55,683 bases of DNA from a virus. Lineage: Duplodnaviria; Caudoviricetes. The stretch is from the IMG/VR virus record IMGVR_UViG_3300023174_000203, positions 1-55,683 of that record; one strand, 5' to 3'. Shown one piece after another: positions 1 to 55,683 of this stretch. The translations under genes and the position numbers were made by a program. How positions within the stretch are numbered: the first letter of the stretch is position 1; every line of letters starts with the position of its first letter. The notes below the pieces were generated by a model. That model had not been told where the DNA came from and ran no database searches. It saw nothing but the letters and a program-made list of their open reading frames with translations.

Positions 1-503
1 TTATTACCTTCAGGTAATACCACCCTCGCTTGTTCTTTTGCAATACCATTATTGATAGCCCATTCATATGCTTCTTTAGAAGACTCAATAACTAATTGCT
101 GCTTTTGATTCCATTGATCTTGCAATACTGTGTCATTAGTTTCAATACTATTCTGGCGATTCTTTGTGTCTTGAAGTCGTGCTTCACGTAATTTAAAATT
201 TAAGTCTTTAGTAGGGTCTGCATAACGCTGACTAAACTCTTGAAAACTAAAGCTACGATGACGAAGCATCTGTCTTGCAATATCACGTGTTGTTTCAATC
301 TCTAAACATGCACTCACCATTTCCAGAGGAGACCAATGCTTATGCTTAACAAGATATTTGATAAGCTTATCTGATGTCTCTGTATTTAATTGATTGCTTG
401 GGTTTGAAACTCTTGCACAAAATGCTATTAAATCTTGTATATTATCAACAGTTGCTGGCATAGATCCAGCAGGTTCAGAATAACTAATCAACTTCACCTT
501 CAT
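1..503 (-). CDS. thyX: FAD-dependent thymidylate synthase (partial, runs off window)
   Basis: Manual translation from ATG 503: MKVKLISYSEP...ARVSNP...HWSPLEM...RDIARQMLRHRSFSFQEFSQRY; ThyX signature RHRx7S. Confidence 0.95.
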   Translation of the reverse strand, partial: MKVKLISYSEPAGSMPATVDNIQDLIAFCARVSNPSNQLNTETSDKLIKYLVKHKHWSPLEMVSACLEIETTRDIARQMLRHRSFSFQEFSQRYADPTKDLNFKLREARLQDTKNRQNSIETNDTVLQDQWNQKQQLVIESSKEAYEWAINNGIAKEQARVVLPEGN

Positions 504-506
504 AAT

Positions 507-1529
507 TTAAACCTTTTTCCAAAATGATAAACGTAGTTTTGCTTGTAGATCTTTGTGTGTGTTACTATTGATAAGATTCATGACGTCTGTTTGAGTAAGT
601 CCAGCAAGAATCATCTCATTAATATCTTTATATGGTAGATGATCGGGCCAGATACATACTGAATAACCATGTTCTATGGACTTCTCAATTCGCTTGATGG
701 TGTCCTTATTCCTTGGTTCATTATCATAAATAATAATTGCTTTATTTTTATCTAATTTCAAGCGATTTAAATCATTAACGAAATCACCGCCTGCCATTGC
801 AATACCATTCTTTATGAACATCGAATCAATAGGACCTTCAGTGATATATATTGGATTGCTCTTATCAAGATTATTTAGACCATATACCTTTGGTCTTTCT
901 TCCAGCATGATAGTTATATATCTAACGTTGTCGTTAGCTTTTAATGATCTGCCTTGAAAACCGAATAAATTTTTTTCTTCATCGATGAAAGGAATTACAA
1001 TCCTAGATTCATCTTTACTCTTACTTAAATCAAACTTATCAGGAATTAAAGTGTTAACCCATTCCCTAAATTTCGGAGCAAAGAATAGCTGCGAATGAAA
1101 GAAATTTGGGATTTGACGACTGACTATATACTTCTTCGCTGGATGATCATGATTAAGTTGAGAGATCTTTGGTATATCTTTTAGAGGTCCGTCTTTGACG
1201 AACTTCGGTTTTTTCATCTTCTCAACAAATGCAGTATGATCGTCTTTCCCTTCAACCTCAGATTGTATTCTTTCTCGGTTGAACTCATCATATAAGACAG
1301 GATCAACTGTCTTGATAAGCTTGGGTAAAGAGAGTGTTACATTACAGTTAAAGCAATGAAAAAGGAGTTTACCTTCTTTTGGATAAACCCATCCTCTTGC
1401 TTTATACTTATTCTTATTACTGTCACCACAGACTGGACATCTGAAGTTATAAGAGTCTTGCTTCTTACGTTTAAACTGCTGCAATCGGTTAGACAAAAGA
1501 CCGATGTACTTATTTTCAAGCCATAACAT
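507..1529 (-). CDS. 61: DNA primase (T4 gp61-like); likely start ATG 1529 rather than 1568
   Basis: Zn finger RCPVCGDS...HCFNC; TOPRIM EGPIDS, YDNEPRN, KDINEM; the longer start overlaps a promoter. Confidence 0.95.
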   Translation of the reverse strand: MLWLENKYIGLLSNRLQQFKRKKQDSYNFRCPVCGDSNKNKYKARGWVYPKEGKLLFHCFNCNVTLSLPKLIKTVDPVLYDEFNRERIQSEVEGKDDHTAFVEKMKKPKFVKDGPLKDIPKISQLNHDHPAKKYIVSRQIPNFFHSQLFFAPKFREWVNTLIPDKFDLSKSKDESRIVIPFIDEEKNLFGFQGRSLKANDNVRYITIMLEERPKVYGLNNLDKSNPIYITEGPIDSMFIKNGIAMAGGDFVNDLNRLKLDKNKAIIIYDNEPRNKDTIKRIEKSIEHGYSVCIWPDHLPYKDINEMILAGLTQTDVMNLINSNTHKDLQAKLRLSFWKKV

Positions 1530-1559
1530 GTTATATACCCTATGATGAGACCATAGAGT

Positions 1560-1588
1560 ATTATACAATAATTAGCTTAATAAGTACA
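1560..1588 (-). promoter_or_regulatory. Early/middle-type promoter TGTACT-N17-TATAAT (primase)
   Basis: Minus-strand TGTACT 1588-1583 and TATAAT 1565-1560; motif recurs nine times in the window. Confidence 0.8.
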
Positions 1589-1840
1589 CTATTTTATGTA
1601 TCGTAAAACTTCTGCTACTACGTAACCGATTGACGCTGAACCACCTATTATCATCCAACGCCATTTTTCAATAACGTGCAAGCGCTCTTCAAGTGACTTG
1701 AATTCACCTAACATGGCTGCATGTTGTTCTTTTTGCTCTTTCCTGAATTCCTTCAGTTCTGAACTGATGTTTTTCATTTCGGTCTCTAGCACTGCTATCC
1801 TTGAATAGGTTTCTATTTGTTCCGATTCTGTCATCATCAT
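1589..1840 (-). CDS. Coiled-coil protein with C-terminal TM helix (XhlA/holin-like)
   Basis: RIAVLE coiled coil, then KWRWMIIGG hydrophobic tail; in lysis cluster. Confidence 0.55.
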   Translation of the reverse strand: MMMTESEQIETYSRIAVLETEMKNISSELKEFRKEQKEQHAAMLGEFKSLEERLHVIEKWRWMIIGGSASIGYVVAEVLRYIK

Positions 1841-1842
1841 GA

Positions 1843-2151
1843 TTATTTCTCTTCTGTTCCAGCATTAATTGCTGCAACTTTTTCTTGGCCTCTAGTCCAT
1901 GCAGAGATACCTAGAATTGCACCAAATGCCATATGAATTAAACCACCAAATTGTAATGTCATTGGCTGCCATTGACGGAATGCATCATTAGCTGCTTGTG
2001 TTTCCCAAAATTGAATAATCGAAAACAATACAGGGAATAAAATAAAATCACAGATGTTGATCGCCATATATGTTACTGCCATCATAGGACGCCATTTTGT
2101 GGTCATCCAATCTACTGCTGGCTTGTCTACTTGAGTAGCTTCTTCTGCCAT
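1843..2151 (-). CDS. Putative holin (membrane protein)
   Basis: WRPMMAVTYM..., two TM segments, GISAWTRGQEK tail typical of GTA/3TM-like holins; near spanins. Confidence 0.6.
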   Translation of the reverse strand: MAEEATQVDKPAVDWMTTKWRPMMAVTYMAINICDFILFPVLFSIIQFWETQAANDAFRQWQPMTLQFGGLIHMAFGAILGISAWTRGQEKVAAINAGTEEK

Positions 2152-2170
2152 GATACTTCCTTTATATGAA

Positions 2171-2422
2171 TTATGCTGCTAGTGATGCGACACTTATCAG
2201 TGCATTCAGCATAGAATTTAATTTTTCTTTAGTTTCTAATTCCATAGCAGCTTTAGAGATATTAACCTCTGCAACAATGTCATTCATGAATTCTTTATAT
2301 TCTTCTGCATCGATCTGTTTCTTATCAAATAGGTCTTTATATGTCTTTGCCTTTGAAGCGATTTGATTGGCATACTCATTGTCGCTTGACAACATCTCGA
2401 TTAGTAATAGATCTACATTCAT
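2171..2422 (-). CDS. Hypothetical protein
   Basis: 83 aa ORF, ATGA-coupled to the upstream lipoprotein gene. Confidence 0.7.
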   Translation of the reverse strand: MNVDLLLIEMLSSDNEYANQIASKAKTYKDLFDKKQIDAEEYKEFMNDIVAEVNISKAAMELETKEKLNSMLNALISVASLAA

Positions 2423-2817
2423 CTTGGCTTCCTTGCAATTACCCGCTGAGCCTCAGCTGCAGCATTTTTAATAGAATCAATCTTTAGCTTGCAGTAAGTC
2501 TCGCTTACTTCAGAACTAGTCTGATATTTATTATTAACCCCTCTAATGATTGTTAACAAATTATCTGCAATATATGCTGAAGGTTCATTATTAGGAATAC
2601 TATTTGAATAGTTCTTAAACGCTGTTCCAACAGAATATAATCTATAAGCTGTATTCTTCATTGCTGGTAGATCTTTACAATCTGCGATTTCTGCTGTTGT
2701 ACGAATATCGTTAATCATAGCATGTTCAACAGTATCATACTTAGCCATGAAATACGATTGAACAACTGAACAACCGCTTAATAAGAATACAGATATAATT
2801 GCAAGTTTTTTCATCAT
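2419..2817 (-). CDS. Lipoprotein
   Basis: Signal peptide with lipobox LSGC. Confidence 0.75.
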   Translation of the reverse strand: MMKKLAIISVFLLSGCSVVQSYFMAKYDTVEHAMINDIRTTAEIADCKDLPAMKNTAYRLYSVGTAFKNYSNSIPNNEPSAYIADNLLTIIRGVNNKYQTSSEVSETYCKLKIDSIKNAAAEAQRVIARKPR

Positions 2818-3089
2818 TTCACCTCATCGAATATTTGTTTCTGCGTATTGTACCATTCTATCCACATATCTGTTTTATTCTTACATAAATGATACTCAGA
2901 ATAGTTCTTTGTTACTGAAGTAAGTACTTCACTTAACTTCTGTGTTTCTACAGGAAGTTGATTAAGCTCAACACATTTTTCCTTAAGCTCTGATGGAGCA
3001 TCAGGAAAATTTCTTTTAACAGGGACTGTAGTACTACATGCTGTTAATAACATCGCCAATGTTATAGTGCAAATAGATGTCAATCTCAT
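2814..3089 (-). CDS. Putative outer-membrane spanin (Rz1-like)
   Basis: Lipobox LTAC, Pro-rich start, additional Cys; directly follows an i-spanin-like gene. Confidence 0.7.
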   Translation of the reverse strand: MRLTSICTITLAMLLTACSTTVPVKRNFPDAPSELKEKCVELNQLPVETQKLSEVLTSVTKNYSEYHLCKNKTDMWIEWYNTQKQIFDEVK

Positions 3090-3529
3090 GGTGTATATCC
3101 TTTAGCTGCATCATTCAATATACTAATTACAGCAGGATCTAAATCACACTTTGCATCAATTAACTTCTCTACTTCTTTAATCTTTTCTACTATCTTAAAT
3201 TCTACTTCTCTTATGTTATTTACTTTTTCAATTATCTTAGTCTTAATGATAGTATTAACTTTTTTAGACTTCTCTTCAGATAGCTTTACTTTTTCTTCCA
3301 TCTCAGCGACTCTTCTTCGCCATTCTTTTTCAGTCTGAATACTTCCTTCGAAGTAAACACCACCGATAAAAAGAATAAAGAATATCAGCTTAAGAGGTAT
3401 TGCATAAACACCAACAGCAGGAAGTTTACTAGCAAAATATGCTGCTATAAATCCTACTACACCTAATAGTAATGCGGCATGAATTGCTTGTGTTATTAGA
3501 TGATCAGGTACGAAGCTTAGCATCCACAT
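3086..3529 (-). CDS. Putative inner-membrane spanin (Rz-like)
   Basis: N-terminal TM segments, coiled coil, C-terminal KCDLDPAVISILNDAA. Confidence 0.65.
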   Translation of the reverse strand: MWMLSFVPDHLITQAIHAALLLGVVGFIAAYFASKLPAVGVYAIPLKLIFFILFIGGVYFEGSIQTEKEWRRRVAEMEEKVKLSEEKSKKVNTIIKTKIIEKVNNIREVEFKIVEKIKEVEKLIDAKCDLDPAVISILNDAAKGYTP

Positions 3530-4019
3530 CGATTACTTTCCTCTTTAACATTTTATTTTTTGTTTTAATCTTACCTGCAGGTTCACCTTGTGCACCTGCA
3601 CCAAGACCTGCTACTTTACCACCACCGACATTATTTGCTGGAAGACCACCTTCGCCTTCTTCGTGCATTCTAGCTTCGGCTAAAGCATAACATTCTTTAA
3701 ACTTTTCTTCTAATAACTCTTGACTGTTTATAGTAGCATGTCTATGCTCTCTTAATAACAATAGAGCTGCAGCAAATGTTGCTATTCTCGATTGTCCGCC
3801 AGGAATTTTCATGATAAGTTTTTTCAAATTAGCGGTCAAGATATCAAAATAGCCCCATGCGCCTTTTTCTTCTAATGTCTGAAGGTCTTTTCTTTTCTTT
3901 AGTACTTTACCATCAGCATCGATTATTCCTAAAGTGTATGCTTCCCACTTATCAAATGGCGTAGTCAATCTCTTAAGAAATTGGTATGTTAAAAATATAT
4001 CTGTTAAGCGATTTGCCAT
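3504..4019 (-). CDS. Conserved T4-like phage hypothetical protein
   Basis: YQFLKRLTTPFDKWEAYTLGIIDADG motif recalled from T4-like phages. Confidence 0.7.
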   Translation of the reverse strand: MANRLTDIFLTYQFLKRLTTPFDKWEAYTLGIIDADGKVLKKRKDLQTLEEKGAWGYFDILTANLKKLIMKIPGGQSRIATFAAALLLLREHRHATINSQELLEEKFKECYALAEARMHEEGEGGLPANNVGGGKVAGLGAGAQGEPAGKIKTKNKMLKRKVIDVDAKLRT

Positions 4020-4403
4020 TTAAATCTTTCTTAATTTTTCTACAATATATTGATCTAATGGTATATCACTAGTCAATAATTTATTTCCATTAAATTCTAC
4101 TCTATTAGGAAGTATATTTAATAAAACTAAAAACGGTGCAACCTGTGGAGAATAATCAAACAACTTCATCATCAACATATTAGAACATGCTGGTGTACCG
4201 AATATATTATTCAATACGATAATGTGATTCAAAATAAGACGCTCTTTCAATTCGCCATTTGTAACGTAGCGTTGAAAGAGCTTCTTAAGATATTTGAATC
4301 TTTTCAGATCATCATAAAACTCCATTACATCATGACAGTTTGGATTATCATAATGTTTTGCAGCATACAATAAAAATGTATCTTCAGTCAGTTCATCAAT
4401 CAT
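4020..4403 (-). CDS. Conserved T4-like phage hypothetical protein
   Basis: YAAKHYDNP..EFYDDLKRFKY..LKERLILNHII motif. Confidence 0.75.
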   Translation of the reverse strand: MIDELTEDTFLLYAAKHYDNPNCHDVMEFYDDLKRFKYLKKLFQRYVTNGELKERLILNHIIVLNNIFGTPACSNMLMMKLFDYSPQVAPFLVLLNILPNRVEFNGNKLLTSDIPLDQYIVEKLRKI

Positions 4404-4405
4404 TA

Positions 4406-4678
4406 TTATGTTAATCTAATTTTTACTGTTCCATCAGCAGTGTAATACAATTTACCAATTGCCACATTTGCTGTATTAGCAGCGGCATCGGTAGCATATG
4501 GACCGCGGATTCCAGTTATACTGGCGGCATTAATAAATCCTGAATTAAGAACATTTAGTACTGTGATCTTTTTAGTGGCAGGCGTACCCGACGGATCGGT
4601 CTCAATGATGAGAAGATCCGTCGAAGCAGGCGTTGTGCATGCAGTTAATTCAGTTATCTTTTTTGCACGATCAGTCAT
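4406..4678 (-). CDS. Small putative virion/fibre-associated protein
   Basis: KITEL..DLLII..TKKIT and YATDAAA..G.LY motifs resemble fibre attachment segments. Confidence 0.5.
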   Translation of the reverse strand: MTDRAKKITELTACTTPASTDLLIIETDPSGTPATKKITVLNVLNSGFINAASITGIRGPYATDAAANTANVAIGKLYYTADGTVKIRLT

Positions 4679-4684
4679 ATGATA

Positions 4685-5515
4685 TTAAGCGTCCGGTAAT
4701 GGATTATCGTCAGATGCATCGGTTGAGATTGATCCCATTGCAACTAGCGTTTCATAGTTTACACGACCAGCTCTTCCACCTGTACCAACTGTTCTTAGAA
4801 CCCATCCAGCGTGATCAACACCTTTGCTCTTAGCTCCACCAACTGTAATAACACCAGTAGCAGTTTCACCAGTTAGAGAGTGTGCAGTATCTGCTGAACC
4901 AGCACCTGTAATATCTACATTAGATCCACCTTTTGTAGTTGAAAGAGCGACTACAGTAGAATTAGAGAATGAAATGTAGTAGTTAGTATTATTTGAAAGA
5001 CCAGGAACTACTGCGCCTGTTGTGCTCTTATATAATACGTAATCATTAACTAAGAATTTACTGTTTGCTGTAGCGATAGTAATAGTATTATTTGTAGCAT
5101 CTGGTGCGGTTGAACCATTGAATGTTACAGCTGTTGGTGCTGCGATTGCTACGCTAGGATTTGATGTGTAACCAGATCCTCTAGTACTAATATTACCTGC
5201 AGTAATTCTGCCACCTGATGCTTGAGCATTTGCTACGCCAGAACTGCCACCGCCACCTGTTAGAGTGACTGCTGCATTTGCTGAATATCCAGATCCAGCA
5301 AAAGTGATAACAAAATCAACAAGCGGACCTGCTGATATACCCATCTCTGTTACATCAACACCAAATTGACCAACAATTTGATTAGTAACAAATGCACTTG
5401 CAGTGGTGTTACCAAACAAATTTGTCTGATTGCCAGTGTTTGCAAGTACGTTTAATTGGCTTGCTGCCCATAAGACTGAATTAGCAGCATCGTCGGTATT
5501 TCCCCATTGTGCCAT
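4685..5515 (-). CDS. Putative structural (virion) protein
   Basis: Gly/Thr/Ala-rich, GSGY beta repeats, C-terminal HAGWV...GRV.YETLVAMGSI. Confidence 0.6.
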   Translation of the reverse strand: MAQWGNTDDAANSVLWAASQLNVLANTGNQTNLFGNTTASAFVTNQIVGQFGVDVTEMGISAGPLVDFVITFAGSGYSANAAVTLTGGGGSSGVANAQASGGRITAGNISTRGSGYTSNPSVAIAAPTAVTFNGSTAPDATNNTITIATANSKFLVNDYVLYKSTTGAVVPGLSNNTNYYISFSNSTVVALSTTKGGSNVDITGAGSADTAHSLTGETATGVITVGGAKSKGVDHAGWVLRTVGTGGRAGRVNYETLVAMGSISTDASDDNPLPDA

Positions 5516-5547
5516 TTTTACTTCTCCTTGTTATTAATTAATTCTTT

Positions 5548-8394
5548 TTATTTATTAGACTTTTTTTTATCCTCTATTTCTTTTTCTTTTTTCTCGCGCT
5601 CTAGGCGTTCTTTCTTAGCGGCGTTACCCATTCTTTTCATGAAGGATGGTTTATTATAGTAGGGAGTTGCTTCGTCAATCTGCTCTTCTTCTTTTACAGG
5701 CTTCATTTTTTCGTTTTCTGGCTCTTCTTTATACTTCTTAGTATAGACAGTACCAGTTGAAATTTTCTTCTTATCAAATTTGCTCTTTAGAGCGTCTTTC
5801 ATTCTTTTCTTAGCATCATCCACTGTTGGAAATGCTTCGTTAACCTGAGTTTCTTCTTTTGCTAGACGGTCTGCAGCCTTTTCAATACCAGCCATTCTGT
5901 TCTTTAGCTTTACTTTTACTTCTGGTCTAGCATCTTTAACCATTCCTGAAGGTGACTCGCGTCCTACTAATTGCTTATCACGACCATATTCTTTAGATGC
6001 TTTCTTAACATAAGAACCTAATGTAGATTTCTTTAGTTCGTCAATCTGCTCTTCTTCTTCTTCTTTTACAGGCTTCATTTTTGTTTTTGCTGTATGAACA
6101 TTTGTAAGAGGATTCTTTTGGCGCTTACTTGCAGCAATAAAGTTCTTATTGTTCTTTTCAATCTTTCTTCGATAATCGTTCTTATCTTCATTAACTTCAC
6201 TTTGCATATAGTCAGCAACAGTACTAATATAATCAGCAGCCAGAGTAATCTTGCTCTGTACCCATTCAGCCATATTGGTATCATCTTTTAGCATATCATG
6301 TGCCTGCTTAGCGTTAGCCATAATACTACGCAGCTGACTCTTTGCCATGTCGCCTTCATAATCGTATTCTCTAGGATCCTTGGCTTCATTTGCTTTAGCA
6401 ATACCCTTCTCACGCTTCTTAATAAAGTTCTTAGCGATATCTCTGTACTCTTCACCCTTTTTAGTATAAGGTATAGATTGCTTTATTTGATCTTTAGCCT
6501 TAGCAACATATGATGCTTTAGTTGCAGGTGATAGTTCATCTAACTGTTCAATCTCTTCTTTCATTCTTACATCAGCACGCATAGATCCAGCTGTGCGTTT
6601 AGCTAATTTTTTTTGTACAGAAGGAGGATTATTTGAGTATTTGTATTTCTTAATATACTCACTAGCTTTTGCTTTATAATCGCTTACAGTCTTTTGTGAC
6701 ACTTCATCGATCTGAACATCTTCTGATGTAGGTTTTTTATTCATCAAACGTACTGTTGCGTTTGCCATACCTGATACGTCTTTCTGTGAAGGAACACCCG
6801 GCTTATTTGTCTTCTTTTGAAGATAAGATTTAAGTGTAGTCTTTTTCAATTCATAAATTTGATTGATCTCTTCTTTAACTGCAGCATTTTTAAATTTATT
6901 CCAATCTGATTTATCAGTGCTAACAACCTTATGAAGTGGTACTACGTGCTTTGATGCTGTATGAACTTTAGTTCCTGCACTACCGCCAGTTTTATGAGAT
7001 ACTTTGCTTATATGGTGTTTACCTTCGTGCTTATAGATAACCGTGCCGCCGTTAGCGATATCATCTTCGCTATAACCTTCTTTAAGTCCCTTTGCAGCAG
7101 TCTTATCAGTTTTAATGTTTCTAATAACTGCAGTATAATCAGTAGCAAGCTTTTTAGTTGGATTTTTATTCTGTGTCTGACCTTTAACCATATTATAATC
7201 AGTAGTTACAGATTCATTTTTAGACATCTTAGCCATCTTATTCTTGAGCATATTCATCTTTGACTGATGCACTTTAACTGCCATATCATCACCAGATTTA
7301 TTAGCAGCAATTGCTTTTTCGGAATGACGATCTAATGCAGCTTTTAGATTTGCAGCTTTATCTTTACCAAATGCAGCTTCATTCTTCATACTTAGACTAC
7401 GTAGAAAACCATCTTCTTTTGGGATTGGATTTTCTTTTTTACGTCGTTGTGTTTCGTAATCTGTAGTTTTATCTTGTGCTTTTAAAAGTTCCAAATATTT
7501 TTTTTGTCTTTGAACCGCATTTTGTGCATTGGCAACTGCTTGATCCGATGACATTGACGGTAAATTGGGTTGAGGACGATTTACAGATTCGTCTAGTTCA
7601 ACTTCTTCTTTAATTCCTGCGTGCTCAGAGCCATGAACTTTATAGCCCCTCTTCTTATAAAACTTTTCACCAAGTTTTTGAGCAGATTCTTTATTTGGTC
7701 CATGATTAACTATAACATGCTTTAAAGTCTGTTCTTTACGCTTAGTTACCATAGGATGATCTGGCTCAGAAACGGTAACAGCAATACGATGCTTAACTGG
7801 TGCTGGAGCAACAGGAGCTTGTTCTAGTTGAAGATCTTCTTTCATTCCTTTTTTAAAACCTTTGAAGTTCTTACGAGGATTAGTCATGTCCTTCTCATCA
7901 GCTTCTTCTTCTTCTTTCTCTGCCTTCTTAGATTCTTTCTCGTCTTCGTTTTCTTCTTCATCATCTTCTTCGTCTTTTTTAGACTTCTTAGCTTCAATCA
8001 TCTGTTCAGCTTTTTCTTCTTCTTCTTTCTTCATACGAAGTTTCTTGAAGTCTTCAGCATCAAGCTTGCCATTCTTATTAACGTCGATCTTTTTCTGGCC
8101 ACCAACAAGTTTCTCTTCAATCTCTTCGACTTCTTCTTTACGAAGAGCTGTCTTAGTCTTCGACATCATTGATTGATCATTAACAACCACATCTAGAAGA
8201 TCTTGCATAACCTTAAGAAGCATCTCACGCTTAGCTGGATTCTTCATCGATGCTTCTGGATTTTCTAAAGCCTTCATAACAGCCGATGCATTCTTATCAT
8301 GGCCTAGACCTGAACGTACTAGATCTTGTTTTGCTCTAACTGATGCAGGAGTTGCCTCTGCAAGAATCTTTCTGATTTCTTTTTCGACTGACAT
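5548..8394 (-). CDS. 948 aa modular, Lys/Glu-rich putative internal head polyprotein
   Basis: Repeated (I/L/V)xE junctions, EF-hand-like DVNKNGKLDAED, EYDYEGDMAK module, LKKSTLGSYVKKA-like repeats. Confidence 0.6.
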   Translation of the reverse strand: MSVEKEIRKILAEATPASVRAKQDLVRSGLGHDKNASAVMKALENPEASMKNPAKREMLLKVMQDLLDVVVNDQSMMSKTKTALRKEEVEEIEEKLVGGQKKIDVNKNGKLDAEDFKKLRMKKEEEEKAEQMIEAKKSKKDEEDDEEENEDEKESKKAEKEEEEADEKDMTNPRKNFKGFKKGMKEDLQLEQAPVAPAPVKHRIAVTVSEPDHPMVTKRKEQTLKHVIVNHGPNKESAQKLGEKFYKKRGYKVHGSEHAGIKEEVELDESVNRPQPNLPSMSSDQAVANAQNAVQRQKKYLELLKAQDKTTDYETQRRKKENPIPKEDGFLRSLSMKNEAAFGKDKAANLKAALDRHSEKAIAANKSGDDMAVKVHQSKMNMLKNKMAKMSKNESVTTDYNMVKGQTQNKNPTKKLATDYTAVIRNIKTDKTAAKGLKEGYSEDDIANGGTVIYKHEGKHHISKVSHKTGGSAGTKVHTASKHVVPLHKVVSTDKSDWNKFKNAAVKEEINQIYELKKTTLKSYLQKKTNKPGVPSQKDVSGMANATVRLMNKKPTSEDVQIDEVSQKTVSDYKAKASEYIKKYKYSNNPPSVQKKLAKRTAGSMRADVRMKEEIEQLDELSPATKASYVAKAKDQIKQSIPYTKKGEEYRDIAKNFIKKREKGIAKANEAKDPREYDYEGDMAKSQLRSIMANAKQAHDMLKDDTNMAEWVQSKITLAADYISTVADYMQSEVNEDKNDYRRKIEKNNKNFIAASKRQKNPLTNVHTAKTKMKPVKEEEEEQIDELKKSTLGSYVKKASKEYGRDKQLVGRESPSGMVKDARPEVKVKLKNRMAGIEKAADRLAKEETQVNEAFPTVDDAKKRMKDALKSKFDKKKISTGTVYTKKYKEEPENEKMKPVKEEEQIDEATPYYNKPSFMKRMGNAAKKERLEREKKEKEIEDKKKSNK
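5671..6082. repeat. Near-identical ~40-46 bp direct repeat (5671-5710 and 6037-6082)
   Basis: ttcgtcaatctgctcttcttc(ttcttc)ttttacaggcttcattttt, encoding KMKPVKEEE(EE)QIDE at module junctions. Confidence 0.9.
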
Positions 8395-8403
8395 AATACG
8401 TCC

Positions 8404-8772
8404 TTAATCTAATTTGTTAACTGGTGTTGATGACCAAAATCTGCAAGACCAATAACGTGCTTTCCATTTTGGTCCTGGATCTGTATCACAATGATGTCTT
8501 GCTCTAAAGCTTCTTCTAGCATCGGGATTATCTCTACGAATCTCCATATTCGGATCACCGAAACCGAGCTTAATGATATTGCCTTTATCGTTTTTTACGT
8601 AAACATAACGCTTATGCTTAGAATCACCTGAGAATGGCTTATCTAACTTGACTTTATGCCCATGATAGTCTGATTCTAGAAGTACTTCAACGAACTCTTG
8701 CTCAGTCCATTCTTGGACAACTTCGCCTTCGTCCCAGTACTTTTCTTCCATGTGGTTTTTTAATGTTTTCAT
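8404..8772 (-). CDS. Conserved basic phage protein (DUF6321-like)
   Basis: FGDPNM..RRSFRARHHC...ARYWSC motif; N-terminus MKTLKNHMEE resembles a capsid-targeting leader. Confidence 0.6.
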   Translation of the reverse strand: MKTLKNHMEEKYWDEGEVVQEWTEQEFVEVLLESDYHGHKVKLDKPFSGDSKHKRYVYVKNDKGNIIKLGFGDPNMEIRRDNPDARRSFRARHHCDTDPGPKWKARYWSCRFWSSTPVNKLD

Positions 8773-8793
8773 ATATTATCCAATATTTATTAA

Positions 8794-11640
8794 TTAGTCA
8801 TTATCAATAATCTTCAATTTTCGCTGTGCTTTAATATTACGCGAGATCAAATAATTAGATAGGTTATCAACATCCTTATCATTACCTGGACCTGGTTCTT
8901 GATTCAGGTTTTTAGGTAATGTTTGGAAACGTGGGTCATCAGCAAGATGCGCTGATGGTGGACGTTCAGTATTTCCACTTTGAGCATCTACGATCTTTCT
9001 GTATATATCAACAACATAACCATGCTCTGAATTGAGGTTCATATCACCAGCAAACTTCATTACTTTCATTGCTGCTAGTTTTGCTGCTGCAACATCTTCT
9101 GGAGTTGCAAACTTAGATACTTGAACTTTCTTCCAGATTCCAAATAGGTTATCTTGTTCTTGTGCAGCCATCGATGCCATGTTTGGATCAGTTCCTTTTG
9201 GAAGATTCATGTAAAGCTTTTGTGCTTCAGGACTTGTTTCAAAATGCTTTGAACGATATGAACCAACAAAGATCTGATCTTCAGGATCATTCTCCATTTG
9301 CTTACTCGAGCGAACTGTAGTGCTTGTCATTTTAGGTGCAGCTTTCATCTCTTTAAATGACATAATCTTTCTAACTTCAGGATGATGTTCAAATCCACCT
9401 AAACTCTCATTTGTTGTTTTTGCTCTAGCGTTTTGAAGCTGTCTTTTAAACCCTTGTGCTGTAGTACTGTCACCACGCTGAAGAGCACCTGCTATCTTTT
9501 TATGTATCGCAGCAGCAACGTGTTTACCCGCTTTAGCCATGGCTGCAGCAGCTCTTAGATGTGAAGCTGCATCTTCATTGATCTCTACTTCTTCTTTTCT
9601 AAGTGCATCGATCTCTTTCTGCTTTTGAGCAATTCTCTTCTTATACTCTTCAGGATCAGGTAGACCAGATTTCTTACGAAGTTCTTGATGACGACGATAC
9701 GCTTTTTCTGCAGCAGTTTCTTTAGGCATCTTAAAAGCTTCTTGAGCGCTCTTTAATGCATCTTTAGTTGGTGCACCTTTTGAACCTGGCTTACGCATAC
9801 GCTCACCTGAACCATTCTTAATACGTTCACGCTTGGCATGAATATTGGCCCAAAGACCAGCTTCATTAAGACCTTCTTTTTTCACCTTTGCCCATAGATC
9901 TGCATCAGCAGTTGTTCTTGTCTTACCACCAGATAAGAATGAATTTACTCGTGCAAATGCCCATTGTTGTGGTGTTGTTCCAGGACGGTGACTCGATTTA
10001 TATGCACCCATTCCACGCTTAAATACTTGCTTTAGAATACCAAGAGACACACCTGATTTTTCTGCTTTTTTCTTTAGACCATCAACAGCTTCTTCACTGA
10101 TCTCGGTCATCTCGATACGATCCATTACATTTTCAATGATCGTCAATAACTCATCGGTGTCATCTTTCTCTTCACCGATCATCTTCTTGAAGTTAGTATA
10201 GTTAGCACTTGCATTTTTAATGAATGCTAGTTTATCAGCGGGCTTCTTAAGCCCGAAATAATGATCGAGCGCTTTACGAGCTTGATCTGGTTTAATCATT
10301 ACTGCAGGACCTTGATCAAACGTAACATCCTTTTTACCATGCATTGAGATGGATTTTTGAAGTTGAATAATCAGATTCTGATCTGCTTCACGACCATTAT
10401 CTGGACCGTAATCCTCTTCACCATCTTCTTTAGCTTTTACTTTTGCTGCAGCTGCACGTTTAGCAAGCGTCTCAGGTTTAGCTGGACGACCGCGGCGTTT
10501 TACTTGCTGTGACATCTCTTTAAATGAAACCATTTCCATAATATCGTTTTCCTCTTTCACAGGCTTAATAGGTTGTGCTTTCATAGCTTGACCTAAATTA
10601 AATGATCTCAGTCTTTGAACTTCTTTCTTACGAACAGTAGGTAATAAACGTGATGCGATTCGCTTAATCAATGCTCCCTTTTTATCAATAGTCCTATCAA
10701 CTGCAATTTTATCTGATGGCGATAACTCATGATACTTAACACCTCTTTGACCTGCAAATCTCTTACGAGCAACATCTCTTGCCATTCTTTGCGCTCTAGC
10801 TTTTAACTTAGGAGTACCTGCTAATCTACGTTGTGCAAGTTGTTTGGCACGTAAAATCTTTGTCTTATACTTGCGCATAAGGATCTTACGCTTAATTCTT
10901 TGCTGAAGATTTAATACTGCTTCATTCAACAGACCTTCAGCTTCTAATTCGTTTTCCATCTCTTCACGAATATGCATCTCAACTTTTAATACGTTGAATA
11001 TCTCTGTAGCTACTGATTTAAGCTTAGATGGAAGACCTGACTTAAATGCCTTAATATCGTTCTCTCGTACTGCTTGTCTCATCTTAGACGCTGACATACC
11101 TGCTACTCCTTCTGCATCGGGATCACGCTCACCAGCGGATTCAACAACGATGCTATCAAAATTATATTCTTTTCCGTTATACTTGTTTAATAGTGAACTA
11201 AATTCATTCACACGATCTGAACCTACTACAACTGTAATATTTTTATATGTGTTCTCTAATTCTTTTAATACCTCAATAATAGTCTTTGCCTTTGAAACAT
11301 GCATAAGATCGCCAAATGCTTCGCGAGCATATTTCATCTTGTCTTTGTATGACAATGGATTCTTTTTACTATCTTGGGAGTGTGAGAGATATACTAGTGG
11401 TTTTGCTCTTTTACTTGCTGCAATCTTTTTGACTGCTTCCACTAGCTTTTGATGTCCTACAGTAGGAGGATTAAACCTACCGAAAGTTAGCACCACGGCG
11501 TTACCTGCTTGTTCGGCCACCTCGGATGGCACCTTTGGGTTTATTTCTATCTTATCAAGTTGCTTCTTACTAGTCGAAAAACCAGCTGAGGAGGCTTTTG
11601 GGGGAGTCTTTGACTTGTTTATTTCAATCTTCTTTTCCAT
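8794..11640 (-). CDS. 948 aa multidomain protein: HxGH-class nucleotidyl(cytidylyl)transferase plus C-terminal basic modules
   Basis: TFGRFNPPTVGH, VVGSDRV, SAGERDPD, MSASKMR; later GMGAYKSSHRPGTTPQQWAFARVNSF and GLWANIHAKR modules. Confidence 0.8.
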   Translation of the reverse strand: MEKKIEINKSKTPPKASSAGFSTSKKQLDKIEINPKVPSEVAEQAGNAVVLTFGRFNPPTVGHQKLVEAVKKIAASKRAKPLVYLSHSQDSKKNPLSYKDKMKYAREAFGDLMHVSKAKTIIEVLKELENTYKNITVVVGSDRVNEFSSLLNKYNGKEYNFDSIVVESAGERDPDAEGVAGMSASKMRQAVRENDIKAFKSGLPSKLKSVATEIFNVLKVEMHIREEMENELEAEGLLNEAVLNLQQRIKRKILMRKYKTKILRAKQLAQRRLAGTPKLKARAQRMARDVARKRFAGQRGVKYHELSPSDKIAVDRTIDKKGALIKRIASRLLPTVRKKEVQRLRSFNLGQAMKAQPIKPVKEENDIMEMVSFKEMSQQVKRRGRPAKPETLAKRAAAAKVKAKEDGEEDYGPDNGREADQNLIIQLQKSISMHGKKDVTFDQGPAVMIKPDQARKALDHYFGLKKPADKLAFIKNASANYTNFKKMIGEEKDDTDELLTIIENVMDRIEMTEISEEAVDGLKKKAEKSGVSLGILKQVFKRGMGAYKSSHRPGTTPQQWAFARVNSFLSGGKTRTTADADLWAKVKKEGLNEAGLWANIHAKRERIKNGSGERMRKPGSKGAPTKDALKSAQEAFKMPKETAAEKAYRRHQELRKKSGLPDPEEYKKRIAQKQKEIDALRKEEVEINEDAASHLRAAAAMAKAGKHVAAAIHKKIAGALQRGDSTTAQGFKRQLQNARAKTTNESLGGFEHHPEVRKIMSFKEMKAAPKMTSTTVRSSKQMENDPEDQIFVGSYRSKHFETSPEAQKLYMNLPKGTDPNMASMAAQEQDNLFGIWKKVQVSKFATPEDVAAAKLAAMKVMKFAGDMNLNSEHGYVVDIYRKIVDAQSGNTERPPSAHLADDPRFQTLPKNLNQEPGPGNDKDVDNLSNYLISRNIKAQRKLKIIDND

Positions 11641-11699
11641 TGGAGTTTACCTTAGTCTTATCCGAACAATACAGGGTTGCCGTGGCCTAACTGTAATTC

Positions 11700-11707
11700 T
11701 ATTTATA
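11700..11707 (-). promoter_or_regulatory. T4-type late promoter TATAAATA
   Basis: Exact consensus upstream of the CDS starting at 11640. Confidence 0.8.
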
Positions 11708-11713
11708 ATATTT

Positions 11714-12948
11714 CTATCTCTGCCAACCTTTAATTATATCAGGTGAAAAGTTGGCACGACTGAATTCTAAACGATCTACGATCTTAACTGCACCACCTGT
11801 TAGATGATCAATAGCAACAAAACCTTCGACTCCAGTAGTCTTGAATCCTGATGCAGTTTTTAAGAACGTCTTAATATGTCCTGCTGAGTTCATCTTATTG
11901 ATAATCATATTTTTTGCATCGATGATCAGATTTGCTAGATCGAATATTTGAGCAATGTCGGTCTTATCATGGTCAATAAAGAACTTTAATACTTTCTTTC
12001 TAGCTGCTTCTTGTGTTGCTTTTCCAGCCTCTGTCTTCTTCTTATCCATCTCTTTTTGATAGCGATCATGGATAAAATTATAGAGATCATTTACATGCTT
12101 ATTTGTGTTAGTGATCTTCTCTGAATTCCTGATCTTAGAGTTATTAAACATCTTTACCATGTTTAACAGATCGTTATCCTGATGGATTGCGTTAATTGTA
12201 CCTGATGTAGTTGCATTAAACAACTTACCGATCTTTGATAAGATTGCAGTTAATTCGGCAGTCTCTGTTGCAGTAAATGTTGCAGTGCCAGAATAATCTT
12301 TATAGTTAGCATCATCCATCCATACAGACTTCACATGCTTTAAGTTTGCAATAATACTTTTACCAAATGATGCTTTCATTGTCTCGAGAGTATCACCTTC
12401 ATACGTAGTATGCCATACGACACCCACATTTGCAGCATTAATCATTTTAGCAAGTGCACTATTAGCTGGAACGGCATAGACGATCGTATTAGGATGAAAA
12501 GTAATATAGTCTTCTTCACCTATAGTAGCAGTCTTAACATCACCTTTAGTGAACATCATATCGCCTTGATATACTCCGCTCTTGATTCCAAGTTTAGAGA
12601 ATTCTTTTAACGCGACTTTAAACTTTGTATTCAGATCTCCACTTAGATTGGCATCGATGTCTTTATCGGTCTTATAGACTTCAGGATTCTTATTGAAGAT
12701 TCCTTTTTTTGCAACGAAGAACTTACCATCTGCAGGATCGACACCAGCAAATATAGCAGGAGCACCATCCCATTTTACAGTAGCAGCAACTTTAGTCTTT
12801 GTTTGACCAGCAAGCATGTCACGAAGATCACGTAGGAAGTTAATCGCTTTACGAGTTCCATCAACACCCTCATTGAAGATGAGATCTTCTAAAGATGCTC
12901 CATATGAACGTTCTTTTGTTCAACAATATGATCTTTAAACTTTAGCAT
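11714..12948 (-). CDS. Ligase-like KxDG nucleotidyltransferase (DUF6267-like), interrupted by a 2-nt frameshift at 12890-12891
   Basis: GGAGG SD and ATG 12948 give MLKFKDHIVEQKNVHMEHL-stop; removing 2 nt continues EDLIFNEGVDG... into the 367 aa ORF with VKWDGAP, QGDMMF, EGFV, KIVDR (410 aa in total). Confidence 0.8.
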
Positions 12949-13589
12949 ACAGAGCCCTCCTTTCTTTCTTTTCTAGGTTTCATTTTCCCGCGTCCTTTTA
13001 CATATCCTTCTGGTTGAGTTCCTTCAGTAACATATATTGAAGTTTCACCATTATTATACCACTTTAGATTCTTTTCCTTAACTGCGCTTCTTCCATACAT
13101 TGGGTTATTATTTCCAGACACATCATGACCATGCATGTTTTTTACTCTATCTCTTCTTTGTTCTTCTGTTAAACTGTCCCAATGTTTCTTAACTTGTTTA
13201 GAAGTTGACTTCCCATACATTGGATTATTTTTTCCAGTCTTATCTACAGTTTTCATATATGAATTTCTAGATTTTCTTTCGTCCTCAGTTAAAAATGACC
13301 AATACTTTTTAACAGTTTCCGGGTTGCCTCCATAACCGCCTTCAGACAAATTATAAAATTCTTCTGAATTTACTGCATCATATAATTCTATCCATTTTCT
13401 TTCGGCTCTAGATACTTCTTCTATACTTAAACATTCTTCTAAAATAATCTTTTCAAAATTTTGTTTTCCATATTTTTTAATTGCTGCTAGTATTAATGGT
13501 CCTGATCCAAGATAAGAATCATCATTTCGTGTTGAATACCCAATATACTTTTTACCGTTTATTTTATTTGTCGTCAAATATACATGCAT
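12942..13589 (-). mobile_element. Free-standing GIY-YIG homing endonuclease (Seg-like) with NUMOD3 repeats
   Basis: HVY...KKYIG, YLGSG, E..WI, FYN motifs; two G.NNPMYG repeats; own late promoter and AGGAGG SD. Confidence 0.9.
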
Positions 13590-13607
13590 AGTTTCCTCCT
13601 ATACAAG

Positions 13608-13635
13608 TATTTATAATTATGAACATCTTGAAGAT
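13608..13635 (-). promoter_or_regulatory. Late promoter TATAAATA (13608-13615) with adjacent putative operator mimicking the target site (13618-13635)
   Basis: Plus-strand GAACATCTTGAAGAT matches the uninterrupted version of GAGCATCTT(TA)GAAGAT in the neighbouring gene. Confidence 0.65.
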
Positions 13636-14240
13636 TATTTTATTGTCTTTATACTTCCATCAGGTTTTGCAAAGTAAGCTTCAAACTTAATCTTTGGGAA
13701 TGAATTCTTTAACTTTAAGAACTCTTTTAGATTACTCATCGCATCATCGAACAATCTTACTTTACTAAATTGACCTGTACTTAAATAATTATGAATGATG
13801 ATAGCTTTTTTGTGTGCAGGCATCATATCACCACTAATATTACCTGCACGTTCTACTCGAACTTTACCGATATCAAATTTGTGTTTACTAAATGTTTCTA
13901 AGAATCGATCTTTGTTATCGAAGTTTGCTCGTGCAGTAACTATCACTACACGACTCTTTGCATTTCTTGTTGATCGATCTAAGATGATCTTTGCTTTAGT
14001 CAACATCCTATTAATTGGCTCAGATTCTTTGTAGAACTTTTCTGCATCTCTAAATTCTGAGAAGTCGAATGACTCTCCATTTTCAAGTTTATATACATTG
14101 AACTCATTGTTCGTTAAACTCTTGATCTTCTTACCATCTTTAACAACTGCGATCTTTGCAGTCGTGTGGAACAACGTATCATCAATATCGAATATTGATA
14201 ATGTACCTAATTTACTGTTGTATTCTTTGAAACTTAACAT
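13635..14240 (-). CDS. HAD-family phosphatase (PseT/polynucleotide 3'-phosphatase-like)
   Basis: IFDIDDT motif I, VTAR motif II, K, FDD motif IV. Confidence 0.8.
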   Translation of the reverse strand: MLSFKEYNSKLGTLSIFDIDDTLFHTTAKIAVVKDGKKIKSLTNNEFNVYKLENGESFDFSEFRDAEKFYKESEPINRMLTKAKIILDRSTRNAKSRVVIVTARANFDNKDRFLETFSKHKFDIGKVRVERAGNISGDMMPAHKKAIIIHNYLSTGQFSKVRLFDDAMSNLKEFLKLKNSFPKIKFEAYFAKPDGSIKTIK

Positions 14241-14265
14241 ATTTCCTTTTTTATTCTATAAGGAT

Positions 14266-14329
14266 ATTATACCATATTTCTAGTCATTTGTACACTGTTT
14301 ATTTTTGACAATGTGTACGGAATGATACA
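14266..14329 (-). promoter_or_regulatory. Promoter TGTACA-N17-TATAAT with upstream imperfect palindrome
   Basis: TATAAT 14271-14266, TGTACA 14294-14289, TGTACGGAATGATACA 14314-14329; same architecture at 37639-37701. Confidence 0.75.
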
Positions 14330-14351
14330 GTTTCATTTTGATAACTAGTTA

Positions 14352-15074
14352 TCATTTAAGAAATGGATTCTTTTTAGTAGTTCCAGGCTTAACAGAATAA
14401 TCGCTCTTTGGCATATCCATAATTTTAATCTCAGCTTGTACTTCATAGAACTCTGAACGAGTAGAAATACGAACCTTAAAGTCTCCAGTACCTTTTAATA
14501 AAGGAATAGTTACACCCAATTTAAATGGATCAACATTTGAGATTCTATAGAAGTCATCTCCTGCCTGCATATAATATGCAGGTTGTGCTTTACCTTTAAT
14601 ATAATGATCTGTTACCACTTTACCTAGATCCATCTTTTCTTTATTAGCAATGTAGCGATTAATGCCAGGCTGATCAAAATACTTCTTCATTACCATAAGT
14701 GGTACAGCTCCTGGTTCTTTTAACCCGCTTTTAGTTGTTGGAATCTTTAAGCTCTTAAAAGGAATTCCTGAATACTTCGCAATAGCTTTTAGGAATGCTT
14801 CAGTCTGTGTAGAACTATTAAGAATATCGACTGCCGCTTTTGCAGATGGAGTTTTATATGTAGTTTGCCATTTGCCATTTTCATAAAATACACGAGGATT
14901 AGATAGATTGTCAGTATGGTTCATCTTGACTTCCATCCAGTGTTCAAGTTTCTTATATTTAATCAATACGTCTGCGTATGCAGTATCTCCTGGAGGACGT
15001 GTAGCTTTCACTCCTGGGATTTTATTGACATTATCTGCTACATCTTTTTCATATTTGTCTGATGCTGCACTCAT
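14352..15074 (-). CDS. PD-(D/E)XK-fold nuclease-like protein
   Basis: N-terminal helix with YE, then YADV...WMEVK catalytic-like motif. Confidence 0.6.
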   Translation of the reverse strand: MSAASDKYEKDVADNVNKIPGVKATRPPGDTAYADVLIKYKKLEHWMEVKMNHTDNLSNPRVFYENGKWQTTYKTPSAKAAVDILNSSTQTEAFLKAIAKYSGIPFKSLKIPTTKSGLKEPGAVPLMVMKKYFDQPGINRYIANKEKMDLGKVVTDHYIKGKAQPAYYMQAGDDFYRISNVDPFKLGVTIPLLKGTGDFKVRISTRSEFYEVQAEIKIMDMPKSDYSVKPGTTKKNPFLK

Positions 15075-15099
15075 GGTATCTCCATAAACGTTAACTAAG

Positions 15100-15107
15100 T
15101 ATTTATA
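15100..15107 (-). promoter_or_regulatory. T4-type late promoter TATAAATA
   Basis: Exact consensus ahead of GGAG SD and ATG 15074. Confidence 0.8.
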
Positions 15108-15113
15108 GAAAAT

Positions 15114-15137
15114 AAAAAAGGGAGCCGAAGCTCCCTT
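15114..15137 (-). terminator. Rho-independent terminator
   Basis: AAGGGAGC-TTCG-GCTCCCTT followed by T run. Confidence 0.9.
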
Positions 15138-15146
15138 AATGATATA

Positions 15147-15317
15147 TTACATTTTCTGGCATTTACCTTCAACCTTAAATTTTTCAAACTTTAACCAGTA
15201 CGTCATAGATTGTAGAGCCTGCTCACACTGTTGCTGTGTTTGGAATTGTAAATTAATTTTTCCTGGTATATCATTTGGATTGGTCACGTGGACCGCTATC
15301 AATATCATCAACCACAT
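15147..15317 (-). CDS. Small 56 aa protein (not in ORF track)
   Basis: AGGAG SD; MWLMILIAV...F.TQQQCEQA...GKCQKM with a Cys pair, possibly exported. Confidence 0.7.
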   Translation of the reverse strand: MWLMILIAVHVTNPNDIPGKINLQFQTQQQCEQALQSMTYWLKFEKFKVEGKCQKM

Positions 15318-16068
15318 TGTCGTTCTCCTGTGTCCATGTTACTATTTCCCATGATCCATCATGATGCTCAACTAATGCTGTCATTGATTCTACCCAATCT
15401 CCATCATTCATATAAGTCACACCATCAATCTCTTTAATCTCTGCATGGTGTATGTGACCACATATTACTCCATCATAACCTTTCTTTTTACAATGTGCAG
15501 CTAGATTTTTCTCAAATTGAAACATAAAATCTACTGCCTTTTTTACTTTGTGCTTAAGAAAGCGGCTAAGACTAAAGTAGCCAAAACCCATTCTATGTGA
15601 GATCCAATTAAATTTGCTATTAACTGATAAGATAAAGTCATATGCTTTATCTCCTAAAAAAGATAACCATGGTGCTAATCTTGTGATACCATCAAATAGA
15701 TCGCCGTGCGTAACAAGATAATGCTTACCATCAACACCAATATGTTCAATTTGGTTTGTAATCTCTATCATACCAAAATTTAAATTATATTGTAAGTATG
15801 GTCGTAAAAATTCATCATGATTACCAACTACGTAAATTACTTTAGTACCACATTTAGCATGACTTAATATTTTACGAACTACATTAGTATGACTTTGTTT
15901 CCAACGCCATTTGTTTTGTTTGATTTTCCATGCATCAATTATATCACCAACAAGATATAATGTCTCACACGTATTATGTTTAAGGAAATTATTAAGTTGT
16001 CCAGCTTTGCAGTCTTTAGTGCCAAGGTGAACGTCTGAGATGAAAATGCTACGGTAGGTTTTATCCAT
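15271..16068 (-). CDS. Metallophosphoesterase, PlcP-like phospholipase C (LpxH-like family)
   Basis: SDVHLG, GDIID, GNHDE, HGD, CGHIH and C-terminal YMNDGDWVES. Confidence 0.8.
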   Translation of the reverse strand: MDKTYRSIFISDVHLGTKDCKAGQLNNFLKHNTCETLYLVGDIIDAWKIKQNKWRWKQSHTNVVRKILSHAKCGTKVIYVVGNHDEFLRPYLQYNLNFGMIEITNQIEHIGVDGKHYLVTHGDLFDGITRLAPWLSFLGDKAYDFILSVNSKFNWISHRMGFGYFSLSRFLKHKVKKAVDFMFQFEKNLAAHCKKKGYDGVICGHIHHAEIKEIDGVTYMNDGDWVESMTALVEHHDGSWEIVTWTQENDNVVDDIDSGPRDQSK

Positions 16069-16144
16069 TAGAGGTCTGGTTACGGATCCAGAGTCACCAT
16101 ATGTGCGTGACCGATTTTATTTTTGCAGGTTTAATATCTATAAT

Positions 16145-16173
16145 TTTACAGCTTTGAAACAGAAATGTAACAA
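16145..16173 (-). promoter_or_regulatory. Pho-box-like 11-bp direct repeats
   Basis: TTGTTAC-N4-CTGTTTC-N4-CTGTAAA upstream of the PlcP-like gene. Confidence 0.5.
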
Positions 16174-16186
16174 ACTGCAGAAAATA

Positions 16187-16738
16187 TTATGCTTGAGTAT
16201 TTGCCGTATACCATTCAGGTACAGAGCGGTTTTTCCATTCTGCAAGATGTGATTTATTATTTACATAATAATTACGGTAAGAAGCAACTGAATTACCAGC
16301 AACCTTTACATCGTCTGGCATTGCTGGTGTCGGTTCAGTGAATGGCTTCTGTGGAATATTATTTGGAACTCTAGCTAGTGCCATTTCTAGTCTAGAACAT
16401 GCATGCACTTTACCATAACGATACGTATATTCATCTAAGCATGCTTGATACAAACTAAATAGCCAATCATAATTTTTATCAGACTGTCTTACCCAAATAG
16501 CTGAAGGGTGGTTGATATGAGTGGCACTATAAAGCACATCATCACGATTATCAGCCAGTATATATGCAGTTCGTTTTCTGGCATTTGTAGCTCCGCGTAC
16601 AACAGTGGGAGTACCATCAAGAACCCGATGAGCAGTAGAAAGAAGTTGAGCATATTCAAGAATCATCTTTACGCAGTGTTTATCAACGTGCATTTCTGCA
16701 CATACCTTTGGATCATTATGTAAGTAGAAAATATTAAT
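16187..16738 (-). CDS. Pyrimidine-dimer glycosylase/DenV-like protein; probable ATT start
   Basis: AGGAG-N6-ATT AAT ATT TTC TAC gives (M)NIFYL...DKHCVKMILEYAQLLSTAH, HINHPS, YRYGKVH, YRNYY. Confidence 0.75.
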   Translation of the reverse strand: MNIFYLHNDPKVCAEMHVDKHCVKMILEYAQLLSTAHRVLDGTPTVVRGATNARKRTAYILADNRDDVLYSATHINHPSAIWVRQSDKNYDWLFSLYQACLDEYTYRYGKVHACSRLEMALARVPNNIPQKPFTEPTPAMPDDVKVAGNSVASYRNYYVNNKSHLAEWKNRSVPEWYTANTQA

Positions 16739-16755
16739 TTTTAACTCCTGATTAC

Positions 16756-17046
16756 TTATGTCAATAACATACGGGTTAAACCAATAAAATCAATAGTTAC
16801 AAGCAAACAGTAATTAGCGAGCATGCCAAATGATTTCCTACTAAAAGCAGCCCAAGCATACAAACCACACCCAGTAATCCACACAGGATAAAGAAAGAGT
16901 AACGGAGGATTTGGTACCGTAAGTGCCATTGTAATACTACAGCCAATACTAATCCCCCAAGCCAACAACTCAACAATAAAACGGTTACGATTAGAGCGCC
17001 AATCATTTTTTATCCAATCAAAAATGCCATAAAATAAATCGTTCAT
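16756..17046 (-). CDS. Small membrane protein
   Basis: About three hydrophobic helices. Confidence 0.75.
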   Translation of the reverse strand: MNDLFYGIFDWIKNDWRSNRNRFIVELLAWGISIGCSITMALTVPNPPLLFLYPVWITGCGLYAWAAFSRKSFGMLANYCLLVTIDFIGLTRMLLT

Positions 17047-17222
17047 TAAAAATCCGTATTCAATACTAGTTTAACTTCTAAAAATAAAAATCTAACAGTC
17101 CAATTTTGCTCTTGCACACAACAATCAAAACCATGAAGAACATTCGGCATAATATGCCACTGAAAAGGATTCACTATCAAAGTGAACCATAATCCACTAT
17201 AATGAGCCCATGCAGTTTTCAT
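17046..17222 (-). CDS. Small 58 aa protein (not in ORF track)
   Basis: MKTAWAHYSGLWF...; translationally coupled at both ends (ATGA, TAATG). Confidence 0.65.
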   Translation of the reverse strand: MKTAWAHYSGLWFTLIVNPFQWHIMPNVLHGFDCCVQEQNWTVRFLFLEVKLVLNTDF

Positions 17223-17548
17223 GATAGATCAAACCCAAATGATTTAACAGAATCCCAACGGAATGACCGCCAATCCTGTTTCTCTAAATCAAAAACTCTG
17301 ATTGCTTCGTCAGAAGATACGCTAGTTGTTTTTTCTTTAGGTCTTTTGTTTTCCGGGATTCTTGACTCGACAAGCGTACACTTAATGACCCTTTCTGAGC
17401 CATCTTTTTTGGTGAAAGTAATGCACACTGCTGGAACGTTTTCATCTATTAGTAATCCCTTAATGTAATTTTTAATATCATTAATTTCTTTCTCAACACT
17501 AGCAACTAGTGCTTGATCGATAGTATCAAAATCAGTATCTGTAGTCAT
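17219..17548 (-). CDS. SH3/Sm-like (WYL_2/DUF2693-like) protein
   Basis: FTKKDGSERVIKCTL...VFDLEKQDWRSFR motif. Confidence 0.75.
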   Translation of the reverse strand: MTTDTDFDTIDQALVASVEKEINDIKNYIKGLLIDENVPAVCITFTKKDGSERVIKCTLVESRIPENKRPKEKTTSVSSDEAIRVFDLEKQDWRSFRWDSVKSFGFDLS

Positions 17549-17551
17549 AAT

Positions 17552-18052
17552 TTATCCAAAAAAATAATCAAATGAATCACTGTTAGCAATATAATACAGT
17601 AACAACTTTTCTTCTCTTCTAAATGCTTCCTTTTCCCATGGAAGCTTTTCATACTTTATCTTATCTTGATTAATATATCTTCCTTTCCATTTATTTTTTT
17701 CTACACTCCTTGTCATATACTTCAATTGCTTATACGCAAACTGCTTTACATGTACCATCTCATGCGCTAATGTACGAAATACGTCTATTCGATTAGCTCT
17801 AGTATTTGATAGTGGAGTGATAGTAATTTTAAAACGACGAGGAGTTAATGATTCAGATAATACTTCACATTCGCCTTGTGTATCACCTTCAAGTTCATGT
17901 TTATATCTTAAATGAATATTTAAATTTACTACTAATTGTGGAGCCATTAAATGATTTGCATAATATTCTATTGCATCACGGAAATGGTTTTTCATTTCAA
18001 TAGGCATCACACCAGATATTCTAATCTGTGGTTTACTCATACCTTTCTCCAT
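17552..18052 (-). CDS. Zincin metallopeptidase-like protein
   Basis: LAHEMVH (HExxH) and PWEKEA. Confidence 0.75.
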   Translation of the reverse strand: MEKGMSKPQIRISGVMPIEMKNHFRDAIEYYANHLMAPQLVVNLNIHLRYKHELEGDTQGECEVLSESLTPRRFKITITPLSNTRANRIDVFRTLAHEMVHVKQFAYKQLKYMTRSVEKNKWKGRYINQDKIKYEKLPWEKEAFRREEKLLLYYIANSDSFDYFFG

Positions 18053-18061
18053 TTGTGGTTA

Positions 18062-18090
18062 ATTATATACCAAAATCACAAAGAAGTACA
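18062..18090 (-). promoter_or_regulatory. Promoter TGTACT-N17-TATAAT
   Basis: Exact motif and spacing. Confidence 0.8.
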
Positions 18091-18124
18091 CAGTTATTTT
18101 TTAATATCTAGATGACAATATTGC

Positions 18125-19507
18125 TTATTTGAAACCATCAAAGGATGGCTTACGTTCTGCTTTCATACCTTGGCCAAAAGGTGATTGATCCATAAGCGGA
18201 GTATCATCGATTAGAAGATCTTCTTGTGCAGATTGTTCTACATCATAGAGTTTCATTCTAGCTCGATCAACACCAATAACAAATCGTTTATTAATAGAAG
18301 GATCAGCATAACGATTCTTTAATTGTTTAACCATCATCTGATTTAAAGCATGAAGCTCATCAGTCGAGATAAGTGCAAACATAAAATCTGCAGTTGCAGG
18401 AAGACCAAAAGATTCTGAAGTATCCTCAAGACCTACATCCGAATTAGAAAAACCAGAACGAGTTGTTTGAGTAGCAGAGAAGATAGGAACATTATACTCT
18501 ACAGCCAAACCACGAAGTTCTTCTGCAATAGCTTTAACGTACGTATAGCTATTTACATTCGCTCCATACTTAAGTCTAGAAGAAGAACAGATGTTTAGAT
18601 AATCGATATAGATGACATCAGGAATAAAATCTTTCTTCATCTTCAATTCATTTAGAAGATGACGAAAGTTGCCAGATCCTGCAGAAGCAGTAGGATATTC
18701 CTTTATGATTAGTTTACCTTTAGTCTTATCTTTTAACCGATTCATCTTTTTATCATAAGACTCTTTAGTTAGAAGACTTAACTCGTCGATTGTGACGTCG
18801 AGCAAGTTTGCGTCGATTCTTTCTGCAATTTTTTCTTCGGCCATTTCGAGGGTGATGTACAAGACGTTGTTTCCTTTGGTAAGGTTGGCGGCAGCACAAT
18901 GACACATGAACAAAGACTTACCGACACCAGTACCAGCAAGGGCAATATTAAGCGTCTTTTTAGGGACACCGCCTTTGGTGATTTTATTAAAATATTCGAG
19001 GTCAAATGGAATCCTTACTTCAGTTCGATGATAAAATTCAAAACGACTATCTGCATCATCAATAAAATCATGACCAATATGTGTATCAAAAGATACTGAT
19101 AACGCTTTAGTTAAAACATCGGGGATCATTCCCTTACTTGTTTTACCAGACTTATCATCAAGGATACGAATAGAATCCATGATGGCATTGTAGATAGCTT
19201 TGTCTTGACAGAATTTTTCAGTATTATCAAGAAGCCACTCATCATTTACTTCAGATACTTGTAGCTCATTAATCTTACTTTGAATAGAAGCAAATTGAGA
19301 ATCAGTTAAACCTTCTAAACCATGAAGATCAACAGATAATGCTTCTTTATTTGGGAATTTATTATACGTCTTTACATACTCTTCGATAAGACCAAAAACA
19401 ATTCTTTGATCGTTATCTGTAAAATACTCAGACCTCAAATAAGGAATGGTCTTGCGACCATAATCCTCATTCGAGATAAGGTTACTCAGAATTGTATTTT
19501 CTATCAT
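18125..19507 (-). CDS. 41: Replicative DNA helicase (T4 gp41)
   Basis: [37 protein letters not shown]. Confidence 0.97.
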
Positions 19508-20574
19508 TCAACACTTTCGAGCTCATTTTCTTCTACATCTTCTAGATCTGCTGGTGAAGCACCACCATAACTAAACTCAAGTTTAGCAGCATCATCAAGT
19601 AGTTGTAAAATCTCAGGTGTAAAATACTTTTCTGGATTTTCATTGATGTTCTTACCAAAGACCTTAGTTCCATCAGGTAGTTCATAACGAGTAGAAACTT
19701 TCTTGATGATTTCATACTTCTCAGCAAGATCTAGAAGGCCATAATACTTATCAAGACCTCTAGAATAAGACAACCTAACTTCAACTTGTCCATTCTCTTT
19801 TGACATGCGCGATTTATACATCTTTACACGAATAATGTTACCAATAATATCAGTACCATCTTTATCTTTCTTCTTTGAAAGCATTGCGATAGTAGATGCT
19901 GCATACTTAAGACCTGAACCACCAGCGATCTCATTCATTGGAACGTAAGAGCCAACTGCTGCATAAACGTGATTAGTAACTAACATAGGGATCTTAGCAC
20001 GTGCAAGTTTCAATGTAAGAACACGGAAAGTTGCTTTGATGATCTGAGCCTTTGTCATATCACGTGTTTCTTTACCTTCAGCAGTATCTTCCATCTCTTT
20101 AGTAGTTGACATCATACCCAAAGAATCAAGGATGAACATCATAGGTGGACGTTTATCTTTATGAGTCTTTTCGTATGCTTCAATTGTCTTAAGAGCGTGA
20201 TAACGAAAACCTTGAATCGTAGATGGCTCAGAGATAATAACACGTGTAGTATCAATACCTCTTTCTTCCATCATTTCTTTTGTCACTGCGGCTTCTGTAT
20301 CGTAGTAGACAACTCCTCCTGTTGGGTTCTTGTCAAGGAAGGCTCTAAGGACACCAAGTACGAAGAAAGTTTTACCAGTAGCAGACTCTCCTGCAAAAGC
20401 AGTAATCTTGTTATTAGGTATGCCACCATAGATGCTACCAGAGAAAACAGCGTTGAGAATATAGCTACCAGTATCAACAAAACCAGTAAACTCAGCACTA
20501 CCAGCGCCGTCACTGGCCAAAGTAGTATCTTCATCTTTGATATCATTTATCAAATCCTTAAAAAAATTGCTCAT
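19504..20574 (-). CDS. uvsX: RecA-like recombinase
   Basis: [27 protein letters not shown]; adjacent to gp41. Confidence 0.95.
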
Positions 20575-20603
20575 CTTATCTCCATGTTTAGACCGACTAT
20601 AGC

Positions 20604-20632
20604 ATTATAACTCATAACAAAAATTAAGTACA
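20604..20632 (-). promoter_or_regulatory. Promoter TGTACT-N17-TATAAT (uvsX-41)
   Basis: Exact motif and spacing. Confidence 0.8.
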
Positions 20633-20872
20633 TTATTTTTTCTTCGGCTTTACTGGAACTTTCTTAGTAGTAGTTTTTGCTGGAGTAGCTTTAACTTTAG
20701 GAGCAGCAGCTTTCTTTGTCTTAGGAGCAGGTTTCGGAGCTGGTGGAGTTTGTGCTGGTGGTTGATTAATAACTGGCTGAATCGGTGTAGTAGGTTGCAC
20801 TTTAGCTTCAGTTTCTTTTTTAATTTCTTCAGCACTTGGAATTGCAAAAATGGATTTTAAAAATTTTAACAT
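20633..20872 (-). CDS. Small Lys/Pro/Ala-rich protein
   Basis: Amphipathic N-terminus plus histone H1-like tail; AGGAG SD. Confidence 0.7.
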   Translation of the reverse strand: MLKFLKSIFAIPSAEEIKKETEAKVQPTTPIQPVINQPPAQTPPAPKPAPKTKKAAAPKVKATPAKTTTKKVPVKPKKK

Positions 20873-20882
20873 GATATTCTCC

Positions 20883-21743
20883 TTAATCTATTTTCATGAT
20901 TGACTTGCGGTTTATACGAATTACATCATTCTTCTTTTTATCCAGAAAGTCTCTAGTTGCATCTATCCAAGAGGACTTATCTTTCTTTTCTCTTGGCTTT
21001 CTTTCAACTACAGGTTTTTCTGGTTTTTTATTTAACCCAATGTTTGCAGCTATTAGTAAGATAACTGCTAATGGATCAAACACCATAACAATAATTATAA
21101 TCACCCACCGAATCGCATTATCTAAATACTTATTTGAATCTTCACCATAGACTAGATCTGCTATGTATTTTATAGGACCAACTTCTGCTGTAAATGATGC
21201 ATTCTCTTTTAAGAGCGGAGTTAACTCAGTATTGAGGTCCTTAATTTTATTATTCGAAGTACGTATATTAGTACTAATGGCCTCTCGTTCTTTTTTCTGT
21301 CGTACGCGAATAACATTAGCATCTTTTGGATCAGCAGAAGACACGAGTCGATCGAGAGTATCGAGACTAGTTTGATTATTTCCAATATTTTTTTCTTCAC
21401 TTTCAATCTCTCTTTGAAGGTTCTTAATAACAATAGTATTTGTATTTGCGCCTAATGTTTGATCCATATGCGCTTTAGATAAGAATCCAAAGATACCCAT
21501 ACTTGTGATGAACATCAACAATATAACTGCACCTACTAGATAATATCTAACAGCACGAGGAGCTATATCCCAATTATCATATACCCATGATGCAGCTACA
21601 AGTTTACTAAACTCTAATGCACTTCCCATGATTATAATAGGAATAGCCGAAGCAGAGAAAATAGCAACAAGGCCTACTATAGAATAGTAAGCAGCAACTG
21701 CAGATATAAAGATTGCACTTAATAAAGCAAGATAATTAATCAT
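20883..21743 (-). CDS. Membrane protein with central coiled coil
   Basis: N-terminal TMs, GIFGFLSKAH, EVGPIKY, VFDPLAV. Confidence 0.75.
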   Translation of the reverse strand: MINYLALLSAIFISAVAAYYSIVGLVAIFSASAIPIIIMGSALEFSKLVAASWVYDNWDIAPRAVRYYLVGAVILLMFITSMGIFGFLSKAHMDQTLGANTNTIVIKNLQREIESEEKNIGNNQTSLDTLDRLVSSADPKDANVIRVRQKKEREAISTNIRTSNNKIKDLNTELTPLLKENASFTAEVGPIKYIADLVYGEDSNKYLDNAIRWVIIIIVMVFDPLAVILLIAANIGLNKKPEKPVVERKPREKKDKSSWIDATRDFLDKKKNDVIRINRKSIMKID

Positions 21744-22017
21744 TGACGTATTTGTCCAATTTAGCTATAAAGGTTTTTATCTTCTCCGTCCTATTTGGCC
21801 AATAGATATATTCTTTATCAGGATTTGCCATTAGATTCTTAAGAAGAGGTAAAATCATATTCCTCATACCTTCTAATTTATTTTTAGTTTCATGCACAAC
21901 CACTGTTGACTGTTGAAGTTCAGTCTGCAATTGTTTTTCCATCGTCCTTAGTTCATCTTCACTTACTACAGAAAAACCAAAATCAAAATCATCATCTAAA
22001 TCCGTTGTTGTTTTCAT
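21736..22017 (-). CDS. Conserved hypothetical protein
   Basis: FDFGFS...NPDKEYIYWPNR; ATGA-coupled start at 22017. Confidence 0.7.
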   Translation of the reverse strand: MKTTTDLDDDFDFGFSVVSEDELRTMEKQLQTELQQSTVVVHETKNKLEGMRNMILPLLKNLMANPDKEYIYWPNRTEKIKTFIAKLDKYVND

Positions 22018-24533
22018 GAGAAAAAGTCCTGTAAAGTTGCTTTCTTTTCTGATTTCCAATTGATGGCATCAAGAATAATCTGCAGTGGATCAAGAAATGA
22101 TTTCTCAAACTGAAGATCATAATCAATATACTCATCTAAATTAAATTCTTTTGGAAGAGTATTTATGAATGAGATTACATTCTCGTTGATCTTATTAGGT
22201 TTACGAAGATAAAGGAATTTAATCTTATCACCTTCATTGATCAATTGATGTTTCTTATCAAGTTTATTCTTAACAAGAAGATCATTGAATAACAAAGCAC
22301 CACGAACATGGATAGGGGTTCCTTTACCATAGATTGTTGACTTATCCATATACTTCTTTAAGTCATTAATACCACGTGGAAATGCTGCTTCAGCAGGAGA
22401 TAGTGATCTAAACTCTTCACGATAATCTTTTACTGCCTGTTGAAGAGCACTTTCATCTCGATGAAGAATTATCTGTAGAAAATCTGAAAATTTATTTCTA
22501 ACTACCATTGGTGTTGAAGACTTAACCATCTCAAGACCCATCACCTTAACTTTTGGCTTTGCGTATTGAACACCTTCTGAGTTATGCACATTCAGAATAT
22601 ATCTTTTCTTTGCAACCCAAATACCCTTATCAGCAAGTACTTCTCGCTTCATAATCATCTTCTGAGAGAAGGCATTCATCATACTCGCAAGTTCTTGATA
22701 CGACTCATCGATATATGGTTGTATTTGTAGTTCACAAACTCTATCCATGAAATCAATAACTTTAGATCCTGATATCGCTACTGAACCATCAACACCGTAT
22801 ATTTTTTCAACCAGCTTTTGAAGTGATAGATAAACAGAATCGGTATCGATAGCGATAACATAATCACTCTCAGTCTTTAATAGTTCATTCATATGTTCAT
22901 TAAGTTTATTCGCGATCCAACGAATACTCAATTGACCAGATAATGTAATACCTTCAGCGATACGAATATCATAATAACGGAAGTATTGATTACCAATCGC
23001 GCCATAAGCACAATTCATTGCGATCTTCAAACCCATTTGAAGATTATTTAGACGTGATATTTCTTTTTGTAGAGATTCATCTTTAGTCTTTTCATACTCT
23101 TGCTGAATCTTTAACATCTGCTTCTTAAACTTAGATCGATCAGTATACATCTTTTCCATTAACTCAGGCAGGAAACCTTTTATATCTTTACGATAACACC
23201 AACCGTTTGCAGTCATCGTATAATTTTGATTCTTAATATTATCAATATTAACTTCTTTATTCAACAACTTTTCAACATTTGTATTAACCATATAATTATG
23301 CACCAATGTTTCAGGTGATATATTATACTGCATGATAAGATGTGGATACAGAGAATTTAAATCGAATGATGCAACCCACTTATGCATACCACATATTGGA
23401 TCTTTAACATAAGCACCTTCAAATGCTTCTGATTTACTTGTACGTTTCTTCTGTGGAATAACAACATTCTTATCACGTAAATGATTGTAGATTATTGTAT
23501 CCCACATTCGAACTTGACCAAATGCTTCTTGATAGTTGATCTTAGCATTATATGCCATAGTAAGAAGCAGTTGAATAAGCTTCATCTTATCTTCAAGGCG
23601 GTCAACAAGATCTACATCTCGAATATTATAGATGACAAACTTATTCCAATCTTTTGTATAGAACTCTTTAAAGTTCTCATACTCACTGTGATCAATTTTA
23701 TTTTCACCAAGTTCTACAAAAGCGATGTGGTCAAGTCGATATGATTCTTGTGCTGTGTATGTGTATTTTTTATAAAGGTTTAGATAATCAACGATCGCAA
23801 CACCAGGGATCTCATACGTGATCTCTTCATTGCCACGCATATCAACAGTGCGTTCATTAATCAACATCCATGGTGATAGACGACGTGATGCACCTTCAGG
23901 CATGATGCGCTCGATACGACGAACGAGATATGGAATATCAAAGAAGTCGATGTTCCAACCAGTTACAACATCAGGATTAATTCTTTCCCAACGATCAAGG
24001 AACTTAGCGATCAAATCAAATTCATTCTTACATTCAATATATTCAGTGAATGGTTTCTTTGTTCCAGTAAATGGACGTGAACCAAACGTTGTAATATGTT
24101 TTGATTTGTTGTCTTGAATAGTGATAAGCAATAGTTCTTCATTCGCAGCTTTGATATTTGGGAAACCTTCTTCAGTTGCAGTTTCTATATCTAAAGAATA
24201 AATGCGAATTAAATCAGGATCATACTTAACTTCACCCGAATAAACATCACTAATGAACTGCGCAGTGTAACTTGAGTTACCAAAGATTTCGAAGTTATTT
24301 ACTTCTTCATATCGAGAGATGAAGTCGCGACAATCACGAATAGAATCAAATTTGATGGGATATGCTGTGCGTCCATCAAGAGTCTTAAACTCAGATTTCT
24401 CTTTTGTTGCAGATGATAGAACATACATCGTTGGTTTATAACCAACTTTCAATTTAAATTGAGAACCGTTATCGTAACCACGGACGAGGATGTTGTTACC
24501 TTGTTGGTAAACATTTGTATAAAATTTATTCAT
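22014..24533 (-). CDS. 43: Family B DNA polymerase (T4 gp43)
   Basis: DIET exonuclease motif, SFDLNSLYP, KIAMNCAYG, IDTDS, C-terminal clamp motif LQDFF. Confidence 0.98.
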   Translation of the reverse strand: MNKFYTNVYQQGNNILVRGYDNGSQFKLKVGYKPTMYVLSSATKEKSEFKTLDGRTAYPIKFDSIRDCRDFISRYEEVNNFEIFGNSSYTAQFISDVYSGEVKYDPDLIRIYSLDIETATEEGFPNIKAANEELLLITIQDNKSKHITTFGSRPFTGTKKPFTEYIECKNEFDLIAKFLDRWERINPDVVTGWNIDFFDIPYLVRRIERIMPEGASRRLSPWMLINERTVDMRGNEEITYEIPGVAIVDYLNLYKKYTYTAQESYRLDHIAFVELGENKIDHSEYENFKEFYTKDWNKFVIYNIRDVDLVDRLEDKMKLIQLLLTMAYNAKINYQEAFGQVRMWDTIIYNHLRDKNVVIPQKKRTSKSEAFEGAYVKDPICGMHKWVASFDLNSLYPHLIMQYNISPETLVHNYMVNTNVEKLLNKEVNIDNIKNQNYTMTANGWCYRKDIKGFLPELMEKMYTDRSKFKKQMLKIQQEYEKTKDESLQKEISRLNNLQMGLKIAMNCAYGAIGNQYFRYYDIRIAEGITLSGQLSIRWIANKLNEHMNELLKTESDYVIAIDTDSVYLSLQKLVEKIYGVDGSVAISGSKVIDFMDRVCELQIQPYIDESYQELASMMNAFSQKMIMKREVLADKGIWVAKKRYILNVHNSEGVQYAKPKVKVMGLEMVKSSTPMVVRNKFSDFLQIILHRDESALQQAVKDYREEFRSLSPAEAAFPRGINDLKKYMDKSTIYGKGTPIHVRGALLFNDLLVKNKLDKKHQLINEGDKIKFLYLRKPNKINENVISFINTLPKEFNLDEYIDYDLQFEKSFLDPLQIILDAINWKSEKKATLQDFFS

Positions 24534-24539
24534 TCAGTC

Positions 24540-24568
24540 ATTATATACTAGATTCAATAATAAGTACA
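24540..24568 (-). promoter_or_regulatory. Promoter TGTACT-N17-TATAAT (gp43)
   Basis: Exact motif; TATAAT ends 6 nt before the ATG. Confidence 0.8.
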
Positions 24569-24586
24569 CAGGGGCTTTCGCCCCTG
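24569..24586 (-). terminator. Hairpin/terminator after hsp20
   Basis: CAGGGGC-GAAA-GCCCCTG; weak U tract on minus, T-rich on plus side. Confidence 0.7.
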
Positions 24587-24613
24587 GTTTTCTTTTACTT
24601 AGAAAGACGATGA

Positions 24614-25087
24614 TTACTCATCAGATTTTTCTTTGATAGAAATTTTCTTTGCTTTCTTAGCTTCTGGAATTAGTCTTTCTAACCAGATTTTCAATAGACC
24701 ATTAATATATTCTGCGTTCTTAATCTCTACAGAATCTGCAATAGTGAATGAACGAGTGAAAGCGCGATCGGAGATACCTTTCCACAGATAGTTGACATTG
24801 TCACTTTCTTCTGTTTCCGATCCAAGTATTGAACTGCCCTTTACTGTAAGAATGCCTTCATTGATCTCAACGTCTAGTTCTTGTTTAGAAAAACCAGCAA
24901 CGGCAAGTTCAATGACGTATCTGTTTTCATCAACTTTTTTGATGTTGTATGGAGGATAGTTCGGAATGTTTTTGGTTAGGTCATTATGAAGCTTAGTTAG
25001 TCTGTTGAGTTGTTCATCAAAACCAACAAAATGTTTATCAAAGTCCTTAAAACCGGGGCCAAACATTGCTAGATGATTCACGGTCAT
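24614..25087 (-). CDS. Small heat-shock protein (Hsp20/IbpA-like)
   Basis: YPPYNI, IELAVAGF, KGISDRAFTRSF, NGLLKI; start 25087 follows AGGAG. Confidence 0.95.
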   Translation of the reverse strand: MTVNHLAMFGPGFKDFDKHFVGFDEQLNRLTKLHNDLTKNIPNYPPYNIKKVDENRYVIELAVAGFSKQELDVEINEGILTVKGSSILGSETEESDNVNYLWKGISDRAFTRSFTIADSVEIKNAEYINGLLKIWLERLIPEAKKAKKISIKEKSDE

Positions 25088-25154
25088 GCTTTTTTCTCCT
25101 ATTAAGCGAGTAATTAAAATGTAGATCCCTAAGGCATCTACAGGTTTATTTATA
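25088..25154 (-). promoter_or_regulatory. Late promoter (25147-25154) and structured leader with ROSE-like hairpin
   Basis: TATAAATA; hairpin TGTAGAT...ATCTACA; CTCGCT-TAAT-AGGAG SD-sequestering hairpin. Confidence 0.65.
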
Positions 25155-25155
25155 T

Positions 25156-25231
25156 TGGAGCGGATGATCAGGTTCGAACTGACGACATTCTGCTTGGAAG
25201 GCAGACGCTCTACCAACTGAGCTACATCCGC
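25156..25231 (-). tRNA. tRNA-Gly (TCC)
   Basis: 76 nt cloverleaf GCGGATG...CATCCGC-T-CCA; anticodon arm TCTGC-CTTCCAA-GCAGA. Confidence 0.97.
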
Positions 25232-25232
25232 A

Positions 25233-25703
25233 TTATGCTGCTAATACAAACTTCAATCTATCTGCTGCATATGAAGCAGCAAATGCGTTTGGTTTTACCA
25301 TTGGTTCCACGTTGCATGTACCTTTAATATAACCAATTGCTTGTTGTACTACACAAGAAGATCCATAACGTTGATCTAGATTAATATCAAGATGAACTTC
25401 AACATGACGATCTTCTATTACATCTGCTAGTTTATGGAACATCTCTGATACTTTATAAACTTCTTGCATTAACCGTAAAGTTGGTTTATCTTTACGTTGA
25501 TCATAATCTCTTTCACGTTTAAAGTCACCAAATATTTTACATCCATGACAACCATCAATATGAATTACTACAGCAACAGTATAATCTGCATACCAAACTC
25601 CATTGATCCTTGAACGCTCTGAATCAGCGCCCAAATATATCTTTGTTTCCGGAGATTGTGCTAAAATGAAAGCTTTAACTTCTTCTATGTTTATATTTTT
25701 CAT
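25233..25703 (-). CDS. RNase H-like YkuK (DUF458) family protein
   Basis: IYLGADS, RLMQEV, EVHLDIN, ASYAAD. Confidence 0.8.
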   Translation of the reverse strand: MKNINIEEVKAFILAQSPETKIYLGADSERSRINGVWYADYTVAVVIHIDGCHGCKIFGDFKRERDYDQRKDKPTLRLMQEVYKVSEMFHKLADVIEDRHVEVHLDINLDQRYGSSCVVQQAIGYIKGTCNVEPMVKPNAFAASYAADRLKFVLAA

Positions 25704-25719
25704 GATAAAGCTTTATGGG

Positions 25720-25790
25720 CTACGATGCACGGACTCGAACCGCGACAGGCAGTTTTGGAGACTGCAGTGCTACCATTACACCACACCGTA
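25720..25790 (-). tRNA. tRNA-Trp (CCA)
   Basis: Acceptor TACGGTG/CATCGTA, anticodon arm GCAGT-CTCCAAA-ACTGC, T loop TTCGAGT; followed by CCCA. Confidence 0.92.
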
Positions 25791-25800
25791 ATTCTCTTTT

Positions 25801-25829
25801 ATTATATCAAGACTTCATTATAAAGTACA
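25801..25829 (-). promoter_or_regulatory. Promoter TGTACT-N17-TATAAT (tRNA-Trp unit)
   Basis: Exact motif and spacing. Confidence 0.8.
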
Positions 25830-25838
25830 CAAAAATTA

Positions 25839-26459
25839 TCAAAGTTTCTTATAAGAAGCTTTTCGTTGCCCTTTTTTCACTAATTGCCAATTATCATTTA
25901 GTAAATACTCTTCAACTTTATCATGATTATATTCTAATATGTCATCAAATACGAACATTGCTCCAGGAGACACTCTTGTTTTAAAGAAGTCAATCTCAGG
26001 ATATAGAATATGAGAAGCATGAGGACCATCAAAATGAACTAATGCATATTGATTGATAATCTGCTTATACTCATTATAGATGGGAACACCATCACCAAAA
26101 CGTTTAAAGAACTCTGTATCTTCCATTACAAAGAATAGAACATTAACAGGATGTTCTTGATACATGGCGTAGATATTCTTCAAACAATCATTGCGCATTT
26201 GGTTATGATAGTCTTGATGAATAATCTCACCTTCATCTCCACGAGGATAATCAATATTACCATATGGATCTACACAAATGTGTGTTCTATTTAGATCATC
26301 GTTACTAAAACAACCTTCGATAATCATCTTAGAGCCACCACCACGCCGAACTCCCAATTCACATGTCATTCCAGGAACACCTTTAATTGCACTAGCTGCT
26401 TCAAAAAGTGTTTCATACTCCAAGCTATCACCTGGAAGATCTACAATATTCAAATACAT
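25839..26459 (-). CDS. TylF/MycF-like class I SAM methyltransferase
   Basis: VPGMTCELGVRRGG, CVDPY, VHFDG, FVFDD. Confidence 0.75.
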   Translation of the reverse strand: MYLNIVDLPGDSLEYETLFEAASAIKGVPGMTCELGVRRGGGSKMIIEGCFSNDDLNRTHICVDPYGNIDYPRGDEGEIIHQDYHNQMRNDCLKNIYAMYQEHPVNVLFFVMEDTEFFKRFGDGVPIYNEYKQIINQYALVHFDGPHASHILYPEIDFFKTRVSPGAMFVFDDILEYNHDKVEEYLLNDNWQLVKKGQRKASYKKL

Positions 26460-26474
26460 AACAAACTCCTATAT

Positions 26475-26867
26475 TTACTTACGTCCAATATTGTACTTAG
26501 TGCACAATTCCCATTCATCTTTTTGCCCATAAGGCAAGATCTTAATATTATTCAATGTTGCTTTTGGTGATTCAATAGCAGATATATTTACTATCTTCAC
26601 CAGTCCCCATTCCTCTAATAATGCAATGATCGTATTACGACGGCCTTTATCTTCATCAGAGAAGTTAGTAGGCTTTCCATCTAATGCGAATAATTCTTTG
26701 AAATGCACGATGTAGTATTTACCTTGCTTATGAAGAATATGGCATGACTGATACAGTCTACGTTCCTTCTTGGCTGCTATACCAATACGAGAAAGAGTTT
26801 CTCTAATTTTAAGAAAGTCATCTTGTTCGTTCAATTTCACTTCAATGAGTGTTTCAACTATGTTCAT
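26475..26867 (-). CDS. regA: Translational repressor RegA
   Basis: DFLKIRETLSRIGIA, LYQSCHILHKQGKYYIVHFKE, KYNIG. Confidence 0.97.
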   Translation of the reverse strand: MNIVETLIEVKLNEQDDFLKIRETLSRIGIAAKKERRLYQSCHILHKQGKYYIVHFKELFALDGKPTNFSDEDKGRRNTIIALLEEWGLVKIVNISAIESPKATLNNIKILPYGQKDEWELCTKYNIGRK

Positions 26868-27256
26868 TTTTTAACTCCACCATTTTCCAGTCTTTCTCTT
26901 ATTATTTTTAACTGTTCGGCGGAAAGCAATGACAAAGCAACATCGGCGTTACGGTCATTATAACCATAATAAGTCTTAACTAAATCTCGATCATTGTTTT
27001 CAACCTTCTTAGCCCATTTAGAGAATCTCTTACCGGGCCTAATGATATTTATTAAATAATCAAATTGAAGTTTATTGTCTATCCCATGATGCATATTCAT
27101 CTGGTTTGCATCCATGATTGTATCAGTGAAATAAGATAGAGCTTTATTAGTCAAAAATGGGTTATATTCTTTCTCTAAGGCAGGATCTTCGTTAATAAGA
27201 TTCTTTTTAGTAGAATTAATAGCAGTAACGAAGTCAAATGGACTCATAGACACCAA
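26864..27256 (-). CDS. 62: Clamp loader small subunit (gp62)
   Basis: YNPFLTNKALS, KRFSKWAK, YYGYN; synteny with regA. Confidence 0.92.
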   Translation of the reverse strand: MVSMSPFDFVTAINSTKKNLINEDPALEKEYNPFLTNKALSYFTDTIMDANQMNMHHGIDNKLQFDYLINIIRPGKRFSKWAKKVENNDRDLVKTYYGYNDRNADVALSLLSAEQLKIIRERLENGGVKK

Positions 27257-27423
27257 TCCTCAGCAGCATCTTCAGCTAACTGCCGATGGGAATATGTGTG
27301 CTCTCGGTGTAGATTTTTTTCATAGTCTATCATAAGAACTTTATATGATTCTGTTGTAGTATCATATGATACTCTGCATTCTCTTTGGTCTCCAAAGAAA
27401 ACACTTATTTCTGTTCTTGTCAT
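27244..27423 (-). CDS. Small hypothetical protein
   Basis: C-terminal AEDAAEDW motif; likely start 27423. Confidence 0.7.
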   Translation of the reverse strand: MTRTEISVFFGDQRECRVSYDTTTESYKVLMIDYEKNLHREHTYSHRQLAEDAAEDWCL

Positions 27424-27430
27424 AATGATC

Positions 27431-27580
27431 TCACCAATGTCTAATGATTCCTGCAATAATAAAAATATTTGTAACTATATATGTCATTACAATGATTGTC
27501 CTTATTATTGCTATTTGATCTGCTTCACTATCAGTGACGCCATGTTTTTCACCTATTGCTTTTGCCCATAGTCGCCACAT
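27431..27580 (-). CDS. Small 49 aa membrane protein (not in ORF track)
   Basis: MWRLWAKAIGEK...EADQIAIIRT...AGIIRHW; TGATG-coupled to gp44. Confidence 0.8.
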   Translation of the reverse strand: MWRLWAKAIGEKHGVTDSEADQIAIIRTIIVMTYIVTNIFIIAGIIRHW

Positions 27581-28524
27581 CATTTGAATGCACACTCTAC
27601 CATTATTTCAGTCAAGCATGCTGCGATATTAATTTCTTGGTCTGCAACAAATGCTGCCTTATACTGATAATCTGCTAGGATAAGAACTAACTGAGGAATG
27701 CTTTTAGTCTCTAAAAATTCTGACGAATTATCGTAAAGATCTCTAAAGAATGATGAAGTGTCTACATCAGAATTTTCTCCTACCCATTTACGAACAGAAG
27801 TAAAGTTCTTATCTTTCATATATTTAACAAGAGATTTAATACTTACTTGTTTAATATCAGTAAGGATACCAGAATCAATTTTACCTGTTGCTGAATACCG
27901 TTGAAGTTCATTTAACACCCGACGCCAATCGGGAAAATGTTTCTTAACTACTTCTGCTACAGCTTTAGGATCAAATTTAACACTTTCAGTCTCAAGAATA
28001 TTACATACTAACTTAAAGAAACCACCTGCCATAGCAGTACGTTCTTCTTTAGGAATAGTAAAGTCTACAACAGAACACCGAGATTGCAGTGGATCAATGA
28101 TCTTATTCTTGAAGTTACAAGTTAAAATAAATCCACAGTTTTTACTAAACTCTTCCATGAAATTACGAAGAGCTGGTTGAGTTGAATTAGGATTTAAATA
28201 ATCTGCTTCATCAAGTATAACATATTTACGCCCTCCCACAAATGACACAGTGGACGCAAAGTTCTTGATCTCTACACGAAGAGTATCGATATTACCATTC
28301 ATCGAACCATTGATGATGATATAGTCGCAACCAAGCTCCTCAAGCATGGCACGAGCAACTGTAGTTTTACCTACACCCGCTTTACCACACAAGAGAAGAT
28401 TAGGAACATTTTTTTGATCGACGAATTGCTGAAATACTGATTTAAGATTTGCTGGAAGAATCGTCTTATCAATAGTCTTAGGACGATACTTCTCTACCCA
28501 CAAAAAGTGGTCACGTACATTCAT
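27580..28524 (-). CDS. 44: Clamp loader large subunit (gp44)
   Basis: WVEKYRP, GKAGVGKTT, LDEAD, SRC motif. Confidence 0.97.
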   Translation of the reverse strand: MNVRDHFLWVEKYRPKTIDKTILPANLKSVFQQFVDQKNVPNLLLCGKAGVGKTTVARAMLEELGCDYIIINGSMNGNIDTLRVEIKNFASTVSFVGGRKYVILDEADYLNPNSTQPALRNFMEEFSKNCGFILTCNFKNKIIDPLQSRCSVVDFTIPKEERTAMAGGFFKLVCNILETESVKFDPKAVAEVVKKHFPDWRRVLNELQRYSATGKIDSGILTDIKQVSIKSLVKYMKDKNFTSVRKWVGENSDVDTSSFFRDLYDNSSEFLETKSIPQLVLILADYQYKAAFVADQEINIAACLTEIMVECAFK

Positions 28525-28547
28525 AATATAAAATCCTCAAAGAGTTA

Positions 28548-28844
28548 CTACAAAGAACCTGCGCCTGCAATCTGGATACCTGAACCAAACATATGATTAT
28601 ACTTATTTAGCAGGTCAGTATTGGGTTCATACTGCATTATAACATGTTCTTGCTTTAAAGTAAACTGATCTTTTTCCGCGTAAGGCGCATAAGGAATTAA
28701 GTAAAGTTGCATTTTACTATCCTGTGTAGGAGCCATATGAATATTAGCAGGATTGTCGATTATAATTCCAGCAAAATCATTAGCTACAATTTTACCGATA
28801 AGTTCTTCACCTGTAATTAATTTTAAAATTTGAACTGTCATCAA
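28548..28844 (-). CDS. Conserved hypothetical (Sm-like) protein
   Basis: LKLITGEELIG...Y..MFGSGI. Confidence 0.7.
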   Translation of the reverse strand: MMTVQILKLITGEELIGKIVANDFAGIIIDNPANIHMAPTQDSKMQLYLIPYAPYAEKDQFTLKQEHVIMQYEPNTDLLNKYNHMFGSGIQIAGAGSL

Positions 28845-29494
28845 AACTCCGATTCCGCCTCAACGGCAATATAGTATTCAATATCCTTGCTAATAAATTT
28901 AGCAAGACCTTGTGTGAGTGTTACATGATATGAATCAGGAATCATCTTTAGATTTTCTGCGTGAATGATTCCTCTAAAGGCAGTTTCACAATCACCAACA
29001 AATTCACTAAATGCATTACCAGTAGGATTCTTATGATTAATCGCTTGCACTTGAACTTCACCGTCTTTGCTTGTGACTGCAAGTTCAGGAAGTTTAAAAG
29101 TTCCCATTGCTTTCATTACTCGAGAAAGAACATCAGATGGAAGATCAAACTCGTATACAGTTTCAGGCAGTTTAAGTTTATCGAGTGAAGGTGGTTTTAC
29201 AATGTTATCTTCATTTCCATAGATATAAACTACTTTACTACGACCTGATTGAATAGTAACAGAGCGTGTACCAAAATCAAGTTCAGGTTCATTGAACAAT
29301 GATAGAGCGCCTAAAAATTCAGAAAGATCGTAGATTGCAAAGTCTTGAGGAAAGGAAATATCTAATTTAGCAGTGGCGATCACCGCTTTTCCAGGAGAGA
29401 TGGTGGATAGAATATTTCCTTTTTTAAAGACTAAAGACGGGTTGATCGTCGAAAAATTACGAAGGACCTGCACAGTTCGAGTATCAAGTTTCAT
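28841..29494 (-). CDS. 45: Sliding clamp (gp45)
   Basis: MKL...LRNFSTINPS, FAIYDLSEFL, YYIAVE. Confidence 0.95.
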   Translation of the reverse strand: MKLDTRTVQVLRNFSTINPSLVFKKGNILSTISPGKAVIATAKLDISFPQDFAIYDLSEFLGALSLFNEPELDFGTRSVTIQSGRSKVVYIYGNEDNIVKPPSLDKLKLPETVYEFDLPSDVLSRVMKAMGTFKLPELAVTSKDGEVQVQAINHKNPTGNAFSEFVGDCETAFRGIIHAENLKMIPDSYHVTLTQGLAKFISKDIEYYIAVEAESEF

Positions 29495-29510
29495 AATATA
29501 TTACTTCCTT

Positions 29511-30416
29511 TCATTTGGGTTCTGCAAACACATATAGATTACCACCTTGATATGTATGCCACGGGACACAATACATGGTGATATTTGTTTTCGTTAATTC
29601 AGGGAATGTGTTGATAAACCAATTTAGATTATCAATACTACCATTAAATTCACATTGAAATAAAATTAGCCAATCGCAAGCACCAACTTTCTTGATGATT
29701 CTTTCACGATACTCAATCTGAGTTTCACTAAATGAATGTGTTCCTATTAGAAGAACTTTCTTTCCAGTAAAATCAGGAAGTTGATCGATATCACTTGCTG
29801 TTTTAATATCAGCAAGATCTTCATTGTAGTACTTAACGATCTTAGTCATAGGATCAAAGTCTACATCCCAATACTCACCTTTGAATCCATGTAGATGAAT
29901 GAGTCTTGCTAACTCACCCATACCACCGCCAATTTCAATGATCACATCATAATCACTGATCTTTTTACCAGTTTCTTTTTCATACTTAACTATATTATGA
30001 AGTTTGATTGGCTGAAGATAGTTAGTAGTTACTGAATTATCTTTATCACCAACTTTAATAGAAAAGTTATAGGTAGTTCTTTCATTGAAACCATTCCTAT
30101 ATCCTCTATCAGTTTCTTCTAGCATCTTAATATATGTAAGTTTACTTTCATCTGAATTAGTTGAAAGCATTTCCCATGTATCTCTTAGATAAGCAGTTGA
30201 TAAACGATGCATTTCCTCTGATGCTTGTACAAAGATAGGAACACGATAGATGATTGCTTCATCTTTAAATCCATACAACCGTTTCTCATCAGCAAATACC
30301 TGCTCAAAAAGAGCAGGTACCTTTTCCCAATATTGAGGATCATCTTGAGCAGGATATTGTGCAAGAATTGGATCAATGATCTCCAAATCTTGATTTGTGT
30401 TATATACAAAATCCAT
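29511..30416 (-). CDS. SAM-dependent methyltransferase (putative sugar O-methyltransferase)
   Basis: IIEIGGGMGELAR motif I, DVD, HSFSE. Confidence 0.65.
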   Translation of the reverse strand: MDFVYNTNQDLEIIDPILAQYPAQDDPQYWEKVPALFEQVFADEKRLYGFKDEAIIYRVPIFVQASEEMHRLSTAYLRDTWEMLSTNSDESKLTYIKMLEETDRGYRNGFNERTTYNFSIKVGDKDNSVTTNYLQPIKLHNIVKYEKETGKKISDYDVIIEIGGGMGELARLIHLHGFKGEYWDVDFDPMTKIVKYYNEDLADIKTASDIDQLPDFTGKKVLLIGTHSFSETQIEYRERIIKKVGACDWLILFQCEFNGSIDNLNWFINTFPELTKTNITMYCVPWHTYQGGNLYVFAEPK

Positions 30417-30417
30417 A

Positions 30418-31368
30418 TTATTTCTTCTTTATCTTTTCAATGTCTGCAGTTGCAGATGCACCAATAGAAGCAAGATCAGCAAGCGATCCACCAAATACAT
30501 AACTACCAACGTGCTGCAGTTTCATCCAAGGATTCAACCATACTTTTAGACCAGCGTTTTGTGCGTAGTAACAGAACATATAATCTTCTGATAGATAACG
30601 CTTAGAAGATGTTTTTTCTGCTTCAAGCATTGTCTGTGCACGCTTTACTAATGCTTCAGGTTTTTCACCATTAGCAAGATCTTCCATCAAACGATGCACA
30701 TCATCAAAAGTATAACCACGATCGATAACACAATCAAAGTAAGCATGAATTTCACGTGAACCATCAAATGCTTCTGTACGTACATGATCAGGTTTATACG
30801 AAAGAGAAGGATATGCTTTTTCTATAGTTTCAAACGTAGAACGACGGATCATCATGAATCCAGTTCCACCTTCACGCACTTCAACTGGTTGATTGATAGG
30901 GATTTCGTTCTGACCACTCTTAGGATTAAATACATAATCACCAACGTAGCGCTCTAAAACATTAGCATCATTATCAGCAACACCCTTATCTACTGCTTGC
31001 TTGATCTTTTCCCATGAGATACACTTCTTAGGATATGGTCCACACATAACATCATATTCAGTTTCATCTCCCATCAAAGCAAGCATCGCAACTACGTCTT
31101 GAGCAGAGAATCCAATATCACTATCAATGAACATCATGTGAGTTGCATTTGAACGCAAGAACTCATCAGCACAATAGTTACGTGCACGAGTAATCAACGA
31201 TTCATTGAATAAGAAATAGAATTGAAGTTGAATACCATAGTTAGTACATAGCGCAGAAAGATCTGCGATTGAACGAGTGAACATACCTGCACATTGTCCA
31301 CCATACATAGGTGCTGATACAAACAATTTACGTTTGCGCAGCTCATCAGTTGAGATTTTAATCTCCAT
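30418..31368 (-). CDS. GT-A fold glycosyltransferase-like protein
   Basis: PMYGG, ESLITRARN, FIDSD (DxD), GTGFMMI, LSEDY, LQHVG. Confidence 0.8.
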   Translation of the reverse strand: MEIKISTDELRKRKLFVSAPMYGGQCAGMFTRSIADLSALCTNYGIQLQFYFLFNESLITRARNYCADEFLRSNATHMMFIDSDIGFSAQDVVAMLALMGDETEYDVMCGPYPKKCISWEKIKQAVDKGVADNDANVLERYVGDYVFNPKSGQNEIPINQPVEVREGGTGFMMIRRSTFETIEKAYPSLSYKPDHVRTEAFDGSREIHAYFDCVIDRGYTFDDVHRLMEDLANGEKPEALVKRAQTMLEAEKTSSKRYLSEDYMFCYYAQNAGLKVWLNPWMKLQHVGSYVFGGSLADLASIGASATADIEKIKKK

Positions 31369-31649
31369 TATTTACTCTCCTTTTTATTTTCACTTTGATC
31401 GTGAACATGTAATTGCAAAATTGCGTAATGAATTATCTTCATCAGGTCTTTACGCGCTTCACCTGATTTTTTTCCATACCTACCTGAATATTTTTGAATG
31501 CAGCCGATGTTGAATCCTGTGCCATGACCTGTTGCGATGATTAAATCCATTGGTTGAACTTCATCGCCGTAGTGTGCACCATAGCAGGCATTGACGTAGT
31601 CGGTTATTTCTTTTATATACTTGTCTTCATTAAACCGATACTTGCTCAT
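31368..31649 (-). CDS. DUF3310-like protein
   Basis: HY...GFNIGCIQKYSGRYGKK...DLMKIIHY. Confidence 0.75.
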   Translation of the reverse strand: MSKYRFNEDKYIKEITDYVNACYGAHYGDEVQPMDLIIATGHGTGFNIGCIQKYSGRYGKKSGEARKDLMKIIHYAILQLHVHDQSENKKESK

Positions 31650-32664
31650 GATCTATAACTTTCTTCAAATAATTATGTGCTACACTTAAAGCAGAAGAAA
31701 CTGCTTGGTGCATATCAATGTAAACATACATTCCACATCGCCCGATAAATGTCATCTTAGGATGTTTAATCGCGGCATATAGTTTATATATCTCCCTGTT
31801 CGTGCCCGATAGATCTTTTACAGGATAATATCTTTCCATATTATTTGTACGATAGTCACAAGGTTCTTCATACGTGAGAGTTGTCATTTCAGGATTATGC
31901 CCATGATTAGGAATATTCTTCCATTCTGTCATTCGAGTATAAGGGCCATGATGCGTAAAATTTACTGTTGTCGTAGGAAGAATTCTTGGAGCAGGAATAT
32001 CGACATGATGGAACTTGATTGAACGGTAAGGTAATTCTCCATGACAGTAGTCATGATAGACATCAATTGGCATCGAATTAAAAATGTGGTCATAATCTTT
32101 CTCCATTGATTTATCAAAAGATGTTCCTAATGATACAGTGATACCTTCCCAATCAAGCATATTAGAGATAAGAGCAGTATACCCATCTCTTGGTATCGCT
32201 TGATATTCATCATCAGGAAAATAGTATTCATTAAAGTCATTTCTAATTGGTACACGATTTATAATTGATGGATCTAATTCTTCAATATCCATTCCCCACA
32301 TCTTTTTAGTGTATGGGCGAATAAAGATATCAACGATATTATCTTCACCAACAATATCTTTTGTAGCACGATTAACTGGCAATGTAACATAATCACCATT
32401 GCTTAATAGAGCTTTTACTTTATGCTTATATGGAATCCACTCAGTGAATCGTCCTAGATAATCATAAACCTTTTTATTGTTTGTATGAAATAGATGAGGG
32501 CCATACGCATGCATTCTAATTTTATGGTCATTTACAAAATCATATGCATTACCTGCAATGTGATAACGCTTATCAATGATAGTTACATTATGACCAGCTT
32601 CAGCAAGTTCTCTAGCAATTACAGCACCAGAGAATCCTGCTCCAACTACTAAGATTTTAGACAT
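31630..32664 (-). CDS. glf: UDP-galactopyranose mutase
   Basis: GAGFSG, HIAGNAYD, YGPHLFHT, YTKKMWG, LPYRS, ERYYP, GRCGMYVYIDM. Confidence 0.93.
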   Translation of the reverse strand: MSKILVVGAGFSGAVIARELAEAGHNVTIIDKRYHIAGNAYDFVNDHKIRMHAYGPHLFHTNNKKVYDYLGRFTEWIPYKHKVKALLSNGDYVTLPVNRATKDIVGEDNIVDIFIRPYTKKMWGMDIEELDPSIINRVPIRNDFNEYYFPDDEYQAIPRDGYTALISNMLDWEGITVSLGTSFDKSMEKDYDHIFNSMPIDVYHDYCHGELPYRSIKFHHVDIPAPRILPTTTVNFTHHGPYTRMTEWKNIPNHGHNPEMTTLTYEEPCDYRTNNMERYYPVKDLSGTNREIYKLYAAIKHPKMTFIGRCGMYVYIDMHQAVSSALSVAHNYLKKVIDHEQVSV

Positions 32665-33674
32665 AGATTAAGCTCCGCCTTTTGTGTTTCTTTATTGAGA
32701 GGGTGTATTCTATATAGCGCTTCTCTCTGTGCTGCTGCCAAATCTTCGAGTTCTTTATCACACATATCAACAAGATCTTTTGCTTTTATATCTGCAAGCG
32801 TTTCATCTTCATAGTAAATAAACATCTCATCTGGATCACCAATAAGAATAGATCCCGCATCTGCAACTTGAAGAGGTCTTGCTCTCCACCAACCAGATCC
32901 TGCATGAAAATATCCAGGCATTAAGATACCCCAATGTTCTGCATAGATATTTACCATCACGTCTTCAGTTACACGATCTTGACCATCTTTTCGTGAACCA
33001 TATTTCATCAAAGGCCAATCATTATCATTAATACCTTGTGCTTTAAGCCACTTCTTTGTTTTATCTTGAATTAATCCTGCAAAATTAAATATACGTTGTT
33101 TAGGTTCAACAACAAGATTATTTGGTTTACGATTGAGATGATAAGGATTTGGGTTATACGTAAATATTTTATCGCGTGGATAATCTAATAGAAGAGTAGG
33201 ATCACCACCACGAAATGCAGAGATTAATAGATTATTAGTTTTAGATTGAATAAGATCCAATGCTTCAACAAAATCTTTTTCCCATTCAGTTACATTTTCT
33301 GGGATATTGGTATGACTTTCAAGAACGTATTTTCGAAATAGTTTTTCGGGGTCTCTAAGCGCGAGCAATCCTGAGTAGATACTATCAGTTTGCCAGTCAT
33401 CAAATGCAAGAGTACAGTCTCTTCTTCTAGCAATCGTATAGAGCGCGTTATATACATAAGCAGCGAAACCTGAAGGATTGTGAATATACACAATAACTTT
33501 GTCGTATTTGTCAAGATTTTCTCCAATATCTACAACTCGCTGCTCTACTTCATGTCCCATATCACGGAGACAACGAATTAAACTATAATGTGATGGAACA
33601 ACTTTAAGCTGTTGACTTGCATAGAAGTCTTCAGTGCACTGCAGCTTATTCATTCCTGTGATTAGTATTTTCAT
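32649..33674 (-). CDS. GT-B DNA glycosyltransferase, distant T4 beta-glucosyltransferase homolog
   Basis: Colinear matches to recalled T4 BGT segments: MKILI, KVVPS, RDMGHEV, DKYDKVIV, FDDWQ, ARPLQVADAGSILIGD, AAQREAL; similar length. Confidence 0.65.
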   Translation of the reverse strand: MKILITGMNKLQCTEDFYASQQLKVVPSHYSLIRCLRDMGHEVEQRVVDIGENLDKYDKVIVYIHNPSGFAAYVYNALYTIARRRDCTLAFDDWQTDSIYSGLLALRDPEKLFRKYVLESHTNIPENVTEWEKDFVEALDLIQSKTNNLLISAFRGGDPTLLLDYPRDKIFTYNPNPYHLNRKPNNLVVEPKQRIFNFAGLIQDKTKKWLKAQGINDNDWPLMKYGSRKDGQDRVTEDVMVNIYAEHWGILMPGYFHAGSGWWRARPLQVADAGSILIGDPDEMFIYYEDETLADIKAKDLVDMCDKELEDLAAAQREALYRIHPLNKETQKAELNLCLKS

Positions 33675-34546
33675 TTTAACTCCATCTCATATGCTGATCT
33701 ACACATATCAGCCAACGATCTTTCAACTGTTAGATACTCAGAAGTTCCATCGATTTCAAGAATATCAGGATCTCCTTCACGACGTGGACCAAATTCTTCA
33801 AGCCAACTTTTGCCTGTAACATCTTTCATTATATCAAGAACCTCTAAATTTGTAAACCCTTTATTTGAACCAAGGCATTCATATTCAGCATTCTTAGGAT
33901 TAGAAAAAGCAGCATTCACTATCGCTTTAGCAAGATCAACAACATGAATATAATCCCTAATACAAGTACCATCTCGTGTAGGATAGTCACCTCCATTTAT
34001 GATTACCTTTTCTCTTTTACCTGCAGCAGCTTCTGCAGCAACTCTAATTAAATGTGTTGAGGGACCAAACTGACGATGTTCACCATTAGAACCAGCAACA
34101 TTGAAGAATCTAAAGATTGTATAACCAGGTGCTAACTGTCGAATAACATCTTCAGCTGCTACTTTAGATTTTGCATATGGAGAAACAGGATCAAATGCTC
34201 CTGCTGTTGATGCGAATATAAAATGTTTACACTTTACATTCTTAAGAATATTAATTGTTCCATTTAAATTAGTATCGTAGTATTCATATGGCTTTTCCAT
34301 ACTCTCACCAACTCGTACTAATCCAGCAAGATGAATTACTACGTCATACATAAGACCATGTTGAATATCACGCACATCTTTTTGTATAAGCGTATGACAA
34401 TATGGATTAATATAATTTCTATATGCTGTGTCTATATCAAGAGCTGTAATATAAACTTCACGTGCATTTACTTGCTTATATAATTCTTTCAATACATGAG
34501 CACCAATATAACCCGTAGCTCCTGTTACTAATATGCTTGTAGCCAT
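33671..34546 (-). CDS. galE: UDP-glucose 4-epimerase
   Basis: TGATGYIG, HLAG, FAST, YAKSK, RFFNVAG, DGTCIRDYIHVVDLA, RREGD. Confidence 0.9.
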   Translation of the reverse strand: MATSILVTGATGYIGAHVLKELYKQVNAREVYITALDIDTAYRNYINPYCHTLIQKDVRDIQHGLMYDVVIHLAGLVRVGESMEKPYEYYDTNLNGTINILKNVKCKHFIFASTAGAFDPVSPYAKSKVAAEDVIRQLAPGYTIFRFFNVAGSNGEHRQFGPSTHLIRVAAEAAAGKREKVIINGGDYPTRDGTCIRDYIHVVDLAKAIVNAAFSNPKNAEYECLGSNKGFTNLEVLDIMKDVTGKSWLEEFGPRREGDPDILEIDGTSEYLTVERSLADMCRSAYEMELK

Positions 34547-34890
34547 TCTTTACAATCCTTTAATATCTCATTTACTTTATCATGATCGTTCATCATTCTA
34601 TTTCTAGGTGATGGATGTGGCAAGGTGTAATGCTCGATGCCTAGTGTATTTAGCGTCTTCGAAACATGACCACCTAATGCAATCACACGATAATAGTCTA
34701 TAATTTGAACTAATAGACTATCATAATCTATTTCTTTAAAGTCCCATTCAGGATCATCAGAGAGATTTGTAAACGAGACGACGCCTGTGCCGAGATAATC
34801 AATCCACGAACACAGGCGATTCCAAGCTCCGTTCTTATGTACTTTGTTTGCTAATCGGGATGGGTTCAAACCCACTATTATAGTCTGCAC
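34528..34890 (-). CDS. Minimal uracil-DNA glycosylase-like protein
   Basis: IIVGLNPS, FTN, IALG, LPHPSPRN. Confidence 0.7.
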   Translation of the reverse strand: MQTIIVGLNPSRLANKVHKNGAWNRLCSWIDYLGTGVVSFTNLSDDPEWDFKEIDYDSLLVQIIDYYRVIALGGHVSKTLNTLGIEHYTLPHPSPRNRMMNDHDKVNEILKDCKEWLQAY

Positions 34891-35323
34891 AATATTCAGA
34901 ATATTTTACGCCTGCTTCATCAAACATATCTCGTGTGTCTTCCCACGATTTTAGCCAACGAAGATCAACGTATTGGTCAGTAAAAATATGAACTTCTTTA
35001 ATGCCTACTTGAATAATACCTTTAGCACATTCACTGCATATAGGAAGTCCATACACGTATAATGCTGCACCATCAAGAGATACACCAGAGAATGTCGCGT
35101 TATAGATAACGTTCATCTCAGCATGCACTACATATTTGTATTTAGTAGGCCTATCATCTAATCTTTCAATTGAATCATCAATGCCTCGAGGAAAACCATT
35201 ATAACCTTGAGAAAGAATTTGGCCTTTGCTTCCTACTGCAACAGCACCAATTTTTCTAGATGGATCTTTACTCCAATCAGAAACTTCTTTTGCAAGATTT
35301 AAATATCTTTTATTCCATCTCAT
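34835..35323 (-). CDS. dCMP deaminase
   Basis: WSKDP, GYNGFPRG, HAEMN, PICSEC. Confidence 0.93.
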   Translation of the reverse strand: MRWNKRYLNLAKEVSDWSKDPSRKIGAVAVGSKGQILSQGYNGFPRGIDDSIERLDDRPTKYKYVVHAEMNVIYNATFSGVSLDGAALYVYGLPICSECAKGIIQVGIKEVHIFTDQYVDLRWLKSWEDTRDMFDEAGVKYSEYCADYNSGFEPIPISKQST

Positions 35324-35967
35324 TTTACTAATCCAAAATGTCTTTCATATACATGAAGACTTCCTACACTCCAGATAATATCTCCAAGTTCAACACCAAG
35401 TTCATCGCATAATGCAAGAGCAACATATTCTTGCCATGCATAATCATTCTTATAACCGAAGACAACATCATTACTTCGCATTTGAACAACTACTTGTAGC
35501 TTATTATCACGAATCATGTATTGAACAGCATTTGTGCAGATGAAGTCACTCATACCATCAATATTATAATCATTCCAAATCATTGGACGAGTATAGATCA
35601 TGCATGCACGGCGAGAGAATGGATTACGACGAAGTTCTTCTAGAACATTTTGATATTGATTCCAGTTCTCATCATGCCAAATAAGATAACCATAGTTAGA
35701 ATTAATCCAACCTTGAGTAGATGCAACTTGTTTCCATATATCAGGAGGACCACCGGGAATATCACCAACATTCAATGACATTGATTTATACCAATCAAGT
35801 TCACGTTGAATATACTCTTGATTAGGAGTACCAAAGATTGCAGGTTTATCAGCCAAGAAAGTTGCACCGATAATCTCGATCATGTTGACGCCAGTTTTAT
35901 CCTGGACAAATTTCTTCTGTTCAAGATTGCGTACAAATATATCTCGAATGTTATCAATACTCATCAT
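35320..35967 (-). CDS. 42: dCMP hydroxymethylase (T4 gp42)
   Basis: DKTGV..IEIIGA, EYIQREL.WYKS, INSNYG, IYTRP, GMSDFICTN, MRSNDVVFG.KNDYAWQ, GSLHVY; Asp at the specificity position. Confidence 0.93.
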   Translation of the reverse strand: MMSIDNIRDIFVRNLEQKKFVQDKTGVNMIEIIGATFLADKPAIFGTPNQEYIQRELDWYKSMSLNVGDIPGGPPDIWKQVASTQGWINSNYGYLIWHDENWNQYQNVLEELRRNPFSRRACMIYTRPMIWNDYNIDGMSDFICTNAVQYMIRDNKLQVVVQMRSNDVVFGYKNDYAWQEYVALALCDELGVELGDIIWSVGSLHVYERHFGLVK

Positions 35968-36305
35968 GGTATCATCTTCCTATTCAAGAAGTCACGAGTA
36001 GTTGATTGACCTTCGATACCACCACGCATGTAAGCAACAAAGAACGATGCATAGTTAATTAGATCGACTGCTGAATCTTCCATTGATTCAAAGTTTGGAA
36101 CATAATTAGGATCATTTTCCATCGCTTCCATAACAGATTGAATGCGAAGAATTTTACCATTCATTACATCTAGAATTGATGCGCAACCACGTGGATAGTA
36201 GTCTGCTTGTTTGATACGACTATTAGGATTCTGATAATCGTTTGATTTGCGGGTTTGAATTTCAGCAGCTTGTTGTAGGACTTTTAAAGATTCTTTCATG
36301 TACAC
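35964..36305 (-). CDS. Nucleotide-modification-associated domain protein (DUF1599/Nmad1-like)
   Basis: KSNDY, KILRI, ESMEDSAVDLINYA. Confidence 0.7.
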   Translation of the reverse strand: MYMKESLKVLQQAAEIQTRKSNDYQNPNSRIKQADYYPRGCASILDVMNGKILRIQSVMEAMENDPNYVPNFESMEDSAVDLINYASFFVAYMRGGIEGQSTTRDFLNRKMIP

Positions 36306-36319
36306 TCCATAAAAAATAA

Positions 36320-36348
36320 ATTATATCACACATAAAAAAATAAGTACA
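36320..36348 (-). promoter_or_regulatory. Promoter TGTACT-N17-TATAAT driving the modification operon
   Basis: Exact motif and spacing. Confidence 0.8.
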
Positions 36349-36867
36349 CTATATATTTCTCACGTTATAATAATATCCATCCCCATAATTAGAAGGAGAT
36401 AACGCATTCATAACACGTTCAACCTTTTGAACTTCACATAATTTAAATTGAACAACATCACCTGCTCTCAATGGAGATTCAGGTGGTTTAGGATAATATT
36501 TGTAGAATGCAAAATGCGTTACATTTCCACTTCGTAGATTTTCCATGTAATAGATAGTCTTATCCTCTGGAACATTGAAGTATTTTGAAGTGATTATCTT
36601 ACAATCTACCTTTGTATCTTCAACAATAAAATCATGGTAGATATTTACTGGTTTTTCTACTAATTTTTTCTTTAGTAGTTGATATTCAATTGCAAGACAA
36701 TCAGCGTGCATTATGCGACGCCAATCTTCACGACCATTTGCACGAAACTTATTTTTCATCTTATCGCGAAAAGCGATAAATTCTTCAGTCACTTCAAATG
36801 TTTCAACTTCCTCATGAATATTAGAGAGGTAGTTGTACAGAGTTGAGGAGTCCGTGATTGTGTTCAT
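36349..36867 (-). CDS. PD-(D/E)XK nuclease, possibly DenB (endonuclease IV)-like
   Basis: AIE...YHDF...VDCK core and C-terminal SNYGDGYY; likely start 36867. Confidence 0.5.
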   Translation of the reverse strand: MNTITDSSTLYNYLSNIHEEVETFEVTEEFIAFRDKMKNKFRANGREDWRRIMHADCLAIEYQLLKKKLVEKPVNIYHDFIVEDTKVDCKIITSKYFNVPEDKTIYYMENLRSGNVTHFAFYKYYPKPPESPLRAGDVVQFKLCEVQKVERVMNALSPSNYGDGYYYNVRNI

Positions 36868-37240
36868 GTGAGGGTGCTTTCCATCCTTCAGGTTTAATAA
36901 GGTCAGGCAGACCAAGTGGATTAGGACGTGATTCTTTTATACCAATTTGTTTACTCATATTGGCTTTATGTACTTCGTCCCATGCCTTTTGTGCATCTAC
37001 ATTAAAAAGATCTAGAGTGCCAATTGCAACAACACAAAGATCGATCAATGCATCTACAACATCTTCTGCAGATTCTGCAGTTCTAAGTTCAGTCATTTCT
37101 TCTTCAAGAAATTTTACACGAAACTCTAGAAACTTTTTTAGTTTTTCAGAATCAAACTCTTGAATTTTTGGTTTTACACCATAGTGTTCATGCATATTGG
37201 CAATATCGCCAACCCAATCTGTTAACATGCTGTTCTCCAT
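36821..37240 (-). CDS. MazG-like all-alpha NTP pyrophosphohydrolase (putative dCTPase/dUTPase)
   Basis: FLEEEMTEL, DVVDALIDL, EVHKANMSK, KPEGW; TAATG-coupled start 37240. Confidence 0.85.
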   Translation of the reverse strand: MENSMLTDWVGDIANMHEHYGVKPKIQEFDSEKLKKFLEFRVKFLEEEMTELRTAESAEDVVDALIDLCVVAIGTLDLFNVDAQKAWDEVHKANMSKQIGIKESRPNPLGLPDLIKPEGWKAPSHEHNHGLLNSVQLPL

Positions 37241-37392
37241 TACTTGTCTTTTACGCCACATTGCTCTTCCTTTTTCTCAATACATATTGCTTGAACGGGT
37301 TTTGGATATTCAACATAGTTATCAATCACTTTTCCTGCTCCCCACCACCCAAAGTATGTAAAGAATCCTGCAACTATCCATTCAACAATCAT
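37240..37392 (-). CDS. Small membrane peptide
   Basis: MIVEWIVAGFFTYFGWWGA...; ATGA-coupled. Confidence 0.65.
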   Translation of the reverse strand: MIVEWIVAGFFTYFGWWGAGKVIDNYVEYPKPVQAICIEKKEEQCGVKDK

Positions 37393-37511
37393 AGTAATAT
37401 TCCAATCAAAATTAATAGTCCAAGCCATTCCATAAACGTAAGCCTTTGATAAAACGCTAAGACGCTTGGAGCATACCTGCACATCCAAGCCTCAATGAAG
37501 TAAGTATCCAT
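37389..37511 (-). CDS. 40 aa membrane peptide (not in ORF track)
   Basis: MDTYFIEAW...WLGLLILIGILL; abuts both neighbours. Confidence 0.55.
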   Translation of the reverse strand: MDTYFIEAWMCRYAPSVLAFYQRLTFMEWLGLLILIGILL

Positions 37512-37512
37512 T

Positions 37513-37605
37513 TTATGGTTGCTCACGATCTATCATTGCATCAATAACAAGATAGATTGCAGCAAAAAAAGCTGCTATACAACAAACAATTTCAAATGTA
37601 TCCAT
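37513..37605 (-). CDS. 30 aa membrane peptide (not in ORF track)
   Basis: AGGAG SD; MDTFEIVCCIAAFFAAIYLVIDAM. Confidence 0.6.
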   Translation of the reverse strand: MDTFEIVCCIAAFFAAIYLVIDAMIDREQP

Positions 37606-37638
37606 AATTAAGCTCCTAATTAATCAGTTTATAAGGAT

Positions 37639-37701
37639 ATTATACACTAACTGCCAGAAATGTACACAAGTTTGTTAGAAAAGTGTATCTGGAATGATAC
37701 A
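37639..37701 (-). promoter_or_regulatory. Promoter TGTACA-N16-TATAAT with upstream palindrome TGTATC-N6-GATACA
   Basis: Shares architecture with 14266-14329. Confidence 0.75.
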
Positions 37702-37722
37702 AATTTGTTTCCAGTAGGAAAT

Positions 37723-38259
37723 TTACACATAAGAAATTTTCTTTTCTGACAATAAGTCATTTTTCTTAGCCCGGATGAACTGTTGCTTCTTTTTTAATGC
37801 TTTATCAAGATGATAACGATGTACTTTAGTTGTAAAATTTATACCTTCCATATGATCTAGCTCATGGAGGAAAACTCTAGCAGTAAGACCATCAAATTTC
37901 TCAGTAACCGTCTCACCATTTGGCATTGTGTAACGCACTTTGATTATTCTAGGACGTTTTATCTTAAGATATACATATTGATATGTTAAACATCCTTCTT
38001 CTAGAGCAATTTCTGTTTCGTATGATGCATCAATTATCCTAGGATTAAAACATGCCATTACAGGGTTGTTTGCGATCACAAATACGCGATAAGGAAGTCC
38101 ACATTGGTTAGCAGAAAGACCAAGACCGTTGTTTTTTAACATAGTCTCTGTTAGATTTTTTGCTAACTCAATAGGATCTATTGGAGGATCATCAAAATCA
38201 AAATGTTCTAGTTTAGTAGAAAGTAAAGGGTGATCAGGTTTAACTAATTCATATATCAT
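37723..38259 (-). CDS. def: Peptide deformylase
   Basis: GLGLSANQ, EGCL, HELDH motifs. Confidence 0.95.
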   Translation of the reverse strand: MIYELVKPDHPLLSTKLEHFDFDDPPIDPIELAKNLTETMLKNNGLGLSANQCGLPYRVFVIANNPVMACFNPRIIDASYETEIALEEGCLTYQYVYLKIKRPRIIKVRYTMPNGETVTEKFDGLTARVFLHELDHMEGINFTTKVHRYHLDKALKKKQQFIRAKKNDLLSEKKISYV

Positions 38260-38465
38260 ATTGTTTCACTCCATTTCTTTCCGCATGATAGACAGCTAAT
38301 ATCATTTACGTGTTTGTTTTTATCAGGATTTATGTTATTACCCTGAGCGTCGTATGTTGGTTGATAGTACGCCAACGTTGAAGTAGATTTAACTATAGAT
38401 CGTAGGCAATCATCTCGACTACAACCTGGACCACCGTCTACAAATTCTGCTAAAAAGCTTGTCAT
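38256..38465 (-). CDS. Small Zn-ribbon protein
   Basis: C-x4-C and CLSC.KKW. Confidence 0.65.
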   Translation of the reverse strand: MTSFLAEFVDGGPGCSRDDCLRSIVKSTSTLAYYQPTYDAQGNNINPDKNKHVNDISCLSCGKKWSETI

Positions 38466-40180
38466 GTTGCGATCCTACTAAAATTTTTATGCTTTTCAAA
38501 TTTAATCACACTATGGAACTTGTCGTATAGCTGATCACCCTTATGGCTTATGATGAATACATTTGTATCTTGTGCAAGTCCATTTAAGATCTTAATAAAT
38601 TCATCTGTGCCACCACTATCTAAAGAACTATCAAATACTTCATCCATAATTAATAAATTAGTTGTCGATGAGTTTCTTAGTTTAGCAACAGCTCTCCATG
38701 CAAATAACAATGCAAGATCGATTCTCATCTTCTCACCTTCAGAGAAACTTGCATAACTAAATTCATCTCTAAATCGTGACTTAATTGTTTCTTCGAAGTT
38801 CTCATTCAATTCAAAGTTAACAAAGAAGTCCATTGCAGATAGATACTTATTAATCAATTGATTGATAATTGGAATATACTGACGAATGATTCGTGTTTTA
38901 ATTCCACCATCTTTCAATAAACTAGATGCTACATCTAATATCTGTTTTTCCTTTGATAGATCTTCTTTCTTTATAATAGATTGTTTAAGCTCTGTCTTGA
39001 GAGCTTGAAGATCTATATTACTGTCATCATTATTTGCAACAGTCTGTTGAAGCTTTATAATTTCTTTTCTAAGATCGTTTTCAAAGTTATTCCACATTGT
39101 TATCTTAGTATTTAGCTCAGAGATCTTTTTATTATTCTCAGTGATAGATTTATTGATAACCTGAATTGCTGCAATACGATCCATTGCTGAATTAAATTCT
39201 TGTTGAAGAAGATCAGTGCCATCTTCTATATCTTTAATCTGCTTACTGTTTTTATCTATGATCTCATGCTTATGACCATCTTGAATTCCTTGCTTACAAG
39301 TAGGGCAATCATTATTGTCTTCAAAGAATTTAACATCCTTTTTCAGCTTAACTAATTTAACTCCTACTTTACGACGAAGATCTTCAAGCTGCTCATACTT
39401 CTTTTGAATTTTTTCTTTATCAGAAATAGAAATCTCTGCAGTTGTATTTAGTATTTCGTATTTTTGAATTTCAATCGCTGCTTGATTCTTAGATTCAACA
39501 ATACCATTTAACTGAATTTCTTTCTGTTTAACTACTTCATCATTGCTAGTACGAATAGTCTCTAGATGTTTCTTATGCATCTCAATCTTATCTGAGATTG
39601 ATTTCATCTCAAAGCTAATTGATACTAGATCTTCTTTGTTTGATTGAACTTTCTCTTTAAGAATGGTATTCATCATAGAAAAGATTTGAATATCCAAAAG
39701 ATCTTCAATAACTTGACGACGAGTGCCAGCAGGTAACTGCATGAAAGGAATAAAGTTTGCAGAACCAAGAACAACGATCTGATTAAACGACTTATGATTA
39801 AGCTTTAGAATATTCTTTTCTAGATACTCTTGATAATCACGAGTAGCAGAATCTTGATTCATCAGAGTTCCATTCTGATAGATCTCAAATATTCCTGGTT
39901 TTAATCCACGTCTAATTAGATATTCACTTCTACCTACATTAAATTCAACTTCAACTAATAGATTCTTTTGTGTAATAGAGTTTACTAGTTGAGGCTTATT
40001 AATGTTTCGAAATGGTTTGCCATACAACGAAAACAACAAAGCGTCGAGGATGGTAGATTTACCTGCACCATTTTCCCCGACGATTAGAGTAGATTTATTT
40101 CTTGTTAAATCAATCTCAGTAAATAGATTTCCTGTAGAGATGAAGTTCTTCCATCTCAACTTCTTGAAGTATATTGCCAT
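38462..40180 (-). CDS. 46: Recombination endonuclease ATPase subunit (gp46)
   Basis: GENGAGKST, CPTC hook, FSEGE, IMDE. Confidence 0.97.
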   Translation of the reverse strand: MAIYFKKLRWKNFISTGNLFTEIDLTRNKSTLIVGENGAGKSTILDALLFSLYGKPFRNINKPQLVNSITQKNLLVEVEFNVGRSEYLIRRGLKPGIFEIYQNGTLMNQDSATRDYQEYLEKNILKLNHKSFNQIVVLGSANFIPFMQLPAGTRRQVIEDLLDIQIFSMMNTILKEKVQSNKEDLVSISFEMKSISDKIEMHKKHLETIRTSNDEVVKQKEIQLNGIVESKNQAAIEIQKYEILNTTAEISISDKEKIQKKYEQLEDLRRKVGVKLVKLKKDVKFFEDNNDCPTCKQGIQDGHKHEIIDKNSKQIKDIEDGTDLLQQEFNSAMDRIAAIQVINKSITENNKKISELNTKITMWNNFENDLRKEIIKLQQTVANNDDSNIDLQALKTELKQSIIKKEDLSKEKQILDVASSLLKDGGIKTRIIRQYIPIINQLINKYLSAMDFFVNFELNENFEETIKSRFRDEFSYASFSEGEKMRIDLALLFAWRAVAKLRNSSTTNLLIMDEVFDSSLDSGGTDEFIKILNGLAQDTNVFIISHKGDQLYDKFHSVIKFEKHKNFSRIAT

Positions 40181-40183
40181 AGT

Positions 40184-41245
40184 TTATTCCACAGCCAAAG
40201 CTTCATTATATAATGTATTCATTAATTTGTACACATCTTTTTTATCAGCATTCATCTCAATAGAATCTACATACTTATTGAGCATCGTAATCATATCTTC
40301 TGCTTGATTGATAATCTCTTCATCATCTTCTAAATTCAAATTAAGATTATCATCAACTACCTGAATACCAGAGATTCCTAGTTTTTCAAGTTTTTCAATT
40401 ACAAGATCAAACCAATATGGATTTGTTTTGTTGTGAACGATTACTTTGATAAACCCATCTTTATACGCATCAATAGGAATATTGACAACTTCATCATATG
40501 TTTTATCTGCATCATTATAATGTAGTTTATGAAACATACGATATGGGTTTTCAATAAACTCTAATTGCCTTTGATGTAGATCGAATAGATGAAAGCCTCG
40601 TGGGTCATTATAGTCAGACCATGTAAGCTCATATGGGTTGCCCAAATAAGTAACATGACCATCAGTAGACCTGTGATGATAGTGACCACTGAATACAGAT
40701 TCAAACTTTTTAAACATGTCTTTAGATAGGCCTTCATGAGATTCCATTCCTTTGTACATCGCAAAACCAGCGATCTCAAAATGACCCATGCAAAGTGTCG
40801 ATGGAGTATCGTTTATTTCTTTCATGCATTCATGATAATTATCTGCGCATATCCATGGCACCATACATATCTCTGTACCTTCAATATGGATAGTTGCAGC
40901 AGAATTTATAACATGAATATTATCGTATTCTGCTAATAACAATTCAGGACTATTAACATCATTTGTATTTTTAAAATACGTGTCATGATTTCCAGTTAAC
41001 ATCCAAACTTTAATATTTCTCTCTGCTAATTTATCAAAGAACATCTTCTTAGCACGATCTAGAGAATAGAAGTTTACATACTTTCTTCTATCAAAAGTAT
41101 CCCCAAGAATAAGCACATGATTAATATCAGTTTTATCAAGAACAGGGAAGAAAACATTTTCGTAGAATCTTTCATAGAAGTCAAGGAATGAAGTAGAATC
41201 ATTTCTTGCACCAAAATGCTGATCAGTTATTAACGCTACTTTCAT
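40184..41245 (-). CDS. 47: Recombination endonuclease nuclease subunit (gp47)
   Basis: TDQHFG, GDTFD, GNHD, GHFE, SGHYH. Confidence 0.97.
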   Translation of the reverse strand: MKVALITDQHFGARNDSTSFLDFYERFYENVFFPVLDKTDINHVLILGDTFDRRKYVNFYSLDRAKKMFFDKLAERNIKVWMLTGNHDTYFKNTNDVNSPELLLAEYDNIHVINSAATIHIEGTEICMVPWICADNYHECMKEINDTPSTLCMGHFEIAGFAMYKGMESHEGLSKDMFKKFESVFSGHYHHRSTDGHVTYLGNPYELTWSDYNDPRGFHLFDLHQRQLEFIENPYRMFHKLHYNDADKTYDEVVNIPIDAYKDGFIKVIVHNKTNPYWFDLVIEKLEKLGISGIQVVDDNLNLNLEDDEEIINQAEDMITMLNKYVDSIEMNADKKDVYKLMNTLYNEALAVE

Positions 41246-41789
41246 CTATTTCCTCATTAGCAAAGAATTTCTCAAGTGCTTCAGGTTTCTTTTCTTTTTT
41301 CTTCATCTTAGATTCAAATGAATTAACAAACTCATTCATCTTTTCTGTATCGATGACGTAGTTACTATTACCATAAGAATCTCCATCATCAAACTTATCG
41401 TACATCTCTTCATGAATCATTGCTGATTCAAATGATTTATGTTTAATATAGAGTTGTTTACGTTCGCGATGAATTCTACGAAGGAATGCAAAGTAGATGA
41501 TCTGTGTAAAATAGGCAAATGGGTTATTTGACTTCTCTGGATCGAAGTTATTAATGTAGAGAATACAATTCTCTATGCCATCCGAGATCATCTCATCTTT
41601 GTAAGAGTAATTAGCAAAGTTAGGACGTCTAGCAAGATTCTTAGCAATCATAAGAAAGCATTCACCAAGATATTCTGTAATACGTGGTAGTTCTGCTTCT
41701 TCAGCCTTAGCAGCTAGTACCTTTTTCCTAAACTCACTGATGTGTTCAAAGAATTCTTTATTATTTACATAATGTACTGGTTTTTTCAT
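41223..41789 (-). CDS. 55: Late sigma factor (gp55)
   Basis: HYVNN, EMISDGIENC, NPFAYFTQI. Confidence 0.96.
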   Translation of the reverse strand: MKKPVHYVNNKEFFEHISEFRKKVLAAKAEEAELPRITEYLGECFLMIAKNLARRPNFANYSYKDEMISDGIENCILYINNFDPEKSNNPFAYFTQIIYFAFLRRIHRERKQLYIKHKSFESAMIHEEMYDKFDDGDSYGNSNYVIDTEKMNEFVNSFESKMKKKEKKPEALEKFFANEEIDESSVNN

Positions 41790-42196
41790 TGTAAAGTTTT
41801 AATTGTCACCTTCTGTAAAAAATCATTAAATGCGGCGTCCGTCTTTTCATTTAGTTGCTTATCCATTTGATAGTTCTTAATCATCATAATGTGTTGATCA
41901 ATCATCGAATCTACTTCTGGAACAAACTCTTCTTTAGCAGTTTCAACTGATAACATATAATACTCTGTCATATTCTGCTTAGGATGAGAGGTACTGATTA
42001 TTGAATTCTTTTTAAATGCAAAAATATCATCATGTGTGAATAGACCATAATATCTTAATTGAACGAAGATTCCACCCTTCATACTAACTGAATATTTAAT
42101 TGTCAGAGGATTCTTAAGAATGATATTCTCTTCATCTTCATCCAGCATTTCAGCTATTATATCATCTCCAGTATTTAAAGTAAATATTTTTATCAT
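41786..42196 (-). CDS. Conserved hypothetical protein
   Basis: L.TGDDIIA...NPL; between uvsW and 55. Confidence 0.7.
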   Translation of the reverse strand: MIKIFTLNTGDDIIAEMLDEDEENIILKNPLTIKYSVSMKGGIFVQLRYYGLFTHDDIFAFKKNSIISTSHPKQNMTEYYMLSVETAKEEFVPEVDSMIDQHIMMIKNYQMDKQLNEKTDAAFNDFLQKVTIKTLQ

Positions 42197-43650
42197 TGTT
42201 TTATCCTAACATTGTAGATGCTATAGTTAAACTTCTCTTCATCATAAATTTTAATTCTTTCAACAAAATGTTTCAGTGTGAAGTTTTGATGCGACTTAAC
42301 TGAAAGATCGTCTACTATGTCATAAAGTACAGCCTCATCTTTCTCATTATGTAAACGTAGCATACGACCTATAGACTGAAGAACCTTGATCTTCGATTTA
42401 GATGGGTGTGCTGCTATCATGTGGTGTAATTTATTTATTGATACTCCAGTGCTAGTTGTTCCTAGTGATGCTATTATAGTTGAGTTTTCTTCTTCTTCGA
42501 TAGCCTTTCGTATAGTTTCTCTATCATTACCTACAACCCCTCCATCGATATAGAATACATTCTGCCCTTCTCCATTGATCATACCATATAGTTCTTTACC
42601 ATGATCAATGATTCTAAAGAATACTAACTTATTACCTTTTAATGATAAGACTAAGTTCTTGATAAACTTATTTCTTTCAGTATTAGCAGTAAGAAAATCA
42701 ATTTCTTCTTGATATGATTTACCTTTTAAAGTCTTTGCAGTATCTTCAGGATATCTTAATACTATACACTTAATCTTTAACTTAGCAACATGACCTGCTT
42801 CCATTAATTCTGCTGTTGTCGTTGCTTTATATTTAGGACCAAATAATCCTTCAATAGTATGCTCATTTAGTTGTTGACCATCTAATGTACCAGTTGTACC
42901 GAATCTATACTTACACTTATCTAACTTAGATAGAATATTAATAAGAGTTGTTGCTTTACAACCATGTGCTTCATCACCAAACACTACATTAAATTGCTCG
43001 TACCATTGTTTAGGTACTCGTGTCTTACCATTATCTAATGACTGCCATGTAGTGATAACAACATCAGCAGGAATGTCTGTACTTTTATCTAGTCCCTCTG
43101 TACTCTTATGAATAACACCATTATAACCATAGGATTCAAAATCACTTGACATCTGTTCAACAAGACCAGTCGTAGGAACTATGACGAGTGTTTTCTTTTT
43201 ATACCATTGAGTGATCATGTAGATCATCAACGATTTACCAGAAGAGGTGGGAGATAGAAGTGTTCTACGATTAGAACGAAGACATTTTAATACAGAATCA
43301 AATTGATAGTCTCTGACCTGCAATTTCTCAGGCAATCCTAATCCATCGATAAACTGTTTTAGTTCATTGACAGAAATATTTTCATATGTAAGTTCATCAT
43401 CAAACGATACAGTATAATCACGAGCATCACAGAACTTTTTGATCTTCTTTGCTAGACCTGCATATATAATACACGTTACGTTGTTTAGTAGACGTATCTT
43501 ACCATCCCACATACGTGAACGATACTTAGGATGGAATTTATAATTATCTGCAAAGAATGTAAAGTTATCAGAGATCTCACGAATGATCCCTGCATCTGCT
43601 TCTACTCTAATATAGACTGAATTAATATGTTTGAGATGAACATCTGCCAT
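42193..43650 (-). CDS. uvsW: UvsW helicase
   Basis: WDGKIRL, PTSSGKS, DEAH, TGT, QSIGR. Confidence 0.96.
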   Translation of the reverse strand: MADVHLKHINSVYIRVEADAGIIREISDNFTFFADNYKFHPKYRSRMWDGKIRLLNNVTCIIYAGLAKKIKKFCDARDYTVSFDDELTYENISVNELKQFIDGLGLPEKLQVRDYQFDSVLKCLRSNRRTLLSPTSSGKSLMIYMITQWYKKKTLVIVPTTGLVEQMSSDFESYGYNGVIHKSTEGLDKSTDIPADVVITTWQSLDNGKTRVPKQWYEQFNVVFGDEAHGCKATTLINILSKLDKCKYRFGTTGTLDGQQLNEHTIEGLFGPKYKATTTAELMEAGHVAKLKIKCIVLRYPEDTAKTLKGKSYQEEIDFLTANTERNKFIKNLVLSLKGNKLVFFRIIDHGKELYGMINGEGQNVFYIDGGVVGNDRETIRKAIEEEENSTIIASLGTTSTGVSINKLHHMIAAHPSKSKIKVLQSIGRMLRLHNEKDEAVLYDIVDDLSVKSHQNFTLKHFVERIKIYDEEKFNYSIYNVRIKQ

Positions 43651-44093
43651 TATATACCAGTTTTAAATTTCTCCCAGTCGATCGCGCTCTTAATCTGAAA
43701 GCCACGATTAACTAAGGATTTAATAATATCTTCAAGGAATTGTATTTTTTCCTGCTGAAGTCCAATTTTTAGAGTTGCTTTAATAATATCAGGATCAGCA
43801 TCGATATAGTTATTTACTTCAGCCTTCAGGATAGCACCACGAGGAGGAAGCTTCCAACCCTTTTCTTCTGTATCTTCAGTAGGACCCATAGTATAGAATT
43901 CATACTTCTCTAACTTAAGAACTTTAAATTCTGATTCCCATTTACGAAGTTGTAAACGAGAAGTACTATAGATCTTATAGTATTTACTATGTAATTGTGG
44001 TATCTTAATAGCTTCCTGACCTAACTCAGTACGATCTATCTGAGTGTCTTTATCCCATTCTGCCTGAAGTTCTTCTATAGTCATTGTTAACAC
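43650..44093 (-). CDS. uvsY: Recombination mediator UvsY
   Basis: W.KD..ID, IPQLHSKY, RGFQIKSAIDW.KF. Confidence 0.93.
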   Translation of the reverse strand: MLTMTIEELQAEWDKDTQIDRTELGQEAIKIPQLHSKYYKIYSTSRLQLRKWESEFKVLKLEKYEFYTMGPTEDTEEKGWKLPPRGAILKAEVNNYIDADPDIIKATLKIGLQQEKIQFLEDIIKSLVNRGFQIKSAIDWEKFKTGI

Positions 44094-44135
44094 CTTTCAT
44101 AATAAATCTATAGTATATGATGATTGCTTAATAGA

Positions 44136-44164
44136 ATTATACTATAAATGACAAATGATGTACA
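44136..44164 (-). promoter_or_regulatory. Promoter TGTACA-N17-TATAAT (uvsY-uvsW)
   Basis: Motif and spacing. Confidence 0.75.
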
Positions 44165-44172
44165 ATGTTATT

Positions 44173-44706
44173 TTATAATCTTTTAACTTCAAATCGTTTG
44201 TAAGCAAATGACACAGAAGCTTCTAGATGGTCGACACTTGTTAATTTAGAATCAAATGTCATTCCTGCTAATGATATGGGAAATATATCATAAAATACGA
44301 CTTCTACAATCGGATTATAAGCACTAGATAGTATTGTCAAAGTAGCATCAGAATAATTTCCCTTAGAAGTAGTGTCTGCTGCTGGAGCATTTATCGGCGC
44401 AACAGTTCTATATTGATTAAAATTATCTGGATATCCTAAACCAATCATCCAATCGTAGATGTCTGTATAAGCTTTCATGTCTTCATCAACTTTAAATGTT
44501 GCAGACAATTCACTAAATTGAATTTGATCACCAGGAATAGGTAATTTAACAAATGGCGTAACTACACCAATATTTCCAAGTGCTAGATCTGGAATGTTTA
44601 TAGTTTGTACGAAATGTGTGAATATAGCAATTCTATTCACAGAGAATCTAAATCCTAATGGTGATAGGTAATTTAAATTTGTTGGCTGATTGGCTAATGC
44701 TGACAT
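44173..44706 (-). CDS. 3: Tail tube terminator (gp3)
   Basis: NYLSPLGFRF, F.VDEDM, SDATL, FPISL; follows gp23. Confidence 0.9.
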   Translation of the reverse strand: MSALANQPTNLNYLSPLGFRFSVNRIAIFTHFVQTINIPDLALGNIGVVTPFVKLPIPGDQIQFSELSATFKVDEDMKAYTDIYDWMIGLGYPDNFNQYRTVAPINAPAADTTSKGNYSDATLTILSSAYNPIVEVVFYDIFPISLAGMTFDSKLTSVDHLEASVSFAYKRFEVKRL

Positions 44707-44731
44707 GAATACTCCATAGGATATTATTCAA

Positions 44732-44739
44732 TATTTATA
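44732..44739 (-). promoter_or_regulatory. Late promoter TATAAATA (gp3)
   Basis: Exact consensus. Confidence 0.8.
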
Positions 44740-44743
44740 GACC

Positions 44744-44770
44744 AAAAAAGAGGAGCCGAAGCTCCTCTTT
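44744..44770 (-). terminator. Rho-independent terminator after gp23
   Basis: AAAGAGGAGC-TTCG-GCTCCTCTTT plus T run. Confidence 0.92.
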
Positions 44771-44797
44771 AATTACCGATCTTATCGTCGGTTCAGA

Positions 44798-46168
44798 TCA
44801 CATGATGTTGTTAACTACAACACGACGATAGTATACGTTCGTGTTGATTGTTAGTGCACCTTGTGTAGCAGCCGAAGAACCGTCAGCAAATGGATTTGAT
44901 ACCATTCCGTAACGAGTCTTAAAGCCGATCTTAGGTTGGAATGAACCTTGATCAACTGCACGAACCATTTGTAGAGGAACGTATGGGCAGTAGAAAATAC
45001 CAGCATCAAATGCGCTAGAACCTTTATAACCAACAGTCATGTATTGACCGCCTGTTACATATGGATCGATATAAACACGGATACGACCATTTAGAACACC
45101 TGCAAAGGTATTACCAGTGTCATCCACATTTAGTGCATTGCTGTTTAGAGCTGGAGCGTAGTCTAGAACACCCGCCATCTGTAGAGCTGATGCAACATCA
45201 GAAGAACAGATTAGGATGTTACCTTTACCACGACGTGTTTGCTTAGCAATTTGGTTAGCTTCACGTTCAACTTGGAACATTAGACCTTTGAACTTCTCAA
45301 CTGACCAACGGCCGTTTGAGTCTGTGTCAAGATCGAAAATACCAGAAGTTGTAGTACCTTCAGTAGCACCTGCAACAGCAGTGATATTAATCGTACGAAC
45401 AACTTCACGGTTGATCTCAGCAAGGATCTCAGCCGATAGGATGTTTGACAATTCTGTTTCAGCGTCAAGACCATGAACTGCCTTAAGATCTTGTGCTAAT
45501 TCCATTGTGTACTCAGCTTTTAGAGCACGGGATTTAGCAGTTACAGTCACTTTCTCGATTGAGAAAGCCATTTCAGGCATTGCTACGTTAGCTGAATTAC
45601 CTAGTGCTTCAGCCTGGGATGTTGACATACCAGCGCCGTAGTTATATGTATTAACAGCTGAAAGACCAGTTGTGTTGCTGTCGCCTGGGAATGTACCAAC
45701 ATTCTTGTTACCAATTGTGTTAGCACCTGAAGCAACTGTCGAGAACGCAGTGTTAACTTCGTTGTAGAAAGTTTCAGTTCCAGTATTGTTGTTGCTGTAA
45801 CGTGCACGCATTGCGAAGATAAGTCCTGTAGGACCAGTCATTGGCTGAACGCCGCAGATATCGTATGCGATTAGGTTAGGCATTGAACGACGAACTAAGC
45901 TAATTAAGACTGGGTCGAAAATATCGACTGCGCCGTCACCAGCTACTGAAGATGATGCGCCCATTGAGTTGCCTGGACGGCCATCAGCAAAAGCTTCGCC
46001 TAGTAGATTTTGTGATGCGCCATGTGAAGCTGCTTCACGTAGAGCGCGCTCTGTGTTCTCGAGAACCATTGCGGTTACGGAACGCTTGTGAGCATCCTTA
46101 ATAGAACCTAGATCTTCATGATCTAGGACTGGTGCCCATTTTTTTTGAATTTCCTCAGCTAAATACAT
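44798..46168 (-). CDS. 23: Major capsid protein (gp23)
   Basis: KWAPVL, GVQPMTGPTGLIFAMR, ELAQDLKAVHGLDAE, FQPKIGFKTRYG. Confidence 0.99.
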   Translation of the reverse strand: MYLAEEIQKKWAPVLDHEDLGSIKDAHKRSVTAMVLENTERALREAASHGASQNLLGEAFADGRPGNSMGASSSVAGDGAVDIFDPVLISLVRRSMPNLIAYDICGVQPMTGPTGLIFAMRARYSNNNTGTETFYNEVNTAFSTVASGANTIGNKNVGTFPGDSNTTGLSAVNTYNYGAGMSTSQAEALGNSANVAMPEMAFSIEKVTVTAKSRALKAEYTMELAQDLKAVHGLDAETELSNILSAEILAEINREVVRTINITAVAGATEGTTTSGIFDLDTDSNGRWSVEKFKGLMFQVEREANQIAKQTRRGKGNILICSSDVASALQMAGVLDYAPALNSNALNVDDTGNTFAGVLNGRIRVYIDPYVTGGQYMTVGYKGSSAFDAGIFYCPYVPLQMVRAVDQGSFQPKIGFKTRYGMVSNPFADGSSAATQGALTINTNVYYRRVVVNNIM

Positions 46169-46199
46169 CTTTTACCCCCTTAGGTGATTGAGTTAATAC

Positions 46200-46207
46200 T
46201 ATTTATA
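46200..46207 (-). promoter_or_regulatory. Late promoter TATAAATA (gp23)
   Basis: Exact consensus. Confidence 0.85.
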
Positions 46208-46210
46208 CAA

Positions 46211-47017
46211 TTATTTCTTTATAGATTTAGAAATTGCTTCTACGTATTTGTTGACAACCGGATCATTAGACTTTAGAACTGTTCTGCCAGATTCTGAATC
46301 AGGATCAATTGCTGCCTGCTCATCTTCTACAATGTTAGTTCCAGTTGTTTTCTTGCCGGAGAAATAATTCTCTTTAATGATCTCTACTTTTTTACGATAG
46401 CTATCAACGTCGTCAAACGCAATTCCTTCGATAAGAACTTTTAGCTTTTCAGCTTGTGTATCTGCAAGACCTTCTGCTATATCGTCAAATACAGCTTCCA
46501 TCTGAGCTTCATTGATCATCTGTTTCATTTCAATGTTTTCAGCGATAGCTTCATTTAACTTATCTTCTAGTTCAACAACATGATCTGCCATGTCATCTAC
46601 TAGATCGATCTTATCGTCAGGTACTTCGATATAGTTCTCAACAAATAGGTTTCTTAAGCCGTTAATGAAGTTCTCAGAGATATCTGCACGTAGCTGATTA
46701 TCAATAGCTACTTCATTCTCTTTCATCCACTGCTCAACAACATATGTCATATATGTGTCTACTTGTTCTGTTAGCTCTGCTTTTAATTGTTCAATCTCAG
46801 CATCCTTTTCTTCTTGTAGACGCTGAACTTCAGATGCAACACGGTCATTCATTGCAGCTTCGAACAATGTAGTAACTTTCTCTTTGAATTCTTCAGAAAG
46901 CTCGTCACCAAACATTGATAGCAGGCCTTCGCTTACAGTCTTATCGCCGTCTTCAGACGCGTTTTCAGCATCATTCTCGACGTCGTCGTTTTCTAAAATC
47001 TCTGGTTTAGTTGCCAT
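46211..47017 (-). CDS. 22: Prohead scaffold (gp22)
   Basis: LSEEFK, FEAA, YVVEQW..EN, LF.E.YI, IKENYF; synteny. Confidence 0.93.
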   Translation of the reverse strand: MATKPEILENDDVENDAENASEDGDKTVSEGLLSMFGDELSEEFKEKVTTLFEAAMNDRVASEVQRLQEEKDAEIEQLKAELTEQVDTYMTYVVEQWMKENEVAIDNQLRADISENFINGLRNLFVENYIEVPDDKIDLVDDMADHVVELEDKLNEAIAENIEMKQMINEAQMEAVFDDIAEGLADTQAEKLKVLIEGIAFDDVDSYRKKVEIIKENYFSGKKTTGTNIVEDEQAAIDPDSESGRTVLKSNDPVVNKYVEAISKSIKK

Positions 47018-47047
47018 TTGTTACGCTCCTTAGGCTATAATTTAAGT

Positions 47048-47055
47048 TATTTATA
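47048..47055 (-). promoter_or_regulatory. Late promoter TATAAATA (gp22)
   Basis: Exact consensus. Confidence 0.85.
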
Positions 47056-47059
47056 AATG

Positions 47060-47725
47060 TTACGATTTTGATAATTTCTTCAGGAACGTCTCGAATATCT
47101 GCATCTTTTTGTCTAGATTCAATGTTCTAGATCTTACAGCAGTATCTACATCTTCTTTGACGCCTTCTAAATGTTTTTGCACTAACATGCCGTTATTCCA
47201 AATCCATTCAACTCCTTCCATGACGCCTTGAACAAATGCATCAGGTGCAGAAGGATCTGCAACGATATCAGCAGCAGTGGCTAATGTAAAGTCTTTTTGA
47301 ACTTCCATTACACCATCTTTGCGTTTCACCATTGAACCTAGTCCACGAGTAGAAACTCCAAACTTTGCTCCAGCATTAATCAAGTTTTTTGCAATATTGC
47401 CGTATGGTGTATCAACTAATTTGGCGCGACCAATAAAGTTATCACCATCTTGTTTTAATTCGGTAATAAGATGTGATACACGCTCTAAATTAATAGAAGG
47501 ACCAGATGGATGACCTAATTCGCCGAATGCACGATTTGTTTCAATCTTTTCTTTTACGTAACGAGCAGCTTCTCTTGCAAGAACATCTGTAGAATAAAAA
47601 CGATTATTTTGGTTTTGTTTATTACCTTGCATAAAGATGCCTTCAATGTACATGTCTTTTCCGCCATTTTCTTTGGCTTCAGTGACATATTTAACATCTT
47701 CGATGACTTCGCATATAAGTTTCAT
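47060..47725 (-). CDS. 21: Prohead protease (gp21)
   Basis: IEGIFMQ, GELGHP, GVSTRGLGS, DIVADPSAPDA. Confidence 0.97.
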   Translation of the reverse strand: MKLICEVIEDVKYVTEAKENGGKDMYIEGIFMQGNKQNQNNRFYSTDVLAREAARYVKEKIETNRAFGELGHPSGPSINLERVSHLITELKQDGDNFIGRAKLVDTPYGNIAKNLINAGAKFGVSTRGLGSMVKRKDGVMEVQKDFTLATAADIVADPSAPDAFVQGVMEGVEWIWNNGMLVQKHLEGVKEDVDTAVRSRTLNLDKKMQIFETFLKKLSKS

Positions 47726-47736
47726 GTTTCTATTCC

Positions 47737-48033
47737 TTATCTGTATGCAATTGAAACAGCTTTAATACCTACACCAGTAAATGCAGCATCACCTGCGGCA
47801 TTGTTTGCTTTTAATGTATCTGTTGGATTCTTTACAACATTTTCAGTACCAAAATCAGTACCATGATGTCCAAGAGTAAATGTTGCCAGCACTGTACCAG
47901 TGTTTGACTGTAATGTTATTAATGAGCTGTTCGCTGCATCAAGATTTACTAGTCGCACAAGAGAAGCTAAACTAATGTTATTAGCAGTAGTTAGTGCAAC
48001 CTCTGGTGCTATTGGTTTAAATGGATCAGACAT
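47737..48033 (-). CDS. Small putative head-associated protein
   Basis: 98 aa beta-rich ORF between gp68 and gp21. Confidence 0.6.
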   Translation of the reverse strand: MSDPFKPIAPEVALTTANNISLASLVRLVNLDAANSSLITLQSNTGTVLATFTLGHHGTDFGTENVVKNPTDTLKANNAAGDAAFTGVGIKAVSIAYR

Positions 48034-48035
48034 TA

Positions 48036-48845
48036 TTATTCCTTACCAGCTCGTTTAGCTGAATAGTATGCTGCGAGAGCTTGTTGCTTACGCTGTTCTT
48101 TTGATTTACCAGCAAATTTAGGATTCTTTGAAGATTCAAAATCTTTAATCCATTCTCCAGCTCCACTAGAAACTTTTAGAACTTCATTCATTTCAACTTC
48201 TTCTTTTTGAGTTGCTTGTTCAGCATCTTGTGCTGCTTTCTTAACATAAGAACCCAATGTAGACTTTTTAAGTTCATCCATCTGTTCAATATCTTCTTTT
48301 AAATGTCCTGCTTTTTTAGCAGCATTTAAAACATCAGTACGATCTCTGTATGAACCATTAAATACATCAGACGTCAAATGTGGTTTATATTTGTTATGGT
48401 GTTCTGGTTTAATATGCTTTAGTAAAGCAGCACCTGCTGGATGCAGAGTGTCGTTGAATACTGCTTCTTTTTGAGTTGCTTTAACACCACTCATACGCAA
48501 ACCAGCATTTCTTATACCTTTTGCATCTTTTTTGGCATATCCATATTGATTTTTTGAAACAGGCTCATCACTCATCTTTCCAAATTTCTTTTGAATATAA
48601 GAAGCTACTGTAGACTTTTTCAATTCATCCAACTGTTCTTCTTCATATACTGCTTCTGAATCTGGAGTACTATAACCCTTACGTGTTGCTTTACGATCGA
48701 TTGTTTTAACTTTTGCACCAGAATAAACATCATCACCGTTACCTGCTACATCAGCAGTCTTAACAGTAATATGCTTCTTAACGAAGCGCTTCTCATCAGC
48801 CGACTTTGGAGAATATACTTCTAAAATTTGTTTTAAGGTTTTCAT
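48036..48845 (-). CDS. Prohead core-region protein (gp68 position), modular
   Basis: Synteny; two DELKKST modules; WIKDF..S..PKF.GKS...ALAAYY module. Confidence 0.6.
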   Translation of the reverse strand: MKTLKQILEVYSPKSADEKRFVKKHITVKTADVAGNGDDVYSGAKVKTIDRKATRKGYSTPDSEAVYEEEQLDELKKSTVASYIQKKFGKMSDEPVSKNQYGYAKKDAKGIRNAGLRMSGVKATQKEAVFNDTLHPAGAALLKHIKPEHHNKYKPHLTSDVFNGSYRDRTDVLNAAKKAGHLKEDIEQMDELKKSTLGSYVKKAAQDAEQATQKEEVEMNEVLKVSSGAGEWIKDFESSKNPKFAGKSKEQRKQQALAAYYSAKRAGKE

Positions 48846-49214
48846 TTATTCCTCTTCTGTGTTTTCTGAATCCTCTTCGAAGTCCCAGTCATCAATTCCT
48901 AATTCTGCCCATTCTTCATCTGAAAGACTCAGAAGATCTTCATCACTCCAATCGACGTCCTCTTCATCTGTATCTTCTTCTTCGGGCTCATCATCTGTGA
49001 CTTCATCGTCTGCTTGGTTATCCATAGCAGCTGCTTTAATTCTTTCTAATGTTTCATCATCCATATCTGGATTGAACATCTTAGCACCAACTTCAATATG
49101 TCTATCGCTAAGAGCGGCAGCAACACGCTCTTTCATTATGTCACTAAATGACTGCATAATTTCAACAGGTCTTTGTTGTTGGGCAAAATCAATAATATCT
49201 CTAATCTCAGGCAT
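48846..49214 (-). CDS. 67: Prohead core protein (gp67-like)
   Basis: Highly acidic C-terminus; follows the portal gene. Confidence 0.7.
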   Translation of the reverse strand: MPEIRDIIDFAQQQRPVEIMQSFSDIMKERVAAALSDRHIEVGAKMFNPDMDDETLERIKAAAMDNQADDEVTDDEPEEEDTDEEDVDWSDEDLLSLSDEEWAELGIDDWDFEEDSENTEEE

Positions 49215-50811
49215 ATCTTTTCTCCAAATTATTTATAATGTTATAATTGCTTAAGATGTCAATTTCTTCTGTAGCAGGCGCAGCTGCCGGCTCAGGAGGA
49301 TTATACATTGGATTCTTCTGTTCATCAAGGATTTCTTGATCGATCTCTTTGATTTCATCTTCATCTTGATGAAGAACATTCTTACGAATCCATAAATGAG
49401 AATAATACTTACCGACATATGGATCTAACTGCTGCATAGTCGATAATCTATCTCTCATTATCTCTGCGTTCTTAAGCTCGTCAAAATAGTTATCACGCGC
49501 ATAATCAAATTTAATATTTTGATTTATCTTCTTCCAATCTTCAGATGTCAGAATATTCTTTAAAATCAACTGACGTTCTAAAGTTTTAAGAAACACTGCC
49601 GAGAAACGATTACGTAGTCTAGTAATAAACTTTGCAAATTTAATCTCATCTCTCGATATCTCTGTTGCTCTTCCAAAATTAAATTGAGTAGAAGGATCTA
49701 ATCTAGAAACAGGAACATTTAATGAATTAAATAATTTCTTTTGGAAGTAGAGAACATCATCCATCTCCCCCAAATTCTGTCCAGCTGGTAGGGTAGTGAT
49801 CTCAGTACCCTTTCCACCCTCACGACGTGGAAGCCAAAAGTCTTCCAACATCGACATAAATTTACGATCATCTCTGATCTCGCCAGTCTGAGCGTCATAC
49901 ACAACTTTATTCTTAAAACGTGTCATAACATCGCGTAGATATTGTTCTGCCTTTATCTTGGGAAGATTACCAACATCAATATAAAATATACGACGTTCTG
50001 GAGCACGTGAAATTCTGTAGATAACAGTAGCATCTTCTAACGCACGAAGCTGATTTAATGGCTTAATAGCTTTATGCAGATATGAAAGAACTAGATCACC
50101 ATTTAAATTAGTGATACCACTTGTTGTATGAAGAATAGAGTCTTTAGCGATCTTCAATGCACCCATTCCGATGCCTTGCTGCGCTGACCATGTATTCTTC
50201 TGCTTATCAAAACCTTTTTCATTGTAGATATAATATTCATTCGTCATTACAGGAACTGTAAGGTTAACATTCTTATCTACGCTTGCTGGCTTCTTACGCT
50301 TAGTTTCTCTGATCTTACGAATCTTACGTGGATCAATATAGCGAATCTCTTGAATACCAGCTCTTGGATTTTTATCGTCGATGATCAGGTGAAAGTATAA
50401 TCTACCATCGACATACCAACGTCTGAATAACTCATAACCTTGGCTCTTAAATTCGAATAATGAGACGATCTCGTCAAACTCATCTCTAATTTTTTTCTTT
50501 ACTGCTTCAGATAATTCTGGAACATCATCTAATACAATACTAATTATCTTTTCATCATGATCTGTAACTATAGCTTCATTAACAATATCATCGATAGCTA
50601 ATTCTAATTCAGGATGCATCGACATATCACGATATCGTGTTACGAGTTCACTCTCTGTTTTAATCGATCCATCAAGGTCAACATATGTTCCATATGCACC
50701 ACCTTGAGAAATTTCTACTGCACCATCATCATGTTTTTGAGGCGTAAAAGAGACTGGCAAAGCTGCCATCTCATCTGTCTTACGTTTAATTTCAAAACCA
50801 AACAAATTCAT
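49207..50811 (-). CDS. 20: Portal protein (gp20)
   Basis: LFGF, WYVDG, YRISRAPERRIFYIDVGN, EDFWLPRREGG.GTEI. Confidence 0.98.
   Translation of the reverse strand: MNLFGFEIKRKTDEMAALPVSFTPQKHDDGAVEISQGGAYGTYVDLDGSIKTESELVTRYRDMSMHPELELAIDDIVNEAIVTDHDEKIISIVLDDVPELSEAVKKKIRDEFDEIVSLFEFKSQGYELFRRWYVDGRLYFHLIIDDKNPRAGIQEIRYIDPRKIRKIRETKRKKPASVDKNVNLTVPVMTNEYYIYNEKGFDKQKNTWSAQQGIGMGALKIAKDSILHTTSGITNLNGDLVLSYLHKAIKPLNQLRALEDATVIYRISRAPERRIFYIDVGNLPKIKAEQYLRDVMTRFKNKVVYDAQTGEIRDDRKFMSMLEDFWLPRREGGKGTEITTLPAGQNLGEMDDVLYFQKKLFNSLNVPVSRLDPSTQFNFGRATEISRDEIKFAKFITRLRNRFSAVFLKTLERQLILKNILTSEDWKKINQNIKFDYARDNYFDELKNAEIMRDRLSTMQQLDPYVGKYYSHLWIRKNVLHQDEDEIKEIDQEILDEQKNPMYNPPEPAAAPATEEIDILSNYNIINNLEKRYA
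49230..49237 (-). promoter_or_regulatory. Late promoter TATAAATA (gp67), inside the gp20 3' end
   Basis: Exact consensus before GGAG SD. Confidence 0.75.
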
Positions 50812-50837
50812 ATTATATTTTCCTTAGAATACGGATG

Positions 50838-50860
50838 AAAAAGGGGTCACTAGGACCCCT
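50838..50860 (-). terminator. Rho-independent terminator after gp19
   Basis: AGGGGTC-CTAGT-GACCCCT plus T run. Confidence 0.85.
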
Positions 50861-50867
50861 CTTCCTA

Positions 50868-51419
50868 TTAAGTACCGCCAGCGTTTCCAGTAATACCGCC
50901 AGAAACTTCCCAATAGTCATATGCAAATGTGACCTGAAAAGTTTCAATCTGGTCTGTTGTATTCCAATCTAGATCAATCGCTGAGATATCTGTTGGGTAG
51001 ATACCATTAAATTGATATGTTCTGATTGGCAAACCAGTTTTTGAATACTGAATTACTTGTGCTTGTGCTTTATAAAGAAGCGGTGAAGCTGCTCCAAAAC
51101 CACGGACGTTTCCTTGCAATGAATTAATAGTGTTTGACCACTGCTCCATTGCGTTTCTAATTAAGAAGTCTTCATCATTAATTATAGTTACAGTCCAATC
51201 AGCAAATGATCTATCTCCAGCTAATTTGATCTTACGACCAAAGTATGGAACTTCGATAGTTCCCAGCGATGAAGCTGGGATCTGAGCTGTCTGCACCATA
51301 AACGGTACTTTAATATCTGCTACACTGTTTGCAGGATTCTGAATCGTTACCTGGAACAGCGAGTTACGAGCACCGCCTAATGTTAATTGACTTCTAATCT
51401 CGTTTACGTTAAATGCCAT
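50868..51419 (-). CDS. 19: Tail tube protein (gp19)
   Basis: GGAR..LF.V, GRKIKLAGDRSF..WTVT..NDEDF..R. Confidence 0.97.
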   Translation of the reverse strand: MAFNVNEIRSQLTLGGARNSLFQVTIQNPANSVADIKVPFMVQTAQIPASSLGTIEVPYFGRKIKLAGDRSFADWTVTIINDEDFLIRNAMEQWSNTINSLQGNVRGFGAASPLLYKAQAQVIQYSKTGLPIRTYQFNGIYPTDISAIDLDWNTTDQIETFQVTFAYDYWEVSGGITGNAGGT

Positions 51420-51437
51420 TTTGTTCTCCCTGTTCTA

Positions 51438-53531
51438 TTAGAATTGACCAACAACTTCGGAGAACTCAACGCCAGTTCGAACAGCAACAAAGTTCAACTG
51501 GATAAAGTTAATAGAACGAGCTGGCTTGATGTAGATATCACCAACAAACTCATTTCTATCTATAACTTCCCCGGTATTATTTGTTTCATCGCACACAACC
51601 TTGAAGTCGTAAATGCCTCTACGTCCTTGTACATCTCTTAAGAACGGTTCAACAAGGTTTTTAAACTGCGCTCTTGTAAACTCATCGTTGAATTCAAACA
51701 GAGTAAATTGAGAAGCTGTCGCAATAGCTTTTTCAAGTACAATAAACAATCTACGTACGTTAATACGATCGAATGCACTTGGTTTTGCTAATAGAGTTTT
51801 ATCTCCATACAGGATAGTTCCTTGACCTGGGAATGTAACGACTGGATTAATTCCTGACTTATACAGAATATCACGGTCTGCTTTATCTGGATTATATGCC
51901 AATTTAATTACATTCTTGATCTGACCTCTATTGAAACCTGCTGGTGAGAACCATGGGTCTCTTGTAGTATCAGTACGTACGCATAATCCCGCTGTATCAC
52001 CATTTAATGGAATATAACGATAGACGTCGTTGTACTTGTCATACATATACTTATAGCCGGAATCTAGGACAGCATATGATGTTGAACGAAGACTATTTCT
52101 AAATGTAACAATATCTGCTTCTTCGTCTTTACCAGCATTTGTAACTACGTCATCCTTATCTGGAGATACGAATACAACGCAATCTCTACGAACTTCTGCG
52201 ATATTATCGATTAGATAGTTAGCTAGTTGTTCACCGTTAGTACCACCTTTTGACTTACCTGTCAAAACTAACGATACATCAACATCTGAAGCACTTATAA
52301 ACTTATCGTATGCAGAAACTAGACGACCGACTGGAATATCTGTCTCACTATCACCATCTGAACCATAGATAAACGACATCGATAATGGTTTAGTTGCACT
52401 TGAATTAGCAACTAATAGCGCAGTGTTTACAGCACCAGTTGTTGTAACAGAGCCAACCCAAACCCATGAAGAAGTTTGATTAATTACTTCTTTATAGTAA
52501 TTTGAAGCACCTTGTTCTGTCTTAGCATCTGTAGCGCGTGAAACGTTTTCAAATACTTCAAGAATTGTTCCAGGAACACCAGAAACTTTACCATCTTCGT
52601 CTACAACTACAACGTGCACAGCATCACTTGCAGAAGTATTACCAAAGTTAGTAACAAAGTCTGTTTGACCAGGAGCTCTACCAACACTATTATAGAATTC
52701 CCAATAGCGTAGTACATTATTTGAAGTAAAATTAGAAGTTAAATTGAATGTTTCTTCAAATGTGATTGTAAATGCAGAATCACCATTTGGTACAGCCGAT
52801 TCAAGCACATATGCTGGTGTAGTCATCGACTTAATCTTTAACAATTGCTTACCGAATGTTGCATTACCTGCTTCGATAATATCACCAACTGATAATAATG
52901 CTTTGATTGACGTTGCTGCAGTATTTGTAGTTGTTTCTGTAATACCAGTACCATTAGCAATATTAACTACAGCATTTGCCGAACCAGCGGTAAACGTTAT
53001 TGCTGTGAGTGCAACTGTGAGATTTGCTGCATACACTGATGATTGTAGATTGATTGTAGAACCATACGCAGTATTAGTTTCACACACAGAAACTTTTAAC
53101 GAGTTTCCTAATGCGCCTGGATAACGTGCAACATAATGTACATCTGAATCAAAGCTTGTAATCTTTGTATTGTAATCATCTTCGTTCAAAACTATATGCG
53201 CTAGGTTAGAACCGATTGCTCCAGTATTTGCCATAGCGGTTAATACACCATTAGCGCCAGTTGTGTCTGCTGTGTTTGCCGCACGACTTACGTATAATTT
53301 GTTTCCATACGAGAGGAAACTTGCTGCTGTGAAAAATGTCTCAGGATTTAGACTTGTCGGCTTACCGAAACGTTTGACTAAGTTATCCTCGCTGCTAATA
53401 AGAACCAATTTGTCAATTGGACCCCAACGGAAAACGCCGGCAATGGCACCTTCAGTAGTAGAAACAGCGGGAACAACCGTGGTCAGATCGATTTCCGATA
53501 CATTGACTCCTGGGCTGACTTGAAAAGGCAT
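51438..53531 (-). CDS. 18: Tail sheath protein (gp18)
   Basis: SPGV...EID, ARYPG.LGN, PWFSPAG.NRG, FDRINVRRLF, KPARSINFI. Confidence 0.98.
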   Translation of the reverse strand: MPFQVSPGVNVSEIDLTTVVPAVSTTEGAIAGVFRWGPIDKLVLISSEDNLVKRFGKPTSLNPETFFTAASFLSYGNKLYVSRAANTADTTGANGVLTAMANTGAIGSNLAHIVLNEDDYNTKITSFDSDVHYVARYPGALGNSLKVSVCETNTAYGSTINLQSSVYAANLTVALTAITFTAGSANAVVNIANGTGITETTTNTAATSIKALLSVGDIIEAGNATFGKQLLKIKSMTTPAYVLESAVPNGDSAFTITFEETFNLTSNFTSNNVLRYWEFYNSVGRAPGQTDFVTNFGNTSASDAVHVVVVDEDGKVSGVPGTILEVFENVSRATDAKTEQGASNYYKEVINQTSSWVWVGSVTTTGAVNTALLVANSSATKPLSMSFIYGSDGDSETDIPVGRLVSAYDKFISASDVDVSLVLTGKSKGGTNGEQLANYLIDNIAEVRRDCVVFVSPDKDDVVTNAGKDEEADIVTFRNSLRSTSYAVLDSGYKYMYDKYNDVYRYIPLNGDTAGLCVRTDTTRDPWFSPAGFNRGQIKNVIKLAYNPDKADRDILYKSGINPVVTFPGQGTILYGDKTLLAKPSAFDRINVRRLFIVLEKAIATASQFTLFEFNDEFTRAQFKNLVEPFLRDVQGRRGIYDFKVVCDETNNTGEVIDRNEFVGDIYIKPARSINFIQLNFVAVRTGVEFSEVVGQF

Positions 53532-53582
53532 GTTATCCCCCTTAGATTAATAATGTTTATGTAAATAGGCTCAAGTTATCTT

Positions 53583-53590
53583 TATTTATA
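53583..53590 (-). promoter_or_regulatory. Late promoter TATAAATA (gp18)
   Basis: Exact consensus. Confidence 0.85.
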
Positions 53591-53603
53591 CAATTCAATT
53601 CTC

Positions 53604-55211
53604 TCATTGCATTCGCTCAAATTCTTCATTACTTACTGTCCGGCCATCTTCTATTGGCATACCATCATCAAATATCCCTGTTGGCATCATATTTTCTTCA
53701 ATCTGCTGAATTTGTTTCTTATACATTAATTCTCTCAAATTAATATCAGTTAACTCTTTGAAATATGGATTTGTGGTCAGCCATGCAAATAGAACAAGCG
53801 TCATAACTAAATCGTCATGATAACCATCATCTGCTCTATATGTTCCTCGTTTTTCAATAAATGTAGAAATTTCAGATATGGTGTCTGCATCAGTAATTAG
53901 AAGCTTCTTCTCTTCAATCAATGACTTTAGAGTAAGACACCCAACTCGTTTGACCTTTTTATCGGTCTGAACTCCGTAAGCAGTAGATCCAGATCCACCA
54001 AATCCACCAGAAATAATTTGTCCTTTAGTGCTTCTATTAACAAAAAGAATATTTTCGTATTCAAGATCTTGATAAAGGATATGTGCAACCTGTTCGCTAG
54101 AGTTAATCTCCATTAGAACATATGCTTGATTATACGTGTTTCCGATCTTATAGATAACATTTGGATATAACATCGGACTAATAGTATTGTTTCTATATTT
54201 TGCTACGATCGTATAAGGAACCTTTGTTATATCGATTACTGTAAATGCAGAATAGTCTCCACCGACTCCTTTTGCTGTATCAGCGACCATTACATAGTTG
54301 TGTCCTTTTTGTGGGGTCTCATATACATCTAGACCATCAATACTATAAGCAATATGTTTAGCTGACATCCGACCAATATGATCAGCACCAATAAGTGTAA
54401 GCGATGAACCAAGGAACTTACATAGAACTTCCTGATTAAACTTAAGTTCTCCAAGTTGACGTTTTTGTTCTTCTGCCCACTTCTCATCTCTACCAGGAAT
54501 CTTCCAATATGGAATAAACATCGGAATAAAGTCATTACGACCATTTTCTGCATCATTCCAGAATTTCCAGAAGTGATTAAATCCTAATGGAGTAGATGAT
54601 AATAAGATCTTTGTTGTAGAACCTGCAGAGATTGTAGGATAAACAGAAGTAAAGAACTGTTCAGCTATAGTTCCAGGAATAATAGCAGTTTCATCAACGT
54701 ACAATAAGTTAACTGACTTACCACGAATACCAGATGCAGATGTTGCGGCCGTAAATACGATTGATCCATTCTCCAGTTCAATATCACCTTTATTCCATGT
54801 TGTTACACCTTGCTGCATCCACTTAGGAAGATATTCATACATCAACTGATAACGATGTAGAACCTCTCGAGCAGCAGAAGATTTATTAGCAAGAATAGCT
54901 ACAGTCTTACTTCCTTGAAATATTGTGTACCATAGAATATAAGCAGCAGATGTTGTCGTCTTACCTTGCTGACGACCTTCCATTAAAATAACCTTTCGAT
55001 TATTATGAATGGTTTTAACTTTTTCTATCTGACAATCATATAATTTAAACGGTTGAATGCCATGATCGAGTGTAACGATATAACAATAGGTATTTATAAA
55101 ATAAACTGGATCAGCTGCACATTTCATATACTCTTGTACTTGCTCTGCAGTCCAAGCAATAGGAACACCTGCTCCCTTCAAATTAGCATTTGAATTATAA
55201 AACTGCGCCAC
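53604..55211 (-). CDS. 17: Terminase large subunit (gp17); likely GTG start 55211
   Basis: RQQGKTT, YVDE, SSTP.G.NHF, ADTAKG..DYS, HDDLVM. Confidence 0.97.
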   Translation of the reverse strand: MAQFYNSNANLKGAGVPIAWTAEQVQEYMKCAADPVYFINTYCYIVTLDHGIQPFKLYDCQIEKVKTIHNNRKVILMEGRQQGKTTTSAAYILWYTIFQGSKTVAILANKSSAAREVLHRYQLMYEYLPKWMQQGVTTWNKGDIELENGSIVFTAATSASGIRGKSVNLLYVDETAIIPGTIAEQFFTSVYPTISAGSTTKILLSSTPLGFNHFWKFWNDAENGRNDFIPMFIPYWKIPGRDEKWAEEQKRQLGELKFNQEVLCKFLGSSLTLIGADHIGRMSAKHIAYSIDGLDVYETPQKGHNYVMVADTAKGVGGDYSAFTVIDITKVPYTIVAKYRNNTISPMLYPNVIYKIGNTYNQAYVLMEINSSEQVAHILYQDLEYENILFVNRSTKGQIISGGFGGSGSTAYGVQTDKKVKRVGCLTLKSLIEEKKLLITDADTISEISTFIEKRGTYRADDGYHDDLVMTLVLFAWLTTNPYFKELTDINLRELMYKKQIQQIEENMMPTGIFDDGMPIEDGRTVSNEEFERMQ

Positions 55212-55212
55212 T

Positions 55213-55614
55213 TTATTCCTTATTTGCAGCAAGCATCTTCTGCAGATCTGCTGTAGTCAATATTAAATTATTATTAATAGTTTGTGGGCCTTCTTTTTTA
55301 TCAGAGGCCGCAATTTCTTTTTTCTTTTTTGATAGATCTAGAAGATCTTTATTTGCACTTACGATCGTATTAATCAGCGTAGAGATAACTTCATACGCTC
55401 TTGGGTGCTGTGATTGATCTGCAATATCAATTAATTGTTCTAGTGCTTCTGTTCCATTATCAATAGCACCTTTGATATTATCTCTTGCGTAATCAAAGTC
55501 TTCCTCAGCTGTTGTTTGAGGTACATATGGTGCAACTTTATTACTTGGAGCCATCTCAATTACATTAACATCAGTAATTGATCTCAATCCCAGTGATTGA
55601 TCGATATCATTCAT
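55213..55614 (-). CDS. 16: Terminase small subunit (gp16)
   Basis: DFDYARDN, HPRAYEV, TTADLQKML. Confidence 0.93.
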   Translation of the reverse strand: MNDIDQSLGLRSITDVNVIEMAPSNKVAPYVPQTTAEEDFDYARDNIKGAIDNGTEALEQLIDIADQSQHPRAYEVISTLINTIVSANKDLLDLSKKKKEIAASDKKEGPQTINNNLILTTADLQKMLAANKE

Positions 55615-55682
55615 TCAGGGACTCCTAAAAAGTCTTTGATAAATCCATAATTGTCTGAAGCTTTAATATTTGCTATTGGAAT
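55611..55682 (-). CDS. C-terminal fragment, probably tail sheath stabiliser gp15
   Basis: ...IKASDNYGFIKDFLGVPE*, ATGA-coupled to gp16; T4 synteny. Confidence 0.55.
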   Translation of the reverse strand: MPIANIKASDNYGFIKDFLGVPE

Positions 55683-55683
55683 A

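Follow-up and report, generated by a model that had tools for sequence, protein, structure and literature searches.

A short stretch of a conserved phage gene, that for a DUF6267 protein, occurs twice at the locus described here: interrupted by two extra nucleotides in the gene itself, and uninterrupted next to the promoter of the homing endonuclease gene (HEG) that precedes it. The window, that is the whole 55.7-kb stretch of DNA analyzed, is a piece of an uncultured T4-like myovirus genome (CheckV completeness 31%) and encodes a T4-like gene set including gp23, gp20, gp18, gp17, gp43, gp41, UvsX/W/Y, gp45/44/62 and RegA. The genes around the copy all lie on the minus strand in the order 201-aa gene, GIY-YIG HEG, DUF6267 (Table 1). 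The HEG protein passes the Pfam cut-off for PF01541 (E 3.5e-6) and PF07460 (E 7e-7), but not for PF19835, which it matches below that level. DUF6267 is found in 412 phage records and is conserved in T4-like cyanophages, pelagiphages and their relatives. Its AlphaFold model (pLDDT 85) gave weak Foldseek matches (E 0.04), all to ATP-dependent DNA/RNA ligases, and the K58-W59-D60-G61 (KWDG) sequence is invariant, weakly suggesting a ligase-like nucleotidyltransferase fold. Searches of PDB sequences with the HEG and DUF6267 proteins returned nothing useful.

Table 1. Positions of the features discussed, numbered from the first nucleotide of the window
Feature	Position	Strand	Remarks
Sigma-70-like promoter	14266..14294	-	10/12, extended -10
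Upstream 201-aa gene	13635..14240	-	No Pfam match
Candidate operator, GAACATCTTGAAGAT	13621..13635	+	E-H-L-E-D motif of DUF6267, uninterrupted; orientation opposite to that of the genes
Late promoter box of the HEG, TATAAATA	13608..13615	-	T4-type (putative); 10/10 window boxes on coding strand
Start-codon hairpin	13580..13610	-	Shine-Dalgarno 13595-13600 in loop; AUG 13587-13589 in stem
GIY-YIG + NUMOD3 HEG (Pfam)	12942..13589	-	Free-standing; 215 aa
DUF6267 codons 1-19, MLKFKDHIVEQKNVHMEHL	12892..12948	-	Start ATG 12948; then TAG 12889-12891
Interrupted target motif in DUF6267, GAGCATCTT[TA]GAAGAT	12884..12900	-	
TA insertion	12890..12891	-	2 nt; disrupts the reading frame of DUF6267; proposed to confer immunity and to be the site of +2 recoding
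Hairpin GAAGAU-CUC-AUCUUC	12875..12889	-	Directly 3' of UA
DUF6267 remainder from E20	11714..12889	-	+2 frame; starts GAA 12889

The copy was first noticed in a sequence-only reading, according to which GAACATCTTGAAGAT on the plus strand matches the gene's GAGCATCTT[TA]GAAGAT in inverted orientation at 14 of 15 nt once the TA at 12890-12891 is removed, and lies 5 nt from TATAAATA. Both statements are accurate, the spacer being exactly 5 nt (13616-13620). The final base of the copy (13635) doubles as the third position of the 201-aa gene's stop codon. An 11-nt core of the motif, ATCTTGAAGAT, is palindromic, and the inverted orientation is set by the four extra bases GAAC together with TAT after a 1-nt gap. 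The box TATAAATA occurs ten times in the window. As all ten are on the coding strand and several lie just 5' of late or structural genes, it is reasonable to read the one beside the HEG as a T4-type late promoter, from the end of which the HEG ATG is 18 nt away. The sequence, the distribution of the boxes and the T4-like genome thus bear out the earlier description of the copy as uninterrupted target-gene sequence at the late promoter of the HEG.

The HEG is an insertion, as comparison with an IMG/VR relative (L002) shows. The two flanking proteins of L002 are both 97% identical to those of the window, but L002 is without the HEG; its upstream stop codon overlaps the DUF6267 start (TAATG), and its motif is ATGGAACATTTGGAAGAT, with no TA. 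Compared with L002, the window has a 686-nt insertion that begins with the inverted copy, which forms its left end, and ends with the DUF6267 Shine-Dalgarno sequence and start codon. Mismatches between the two per 60 nt into DUF6267 number 10, 6, 4, 4, 8, 6, 3, 5 and 5, then 0-2, so that the raised divergence extends about 540 nt into DUF6267 and not upstream. Such a tract is co-conversion-like, as would be expected from a break inside DUF6267, and it accompanies a presence/absence polymorphism of the HEG at one site in close relatives. Among the HEG relatives in IMG/VR, the best 10 of 80 (43-54% identity) are all directly upstream of DUF6267, as are 6 of 150 further loci (L092-L241, from IMG/VR and a metagenome collection), L162 among them. 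No close relative of the cassette was found in cultured phages; the DUF6267 gene of Melnitz is intact, and the three annotated features under that match are merely neighboring genes.

L162 is an independent metagenome contig with a HEG protein 90% identical to that of the window, and it carries an identical copy, spacer, promoter and ribosome-binding region, the copy lying within a 75-nt block of 100% identity. These two sequences make up the window type, the only one with the motif inverted; the exact 27-nt string of copy plus promoter has no match in IMG/VR. In all 20 lesion-bearing loci whose promoter region lies within the fetched locus (the other 14 of 34 did not show the region), GAACAY.T.GAAGAT is in direct orientation and precedes a TATAAATA-like box by 8-9 nt, and the motif is likewise direct and 8-9 nt 5' of the late promoter in L165, L322 and L327. 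The arrangement of motif and promoter is therefore kept in related HEG loci. The covariation of operator and resident target that was also looked for is absent: the motif of the resident gene varies at wobble positions, and the copy is constant.

The conservation of the copy stands out from that of its surroundings. Across eight cassette lineages, the mean pairwise identity of the 18-nt copy is 0.986, compared with 0.94 for the promoter box, 0.93 for the region from box to ATG (ribosome-binding), 0.71 for the 5-nt spacer, 0.65-0.68 for HEG third codon positions and 0.42 for the 20 nt to the left of the copy. In several pairs of cassettes the copies are identical (18/18) with HEG proteins only 63-70% identical, L341 and L165 being the pair at 63%. 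The left flanks vary, with a 7-nt deletion or a fusion to a start codon or to a stop, and the left boundary of the conserved element is always directly 5' of GAACAY. The copy is an uninterrupted version of the DUF6267 coding motif H-[ML]-E-H-[LIV]-E-D. As a conserved island between variable flanks, the copy is, judged from these alignments, a selected cis-element under purifying selection, which speaks against a neutral relic.

What the element does is less certain. The best-supported explanation, to which we give about an even chance, is that the copy is an autorepression operator of the kind used by I-TevI. The precedent is as the sequence-only reading had it: in the account of Edgell et al. 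(2004) given in PMC2988022, the I-TevI operator is identical to the homing site at 15 of 20 positions and lies at a late promoter. According to the same source, the operator is bound like the homing site but is cut about 100-fold less, since it has no correctly spaced CXXXG, the enzyme cleaving CN^NN^G. Here too a GIY-YIG gene appears to be under a T4 late promoter with a sequence resembling the putative homing site beside it (14/15). The 15-mer is the conserved left-end element of a mobile GIY-YIG cassette that sits immediately upstream of the 5' end of its likely target, DUF6267. By analogy with I-TevI, the endonuclease would bind the copy without cutting it and so occlude or hinder the late promoter, and the TA insertion would make the resident gene immune to cutting while a +2 ribosomal shift or hop at CUU-UAG still allowed the full-length protein to be made. 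The inverted orientation in the window would be a derived variant, the element being direct in all other cassette types. In many HEG-less DUF6267 genes a C-NNN-G ends exactly at the two lesion positions, and in the copies examined T or A replaces that C at the position corresponding to their own lesion type, although this yardstick is that of I-TevI and perhaps not of this enzyme.

Several observations count against an operator or set the locus apart from I-TevI. I-TevI is encoded in the td intron, while the HEG here is free-standing and Seg-like; unlike the I-TevI operator, the copy adjoins the promoter box without overlap and occurs in either orientation. The flipped orientation is confined to the two sequences of the window type. 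In addition, two C-terminal (DNA-binding) regions, that of the window type and that of the L322/L086 type, share the one motif, which is awkward if the C-terminal domain reads the copy. L163, a HEG with a window-type C-terminus, has neither the motif nor TATAAATA visible upstream; its DUF6267 is unbroken and its motif reads M-R-H-V-E-D. Any operator function may also be subtle, given that deletion of the T4 I-TevI operator is described in PMC2988022 as having no noticeable effect on viability.

Autorepression has to be weighed against other explanations of the copy. A chance match of an AT-rich, partly palindromic 15-mer is scarcely credible. The spliced 15-mer does occur within one mismatch at two places in the window, with both strands searched, the second being an unrelated 14/15 match at 39380-39394 (minus strand) in a gp46-like gene, where it reads E-Q-L-E-D; 11 of the 15 nt of the copy are, moreover, palindromic. 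However, the Markov expectation is only 0.03 matches per window (400 second-order simulations), the copy lies exactly at the cassette end and next to the promoter, and a homologous motif is present in all related cassettes in which the promoter region was seen. Among the 15-mers of the first ~49 codons, the sole one matched with at most one mismatch in 12949-14300 is the target motif, and the match taken alone has a p of about 0.001-0.05, which varies with the null and with post-hoc choice and is only suggestive. We consider it unlikely that the copy is a functionless relic, either the leftover 5' end of the recipient gene or a captured fragment of the target, passively inherited at the left junction. 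In L086-type cassettes the motif is indeed the 3' end of a recognizable remnant of the first 17 codons of the gene (with a 7-nt deletion), and the differences between the copies of different cassette types fall at codon wobble positions, as in pieces of a gene. Against a relic, the 18-mer is 98.6% identical compared with about 66% for HEG third positions and 42% for the left flank, and it has been kept where the remaining remnant is deleted down to the motif (L082, L165 and L322 types) and after inversion in the window type. The element of direct-type cassettes could also have originated simply as what remained of the gene's disrupted 5' end, a point against the operator. Another role for the cis site, whether as the binding site of a different protein, a roadblock to read-through or an aid to homing on the donor side, seems quite unlikely. 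Selection shows that there is a function but not which one, and the sharing of one motif by two HEG C-terminal domains would fit such a role; yet no other candidate binder was found, a stretch of 18-21 nt gives homologous recombination little to act on, and in the window the copy is inverted.

Two further explanations place the action of the copy in RNA. The predicted hairpin at the HEG start codon has a 5' arm that begins in the promoter box, and late transcripts should therefore lack it. An equivalent hairpin was found in six L086-like cassettes of the nine folded; PMC2988022 describes such hairpins as typical of T4 endonuclease genes, and the start-codon/ribosome-binding-site hairpin of I-TevI is likewise described as one that late transcripts escape. 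Under translational control, the copy would be the outer 5' arm of this hairpin in read-through RNA from an early promoter. The hairpin rule in T4 is in keeping with this, as is the potential of the 3' end of the copy, GAUGAA(U), to pair with HEG codons 4-6, UUCAU(C/A), in L345, L340 and L165. Nevertheless, it is a very unlikely account of the copy, as the pairing covers at most 6-8 of the 18 conserved nt and is missing from the predictions for L329, L322 and the window, and the conserved start-codon hairpin lies downstream, its 5' arm starting only in the promoter box. The sequence-only reading had also proposed, as an alternative, that recoding might be guided by pairing of the inverted copy with the interrupted site within a read-through mRNA, the UA being left as a bulge. 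Such a duplex would have 15 bp with a UA bulge and a predicted energy of -17.2 kcal/mol, which 0 of 500 shuffles of the copy reach; RNA from the plausible sigma-70-like promoter (Table 1) would carry both the copy and the lesion with no terminator between; and the change of GAA to GAG in L162 preserves pairing as G-U. This proposal does not hold up and is highly improbable: the lesion of L322 and L327 is identical and set in the same 18 nt, but their copy is direct and unable to pair, L328 retains the lesion after loss of the HEG with no copy seen, late transcripts begin downstream of the copy, and the two sites are about 720 nt apart. Given the direct copies of L322 and L327 and the HEG-less lesion of L328, the duplex is unnecessary for decoding of the lesion.

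The lesion itself is genuine: it is present in six assemblies, with HEGs that diverge by up to about 35%. An error of sequencing or assembly is rejected, as the TA recurs in contigs from runs X1 and X2 and in L162, L322, L327 and L328. A second assembly of the probable source run (the Logan contig of X1) has 0 differences from the window. The X2 contig comes from another study; over 12600-13800 it has 0 gaps and differs from the window by 62 substitutions, none of them between 12833 and 12913; runs X3 and X4 contained only parts of the stretch, including neither lesion nor copy. The window, L162, L322, L327 and L328 all read CAT ATG GAG CAT CTT [TA] G, and 18 nt plus the TA are invariant, despite differences in up to 11 of the first 19 codons among TA-bearing loci.

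Both frames around the TA are, on the pattern of substitutions, under coding constraint. In the 24 codons after it, the ratios of synonymous to non-synonymous changes in the main frame are 11:1, 14:2 and 16:2, while changes in the other frames are almost all non-synonymous. The family-invariant residues E10, K12, N13, H15 and H18 are encoded before the lesion and E20 after it. An internal start in the main frame is rejected for the window and L082 types, which have no ATG, GTG or TTG there; a main-frame TTG is found in the L086 and L165 types only. Since both frames are constrained and the main frame has no start codon, the full-length protein needs a +2 shift, and recoding at the lesion is strongly indicated by these features of the sequence. 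A search of the window and of five records with the cassette, all of them fragments (9-41% complete), found no second intact DUF6267.

The simplest route would be re-pairing of the peptidyl-tRNA-Leu: while UAG occupies the A site, it would leave CUU for the overlapping UUA and so restore ...MEHLEDL... exactly. The site resembles what we take to be a prfB-type shifty stop, with GGAG, 3 nt, CUU and the stop. A prfB-type +1 shift is nonetheless rejected, as the +1 frame closes after 1-6 codons in the window, L162, L322 and L327 and after about 20 in L328; the productive frame after the lesion is +2. The hairpin directly 3' of the lesion would be a doubtful stimulator of recoding, as it is encoded in HEG-less genes too; it is absent in L322 and L327.

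The TA is one of at least eight insert variants (TA and seven stop-containing inserts of 4-7 nt) found at two positions of the one motif; they include TA, TGACTT, and a Glu codon followed by TAAT, TAGCT, TAACTCC, TAATTAT or TAATATT. Among relatives in the window clade, the motif is uninterrupted in 76 of 80 (L040, with an internal deletion, and L047 and L076, with alignments starting at residue 12, were left out). In the other DUF6267 clade, that of L086, 65 of the 72 loci evaluated are HEG-less and read an uninterrupted N-L-H-L-E-H-L-E-D-E, and the remaining seven have the cassette and read CTT GAG TAA T GAA CAC. Accordingly, inserts number 0 of 76 and 0 of 65 in the HEG-less uninterrupted alleles of the two clades, and every cassette allele examined other than L163 has an insert. 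Alleles with a lesion only also occur: in L328 the HEG is deleted down to its final codons, leaving a HEG tail, and L070, L323 (on the same contig as L070), L325 and L326 carry CTT TGA CTT in frame with no endonuclease in any of them.

A pattern scan, in which the stop was obligatory and the second Glu codon optional, found 34 contigs: GAG[TAAT]GAA in 19, GAG[TAAT]GAG in 1, GAA[TAGCT]GAG in 4, GAG[TAACTCC]GAA in 4, GAG[TAATTAT]GAA in 2, GAG[TAATATT]GAA in 1 and GAA[TAGCT]GGG in 3. Matched Glu codons thus flank the insert (GAR-TAR-(1-4 nt)-GAR) in 31 of the 34, the other three landing on GGG, and three types first found via the HEG rather than the pattern also have the stop. If ribosomes hop between the matched codons, passing over the stop, every variant except that with GGG yields the wild-type protein, the invariant H-x-E-H spacing included; extra residues would come from plain frameshifting or from readthrough. 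The main frame of the L082 type is open for only two codons ahead of the landing codon, which requires the event to take place while the Glu codon occupies the P site and the stop the A site. The inserts are strictly associated with the cassette and lie where many HEG-less alleles have the end of a C-NNN-G, from which we infer immunity; they look like HEG-immunity insertions decoded by short ribosomal hops. We lean slightly toward the joint reading, in which widespread cassettes of freshwater T4-like phages would combine an uncleavable operator copy, immunity by stop-containing inserts and matched-codon hops; the contigs are from metagenomes of lakes and other fresh waters.

Parts of this arrangement have counterparts in T4. 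At gene 60, as reported by Bonocora et al. (2011) and described in bioRxiv 10.1101/2022.08.31.505936 and PMC5009743, a 50-nt insert blocks cleavage by the adjoining MobA endonuclease of its own genome, and ribosomes bypass the insert. As these sources describe that system, it shares with the cassettes here a HEG that adjoins its target, an insert confined to alleles that carry or formerly carried the HEG, a stop that directly follows the take-off codon, a landing codon matched to it, and 'hit and run' alleles that keep only the lesion. The differences are that the inserts here are 2-7 nt rather than 50 nt and come in at least eight variants, the HEG is of the GIY-YIG and not the HNH type of MobA, and the target gene is another one. 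The gene 60-type combination of a long gap, a take-off stem-loop, a nascent-peptide signal and an internal Shine-Dalgarno sequence was not found here.

A further parallel is provided by the synthetic 'stop-hops' of E. coli, in which matched codons around a stop allow 9 nt to be read as one amino acid (Weiss et al. 1987, as covered in PMC5009743). The in-frame CUU-UGA-CUU of L070, L323, L325 and L326 and the Glu lesions, GAR-stop-(1-4 nt)-GAR, have this form. The synthetic stop-hops were inefficient, and in its treatment of them the 2016 review (PMC5009743) states that no natural in-frame stop-hop was known; in contrast, the sites here are natural and conserved, in an otherwise intact conserved gene. 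The lesion sequences are short enough for standard E. coli reporters.

The endonuclease itself resembles the Seg enzymes of T4, with its Pfam GIY-YIG, SegE_GIY-YIG and NUMOD3 matches, its intergenic insertion and the co-conversion of flanking markers, but the HEG of the window is only about 32% identical to T4-group relatives. To our knowledge, neither an operator-like copy of the target nor frame lesions in the target gene have been described for Seg enzymes. Among the papers listed by the literature searches there is no report of the present system, and no paper naming DUF6267 was found.

Should the copy prove to be an operator, autorepression by way of a target mimic would not be peculiar to the intron endonucleases of T4 but would be general in free-standing HEG cassettes and open to selection there, and the recognition motif of an uncharacterized enzyme family could be read directly from it. 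The lesion family is the more important lead, as it apparently comprises new short recoding sites tied to HEG immunity. Dozens of independent metagenomic contigs in this family keep an essential-looking conserved gene as two frames with a stop between them. The gaps are of several lengths, and the inserts would provide a graded set of naturally occurring short hops and +2 shifts in translation. In the reviews cited, as far as their coverage of bypassing goes, the main accepted natural cases are the 50-nt bypass of gene 60 and mitochondrial inserts, and short hops are so far known only from synthetic constructs. Were the joint reading true, the sites described here would be the first natural 'stop-hops', a miniature and repeatedly evolved counterpart of the bypassing of T4 gene 60, and the lesions would link recoding with immunity to a homing endonuclease a second time.

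The predicted promoter and terminator of the region (listed below) define an early transcription unit, which would read through the endonuclease gene into the gene for DUF6267, the ligase-like protein. Directly downstream of DUF6267 lies a gene whose product carries a cytidylyltransferase-like domain at its N-terminus as well as DUF5824, the same neighbourhood as in cyanophages, where a 'cytidyltransferase' is likewise annotated beside DUF6267. The window encodes the two tRNAs listed; tRNA-Leu and tRNA-Glu, of possible bearing on recoding, were not found in it.

Features of the window and of two related loci
Feature	Locus	Position	Strand	Remarks
Sigma-70-like promoter, strong	Window	14266-14294	-	TGTACA-17-TATAAT with TG; precedes 201-aa gene
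Intrinsic terminator	Window	15118-15137	-	Upstream of the promoter
948-aa protein	Window	8794-11640	-	Domains in text
tRNA-Gly(tcc)	Window	25156-25231	-	
tRNA-Trp(cca)	Window	25716-25791	-	
Extra insert in DUF6267	L325	about 1660-2745		~1.1 kb; gene orientation
HEG; DUF6267	L163	657-1184; from about 1180		GC-richer relative

The DUF6267 motif with the inserted TA removed (the spliced 15-mer) has, with at most one mismatch, a sole match in the window besides the copy at the HEG promoter, at 39380-39394 on the minus strand, reading GAGCAGCTTGAAGAT (E-Q-L-E-D). This match falls within a gp46-like SMC_N/AAA_23 gene and is taken as chance.

DUF6267 itself varies further among the related loci. In L325, whose gene carries the CTT-TGA-CTT form of the lesion, an additional insert at residue ~62 adjoins the invariant KWDG motif; its possible identities include an intron, an intein and a further endonuclease gene. 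In L324 the codon for E20, the first residue after the TA lesion of the window, is replaced by an in-frame TAA (MEHL*DMIF...; match at 1501-1527), around which matched codons are absent; a nonsense mutation, readthrough or a different genetic code could account for it. The L040 gene (2864-3960) lacks residues ~47-89 and changes frame, and is probably broken or an assembly problem. Between the 201-aa gene and DUF6267, a gap of 0.5-1.1 kb without overlap separates the two in L006, L038, L049, L050 and L052, all counted as HEG-less by our own test, and other genes may be inserted at the same site there.

L328 (1250-1372) is a 'hit and run' allele: it retains the TA lesion, but its endonuclease gene is reduced by deletion to a 13-codon ORF whose tail (..ERKECSVC) and Shine-Dalgarno/start junction are unchanged. 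The L163 endonuclease has the window-type C-terminus, and neither TATAAATA nor the target copy, the candidate operator, was seen upstream of its gene. DUF6267 is without a break in L163, the motif there being M-R-H-V-E-D (E to R); immunity in this relative may be by substitution, not insertion.

Follow-up and report, generated by a model that had tools for sequence, protein, structure and literature searches.

Several phage systems in which cytosine of DNA carries a sugar have been described, namely the glucosyl-5-hydroxymethylcytosine (glucosyl-5hmC) system of T4, in which the dCMP hydroxymethylase gp42 is combined with alpha- and beta-glucosyltransferases, and the arabinofuranosyl-5-hydroxycytosine clusters of RB69 and DLP3. 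In the Rhizobium phage RL38J1 and the Pootjesviridae, Gal-Glc(-Glc) is borne by 5-hydroxycytosine (5hoC) and the phage UDP-galactopyranose mutase (Glf) has been proposed to supply UDP-galactofuranose (UDP-Galf) (PMC13326640, 2026), so that an initial annotation of the DNA considered here, which knew of no DNA modification depending on Glf, is now outdated on this point. From the same source comes the diagnostic residue of 5-hydroxy-dCMP (5hodCMP) synthases, i.e., an Asn at the position of ThyA D169, and its residue criteria were applied here to discriminate hydroxymethylases from 5hodCMP synthases. Besides, phage BGT-like GT-B enzymes dependent on a C5-methyltransferase or 5mYOX (TET) have been reported to glycosylate 5hmC, some of these GT-B enzymes being encoded near thymidylate synthase (TS) homologs and epimerases (Pyle et al., bioRxiv 2023.12.21.572611).

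The window analysed corresponds to an entire viral contig fragment of 55,683 bp, with an estimated completeness of 31%, and belongs to a T4-like phage, with genes for gp43, gp41, UvsX, gp44/62/45, gp46/47, gp55, and gp23. On the minus strand, where all the features given below lie, six overlapping open reading frames, the coordinates of which were checked, run from 35967 to 31630 and encode proteins of 215, 162, 120, 291, 341, and 344 aa in that order, with overlaps of 4, 56, 19, 4, and 16 nt; with the genes packed on either side, the run reaches from 36305 (upstream) to 29511 (downstream). The best explanation for this arrangement is an operon for pre-replicative plus post-replicative cytosine hypermodification, in which sugar and acceptor alike are predictions.

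The first gene of the run (35320..35967) encodes a TS homolog of 215 aa (Thymidylat_synt, PF00303, E 2.8e-21), which is 62% identical to T4 gp42 vs. 28% to the 5hodCMP synthase gp48 of RB69 and finds its best PDB match in 1b49 (E 4.6e-82). In the same register as T4 gp42, it exhibits the catalytic Cys (SDFICTN) and an Asp at the position of ThyA N177 (NDYAW); as in T4 gp42 again, an Asp stands three residues N-terminal of the Cys and the position of ThyA D169 is occupied by Asp, not Asn. Judged by these residues, the protein is of the hydroxymethylase type and not of the recently described 5-hydroxy-dCMP synthase type. It is followed by a dCMP deaminase of 162 aa (34835..35323; dCMP_cyt_deam_1, PF00383, E 1.5e-18; phrog_174, E 1.2e-40), while a separate thyX, encoding a flavin-dependent thymidylate synthase, appears at the edge of the window as a 168-aa open frame truncated by its end (3..503; PF02511, E 7.5e-32). 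Immediately upstream, the gp42-type gene has as companion a gene for a 113-aa protein weakly related to phage MazG-like hydrolases (35964..36305; phrog_18404 “hydrolase,” E 2.7e-11) and showing no similarity to T4 gp56. Further upstream lies a MazG-like nucleotide pyrophosphohydrolase of 146 aa (36821..37261; phrog_671, E 1.1e-22; PDB DR2231 MazG-like NTP pyrophosphohydrolase, E 1.3e-6), a candidate dCTP/dUTP-clearing enzyme with no BLASTP similarity to T4 gp56. Within the window, which covers about 31% of a genome, no gene was recognised for a gp1-type dNMP kinase or for a gp56-type dCTPase.

Two genes would provide the donor sugar. The 291-aa protein (33671..34546; Epimerase, PF01370, E 1.5e-32) is a GalE-like UDP-hexose 4-epimerase; of the 37 entries that it matches by sequence in the PDB, the top 33 bear the name UDP-glucose or UDP-galactose 4-epimerase, among them a GAL10 bifunctional protein and, as best match, 7k3p (E 6.6e-42). 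The 344-aa protein (31630..32664; GLF, PF03275, E 3.3e-52) corresponds to Glf and its best PDB matches are all UDP-galactopyranose mutases; the match to 3hdq (E 2.5e-74) comes in two aligned blocks that leave out about 36 residues of the known structure, and identities with the D. radiodurans enzyme of solved structure are retained across both. The exact substrates of the pair are uncertain because both proteins score under the NCBIfam equivalog cut-offs, namely 200.9 bits vs. 262.3 for the GalE-like protein (TIGR01179) and 284.6 bits vs. 303.75 for Glf (TIGR00031), and because Glf lacks the roughly 36 residues skipped.

Between the donor genes lies the gene for the 341-aa protein (32649..33674), which matches no Pfam or NCBIfam family, PF09198 included, and falls in phrog_14998, a PHROG of unknown function. 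Its AlphaFold model (pLDDT 95.8) retrieves T4 BGT at ranks 1 to 4 with Foldseek (E 4.3e-7 at best to 3e-6), and T4 BGT (1c3j) again at rank 1 with VIA-align over 48,161 chains compared all-against-all (Z 17.3, 290 residues aligned), followed next by PimA (Z 15.9), and with T4 AGT (Z 14.8) and the DNA glycosyltransferase of phage HY126 (Z 13.4) lower down. In its protein-language-model neighbour cluster, 40% of the members carry PF09198 (T4-Gluco-transf). From the model, the protein can be assigned with high confidence to the GT-B glycosyltransferases, T4 BGT coming first in both of two independent structure searches. Sequence comparison connects it only marginally with T4 BGT (hhalign probability of 56% over 73 N-terminal columns), and the family profile found no sequence match in the PDB. 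Because many GT-B enzymes reach Z of 13–16, the acceptor cannot be read from the fold alone; taken together with gene context and domain fusions, the fold suggests a 5hmC-DNA furanosyltransferase.

The remaining gene of the run (34528..34890) encodes a mini UDG-fold protein of 120 aa, for which the match to PF03167 (E 0.0046, 17.5 bits) is below the 24.3-bit cut-off. In an alignment of 19 sequences, G7, P10, F40, N42, H92, P93, S94, N97, and R98 are invariant, and the model (pLDDT 81) has SMUG1, family-4 UDG, and TDG as best, though weak, fold matches (E >= 3e-3, TMq 0.6–0.69). The initial annotation had called this protein UDG-like, a designation upheld as to the kind of fold but at a weak level. 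For the rest, its chain of six overlapping genes was recovered in full, with a gp42-type enzyme bearing Cys and Asp in the motifs named, a dCMP deaminase, GalE, UDP-galactopyranose mutase and, as BGT-like transferase, the 341-aa protein; the separate thyX proved real, and those of its elements that can be tested in silico all came out as proposed.

To consider the relatives of the transferase, 80 IMG/VR loci were recruited by similarity to the 341-aa protein, near-duplicates included, and the counts are thus of contigs and not of independent events. In 56 loci, the upstream flank exceeds 3 kb: a gp42-type gene was found there on the same strand at a distance of up to 4 kb in 50 of them, and homologs of the 113-aa protein (50/56) and of the dCMP deaminase (39/56) also lie upstream. 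In the 71 loci whose downstream flank exceeds 1.5 kb, Glf starts within that distance in 52 and is not adjacent in the other 19; in the sole near-complete genome (97%) among the latter, it is encoded elsewhere on the same contig. Where both flanks are available (n = 47), 30 loci have gp42 and Glf, 11 gp42 only, five Glf only, and one neither. As for the six loci without a nearby gp42 type, five were searched over the whole contig and three of these have a TS homolog, which is a second, divergent copy in the two jumbo contigs and, in the third contig, a short copy located 3 kb upstream; the remaining two are 10–20% fragments. The mini UDG-fold homolog was detected in 24 of the 80 loci, ending 3–39 nt ahead of the transferase gene in 22 of them. 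The co-occurrence of gp42, galE, transferase, and glf, which had been put forward as a check, stands for gp42 and Glf, with which the transferase gene travels rather than independently, and in part only for galE, a homolog with at least 35% identity to the GalE-like protein being present in 9 of the 80 loci and a weaker SDR (25–35% identity) in 18 more.

The transferase-Glf pair also occurs in independent lineages: in Erwinia phage FBB1 and in Aeromonas phage Aes012, either of which has a gp42 type as well (57% identity); in actinophage DSL-LC01; and in the Kyanoviridae phage C48C1, where the gene order is Tet_JBP dioxygenase, transferase, and Glf and no TS homolog was found. Among the 150 best representatives of the relatives, 18 are long forms (>=550 aa), of which 13 have a C5-cytosine DNA methylase fused at the N-terminus, in two cases together with a UDG domain; one fusion protein has a dUTPase_2 domain. 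A homolog in Morganella phage Rgz1 (hhalign probability of 100%, E 2.2e-40) sits inside an RB69-type arabinofuranosyl-cytosine cluster, next to another candidate transferase. By their gene context and fusions, the relatives tie the family to modified cytosine in DNA; the family does not fix Galf as the donor, since 19 of the 71 loci lack an adjacent Glf and one member belongs to an arabinofuranose cluster.

Downstream of Glf, the operon continues with a DUF3310 protein of 93 aa (31368..31649; PF11753, E 1.9e-7; phrog_480, E 3.8e-26); in phage C48C1, a DUF3310 protein is also encoded about 1 kb downstream of Glf. Next come a 316-aa probable GT-A-like glycosyltransferase (30418..31368; phrog_1574, E 3.7e-63, with an additional weak glycosyltransferase PHROG at E 1.3e-4) and a 301-aa SAM-methyltransferase-like protein (29511..30416). 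The family of the former is very large, with at least 8000 members at E <= 0.001 (8000 of the 8000 candidates scored), and is seen in phiM12-like, Cr30, DLP_6, and Synechococcus phages; with a homolog in 10 of the 80 related loci and in none of the four named transferase carriers, its membership of the pathway is unsupported. The latter, with a homolog in only the two closest of the 80 loci, is possibly a sugar O-methyltransferase (TIGR04371 “putative sugar O-methyltransferase,” E 3.1e-5, 23.7 bits, under the 44-bit cut-off; no Pfam match).

Taken together, we lean towards the reading that cytosine is replaced by 5hmC, which would then be galactofuranosylated from phage-made UDP-Galf. In a first and well-supported step, the gp42-type enzyme would turn dCMP into 5-hydroxymethyl-dCMP, and the phage would thus build 5hmC DNA; dTMP would be supplied by thyX and the dCMP deaminase, and the MazG-like enzymes may clear dCTP. 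As suggested by family and adjacency, the GalE-like epimerase would then convert host UDP-glucose into UDP-galactopyranose, from which Glf would form UDP-Galf by ring contraction. Finally, the BGT-like GT-B enzyme would flip 5hmC out of duplex DNA and move the furanose onto its hydroxymethyl oxygen, yielding Galf-5hmC, as fold, gene context, and domain fusions suggest. The gene directly ahead of that of the transferase gives the mini UDG-fold protein, which would probably act either as an accessory recognising or flipping modified pyrimidines or as an hmU/U repair glycosylase. With a hydroxymethylase, UDP-Galf enzymes, and a BGT-shaped transferase in one operon, the DNA is therefore probably decorated with a sugar, and probably one not yet reported on 5hmC. 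If so, the phage is expected to withstand restriction enzymes, CRISPR, and nucleases adapted to plain or glucosylated 5hmC, and cultured carriers of the transferase, e.g., Aeromonas Tulanevirus phages, the Aeromonas phages Aes012, 25, and phiAS4, and Erwinia phage FBB1, make the proposal directly testable.

The same logic could apply with another furanose on 5hmC, i.e., L-arabinofuranose, GalfNAc, or another NDP-furanose made by a Glf-like mutase, or with Galf as a second sugar following a first one set by another enzyme, e.g., the 316-aa GT-A-like protein, and possibly O-methylated by the 301-aa protein. The sub-cut-off scores of both donor enzymes, the 18 loci with only a distant SDR and no clear GalE, the Rgz1 homolog beside another candidate transferase, and the presence in the operon of two genes resembling a glycosyltransferase and a sugar O-methyltransferase all fit such a variant. 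It is nonetheless rather unlikely, as the epimerase finds only GalE among its best PDB matches and the mutase only UDP-galactopyranose mutases, and as the 316-aa family also occurs in phages without the transferase and both extra genes are scarce in the related loci.

Since cell-surface glycans are the usual use of Glf, the Glf of DSL-LC01 has been taken as a cell-wall auxiliary gene (PMC10611076) and aquatic T4-like phages have many glycosyltransferases, GalE, Glf, and the GT-B enzyme could also be auxiliary genes for glycans of the host surface or virion proteins, merely sitting beside nucleotide genes, in which case the DNA would contain plain 5hmC. We judge this improbable considering the linkage of the transferase gene to gp42, its position between a TET/JBP dioxygenase and Glf in C48C1, the methylase fusions, the DNA glycosyltransferases besides T4 BGT among the best fold matches, and the family member inside a DNA arabinosylation cluster. 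More improbable still is a synthesis of 5-hydroxy-dCMP by the TS homolog, as known from RB69, DLP3, and RL38J1, with the sugar ether-linked directly to C5: this synthesis has indeed been shown for several TS homologs formerly annotated as hydroxymethylases, and RL38J1 pairs such chemistry with a phage Glf (PMC13326640), but the 215-aa protein is far closer to T4 gp42 than to RB69 gp48 and lacks the diagnostic Asn.

Compared with the T4 system, a hydroxymethylase with the same active-site residues and a GT-B transferase structurally closest to T4 BGT, encoded shortly downstream of gene 42 in both phages, are found again in the window; on the other hand, the transferase is not of the BGT family by sequence, a GalE-like and Glf donor pathway is phage-encoded where T4 draws on UDP-glucose of the host, a furanose is predicted as the sugar, and a mini UDG-fold gene adjoins the transferase. 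The RB69 and DLP3 clusters share a phage-made furanose donor (UDP-Araf), GT-B enzymes acting on DNA and, in the Rgz1 cluster of that type, a homolog of the 341-aa protein, but differ in base (5hoC), sugar (a pentose), and donor pathway, and no similarity to the 341-aa family was detected for gp46/47 and gp3 of RB69. The BGT-like GT-B fold and the association with C5-methylases or TET, seen here as methylase fusions and as the Tet_JBP neighbour in C48C1, are common ground with the systems of Pyle et al.; furanose, mutase, UDG, and fusions have 0 occurrences each in the preprint text (bioRxiv 2023.12.21.572611). In RL38J1, a phage Glf (34% identical to that of the window) is likewise proposed to feed glycosylation of C5-oxygenated cytosine in DNA, but the acceptor there is 5hoC made via a D169N TS homolog (PMC13326640), the 341-aa family profile finds nothing in the genome at E <= 1, and Glf lies far from the TS and GT genes (locus tags 084 vs. 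214–216). As such, feeding of DNA glycosylation by a phage Glf has already been proposed, but on 5hoC (PMC13326640) and in phages with no detected relative of the 341-aa protein; what differs here is the association, in one operon, of a hydroxymethylase-type TS homolog, the GalE-like and Glf enzymes, and a BGT-like transferase.

The 55,683-bp contig, estimated by the viral collection to represent about 31% of a genome, carries every long ORF of the window on the minus strand and holds a T4-like gene set, i.e., gp43 polymerase, gp41 helicase, UvsX, clamp, clamp loader, gp46/47, gp55, a DNA helicase and gp23. The major capsid protein has its nearest relative in the Stenotrophomonas phage DLP_6 (72%), followed by Methylophilales, Sinorhizobium phiM12-like and Pelagibacter myophages. 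Genes of the minus strand are tightly packed between 36305 and 29511 and overlap in most cases. In order of transcription, these are the genes for a 113-aa protein with a weak relation to a PHROG termed hydrolase (35964-36305), a thymidylate synthase (TS) homolog of the gp42 type (35967-35320), a dCMP deaminase (35323-34835), a 120-aa protein with a weak match to uracil-DNA glycosylase (UDG) (34890-34528), a GalE-like epimerase (34546-33671), a 341-aa protein (33674-32649) and Glf (32664-31630), past which come a DUF3310 protein, a 316-aa GT-A-like protein, a 301-aa methyltransferase-like protein and the sliding clamp. The gene chain proposed in the initial annotation, together with a separate thyX (3-503, minus strand, truncated at the window end), was recovered in full by ORF and family searches, and the cluster is real and coherent. 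Searched by megablast against 50,697 phage records, positions 29500-36400 gave zero matches, while PADLOC models applied to six proteins of the region gave just three weak matches, to a 188-aa ORF (36349-36915).

Elsewhere in the window, two ORFs of exactly 948 aa each are found on the minus strand, the one at 8794-11640 with a cytidylyltransferase-like domain and DUF5824, the one at 5548-8394 with no family, and a DUF6267 protein (11714-12817, minus strand) comes after this pair. Genes for tRNA-Gly(UCC) and tRNA-Trp(CCA) lie at 25156-25231 and 25716-25791 (minus strand), and because the TTG start listed for the Hsp20 gene (24614-25216, minus strand) overlaps the tRNA-Gly gene, its true start is probably later. 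A peptide deformylase gene (37723-38259) and a homing-endonuclease-like gene (12942-13589), both on the minus strand, are also present.

The TS homolog matches PF00303 (E 2.8e-21; 76.3 bits for a cut-off of 24.3), has T4 dCMP hydroxymethylase as its best solved structure (PDB 1b49, E 4.6e-82) and, aligned with references from GenBank records, is 62% identical to T4 gp42 and 28% to RB69 gp48. The catalytic Cys (C144) and the Asp replacing ThyA Asn177 (D175), the latter linked to cytosine specificity in sections of PMC13326640, occupy columns invariant among the three proteins. A different base, i.e., 5-hydroxycytosine, was considered for this cluster: in that 2026 paper, the TS homologs of RB69 and DLP3, long annotated as hydroxymethylases, are reported to make 5-hydroxy-dCMP, and the replacement of Asp169 by Asn (E. 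coli ThyA numbering) is given as diagnostic of such synthases. At this position, the window protein and T4 gp42 exhibit Asp and RB69 exhibits Asn; the stretch MRSND is common to the former two where RB69 reads MRSQN, and the acidic residue at the ThyA-143 position is represented in the window protein by an Asp three residues N-terminal of the catalytic Cys, as in T4. With T4-type residues in the alignment, including Asp at the diagnostic position, the 5-hydroxycytosine reading was rejected. Because of these diagnostic residues and of the best structural match to T4 dCMP hydroxymethylase, the base is predicted with high confidence to be 5-hydroxymethylcytosine (5hmC). As such, the gp42-type assignment made earlier holds, on the identity to T4 gp42 as well as on the catalytic Cys and the Asp residues at ThyA positions 177 and 169.

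The 341-aa protein yields just one unnamed PHROG by sequence methods, with no Pfam match at E ≤ 0.01, PF09198 included, no NCBIfam family, no significant BLASTP similarity to T4 beta-glucosyltransferase (BGT; E 0.36) and nothing significant against RB69 gp46 and gp47. The profile of its family (A2) aligned marginally with T4 BGT by hhalign (probability 56%, 73 columns, N-terminal only), reached a probability of 1.8% with RB69 gp3, and gave only chance matches among all PDB sequences (E 1.5). An AlphaFold model built on 58 homologs (pLDDT 95.8, pTM 0.92) returned T4 BGT entries at ranks 1-4 by Foldseek against the PDB (E 4.3e-7 to 3e-6, TM 0.52-0.59), the matches listed also including T4 alpha-glucosyltransferase (AGT) and the DNA glycosyltransferase of phage HY126. 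In an all-against-all comparison with 48,161 chains using VIA-align, T4 BGT again ranked first, with 290 of 333 residues aligned at an rmsd of 3.8 (Z 17.3), followed among GT-B enzymes by PimA (Z 15.9), T4 AGT (14.8) and the HY126 enzyme (13.4), with many further GT-B enzymes matching. The BGT-like transferase put forward in the initial annotation is thus borne out in fold by both structural searches, and the protein is modelled as a GT-B enzyme with two Rossmann domains, closest to BGT; its sequence places it outside the T4 BGT family PF09198. Across the aligned family, G7, W94 and R264 never vary, and D93 (the Asp of a DDW motif), W262, R266 and others hardly do; residues of this kind are plausible candidates for the roles of catalytic base and diphosphate clamp.

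Relatives of this protein number 667 at E ≤ 0.001 in a word-indexed search and form, at the same threshold in an exhaustive search, 530 clusters at 50% identity, nearly all viral. Genomic context was scored with the window's own proteins in the flanks of 80 IMG/VR loci, encoding relatives 36-99% identical to the single 341-aa query used for recruitment. The counts are of contigs recruited by similarity, near-duplicates included, and hence not of independent events. Of the 56 loci whose upstream flank exceeds 3 kb, 50 have a same-strand gp42-type gene (at least 45% identity) no more than 4 kb upstream, and in 52 of the 71 with enough downstream flank, the start of Glf is at most 1.5 kb away on that side; where both flanks are available (n=47), 30 loci have gp42 and Glf, 11 gp42 alone, five Glf alone and one neither. 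The linkage that a survey of gp42, transferase and glf had been expected to reveal is therefore seen. Six loci have no nearby gp42-type gene, and the whole contigs of five were searched for TS homologs: in both jumbo contigs (292 and 350 kb), a canonical ThyA is accompanied by another, divergent TS homolog; a third contig shows a short TS match 3 kb upstream; and the remaining two, fragments of 10-20%, have no TS homolog. Searched for Tet_JBP, these five contigs gave no match, but the control gave none either, which makes the result uninformative. Among five contigs without an adjacent Glf, the sole near-complete one (97%) carries Glf 54 kb away, and the four fragments have none anywhere on them. 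Of the 56 loci having enough upstream flank, 50 encode the 113-aa protein in addition to gp42 and the transferase, a co-occurrence as faithful as that of gp42; the protein may be a nucleotide-pool enzyme or a component of the pathway; neither this protein nor the MazG-like protein of the window shows similarity to T4 gp56 dCTPase.

Domain fusions bear on the acceptor. Among the best 150 representatives, 18 relatives are at least 550 aa long, and 13 of these possess an N-terminal C5-cytosine DNA methylase, two with methylase and transferase separated by a UDG domain and two with an intein in the methylase; the other long relatives exhibit a C-terminal class-I methyltransferase (one), a dUTPase_2 domain (one) or no Pfam match (three). 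Judging from domain composition, the methylase fusions are the strongest single argument that the family would act on C5-modified cytosine in DNA. The metagenome relatives P0197, P0222 and P0169 are single chains 1037 to 1409 aa long. In P0197 and P0222, the BGT-like transferase domain is joined to a C5-cytosine DNA methylase and a UDG-superfamily domain; a LAGLIDADG intein splits the methylase of P0222 and P0169, and no TET-like domain was seen in any of the three. The 341-aa protein is likely a DNA transferase, and gene context together with the domain fusions points to 5hmC in duplex DNA as its predicted acceptor.

Regarding the sugar donor, Glf matches PF03275 (E 3.3e-52), exhibits an N-terminal FAD-binding Rossmann motif (NAD_binding_8, E 1.2e-17) and has a bacterial UDP-galactopyranose mutase as best PDB match (3hdq, E 2.5e-74), in the alignment to which the Arg, Tyr and Trp that we take to be substrate-binding in the Deinococcus radiodurans mutase are identical. 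Because its score lies below the NCBI equivalog cut-off (TIGR00031, 284.6 vs 303.75 bits) and it matches the solved enzymes in two stretches with about 36 residues missing, the gene was filed as Glf-like, with UDP-galactopyranose as the presumed substrate. The epimerase (PF01370, E 1.5e-32) shows the Gly-rich NAD motif of SDR proteins and Tyr-x3-Lys in its translation and its alignment with 7k3p, and its best solved relatives are all GalE (top E 6.6e-42); at 291 aa, vs about 330-340 for GalE, and 200.9 bits, vs an equivalog cut-off of 262.3 (TIGR01179), it is best termed GalE-like on sequence grounds. In nine of the 80 loci, the transferase-Glf pair is accompanied by a clear GalE homolog, and a further 18 have a weaker SDR. 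Of the GalE and Glf donor pair originally proposed, the family assignments thus stand in the window, but neither protein reaches its equivalog score. Galactofuranose (Galf) is the predicted sugar, with somewhat better than even confidence.

The 120-aa protein preceding the GalE-like gene is a real, conserved gene. Its Pfam UDG match, of the PF03167 type, is below cut-off (17.5 vs 24.3 bits, E 0.0046) and covers only the C-terminal half of the profile. Homologs occur in 24 of the 80 loci, ending 3-39 nt before the transferase gene in 22 of them, and the motifs G-x-x-P, F-x-N and H-P-S-x-x-N-R are invariant among 19 sequences. The best folds for its model (pLDDT 81) are SMUG1, family-4 UDG and TDG, all weak (E 3e-3 or worse); SMUG1 and TDG act on 5-hydroxymethyluracil (5hmU) and oxidised 5-methylcytosine. 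Shared subfamily membership with the UDG domains found in the fusions is unsupported: the HMM of its family (A3) matched no representative out of 150 (E ≤ 10), and BLASTP against P0197 gave E 0.075. A complex prediction of transferase and 120-aa protein, run without controls, scored 0.00, which gives no verdict and is not evidence either way. Membership of the pathway is likewise unsupported by co-occurrence for the 316-aa and 301-aa genes, present in 10 and two of the 80 loci, respectively; the 316-aa family is very large (all 8000 candidates scored had E ≤ 0.001) and occurs in phages without the transferase. In the window phage, both proteins may decorate the sugar further.

Homologs of the 341-aa protein are found in 38 records of the annotated phage collection. 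In Aeromonas phage Aes012 (Tulanevirus) and Erwinia phage FBB1 (Roskildevirus), the homolog adjoins Glf and a gp42-type gene (57% identity) is present in the genome; no GalE homolog was found in these named Aeromonas and Erwinia phages, which would rely on host UDP-galactose. The Glf of Aes012 (JN377895.1) appears as a six-frame match in two pieces, one with a TAA inside, where the record annotates a single Glf CDS, which may reflect a sequencing error or a cross-frame alignment artefact. Directly after the Glf-transferase pair of Aes012 lies a 348-aa protein without Pfam family (8123-9169), which could be a second transferase. In the freshwater actinophage DSL-LC01, a transferase homolog is followed by Glf within the replication module. 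A phage Glf adjoining a homolog of the window transferase has been read as a cell-wall auxiliary gene, as stated in part of PMC10611076; under the DNA-glycosylation reading, phage Glf genes so annotated would be re-interpreted.

The closest named relative of the transferase (41%) belongs to C48C1 (Kyanoviridae, OQ984149.1), where a 472-aa Tet_JBP dioxygenase, the transferase homolog and Glf follow one another in that order (5586-9033) and no TS homolog was found in the genome. This suggests a second, post-replicative route to a 5-hydroxymethylpyrimidine beside the same transferase-Glf pair, the acceptor being possibly 5hmU rather than 5hmC. A gene of the isocitrate-lyase/PEP-mutase family lies 5 kb upstream. 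Morganella phage Rgz1 encodes a remote yet unambiguous homolog (hhalign probability 100%, E 2.2e-40) inside an RB69-type arabinosylation cluster, adjoining an arabinose-5-phosphate isomerase; the sugar of such clusters is D-arabinofuranose according to sections of PMC13326640.

Taken jointly, the reading of 5hmC, a BGT-like transferase acting on DNA and a Galf donor has slightly more in its favour than against it, and each of its steps taken singly is more likely than the whole. A broader proposal is more tentative and falls a little short of even chances, namely that the 341-aa protein defines a BGT-like family of DNA furanosyltransferases, large and unnamed, with the acceptor provided via gp42, TET/JBP or a fused C5-cytosine methylase, UDP-Galf and UDP-Araf as donors and a UDG-fold module often beside or inside, and that Galf-5hmC is an undescribed base, widespread among T4-like phages of aquatic origin and shared by cultured phages of Aeromonas and Erwinia. 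The interest lies chiefly in the transferase family being large, unnamed and modular, and in the existence of cultured carriers; because the cultured Aeromonas Tulanevirus and Erwinia FBB1 phages carry the same set of gp42, Glf and transferase, the prediction is directly testable. If true, an enzyme family installing a hexofuranose on 5hmC would be named, and acceptor-making enzymes, donor pathways and transferases would prove to be modules that phages assemble in different combinations. A Galf-5hmC genome should also differ in its response to type IV nucleases of the GmrSD/BrxU type, DNA glycosylase defences and CRISPR effectors tuned to glucosyl-5hmC, which is relevant to host-range prediction and to enzymatic tools for 5hmC labelling.

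Among known systems, glucosyl- and gentiobiosyl-5hmC are established in T-even phages, and a hexofuranose would join glucose and gentiobiose as the current decorations of 5hmC. No report of galactofuranosyl-5hmC, or of Glf linked to 5hmC, was found in the full-text literature, a scope outside which most subscription journals fall. Pyle et al. (bioRxiv 2023.12.21.572611) catalogued GT-A or GT-B enzymes on about 25,000 contigs, found GT-B near TS homologs (28%) and noted epimerases among the neighbours; in the main text, the words furanose, mutase, UDG and fusion have zero occurrences each. Arabinosyl-5-hydroxycytosine is established in RB69 and DLP3, and PMC13326640 describes Gal-Glc(-Glc) on 5-hydroxycytosine in RL38J1 DNA, the authors proposing that the phage Glf makes UDP-Galf. 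The whole RL38J1 genome gave no match to profile A2 at E ≤ 1, and the base there is 5-hydroxycytosine, whereas that predicted for the window cluster is 5hmC. Compared with T4 BGT, the window transferase is alike in predicted fold but not a member of the same sequence family.

Follow-up and report, generated by a model that had tools for sequence, protein, structure and literature searches.

ORF X, a 341-aa protein read from an ATG start at 32649..33674 on the minus strand of the window (the whole 55,683-nucleotide stretch of phage DNA analysed here), is a putative glycosyltransferase of DNA hydroxymethylcytosine (hmC) that resembles the β-glucosyltransferase (BGT) of phage T4. Our best explanation, held with moderate confidence, is that this BGT-like protein transfers galactofuranose from UDP-galactofuranose (UDP-Galf) to the hmC of phage DNA. 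A DNA/hmC target, already presumed in the original prediction, is supported by a neighbouring dCMP hydroxymethylase of the T4 gp42 type, by the b-gt slot that relatives of the gene occupy, by a Tet/JBP partner in another phage and by fusions to DNA methylases. The donor is probably UDP-Galf and not UDP-glucose, because ORF X is paired with a GalE-like epimerase and a UDP-galactopyranose mutase (Glf). All window features given below lie on the minus strand as well.

ORF X is a real, conserved gene. It is assigned to PHROG 14998 (function unknown), and neither Pfam (0 families at E ≤ 0.1) nor NCBIfam has a family that it matches; 69 homologues compared with Pfam gave a single weak match only, to Glyco_transf_4. 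The family is common in viromes, with 667 homologues at E ≤ 0.001 and 530 clusters at 50% identity. Since the N-terminal MKILxTG is conserved across homologues (L4 in 67/69, T6 in 67/69, G7 in 69/69), the start codon is right. The remaining family signatures are D92-D93-W94, K/R192-x-R194-x-W196, G226, E237, H257-A-G-S-G-W-W-R264-x-R266 and Q316; position 93 is Asp in 67/69 homologues and is followed by an invariant W94, while R266 is Arg in 68/69. The pI of ORF X is 5.47 (family median 5.93, n = 213; T4 BGT 9.05), and such acidity is unusual for a DNA-binding enzyme.

The original prediction, made by eye, was that ORF X is a remote homologue of T4 BGT from end to end. BLASTP against T4 BGT was not significant (top E 0.36), phmmer of ORF X against the PDB returned no match at E ≤ 10, and BGT was absent from the PDB matches of an HMM of the 69 homologues. 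PF09198, the BGT family that we take to be CAZy GT63, was matched by none of the 69 homologues at E ≤ 0.01, nor by anything in the contig at E ≤ 1; conversely, a BGT profile run against 5.8 billion proteins returned 107 matches, all PF09198, with the ORF X family absent. Profile-profile comparison, on the other hand, bore the proposal out. The profile of the 69 ORF X homologues (A1) aligned in hhalign with that of 30 BGT-family proteins (A2) at 93.6% probability (E 2.1e-7, 301 columns, positions 1-337 against 1-351, 14% identity), and with a broader one of 53 BGT sequences (A3) at 95.3% (E 2e-8), there over the C-terminal 126 columns only. The true A1/A2 score was 59.8, against 14.4 for reversed A2 and at most 21.2 for 20 column shuffles; overall, every control (reversed, shuffled, GT4, GT9) stayed at or below 25, against 60-68 for the BGT profiles. 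In HMMER, A1 reached 15.6 bits at best among the 107 BGT-family proteins and 2.0 in the reversed set. As a lead only, PF09198 occurs in 40% of the proteins that make up the language-model neighbour cluster of ORF X (score 0.97).

Other transferases were tried as relatives and set aside. A lone T4 BGT sequence scored 35.1 against A1, and ten other glycosyltransferases scored at most 23.3, among them T4 α-glucosyltransferase (18.8, probability 0.6%) and nine Escherichia coli envelope transferases (≤23.3). Envelope-type families, a better match to which would have spoken against the original prediction, scored low in hhalign (13.6 for the GT4, Glycos_transf_1, profile and 19.9 for GT9), with no detectable homology.

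The A1/A2 residue map recovers all seven motif pairings of the original prediction, and every string quoted from ORF X is present in its translation. Expressed as ORF X/BGT, the seven are M1/M1, the KVVPS/KTVPS stretch, G40/G34 with V43/V37, Y57-D58/Y59-D60, D93/Asp100, R266/R269 with D280/D283, and Q316/Q327; we take Asp100 to be the catalytic base of T4 BGT. Positions conserved in the two families fall together at D93/Asp100, R266/R269, Y57-D58/Y59-D60 and Q316/Q327, and also at G226/G214 and Q232/Q220. Several conserved BGT positions, presumably functional in T4 BGT, are changed in ORF X: E22 to Y30, N70 to S68, R191 to Q203, Y261 to A258 and E272 to Q269, and R195 has no aligned partner. 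R191, R195, Y261, R269 and E272, which we assume to bind UDP, vary little or not at all in A2/A3; other conserved basic residues of ORF X (K/R192, R194 and R264) could substitute for the lost ones. Taken together, distant homology to BGT through both halves is supported by the profile comparisons and their controls, and the alignment suggests a GT-B fold. Judged by sequence, ORF X is a sister family to BGT outside PF09198, because it falls below the curated PF09198 thresholds. That the resemblance is spurious and ORF X no glycosyltransferase would agree with the lack of any Pfam, NCBIfam or PDB sequence match and with an hhalign identity of only 14%; we find this scarcely credible, given two independent BGT profiles at 94-95% probability with clean controls, the coincidence of conserved residues of both families, and the pairing of the gene with nucleotide-sugar enzymes.

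The neighbouring genes point to both the acceptor and the donor. ORF X lies 1.6 kb downstream of a dCMP hydroxymethylase, the T4 gp42 orthologue (35320..35967; PDB 1b49, E 4.6e-82). Enzymes of this type yield 5-hydroxymethyl-dCMP. By the residue criteria that separate hmC from 5-hydroxycytosine (5hoC) synthases in the available text of Lee et al. 2026 (PMC13326640), the orthologue (143D, C146, 169D, 177D) is of the T4 gp42 type, unlike the 169N of 5hoC synthases. Directly upstream of ORF X, a GalE-like UDP-glucose 4-epimerase (33671..34546; Pfam Epimerase E 1.5e-32; TIGR01179 galE E 2.3e-59, 200.9 bits, under the 262.3 cut-off) has a stop codon overlapping the ORF X start (ATGA), and downstream the start of Glf (31630..32664; Pfam GLF E 3.3e-52; TIGR00031 E 1.1e-84, 284.6 bits, slightly below the 303.75 cut-off) overlaps the ORF X end by 16 nt. 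These overlapping genes, with the conserved ORF X-Glf pair described below, support the earlier suggestion of a sugar other than that of T4 BGT.

Further genes surround this core. A dCMP deaminase (34835..35323; Pfam dCMP_cyt_deam_1 E 1.5e-18, PHROG 174) is present, as is a DUF1599/MazG-like putative nucleotide pyrophosphohydrolase (35964..36305; DUF1599 E 0.018, weak; PHROG 18404 'hydrolase' E 2.7e-11), a candidate dCTPase analogue whose gene occurs in 60/80 related loci. A short UDG-superfamily-like protein of 120 aa (34528..34890; Pfam UDG E 0.0046, below cut-off) has relatives in 24/80 loci and is tentatively counted in the module. Beyond Glf lie a small DUF3310 protein (31368..31649; Pfam DUF3310 E 1.9e-7, PHROG 480; in only 4/80 loci), a domain often joined to phage nucleotide kinases; a second candidate glycosyltransferase, GT-A-like (30418..31368; PHROG 1574 E 3.7e-63, unknown function; weakly PHROG 34859, glycosyltransferase); and a possible sugar O-methyltransferase, weakly assigned (29511..30416; TIGR04371, NanM-type, E 3.1e-5, 23.7 bits, below the 44 cut-off; in 2/80 loci). 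The GT-A-like protein, which may add a further sugar, keeps invariant DxD (DSD) and EDY motifs among 7 homologues, and its profile weakly matches the STIV A197 glycosyltransferase in the PDB (E 1.2). PF00534 had no match in the contig.

The 80 related loci were found by peptide patterns taken from ORF X itself and include near-duplicates, so that their counts do not represent independent events. A gp42-like gene is present in 49/55 loci having at least 3 kb upstream. In two loci the order is gp42, DUF1599, ORF X, UvsX, to be compared with 42, b-gt, (segA), uvsX in T4. A ThyA-like gene aligned in 7 genomes with both Glf and ORF X carries 143D/169D/177D, the hmC synthase residues, in 7/7. In phage C48C1, where gp42 was not matched, a Tet_JBP dioxygenase gene (E 3.3e-17) lies directly upstream of the ORF X homologue; enzymes of this type oxidise bases in DNA, according to the available text of Pyle et al. 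(bioRxiv 10.1101/2023.12.21.572611). The C48C1 protein, used as query, found no TET-like gene in the 80 loci (0 matches), and a PF12851 search of five genomes, run without a positive control and hence uninformative, gave no match. Thirteen of the 14 homologues of at least 800 aa have an N-terminal C5-cytosine DNA methylase domain, and in P0197 and P0222 a UDG domain separates the methylase domain from that of ORF X; the UDG-like ORF of the window did not match that domain significantly (E 0.075 and 0.15). The viral-contig context of two methylase fusions (P0164, P0198) was searched for, and neither was located. A further methylase fusion, from metagenome locus L114, was discarded, its C-terminal part not being an ORF X domain (probability 10.7% over 28 columns).

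This context bears on two readings in which polymer DNA is not the substrate. In one, ORF X glycosylates hm-dCMP or hm-dCTP before replication, which would suit its acidic pI and the fusion of homologue P0257 to a dUTPase_2 nucleotide pyrophosphatase domain; Lee et al. 2026 also leave mononucleotide versus DNA undecided for the first arabosylation, in the available text (PMC13326640). We nonetheless judge it very improbable: the domains fused in 13/14 long homologues act on DNA, as does the Tet/JBP-type partner in C48C1. BGT itself acts on DNA. In the other, ORF X and the galactose genes form an auxiliary cluster that attaches galactofuranose to virion proteins or to the host envelope. GalE and Glf are indeed typical of polysaccharide gene sets, ORF X is acidic, distant homologues in Gordonia phages lie near another glycosyltransferase, and actinophage virion glycosylation is known (cited in the available text of PMC12619734). 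Yet the tight gp42 linkage, the Tet/JBP neighbour, the DNA methylase fusions and the b-gt slot all argue for DNA, and ORF X is related to BGT specifically and not to the GT4/GT9 envelope enzymes, which makes this reading exceedingly improbable.

Glf is found in 57/80 related loci overall; among the 74 with at least 1.2 kb downstream, 56 have it, directly after the ORF X homologue in 53, with its start less than 200 nt from the homologue's end, and 18 show no Glf in the flank. In one genome that is 97% complete, Glf is not adjacent to the ORF X homologue but is encoded elsewhere. The pair also recurs in C48C1, Aeromonas phage 25, Erwinia phage FBB1 and actinophage DSL-LC01. A BGT-like hmC transferase using a pyranose donor (UDP-galactose or UDP-glucose), with UDP-Galf spent by another enzyme, either the GT-A-like protein at 30418-31368 or a transferase encoded off-contig, would fit the homology and the DNA context equally well. 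The GalE-like gene directly upstream of ORF X, the second candidate transferase in the same operon, the Glf-free flanks of 18/74 loci and the fact that the window covers only about 31% of a genome all speak for it. We consider a pyranose donor unlikely, however: the GT-A-like gene is found in 10/80 loci against 57/80 for Glf, leaving ORF X as the sole visible Glf partner in most relatives, and the closely spaced ORF X-Glf pair is retained in unrelated phage lineages.

Not all homologues keep such company. Morganella phage Rgz1 encodes its ORF X homologue, RGZ1_40, within an arabinose cluster; other donors may therefore serve some members of the family, or their acceptor may be a sugar and not the base. 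RGZ1_32, in the same cluster, shares 49-53% identity with RB69 gp47/gp46, a proposed first arabinosyltransferase; this arrangement, together with the two candidate transferases of the window, would suit a role of ORF X in a second step, adding its sugar onto a base-linked one. Such a role seems quite improbable to us, as most related loci have no other transferase near gp42, the b-gt slot is occupied by ORF X, and BGT, the nearest known relative, acts on the base. Moreover, no canonical BGT was found in 9 genomes or records with an ORF X homologue (T4 positive control, E 3.5e-154), and no canonical α-glucosyltransferase in the genomes checked, by a search that had no positive control.

Galactofuranosylation of the base itself could be pictured as follows, with activity, donor and base flipping being what we infer for ORF X. 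The gp42 orthologue, by its enzyme type, would provide 5-hydroxymethyl-dCMP, to be built into phage DNA. The GalE-like enzyme would turn host UDP-glucose into UDP-galactopyranose, which Glf would contract to UDP-Galf; the enzyme types are read from sequence, and the flux is presumed. The nucleotide sugar would be held by the C-terminal half of ORF X, with R264/R266, which vary hardly or not at all in the family, while D93, aligned with BGT Asp100, would activate the 5-CH2OH group of an hmC flipped from the helix, as in the case of BGT. Galactofuranosyl-hmC would result, its linkage being beta provided that an inverting mechanism is retained. More speculatively, the downstream GT-A-like and methyltransferase-like proteins may extend or methylate the sugar. 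The outcome would be DNA shielded from restriction enzymes and from other nucleases that read cytosine.

Tentatively, and with somewhat less than balanced confidence, we suggest that ORF X is the founder of a DNA furanosyltransferase family confined to phages, placing beta-galactofuranose on hmC, and arabinofuranose in the Morganella/Providencia branch. If so, galactofuranosyl-hmC would be a natural DNA base unreported so far, occurring in T4-like phages of aquatic origin, jumbo phages, an actinophage and cultured Aeromonas and Erwinia phages, and in further lineages the domain joined to a C5-cytosine methylase (sometimes with a UDG-like one) would act in DNA hypermodification as one single-chain enzyme. 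The few known DNA base glycosyltransferases would be joined by a new family and by galactofuranose as a new sugar. Iyer et al. 2013 reportedly surveyed the glycosyltransferases of DNA modification, a family like this one perhaps among them. In the literature examined, galactofuranose on DNA hmC is not yet reported: nothing was found that links UDP-galactopyranose mutase with Aeromonas phage or joins Aeromonas, hydroxymethylcytosine, glycosyltransferase and T4-like, and for galactofuranose with 5-hydroxymethylcytosine and phage, Lee et al. 2026 alone was relevant among the matches listed.

The proposal, if true, would also explain how hmC is decorated in gene-42 phages listed without a glucosyltransferase. 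Aeromonas phage 25 is an example: in the available text of Petrov 2010 (PMC2993671) it has genes 42 and 56 and no glucosyltransferase homologue, and here it was found to carry an ORF X homologue and Glf. Homologues are likewise carried by the cultured phages Aes508, phiAS4 and Erwinia phage FBB1, and such cultured carriers put the prediction within reach of nucleoside mass spectrometry with no cloning step. As the family is common in viromes, many aquatic phage DNAs may resist restriction enzymes and CRISPR nucleases, and certain sequencing preparations may under-sample DNA so modified. If its donor pocket differs, a BGT-like enzyme could offer 5hmC tagging a second and orthogonal chemistry; ORF X might conceivably serve as such an hmC-labelling tool.

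Several known systems invite comparison. GT53, GT66 and GT94, GT-B phage DNA glycosyltransferases with a reported BGT-like structure, place non-glucose sugars on 5hmC and lie next to methylase plus TET or ThyS genes (Pyle et al., bioRxiv 10.1101/2023.12.21.572611), in a work whose available text has no mention of 'mutase' or 'furanos'. ORF X, compared with them by description and not by sequence, is likewise a phage enzyme beside 5hmC-forming genes. Rhizobium phage RL38J1 encodes Glf, and its gp215, a 343-aa putative first galactosyltransferase, lies directly downstream of a ThyA homologue, UDP-Galf biosynthesis being proposed there (Lee et al. 2026, PMC13326640, available text); its acceptor is 5-hydroxycytosine, in contrast to the hmC proposed for ORF X. 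As a relative, gp215 was rejected (hhalign probability 0.3% against ORF X and 0.1% against BGT). For the arabinosyltransferases RB69 gp46:47, RB69 gp3 and that of DLP3, UDP-arabinofuranose is the working in vitro donor (PMC13326640, available text). These share with ORF X the glycosylation of a DNA base from a furanose donor, and RGZ1_40 sits in a cluster of this kind; RB69 and DLP3, however, make 5hoC (169N), whereas the window is predicted to make hmC (169D). RB69 gp46, gp47 and gp3 were also rejected as relatives (hhalign probability 0.1-1.8%). Thomas et al. 2018 is reportedly a source on the RB69/DLP3 enzymes.

T4 itself offers the closest parallel. Its α-glucosyltransferase (a-gt) is a GT-B phage DNA hmC transferase, and solved structures of its BGT include 1JG7 (both PMC13216743, available text). 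ORF X approaches BGT in size (341 against 351 aa), in a homology that spans both halves, in the correspondence of Asp100 to D93 and R269 to R266, in a gene position downstream of 42, relatives lying exactly between 42 and uvsX, and in belonging to a phage-only family tied to hmC DNA. It departs from BGT in having no equivalents of R191, Y261, E22 and N70, in being acidic where T4 BGT is basic, in its own HAGSGWWRxR signature and in its GalE and Glf partners.

Our findings favor, though by a modest balance, a model where ORF X, a 341-aa minus-strand reading frame (33674 to 32649), has as its most likely function that of a transferase resembling T4 beta-glucosyltransferase (BGT), one that puts galactofuranose (Galf) on 5-hydroxymethylcytosine (hmC) in phage DNA. 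Searches of Pfam and NCBIfam with ORF X matched no family, and its assignment is to PHROG 14998, "unknown function." Relatives are nonetheless numerous: 667 proteins at E<=0.001 in a large protein collection, and 530 cluster representatives at 50% identity. None of the 120 relatives among the matches listed carries a Pfam domain, and the language-model neighbor clusters of the family are 99-100% viral. A caveat is the low pI of ORF X, 5.47 (median of the family 5.93, n=213), compared with 9.05 for T4 BGT.

Direct searches with ORF X, or with an HMM of its family, did not retrieve BGT. Against the T4 b-gt product, taken from the T4 genome record, BLASTP gave a best E of 0.36; phmmer of ORF X against PDB yielded no match, an HMM from 69 homologues run against PDB did not recover BGT, and of 5.8 billion proteins screened with a profile of the BGT family, 107 matched, all with PF09198 and none from the ORF X family. 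When these 107 were searched locally with the HMM of the ORF X family alignment (A1: ORF X and 68 homologues, identity down to about 25%), the best score was 15.6 bits, compared with 2.0 bits when the set was reversed, a faint signal that points the same way as the profile-profile result. In the latter, made with hhalign without secondary-structure information, A1 matched an alignment of 30 BGT-family proteins (A2) with 93.6% probability (E 2.1e-7, score 59.8) over 301 columns (1-337 vs 1-351), and one of 53 broader BGT proteins with identity to T4 down to about 22% (A3) with 95.3% probability (E 2e-8, score 67.6) over the C-terminal 126 columns only, in the same register. The single T4 BGT sequence scored 35.1. 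Controls remained lower: 14.4 for reversed A2, at most 21.2 for 20 column-shuffled versions of A2, at most 23.3 for 10 other transferases (T4 alpha-GT and WaaG, B, F, C, Q, A, J, O, and U), 13.6 for a GT4 profile of 7 E. coli proteins and 19.9 for a GT9 profile; A3 itself scored 16.9 and 24.6 against GT4 and GT9. The whole-length resemblance to BGT claimed in the original prediction thus stands above the hhalign controls, and all seven motif pairs that it named were recovered in the A1/A2 residue map. Together with the HMMER signal, these scores argue that the link, as judged from sequence, is specific to the BGT family rather than a generic two-Rossmann likeness.

Residues conserved in one family also line up with those conserved in the other. 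BGT Asp100 corresponds to D93 (D in 67 of 69 homologues), which adjoins the invariant W94; R269 to R266 (68/69); G214 to the nearly invariant G226; Q220 to Q232 (41/69); Y59-D60 to Y57-D58 (56/69 and 60/69); and Q327 to Q316 (68/69). Five BGT-invariant positions are changed in ORF X (R191/Q203, Y261/A258, E272/Q269, E22/Y30, and N70/S68 in the same residue map), and the BGT residues at these positions we take to be contacts for UDP or the acceptor. The ORF X family has a signature of its own, H-A-G-S-G-W-W-R264-x-R266, and a second conserved stretch, K/R192-x-R194-x-W196; the lost positions and the signature fit the earlier remark that the donor region differs. That ORF X is a BGT-related glycosyltransferase we hold with high confidence.

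The window comes from an uncultivated T4-like myovirus, the 55.7-kb contig representing ~31% of the genome, with a G+C of ~35% and T4-type genes for DNA polymerase, a DnaB-like helicase, a gp46-like nuclease subunit, major head protein, portal, sheath, and terminase. ORF X lies in a minus-strand row that begins with a DUF1599/MazG-like protein (35964-36305), a close orthologue of the T4 dCMP hydroxymethylase gp42 (35320-35967; PDB 1b49, E 4.6e-82) and a dCMP deaminase (34835-35323). Between the deaminase and a GalE-like epimerase (33671-34546) sits a 120-aa UDG-superfamily-like protein (34528-34890), with a relative in 24 of 80 related loci, which may be a recurring partner of the module. The GalE-like gene's stop overlaps the ORF X ATG, and the last 16 nt of ORF X overlap the start of the UDP-galactopyranose mutase gene (Glf, 31630-32664), so that all three look translationally coupled. 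A DUF3310 protein (31368-31649) follows. Directly downstream of the Glf module are also a GT-A-like gene with invariant DSD and EDY motifs (30418-31368) and a weakly sugar O-methyltransferase-like gene (29511-30416), found in only 10 and 2 of the 80 loci, respectively; their products may attach a further sugar and methylate it or the first. In an alignment with E. coli ThyA, the gp42 orthologue has 143D, C146, 169D, and 177D as in T4 gp42, without the 169N of RB69 gp48; the residues that distinguish thymidylate, hmC, and 5-hydroxycytosine synthases are those given by Lee et al. 2026 (PMC13326640), and on them the phage is predicted to make hmC DNA. Elsewhere on the minus strand, the neighboring ORFs 8794-11640 and 5548-8394 are each exactly 948 aa and mutually unrelated; the N-terminus of the latter resembles a cytidylyltransferase (PHROG 3041, E 1.5e-79), and the PHROG search with the former gave no match. 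Two minus-strand tRNA genes are present, tRNA-Gly(tcc) at 25156-25231, which overlaps, at its 5' end, an ORF that was called mechanically (24614-25216), and tRNA-Trp(cca) at 25716-25791.

Comparison across loci likewise points to DNA as the target. The 80 IMG/VR loci with ORF X relatives (36-99% identity) were retrieved with query-derived patterns and include near-duplicates; among the 55 with at least 3 kb of upstream sequence, 49 have a gp42-like gene. In one subclade (L016, and L080 from a 97% complete genome) the order gp42, DUF1599, ORF X, UvsX matches that of T4: 42, b-gt, (segA), uvsX. The closest isolate homologue, 41% identical, is found in phage C48C1 (Kyanoviridae), in a row of three genes (L001, 6586-10033) with a Tet/JBP dioxygenase directly upstream (E 3.3e-17) and Glf directly downstream (57.5% identity); gp42, sought in this phage, gave no match, and this arrangement therefore suggests that its acceptor base is formed post-replicatively. 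Among the best 150 of the 530 cluster representatives, 14 homologues have at least 800 aa, 13 of which join an N-terminal C5-cytosine DNA methylase domain to a C-terminal ORF X domain. In two of these fusions (P0197, P0222) a full UDG domain lies between them, whose pairwise similarity to the window's 34528-34890 protein is not significant. The ORF X domain is also fused to a SAM methyltransferase (P0190) and to a dUTPase_2 domain (P0257). Two subclades have the ORF X homologue immediately followed by a free-standing C5-cytosine DNA methylase gene (L069, 3051-4262; L076, 7122-8354), although upstream they have a gp42-like gene as well. The methylase domain of fusions P0169 and P0222 contains inteins with LAGLIDADG endonucleases, and in L016 (7086-8911) a UvsX/RecA-like ORF with a terminal Hint (intein) domain precedes a NUMOD3 endonuclease-like ORF; these are mobile-element insertions within module genes. 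Canonical BGT was absent from all nine genomes or records with an ORF X homologue (T4 positive control, E 3.5e-154), and alpha-GT gave no match in five records, in a search without positive control. Petrov et al. 2010 (PMC2993671) count Aeromonas phage 25 as one of the phages that have genes 42 and 56 but no glucosyltransferase homologue; next to Glf, this phage encodes a homologue of ORF X (28% identity, hhalign 100%). The two genes lie between motA and asiA (L084, 3896-6077), both annotated as hypothetical, "not conserved in 44RR2.8t." Overall, ORF X probably serves cytosine-C5 DNA hypermodification.

Regarding the donor, 74 loci extend at least 1.2 kb downstream, and 56 of them have Glf, starting no more than 200 nt from the ORF X end in 53. 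The pair recurs in distant phages, namely Aeromonas phage 25 and relatives (both genes in 19 Aeromonas and 2 Stenotrophomonas records of a phage collection), C48C1, Erwinia phage FBB1, freshwater actinophage DSL-LC01, with its pol I-type replication module, and jumbo-phage contigs G002 (291 kb) and G007 (350 kb; Glf in its locus L079); G001, of a subclade without adjacent Glf, carries it elsewhere in the genome. All seven ORF X and Glf genomes with an aligned ThyA-like gene have hmC-type residues. Because Glf, to our knowledge, has the sole role of making UDP-Galf, and is the constant partner of ORF X, the latter is the best candidate for a galactofuranosyltransferase. Two observations cut against a simple donor picture. 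Glf is missing from the flank in 18 of the 74 loci, and in Morganella phage Rgz1 the ORF X homologue RGZ1_40 (23% identity; L085, 6001-7068) lies within an arabinose cluster, flanked by genes for arabinose 5-phosphate isomerase and an NTP-transferase. This cluster has a 5-hydroxycytosine-type synthase, a ThyA homologue with the 5-hydroxycytosine-synthase residue 169N, and also an RB69 gp46:47-type transferase, and RGZ1_40 may be a second, unrecognised arabinosyltransferase. Therefore, the donor probably differs in some branches, with arabinofuranose as an appealing guess, and their acceptor may be a sugar instead of the base. For ORF X itself, UDP-Galf is the donor that we favor, with reasonable though lesser assurance. 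In a 291-kb jumbo-phage contig, the ORF X-Glf pair is preceded, at a distance of ~3.7 kb, by an IS605 OrfB/Cas12f-like (TnpB-type) gene (L010, 1076-2311). The original observation is confirmed, and its interpretation has gained support independent of the by-eye alignment; the DNA base so predicted would be a previously unreported one, and cultured phages allow an immediate check.

Our literature search found no paper tying Glf to Aeromonas phages or Galf to hmC. Pyle et al. (bioRxiv 10.1101/2023.12.21.572611) describe GT-B enzymes resembling BGT, encoded next to TET or ThyS genes, that put other sugars on hmC; the available text mentions neither mutase nor furanose, and these enzymes are set beside ORF X by description only. 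UDP-Galf synthesis is proposed for RL38J1 by Lee et al. 2026 (PMC13326640), where, however, the acceptor is 5-hydroxycytosine and the transferase is unrelated to ORF X. At the sequence level ORF X is unrelated to T4 alpha-GT, RB69 gp46:47, RB69 gp3, RL38J1 gp215, GT4, and GT9. On present evidence, it would work like T4 BGT, and since it falls outside PF09198 by that family's membership criteria, the ORF X family is best called a sister family of BGT.

Follow-up and report, generated by a model that had tools for sequence, protein, structure and literature searches.

A candidate nuclease, distantly DenB-like, and a MazG-type pyrophosphatase encoded near gp42 in an uncultivated T4-like phage

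Phage T4 carries out base replacement by making hmC, destroying dCTP, and cutting cytosine DNA. To our knowledge, the parts of this hmC logic have been known only from T-even phages. The T4 record annotates gp56 as a dCTPase/dUTPase, both jobs being done by one enzyme that we take to be a member of the all-alpha NTP pyrophosphohydrolase superfamily, and T4 and Muldoon each carry both gp56 and endonuclease IV (DenB; phrog_1360, PF26887). Residues E62, D89, E102, K104, S176, and G180 are invariant in the DenB family, whose activity is dC-specific cleavage of single-stranded DNA, hmC DNA being refractory. The T4 enzyme is reported to be lethal in E. coli (PMC1635256). Two substitutions reported for the T4 enzyme bear on these positions: S176N abolished the polarised cleavage of dC tracts, and W88R, beside D89, killed the enzyme (PMC2175332).

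A metagenomic parallel comes from the MetaGPA study (eLife 2021), in which PF00303 is reported to co-occur with PF01503 and dCMP deaminase on modified-cytosine contigs (PMC8670742). This trio (thymidylate-synthase family, PRA-PH, and dCMP deaminase) is the same as that in the cassette described here, but MetaGPA differs in being a Pfam-domain study, with "endonuclease" appearing 0 times in its main text (PMC8670742). Because that study used Pfam domains and the nuclease of our cassette has no Pfam family, the nuclease could not have appeared in it. Our literature search found no description of the nuclease family or of the cassette's nuclease.

The cassette and its conservation

The source DNA belongs to an uncultivated T4-like phage in which the genes for a predicted nuclease and a MazG-type pyrophosphatase lie near gp42, the gene for dCMP hydroxymethylase. 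The window (the whole stretch of DNA that was analysed, 55,683 nucleotides) has the following features at and around positions 36,349 to 37,240.

34835..35323, minus strand: dCMP deaminase (PF00383, E 1.5e-18; phrog_174, E 1.2e-40)
35320..35967, minus strand: gp42 orthologue, dCMP hydroxymethylase (identity to T4 gp42)
35964..36299, minus strand: DUF1599-like protein ("nucleotide modification associated domain 1"), 111 aa (weak Pfam match, phrog_18404, phrog_1485)
36349..36867, minus strand: predicted PD-(D/E)xK nuclease, distantly DenB-like, 172 aa (ORF list, homologues, model)
36821..36867, minus strand: 47-nt overlap of the MazG-type gene end with the nuclease gene start (ORF coordinates)
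36821..37261, minus strand: MazG/PRA-PH-type all-alpha NTP pyrophosphohydrolase, 146 aa (PF01503, phrog_671, DR2231)
37240..37488, minus strand: 82-aa ORF matching no known family; upstream of the MazG-type gene (Pfam, PHROG)
37639..37666, minus strand: sigma-70-like promoter match, TGTACA-16-TATAAT, upstream of the gene group (consensus match only)

The nuclease gene is listed as an ORF at 36349-36915 (minus strand), in which the ATG at 36867 gives the 172-aa protein. A preliminary description of this DNA had noted that a MazG-like gene overlaps the 172-aa ORF, and this was confirmed (36821-37261, with 47 nt shared). An alternative ATG at 37240, the start taken in that description, would give a pyrophosphatase of 139 aa and overlaps the stop of the 82-aa ORF as TAATG; among the related loci compared, that ORF is kept in L002 and L003 only. 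For the DUF1599-like gene, the ATG at 36299 was inferred from relatives, while the listed GTG at 36305 gives 113 aa. The same description placed the nuclease gene directly upstream of the gp42 operon, which is correct except that one gene, the DUF1599-like gene of 111 to 113 aa, lies between nuclease and gp42. The promoter scan showed no enrichment, because 11 sites were found versus 20.1 expected from shuffles, and the terminator scan was also without enrichment.

Aligned with T4 gp42, the orthologue shows 60% identity (220 columns, E 7e-95); it matches 1435 phage records, with T-even gene 42 entries at the top. It keeps the residues aligned with T4 Cys148 and Asp179, which we take to have roles in dCMP hydroxymethylase. 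The possibility that this gene encodes a dUMP hydroxymethylase or a true thymidylate synthase was rejected on the identity to T4 gp42 and the retained Asp179 equivalent. The DUF1599-like protein matched Pfam DUF1599 below the cut-off (E 0.018) and also matched phrog_18404 and phrog_1485.

Nineteen contigs were collected via the nuclease alone. The MazG-type gene lies directly upstream of the nuclease in 17 of the 19. Of the 16 contigs that extend far enough downstream, 15 have gp42 there; the 3 others are cut by a contig end. The order MazG, nuclease, DUF1599-like, gp42 recurs across very divergent phages, and a dCMP deaminase gene comes after gp42 in most related loci. Nuclease and DUF1599-like genes are adjacent in nearly every cassette, and one protein (P0077) is a natural fusion of an ORF172-family nuclease domain with a DUF1599-like domain. 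The 47-nt overlap is also present in L002 and L003 and is absent from L013 and L015; adjacency is therefore conserved, and overlap is not. Nuclease identity drops to 25 to 29% in comparisons that leave 51 to 63% for the MazG-type, DUF1599-like, and gp42 proteins. The setting differs for one nuclease-family member (L016): it is part of a T7-like replication module, adjacent to a FEN-type exonuclease, with the MazG-type gene and gp42 absent from view.

IMG/VR contains at least 586 DUF1599-gp42 loci. Collecting loci via the DUF1599-like gene instead gave 80, in 13 of which the MazG-type gene lies directly upstream and there is no nuclease. In other phages the slot holds a DenB-like gene (family U1), an SNase gene (PF00565, E 6.4e-13; 9 of 79 loci), a DEDD exonuclease gene (1 locus), a GIY-YIG/ParB-like gene of homing-endonuclease type (5 of 79), unknown genes, or nothing. 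The cassette therefore works without the 172-aa family. In the "one compact module" that had been proposed, the order from MazG to gp42 is conserved; the nuclease is a component that can be missing or exchanged rather than a fixed one.

The 172-aa protein and its relation to DenB

By sequence, the 172-aa protein is a member of a family without a name, from uncultivated phages. The relatives found, namely 9 close homologues (E<=0.01) out of 19 candidates and 99 metagenome cluster representatives at E<=1e-3 (1.84 billion proteins searched), show that the ORF is not a chance frame. Named families gave little: the only Pfam match was DUF7450, below the cut-off (E 0.0077); no PHROGs or NCBIfam family was matched; tblastn against 50,697 phage records returned nothing at E<=0.01; and a profile search of PDB sequences gave rows at chance level, the best being ribosomal protein S1 (E 0.028). 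The giant proteins P0038 and P0081 share many matching stretches with the family but look repetitive and were left out.

The E...D...(D)xK core that had been pointed out is present in the 172-aa protein, in the segments CLAIEYQ, NIYHDFIV, and KVDCKII. The putative catalytic set is E61, D79, and D88-x-K90, with S159-N-Y-G-D-G-Y-Y-Y toward the C-terminal end. E61, D79, and K90 are invariant in 92 family members, down to about 23% identity; D56, D88, G136, and S159 are each conserved in 90% or more of these; and some members have ExK in place of DxK, like DenB.

The AlphaFold model of the protein (pLDDT 95.6) has a PD-(D/E)xK nuclease fold, in which a helix carries E61, D79 immediately precedes the following strand (80-82), and the strand after that carries D88 and K90. 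Its core has the alpha-beta-beta-beta-alpha-beta order of PD-(D/E)xK enzymes, the helix and strands 2 and 3 bearing the acidic residues and the Lys. The best PDB matches found by VIA were NhoI and NaeI (Z 6.3 each), DpnI and SwaI (6.0 each), and EcoRV (5.4); the top 6 matches are all PD-(D/E)xK enzymes, and a Z of about 6 is in the range that the tool calls common. Foldseek likewise placed Hjc, NaeI, HincII, and EcoRV at the top of the PDB, again all PD-(D/E)xK enzymes, and the nearest Atlas clusters with a family name (PDDEXK_14, PDDEXK_16, and DpnI) serve as leads only. The earlier reading of this protein as a nuclease is thus supported by the modelled fold together with the invariant E...D...(D/E)xK, and from these we infer that the protein is a metal-dependent PD-(D/E)xK DNA endonuclease.

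Its relation to DenB is harder to see. The phrog_1360 profile did not match the 172-aa protein even at E<=10 (T4 DenB control, 4.1e-97), direct BLASTP against T4 DenB gave E 1.1, and precomputed PF26887 is absent from the 9 close homologues, which have no Pfam domain at all, while it is present in 22 of 22 listed DenB homologues. A profile-profile alignment nevertheless pairs E61 with E62, D79 with D89, DxK with ExK, and S159 with S176 (118 columns, probability 17%), and the C-terminal 33 columns alone reach 43.8%. The real score of this C-terminal alignment, 26.5, exceeds all of 150 column shuffles (maximum 22.4), and unrelated families from the same slot score at most 1.1%. A bridge is provided by U1, which occupies the same genomic slot: it matches phrog_1360 (E 2.2e-5), and its alignments reach a probability of 86.5% with the ORF172 family (139 columns) and of 41% with DenB (66 columns).

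Comparison of structures by Foldseek in BFVD paired the 172-aa model with E5EZ26 (TM 0.54/0.52, rmsd 4.8, 174 columns, E 0.011), behind 34 entries that rank higher. E5EZ26 is a DenB-family entry and the top match of the DenB model (TM 0.86), and the best non-self matches common to both models are A0A6J5L8Z3, A0A6J7WXK2, A0A060AI46, and A0A516LIN9. The comparison with DenB that the preliminary description had proposed therefore came out negative by profile, with the TM values above by structure.

The two proteins are alike in size (172 versus 185 aa), in the order of helices and strands in their models, in the collinear E...D...(D/E)xK, and in belonging to gp42-bearing T4-like phages. They also share a C-terminal S-x-Y-x-G-aromatic-aromatic motif, which contains DenB Ser176. 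The 172-aa protein ends in ...SPSNYGDGYYYNVRNI, with SNYGDGYY 7 residues before the C-terminus, and the KSNYNGWY end of DenB had been quoted correctly, the T4 record giving ...RKSNYNGWYLSI. Against this, the DenB signature D82-P83...W88-D89-V-L (DPYTYAWDV) is not kept, the 172-aa protein having P73-V-N-I-Y-H-D79-F; the glycine-rich loop G118-P133 of DenB has no equivalent; the 172-aa gene is near gp42, whereas T4 denB is beside rIIB; and the overall relation is visible only via U1. The DenB-like identity first proposed holds for a distant relative, as judged by residues, C-terminal motif, bridging family, and a TM-score of about 0.53 to a DenB-family model that 34 other entries outrank, but not at the level of the DenB family profile. 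On sequence and model, the 172-aa protein would be a distant DenB homologue and positional counterpart, outside the DenB family by profile.

The pyrophosphatase and the distribution of DenB and gp56

The MazG-type protein matches PF01503 (E 1.4e-9, 38.7 bits versus a cut-off of 21.3), a match also recovered in a six-frame search, and phrog_671 (E 1.1e-22). It has 4628 homologues at E<=1e-5, making it far more widespread than the nuclease family. All-alpha NTP pyrophosphohydrolases carry acidic metal-binding motifs on two helices, of the ExxE...ExxD type, and the protein contains FLEEEMTELR and AEDVVDALIDL, as read from its sequence. The closest solved relative is Deinococcus radiodurans DR2231 (PDB 2yeu and 5i0m, among others; E 1.3e-6), which aligns over residues 59-129, including the KPEGW end, but is bacterial and covers only the C-terminal half of the window protein. 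DR2231 is described, reportedly in the title of a paper, as having "exclusive activity on dUTP."

With T4 gp56 the protein shares no BLASTP similarity, and phrog_173 was not among its PHROG matches. Both nevertheless appear to fall within the all-alpha NTP pyrophosphohydrolase group, T4 gp56 itself giving a weak PRA-PH match (E 0.019); they differ in that gp56 belongs to phrog_173 and Pfam dUTPase_2, and the window protein to PF01503 and phrog_671.

No phrog_173 match at E<=1 and no DenB were found in the window, an absence that proves little because the window is 31% of the genome. G001, a complete gp42-bearing relative of 198,633 bp, is the one complete genome of the cassette type that was checked. 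Across this whole genome there is no match to phrog_1360, phrog_173 (for which T4 served as positive control), PF00692, or PF03819, and the single PF01503 match, inside the cassette, is the only recognisable dNTP pyrophosphatase. This suggests a complementary distribution of the cassette and canonical DenB/gp56, as observed in one complete genome. The suggestion that the MazG-type enzyme replaces gp56 is thus favoured by a complete relative without DenB, gp56, or dUTPase and opposed by the reported dUTP specificity of the nearest solved relative.

Readings of the cassette

The earlier interpretation as a whole is partly supported. We put at about even the chance that the cassette is built around dCMP, with a DenB-like nuclease that cuts cytosine DNA and a MazG-type enzyme that removes dCTP, both beside gp42. 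The MazG/PRA-PH pyrophosphatase, nuclease, DUF1599-like protein, gp42, and dCMP deaminase would then all be centred on dCMP. By analogy with T4 gp56, the pyrophosphatase would hydrolyse dCTP, and probably dUTP too, to the monophosphate; removal of dCTP would keep plain cytosine out of phage DNA, and the dCMP would feed gp42 and the deaminase. The nuclease would cut DNA with unmodified cytosine, either host DNA or mis-made phage DNA, and would spare the hmC-containing phage genome.

There is a sizeable minority chance that the MazG-type protein is instead a dUTPase or house-cleaning enzyme, keeping uracil from DNA and making dUMP, with dCTP kept out by other means, such as a selective polymerase or the DUF1599-like protein. 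The relation to DR2231 would favour this, as would the much wider spread of the pyrophosphatase family than of the gp42-linked nucleases; G001, moreover, has no trimeric dUTPase, and some dUTPase is therefore needed there anyway. Yet the DR2231 match is limited to the C-terminal half, the MazG-type gene lies 1 to 2 genes from gp42 in 17 of the 19 contigs and supplies the only recognisable dNTP pyrophosphatase of G001, and T4 gp56 is annotated as doing both jobs with one all-alpha enzyme. It seems rather unlikely that the nuclease is a general endonuclease for degradation and salvage of host DNA, with no cytosine specificity, yielding dNMPs (including dCMP for gp42) and leaving phage DNA protected by timing, compartment, or some other factor. 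Near-invariant S159 is the counterpart in the alignment of DenB Ser176, the residue that controls how the T4 enzyme recognises dC tracts, and gp42 is just downstream in all but one of the judgeable contigs; both points argue against a non-specific enzyme, even though non-specific types (SNase and the DEDD exonuclease) fill the same slot elsewhere and L016 has its member of the family in a T7-like module.

The variability of the slot, its occasional homing-type occupants, and the much faster divergence of the nuclease than of its neighbours would also fit a selfish or competitive element, either a homing endonuclease of the free-standing kind or a means of attacking co-infecting phages, lodged by chance in a permissive intergenic slot. 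We consider this very improbable: across lineages with as little as 25% identity the gene keeps its position and orientation, suggesting that it descended vertically with the cassette; P0077 joins the nuclease and the DUF1599-like domain in one protein; and the model is without the extra DNA-binding domain typical of homing enzymes. The fusion could equally be cited for a 172-aa protein that is no nuclease but assists the DUF1599-like protein in nucleotide modification, as a structural or regulatory partner, a reading that we find scarcely credible, given that the invariance of E61, D79, and K90 in 92 sequences is the pattern of an active site and not of a scaffold. Somewhat speculative, and on balance doubtful, is an extension in which nuclease and DUF1599-like protein act as one unit, the latter binding a cytosine or hmC nucleotide or gp42 and thereby gating or targeting the nuclease. 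Were this true, DNA destruction would wait until hmC supply was under way, the slot (ORF172 family, DenB-like U1, or SNase) would be an exchangeable effector socket, and effector swapping could possibly be driven by host sensors, such as retrons detecting DenB-type activity.

Retron Eco2 is reported to be triggered by DenB of T4 and T2 (PMC12916289), and divergent DenB-like enzymes may therefore matter for host sensing of infection. The locus offers a marker set for hmC-type genomes in metagenomes and a delimited genomic position at which phages exchange nucleases; through the common Ser motif, it also offers a second, divergent sequence family for studying how DenB-type enzymes read cytosine. 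In sum, abundant uncultivated T4-like phages seem to carry out the T4 logic of base replacement with other parts, namely a pyrophosphatase of another family and a predicted nuclease that is only very distantly related to DenB and has no database family, both encoded close to gp42.

A nuclease family encoded beside gp42

The window is an entire IMG/VR virus record (55,683 bases) with an estimated completeness of 31%, and every one of its long ORFs lies on the minus strand. Its T4-type core genes encode terminase, portal, major head protein, sheath, tube, gp55, gp47/gp46, gp45, gp44/62, gp43, UvsX, gp41, and primase. The window also encodes a peptide deformylase (37723-38259, minus strand; PF01327, E = 1.9e-30) and an Hsp20-type protein (24614-25216, minus strand; phrog_432), auxiliary genes typical of aquatic T4-like phages. 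Two adjacent minus-strand ORFs (5548-8394 and 8794-11640) are each exactly 948 aa long; the latter matches cytidyltransferase PHROGs (phrog_3041, E = 1.5e-79), and the former has no match at E ≤ 1e-5.

The two overlapping genes that the preliminary description had placed beside gp42, the dCMP hydroxymethylase gene, were confirmed as minus-strand ORFs and are listed here with gp42:

36349-36867, minus strand: ORF for the 172-aa protein, overlapping the MazG-type gene
36821-37261, minus strand: MazG-type gene, 146 aa (139 aa if it starts at 37240, an ATG overlapping the stop codon of the 82-aa ORF upstream)
35320-35967, minus strand: gp42 homologue (60% identity to T4 gp42 over 220 columns, E = 7e-95), second gene after the nuclease gene

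The motifs quoted there (AIEY, YHDF, VDCK, and SNYGDGYY) are all present in the 172-aa protein, and the C terminus quoted there for DenB (T4 endonuclease IV) agrees with the T4 record, in which DenB ends in RKSNYNGWYLSI.

Judged by its homologues, the 172-aa protein is the product of a real conserved gene of an unnamed family. It had no match at useful thresholds in Pfam, PHROG, or NCBIfam and none by tblastn in 50,697 deposited phage genomes; metagenome protein sets contained nine close homologues, and 1.84 billion cluster representatives yielded 99 relatives at E ≤ 1e-3 (48 at E ≤ 1e-10 and 7 at E ≤ 1e-30). Of the 92 sequences in the family alignment, one is the window protein, 7 are from the set of 9 close homologues, and 84 come from the 98 other representatives; left out were P0002 and P0004 as near-duplicates or truncated sequences, P0038 and P0081 as giant proteins with repeats, P0077, P0093, and P0103 as longer or fused ones, and nine short or split fragments. 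P0038 (2624 aa) matches the query in 19 separate stretches and P0081 (7139 aa) in 9; both are probably repetitive or compositionally biased, and P0038 gave only scattered weak Pfam matches.

Across the 92 sequences E61, D79, and K90 are invariant, and D56, D88, G136, S159, and F30 are at least 90% conserved; a subset of the family has ExK in place of DxK. The AlphaFold2 model built from this alignment (pLDDT 95.6, pTM 0.90) places E61 on a long helix (48-66), D79 immediately before strand 80-82, and D88 and K90 on the following strand (85-91), a predicted active-site layout that is classic PD-(D/E)xK. Foldseek against the PDB returned only weak matches (best E = 0.013), namely, Hjc, NaeI, HincII, EcoRV, SwaI, and DpnI. 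A Foldseek-independent search of 48,161 chains was led by NhoI (Z = 6.3), NaeI (6.3), DpnI (6.0), and SwaI (6.0), followed by EcoRV (5.4) and NlaIV (5.1), where a Z near 6 is not decisive by itself. Because all the top matches are of one kind and the catalytic residues are invariant, the assignment of the 172-aa protein as a nuclease by modeled fold and residues is firm. The best BFVD match of the model is A0A2H4N7Y1 (TM 0.81).

Relationship to DenB

The preliminary description had proposed a DenB-like nuclease. The DenB family profile (phrog_1360) did not report the 172-aa protein even at E ≤ 10 (T4 DenB itself scores 4.1e-97), but five lines of evidence agree that it is probably a distant relative of DenB. 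Across 16 DenB homologues the invariant residues are E62, D89, E102, K104, S176, and G180, and DenB therefore has an E...D...ExK set, in the same order as the E...D...(D/E)xK set of the 172-aa protein. Profile-profile alignment of the two families paired E61 with E62, D79 with D89, DxK with ExK, and S159 with S176 (118 columns, 17% probability; 43.8% for the C-terminal 33 columns alone). Its score of 26.5 exceeded those of all 150 column-shuffled DenB alignments (mean 12.8, SD 2.4, maximum 22.4) and of a reversed-alignment control (11.6), and unrelated protein families from the variable position described below reached at most 1.1% probability. A DenB model made for comparison (pLDDT 87.5) has the same predicted order of helices and strands; its top BFVD match, E5EZ26 (TM 0.86, 49% identity), is matched by the 172-aa model at TM 0.54/0.52 over 174 columns (E = 0.011, rank 35). 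Both models have the same best non-self neighbors, namely, A0A6J5L8Z3 (TM 0.65 to each), A0A6J7WXK2, A0A060AI46, and A0A516LIN9. A bridging family, U1 (~200 aa, found at 9 related loci among the best 80 of at least 586), has phrog_1360 as its top PHROG match (E = 2.2e-5) and aligns over 139 columns with the 172-aa family (86.5% probability) and over a 66-column catalytic core with DenB (41%). The fifth line is the known function of the shared Ser in T4: the DenB S176N mutant keeps 17.5% activity and loses polarized dC-tract cleavage and toxicity, and W88R, adjoining D89, is a dead enzyme (PMC2175332).

Differences remain: two DenB features, the DPYTYAWDV core and a glycine-rich loop, are absent from the 172-aa protein, and 34 BFVD entries outrank the DenB-family entry. 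A 2026 paper (PMC12916289) presents T2 DenB in an AlphaFold3 model that includes metal ions and poly-C DNA, and reports DenB as the trigger of retron Eco2.

The gp42 cassette and its variable slot

In IMG/VR, patterns drawn solely from the nuclease family retrieved 19 distinct contigs (L004/L007 and L015/L019 each being one contig). The MazG-type gene lies directly upstream of the nuclease in 17 of the 19 and gp42 downstream in 15; 3 further contigs stop before gp42 could appear. The remaining one, L016 (4418 bases), shows no cassette, with neither a MazG-type gene nor gp42 in view; its 151-aa family member belongs to a T7-like replication module (primase-helicase, PolA, nuclease, and FEN-type exonuclease), where it is flanked by the family-A DNA polymerase and the FEN-type exonuclease. 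Upstream of the cassette lies gp43, a peptide deformylase gene, or gp46, depending on the contig, so the cassette moves as one unit. Its fastest-diverging member is the nuclease (25-29% identity, versus 51-63% for MazG-type, DUF1599-like, and gp42 proteins).

The 111- to 113-aa protein between nuclease and gp42 matches DUF1599 only weakly (E = 0.018); its own family is very conserved. An Aravind-group paper reportedly named DUF1599 a "nucleotide modification associated domain," and the Pfam description is the one followed here. In P0077 (275 aa) a nuclease-family domain is naturally fused to a DUF1599-like protein, the latter 52% identical to that of the window over 107 residues (E = 1e-43). 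Since the separate MazG-type and DUF1599-like proteins of the window match its two halves, phrog_18404 appears to cover fusions of these two. In the cultured Serratia phage Muldoon (NC_049464, 24178-25395), which has annotated glucosyltransferase genes, the gp42 homologue (annotated thymidylate synthase) is directly preceded by a gene for a hypothetical protein of 154 aa, and this gene matches the DUF1599-like gene of the window at the DNA level; the DUF1599-gp42 pairing is therefore not confined to uncultivated phages.

At least 586 loci were recovered when the DUF1599-like protein served as the query, and the best 80 (L025-L104), a non-random sample that includes near-identical contigs, were examined. 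At 79 of these 80 loci the DUF1599-like gene is immediately preceded by an ORF of 60 aa or more, in the slot held by the nuclease in the window.

Occupants of the slot, as counts of 79 (best 80 of at least 586 loci)
MazG-type gene itself, without the nuclease: 13
U1, DenB-like bridging family: 9 (phrog_1360, E = 2.2e-5)
SNase: 9 (PF00565, E = 6.4e-13)
U5, divergent 172-aa family: 6 (hhalign, 99.2%)
172-aa family proper: 2
Partial 172-aa-like: 1 (hhalign, 65.6%)
GIY-YIG/ParB-like homing-endonuclease type: 5 (phrog_314, E = 1.8e-10)
DEDD exonuclease: 1
U4 and U12, weak PD-(D/E)xK candidates: 8 (20-27% probability)
U3, family without a name: 7
Primase-like: 4
Small or unassigned proteins: 14

A supported nuclease thus occupies the slot at 33 of the 79 loci from this best-80 sample; cassettes with no nuclease also occur.

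The gp42 of the window, which among phages matches T-even gene 42 best, retains the residues aligned with Cys148 and Asp179, which have functional roles in T4 gp42. A dCMP deaminase gene (Pfam, PHROG) directly follows. Overlapping its end is a 120-aa ORF (34528-34890, minus strand) with a weak, below-cut-off match to the UDG superfamily (PF03167, E = 0.0046); it is 88% conserved in two related loci (L002 and L003) and present in a few of the DUF1599-derived loci. Downstream of the deaminase lies a run of sugar-nucleotide genes (29511-34546, minus strand):

33671-34546, minus strand: GalE-like UDP-glucose 4-epimerase (TIGR01179, E = 2.3e-59)
32649-33674, minus strand: 341-aa phrog_14998 protein, function not known
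31630-32664, minus strand: UDP-galactopyranose mutase (TIGR00031, E = 1.1e-84)
within 29511-34546, minus strand: 316-aa phrog_1574 protein
29511-30416, minus strand: sugar O-methyltransferase-like protein

The content of this run suggests an unusual sugar on hmC, possibly galactofuranose; no glycosyltransferase was identified.

Apparent replacement of gp56 and a proposed dCMP-centered module

The MazG-type protein belongs to the PRA-PH family (38.7 bits; cut-off, 21.3), with 4628 homologues at E ≤ 1e-5. BLASTP found no similarity to gp56, the T4 dCTPase/dUTPase that it had been suggested to replace; gp56 itself matches dUTPase_2 (E = 2e-5) and, weakly, PRA-PH (E = 0.019), which fits a superfamily common to both. 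The complete, terminally repeated 198,633-bp genome G001, which carries the cassette, had no match to phrog_173 (gp56), phrog_1360, PF00692 (dUTPase), or PF03819 (MazG) and exactly one to PRA-PH, within the cassette. The same searches detected both DenB and gp56 in T4 and Muldoon, where the sole PRA-PH match is gp56 itself, below cut-off. This complementary pattern supports the substitution, and in this one complete genome both gp56 and DenB have apparently been replaced.

One rival is a pyrophosphatase acting on dUTP only. The nearest solved relative, DR2231 (E = 1.3e-6, C-terminal half only), is said to be active exclusively on dUTP. Against this, the cassette enzyme is the sole recognizable dNTP pyrophosphatase in G001. 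The MetaGPA study (PMC8670742) had previously described co-occurrence of thymidylate-synthase-family, PRA-PH, and dCMP deaminase domains on modified-cytosine contigs. Competing readings would make the 172-aa protein a salvage nuclease without specificity, a selfish nuclease, or a non-catalytic partner. The most economical explanation of the cassette, with every substrate inferred, would be a dCMP-centered module: the pyrophosphatase would convert dCTP, and probably dUTP too, to monophosphates, the dCMP would be used by gp42 and the deaminase, and the DenB-type nuclease would attack DNA still holding plain cytosine.

This logic is that of T4, so the cassette is not categorically new. What is new is an unnamed nuclease family (a literature search found no description of it) that resembles DenB only distantly, the close linkage of this family to gp42 and its occurrence fused to the DUF1599-like protein, a slot upstream of the DUF1599-like gene whose nuclease can be exchanged, and the apparent replacement of both gp56 and DenB in a complete phage genome.
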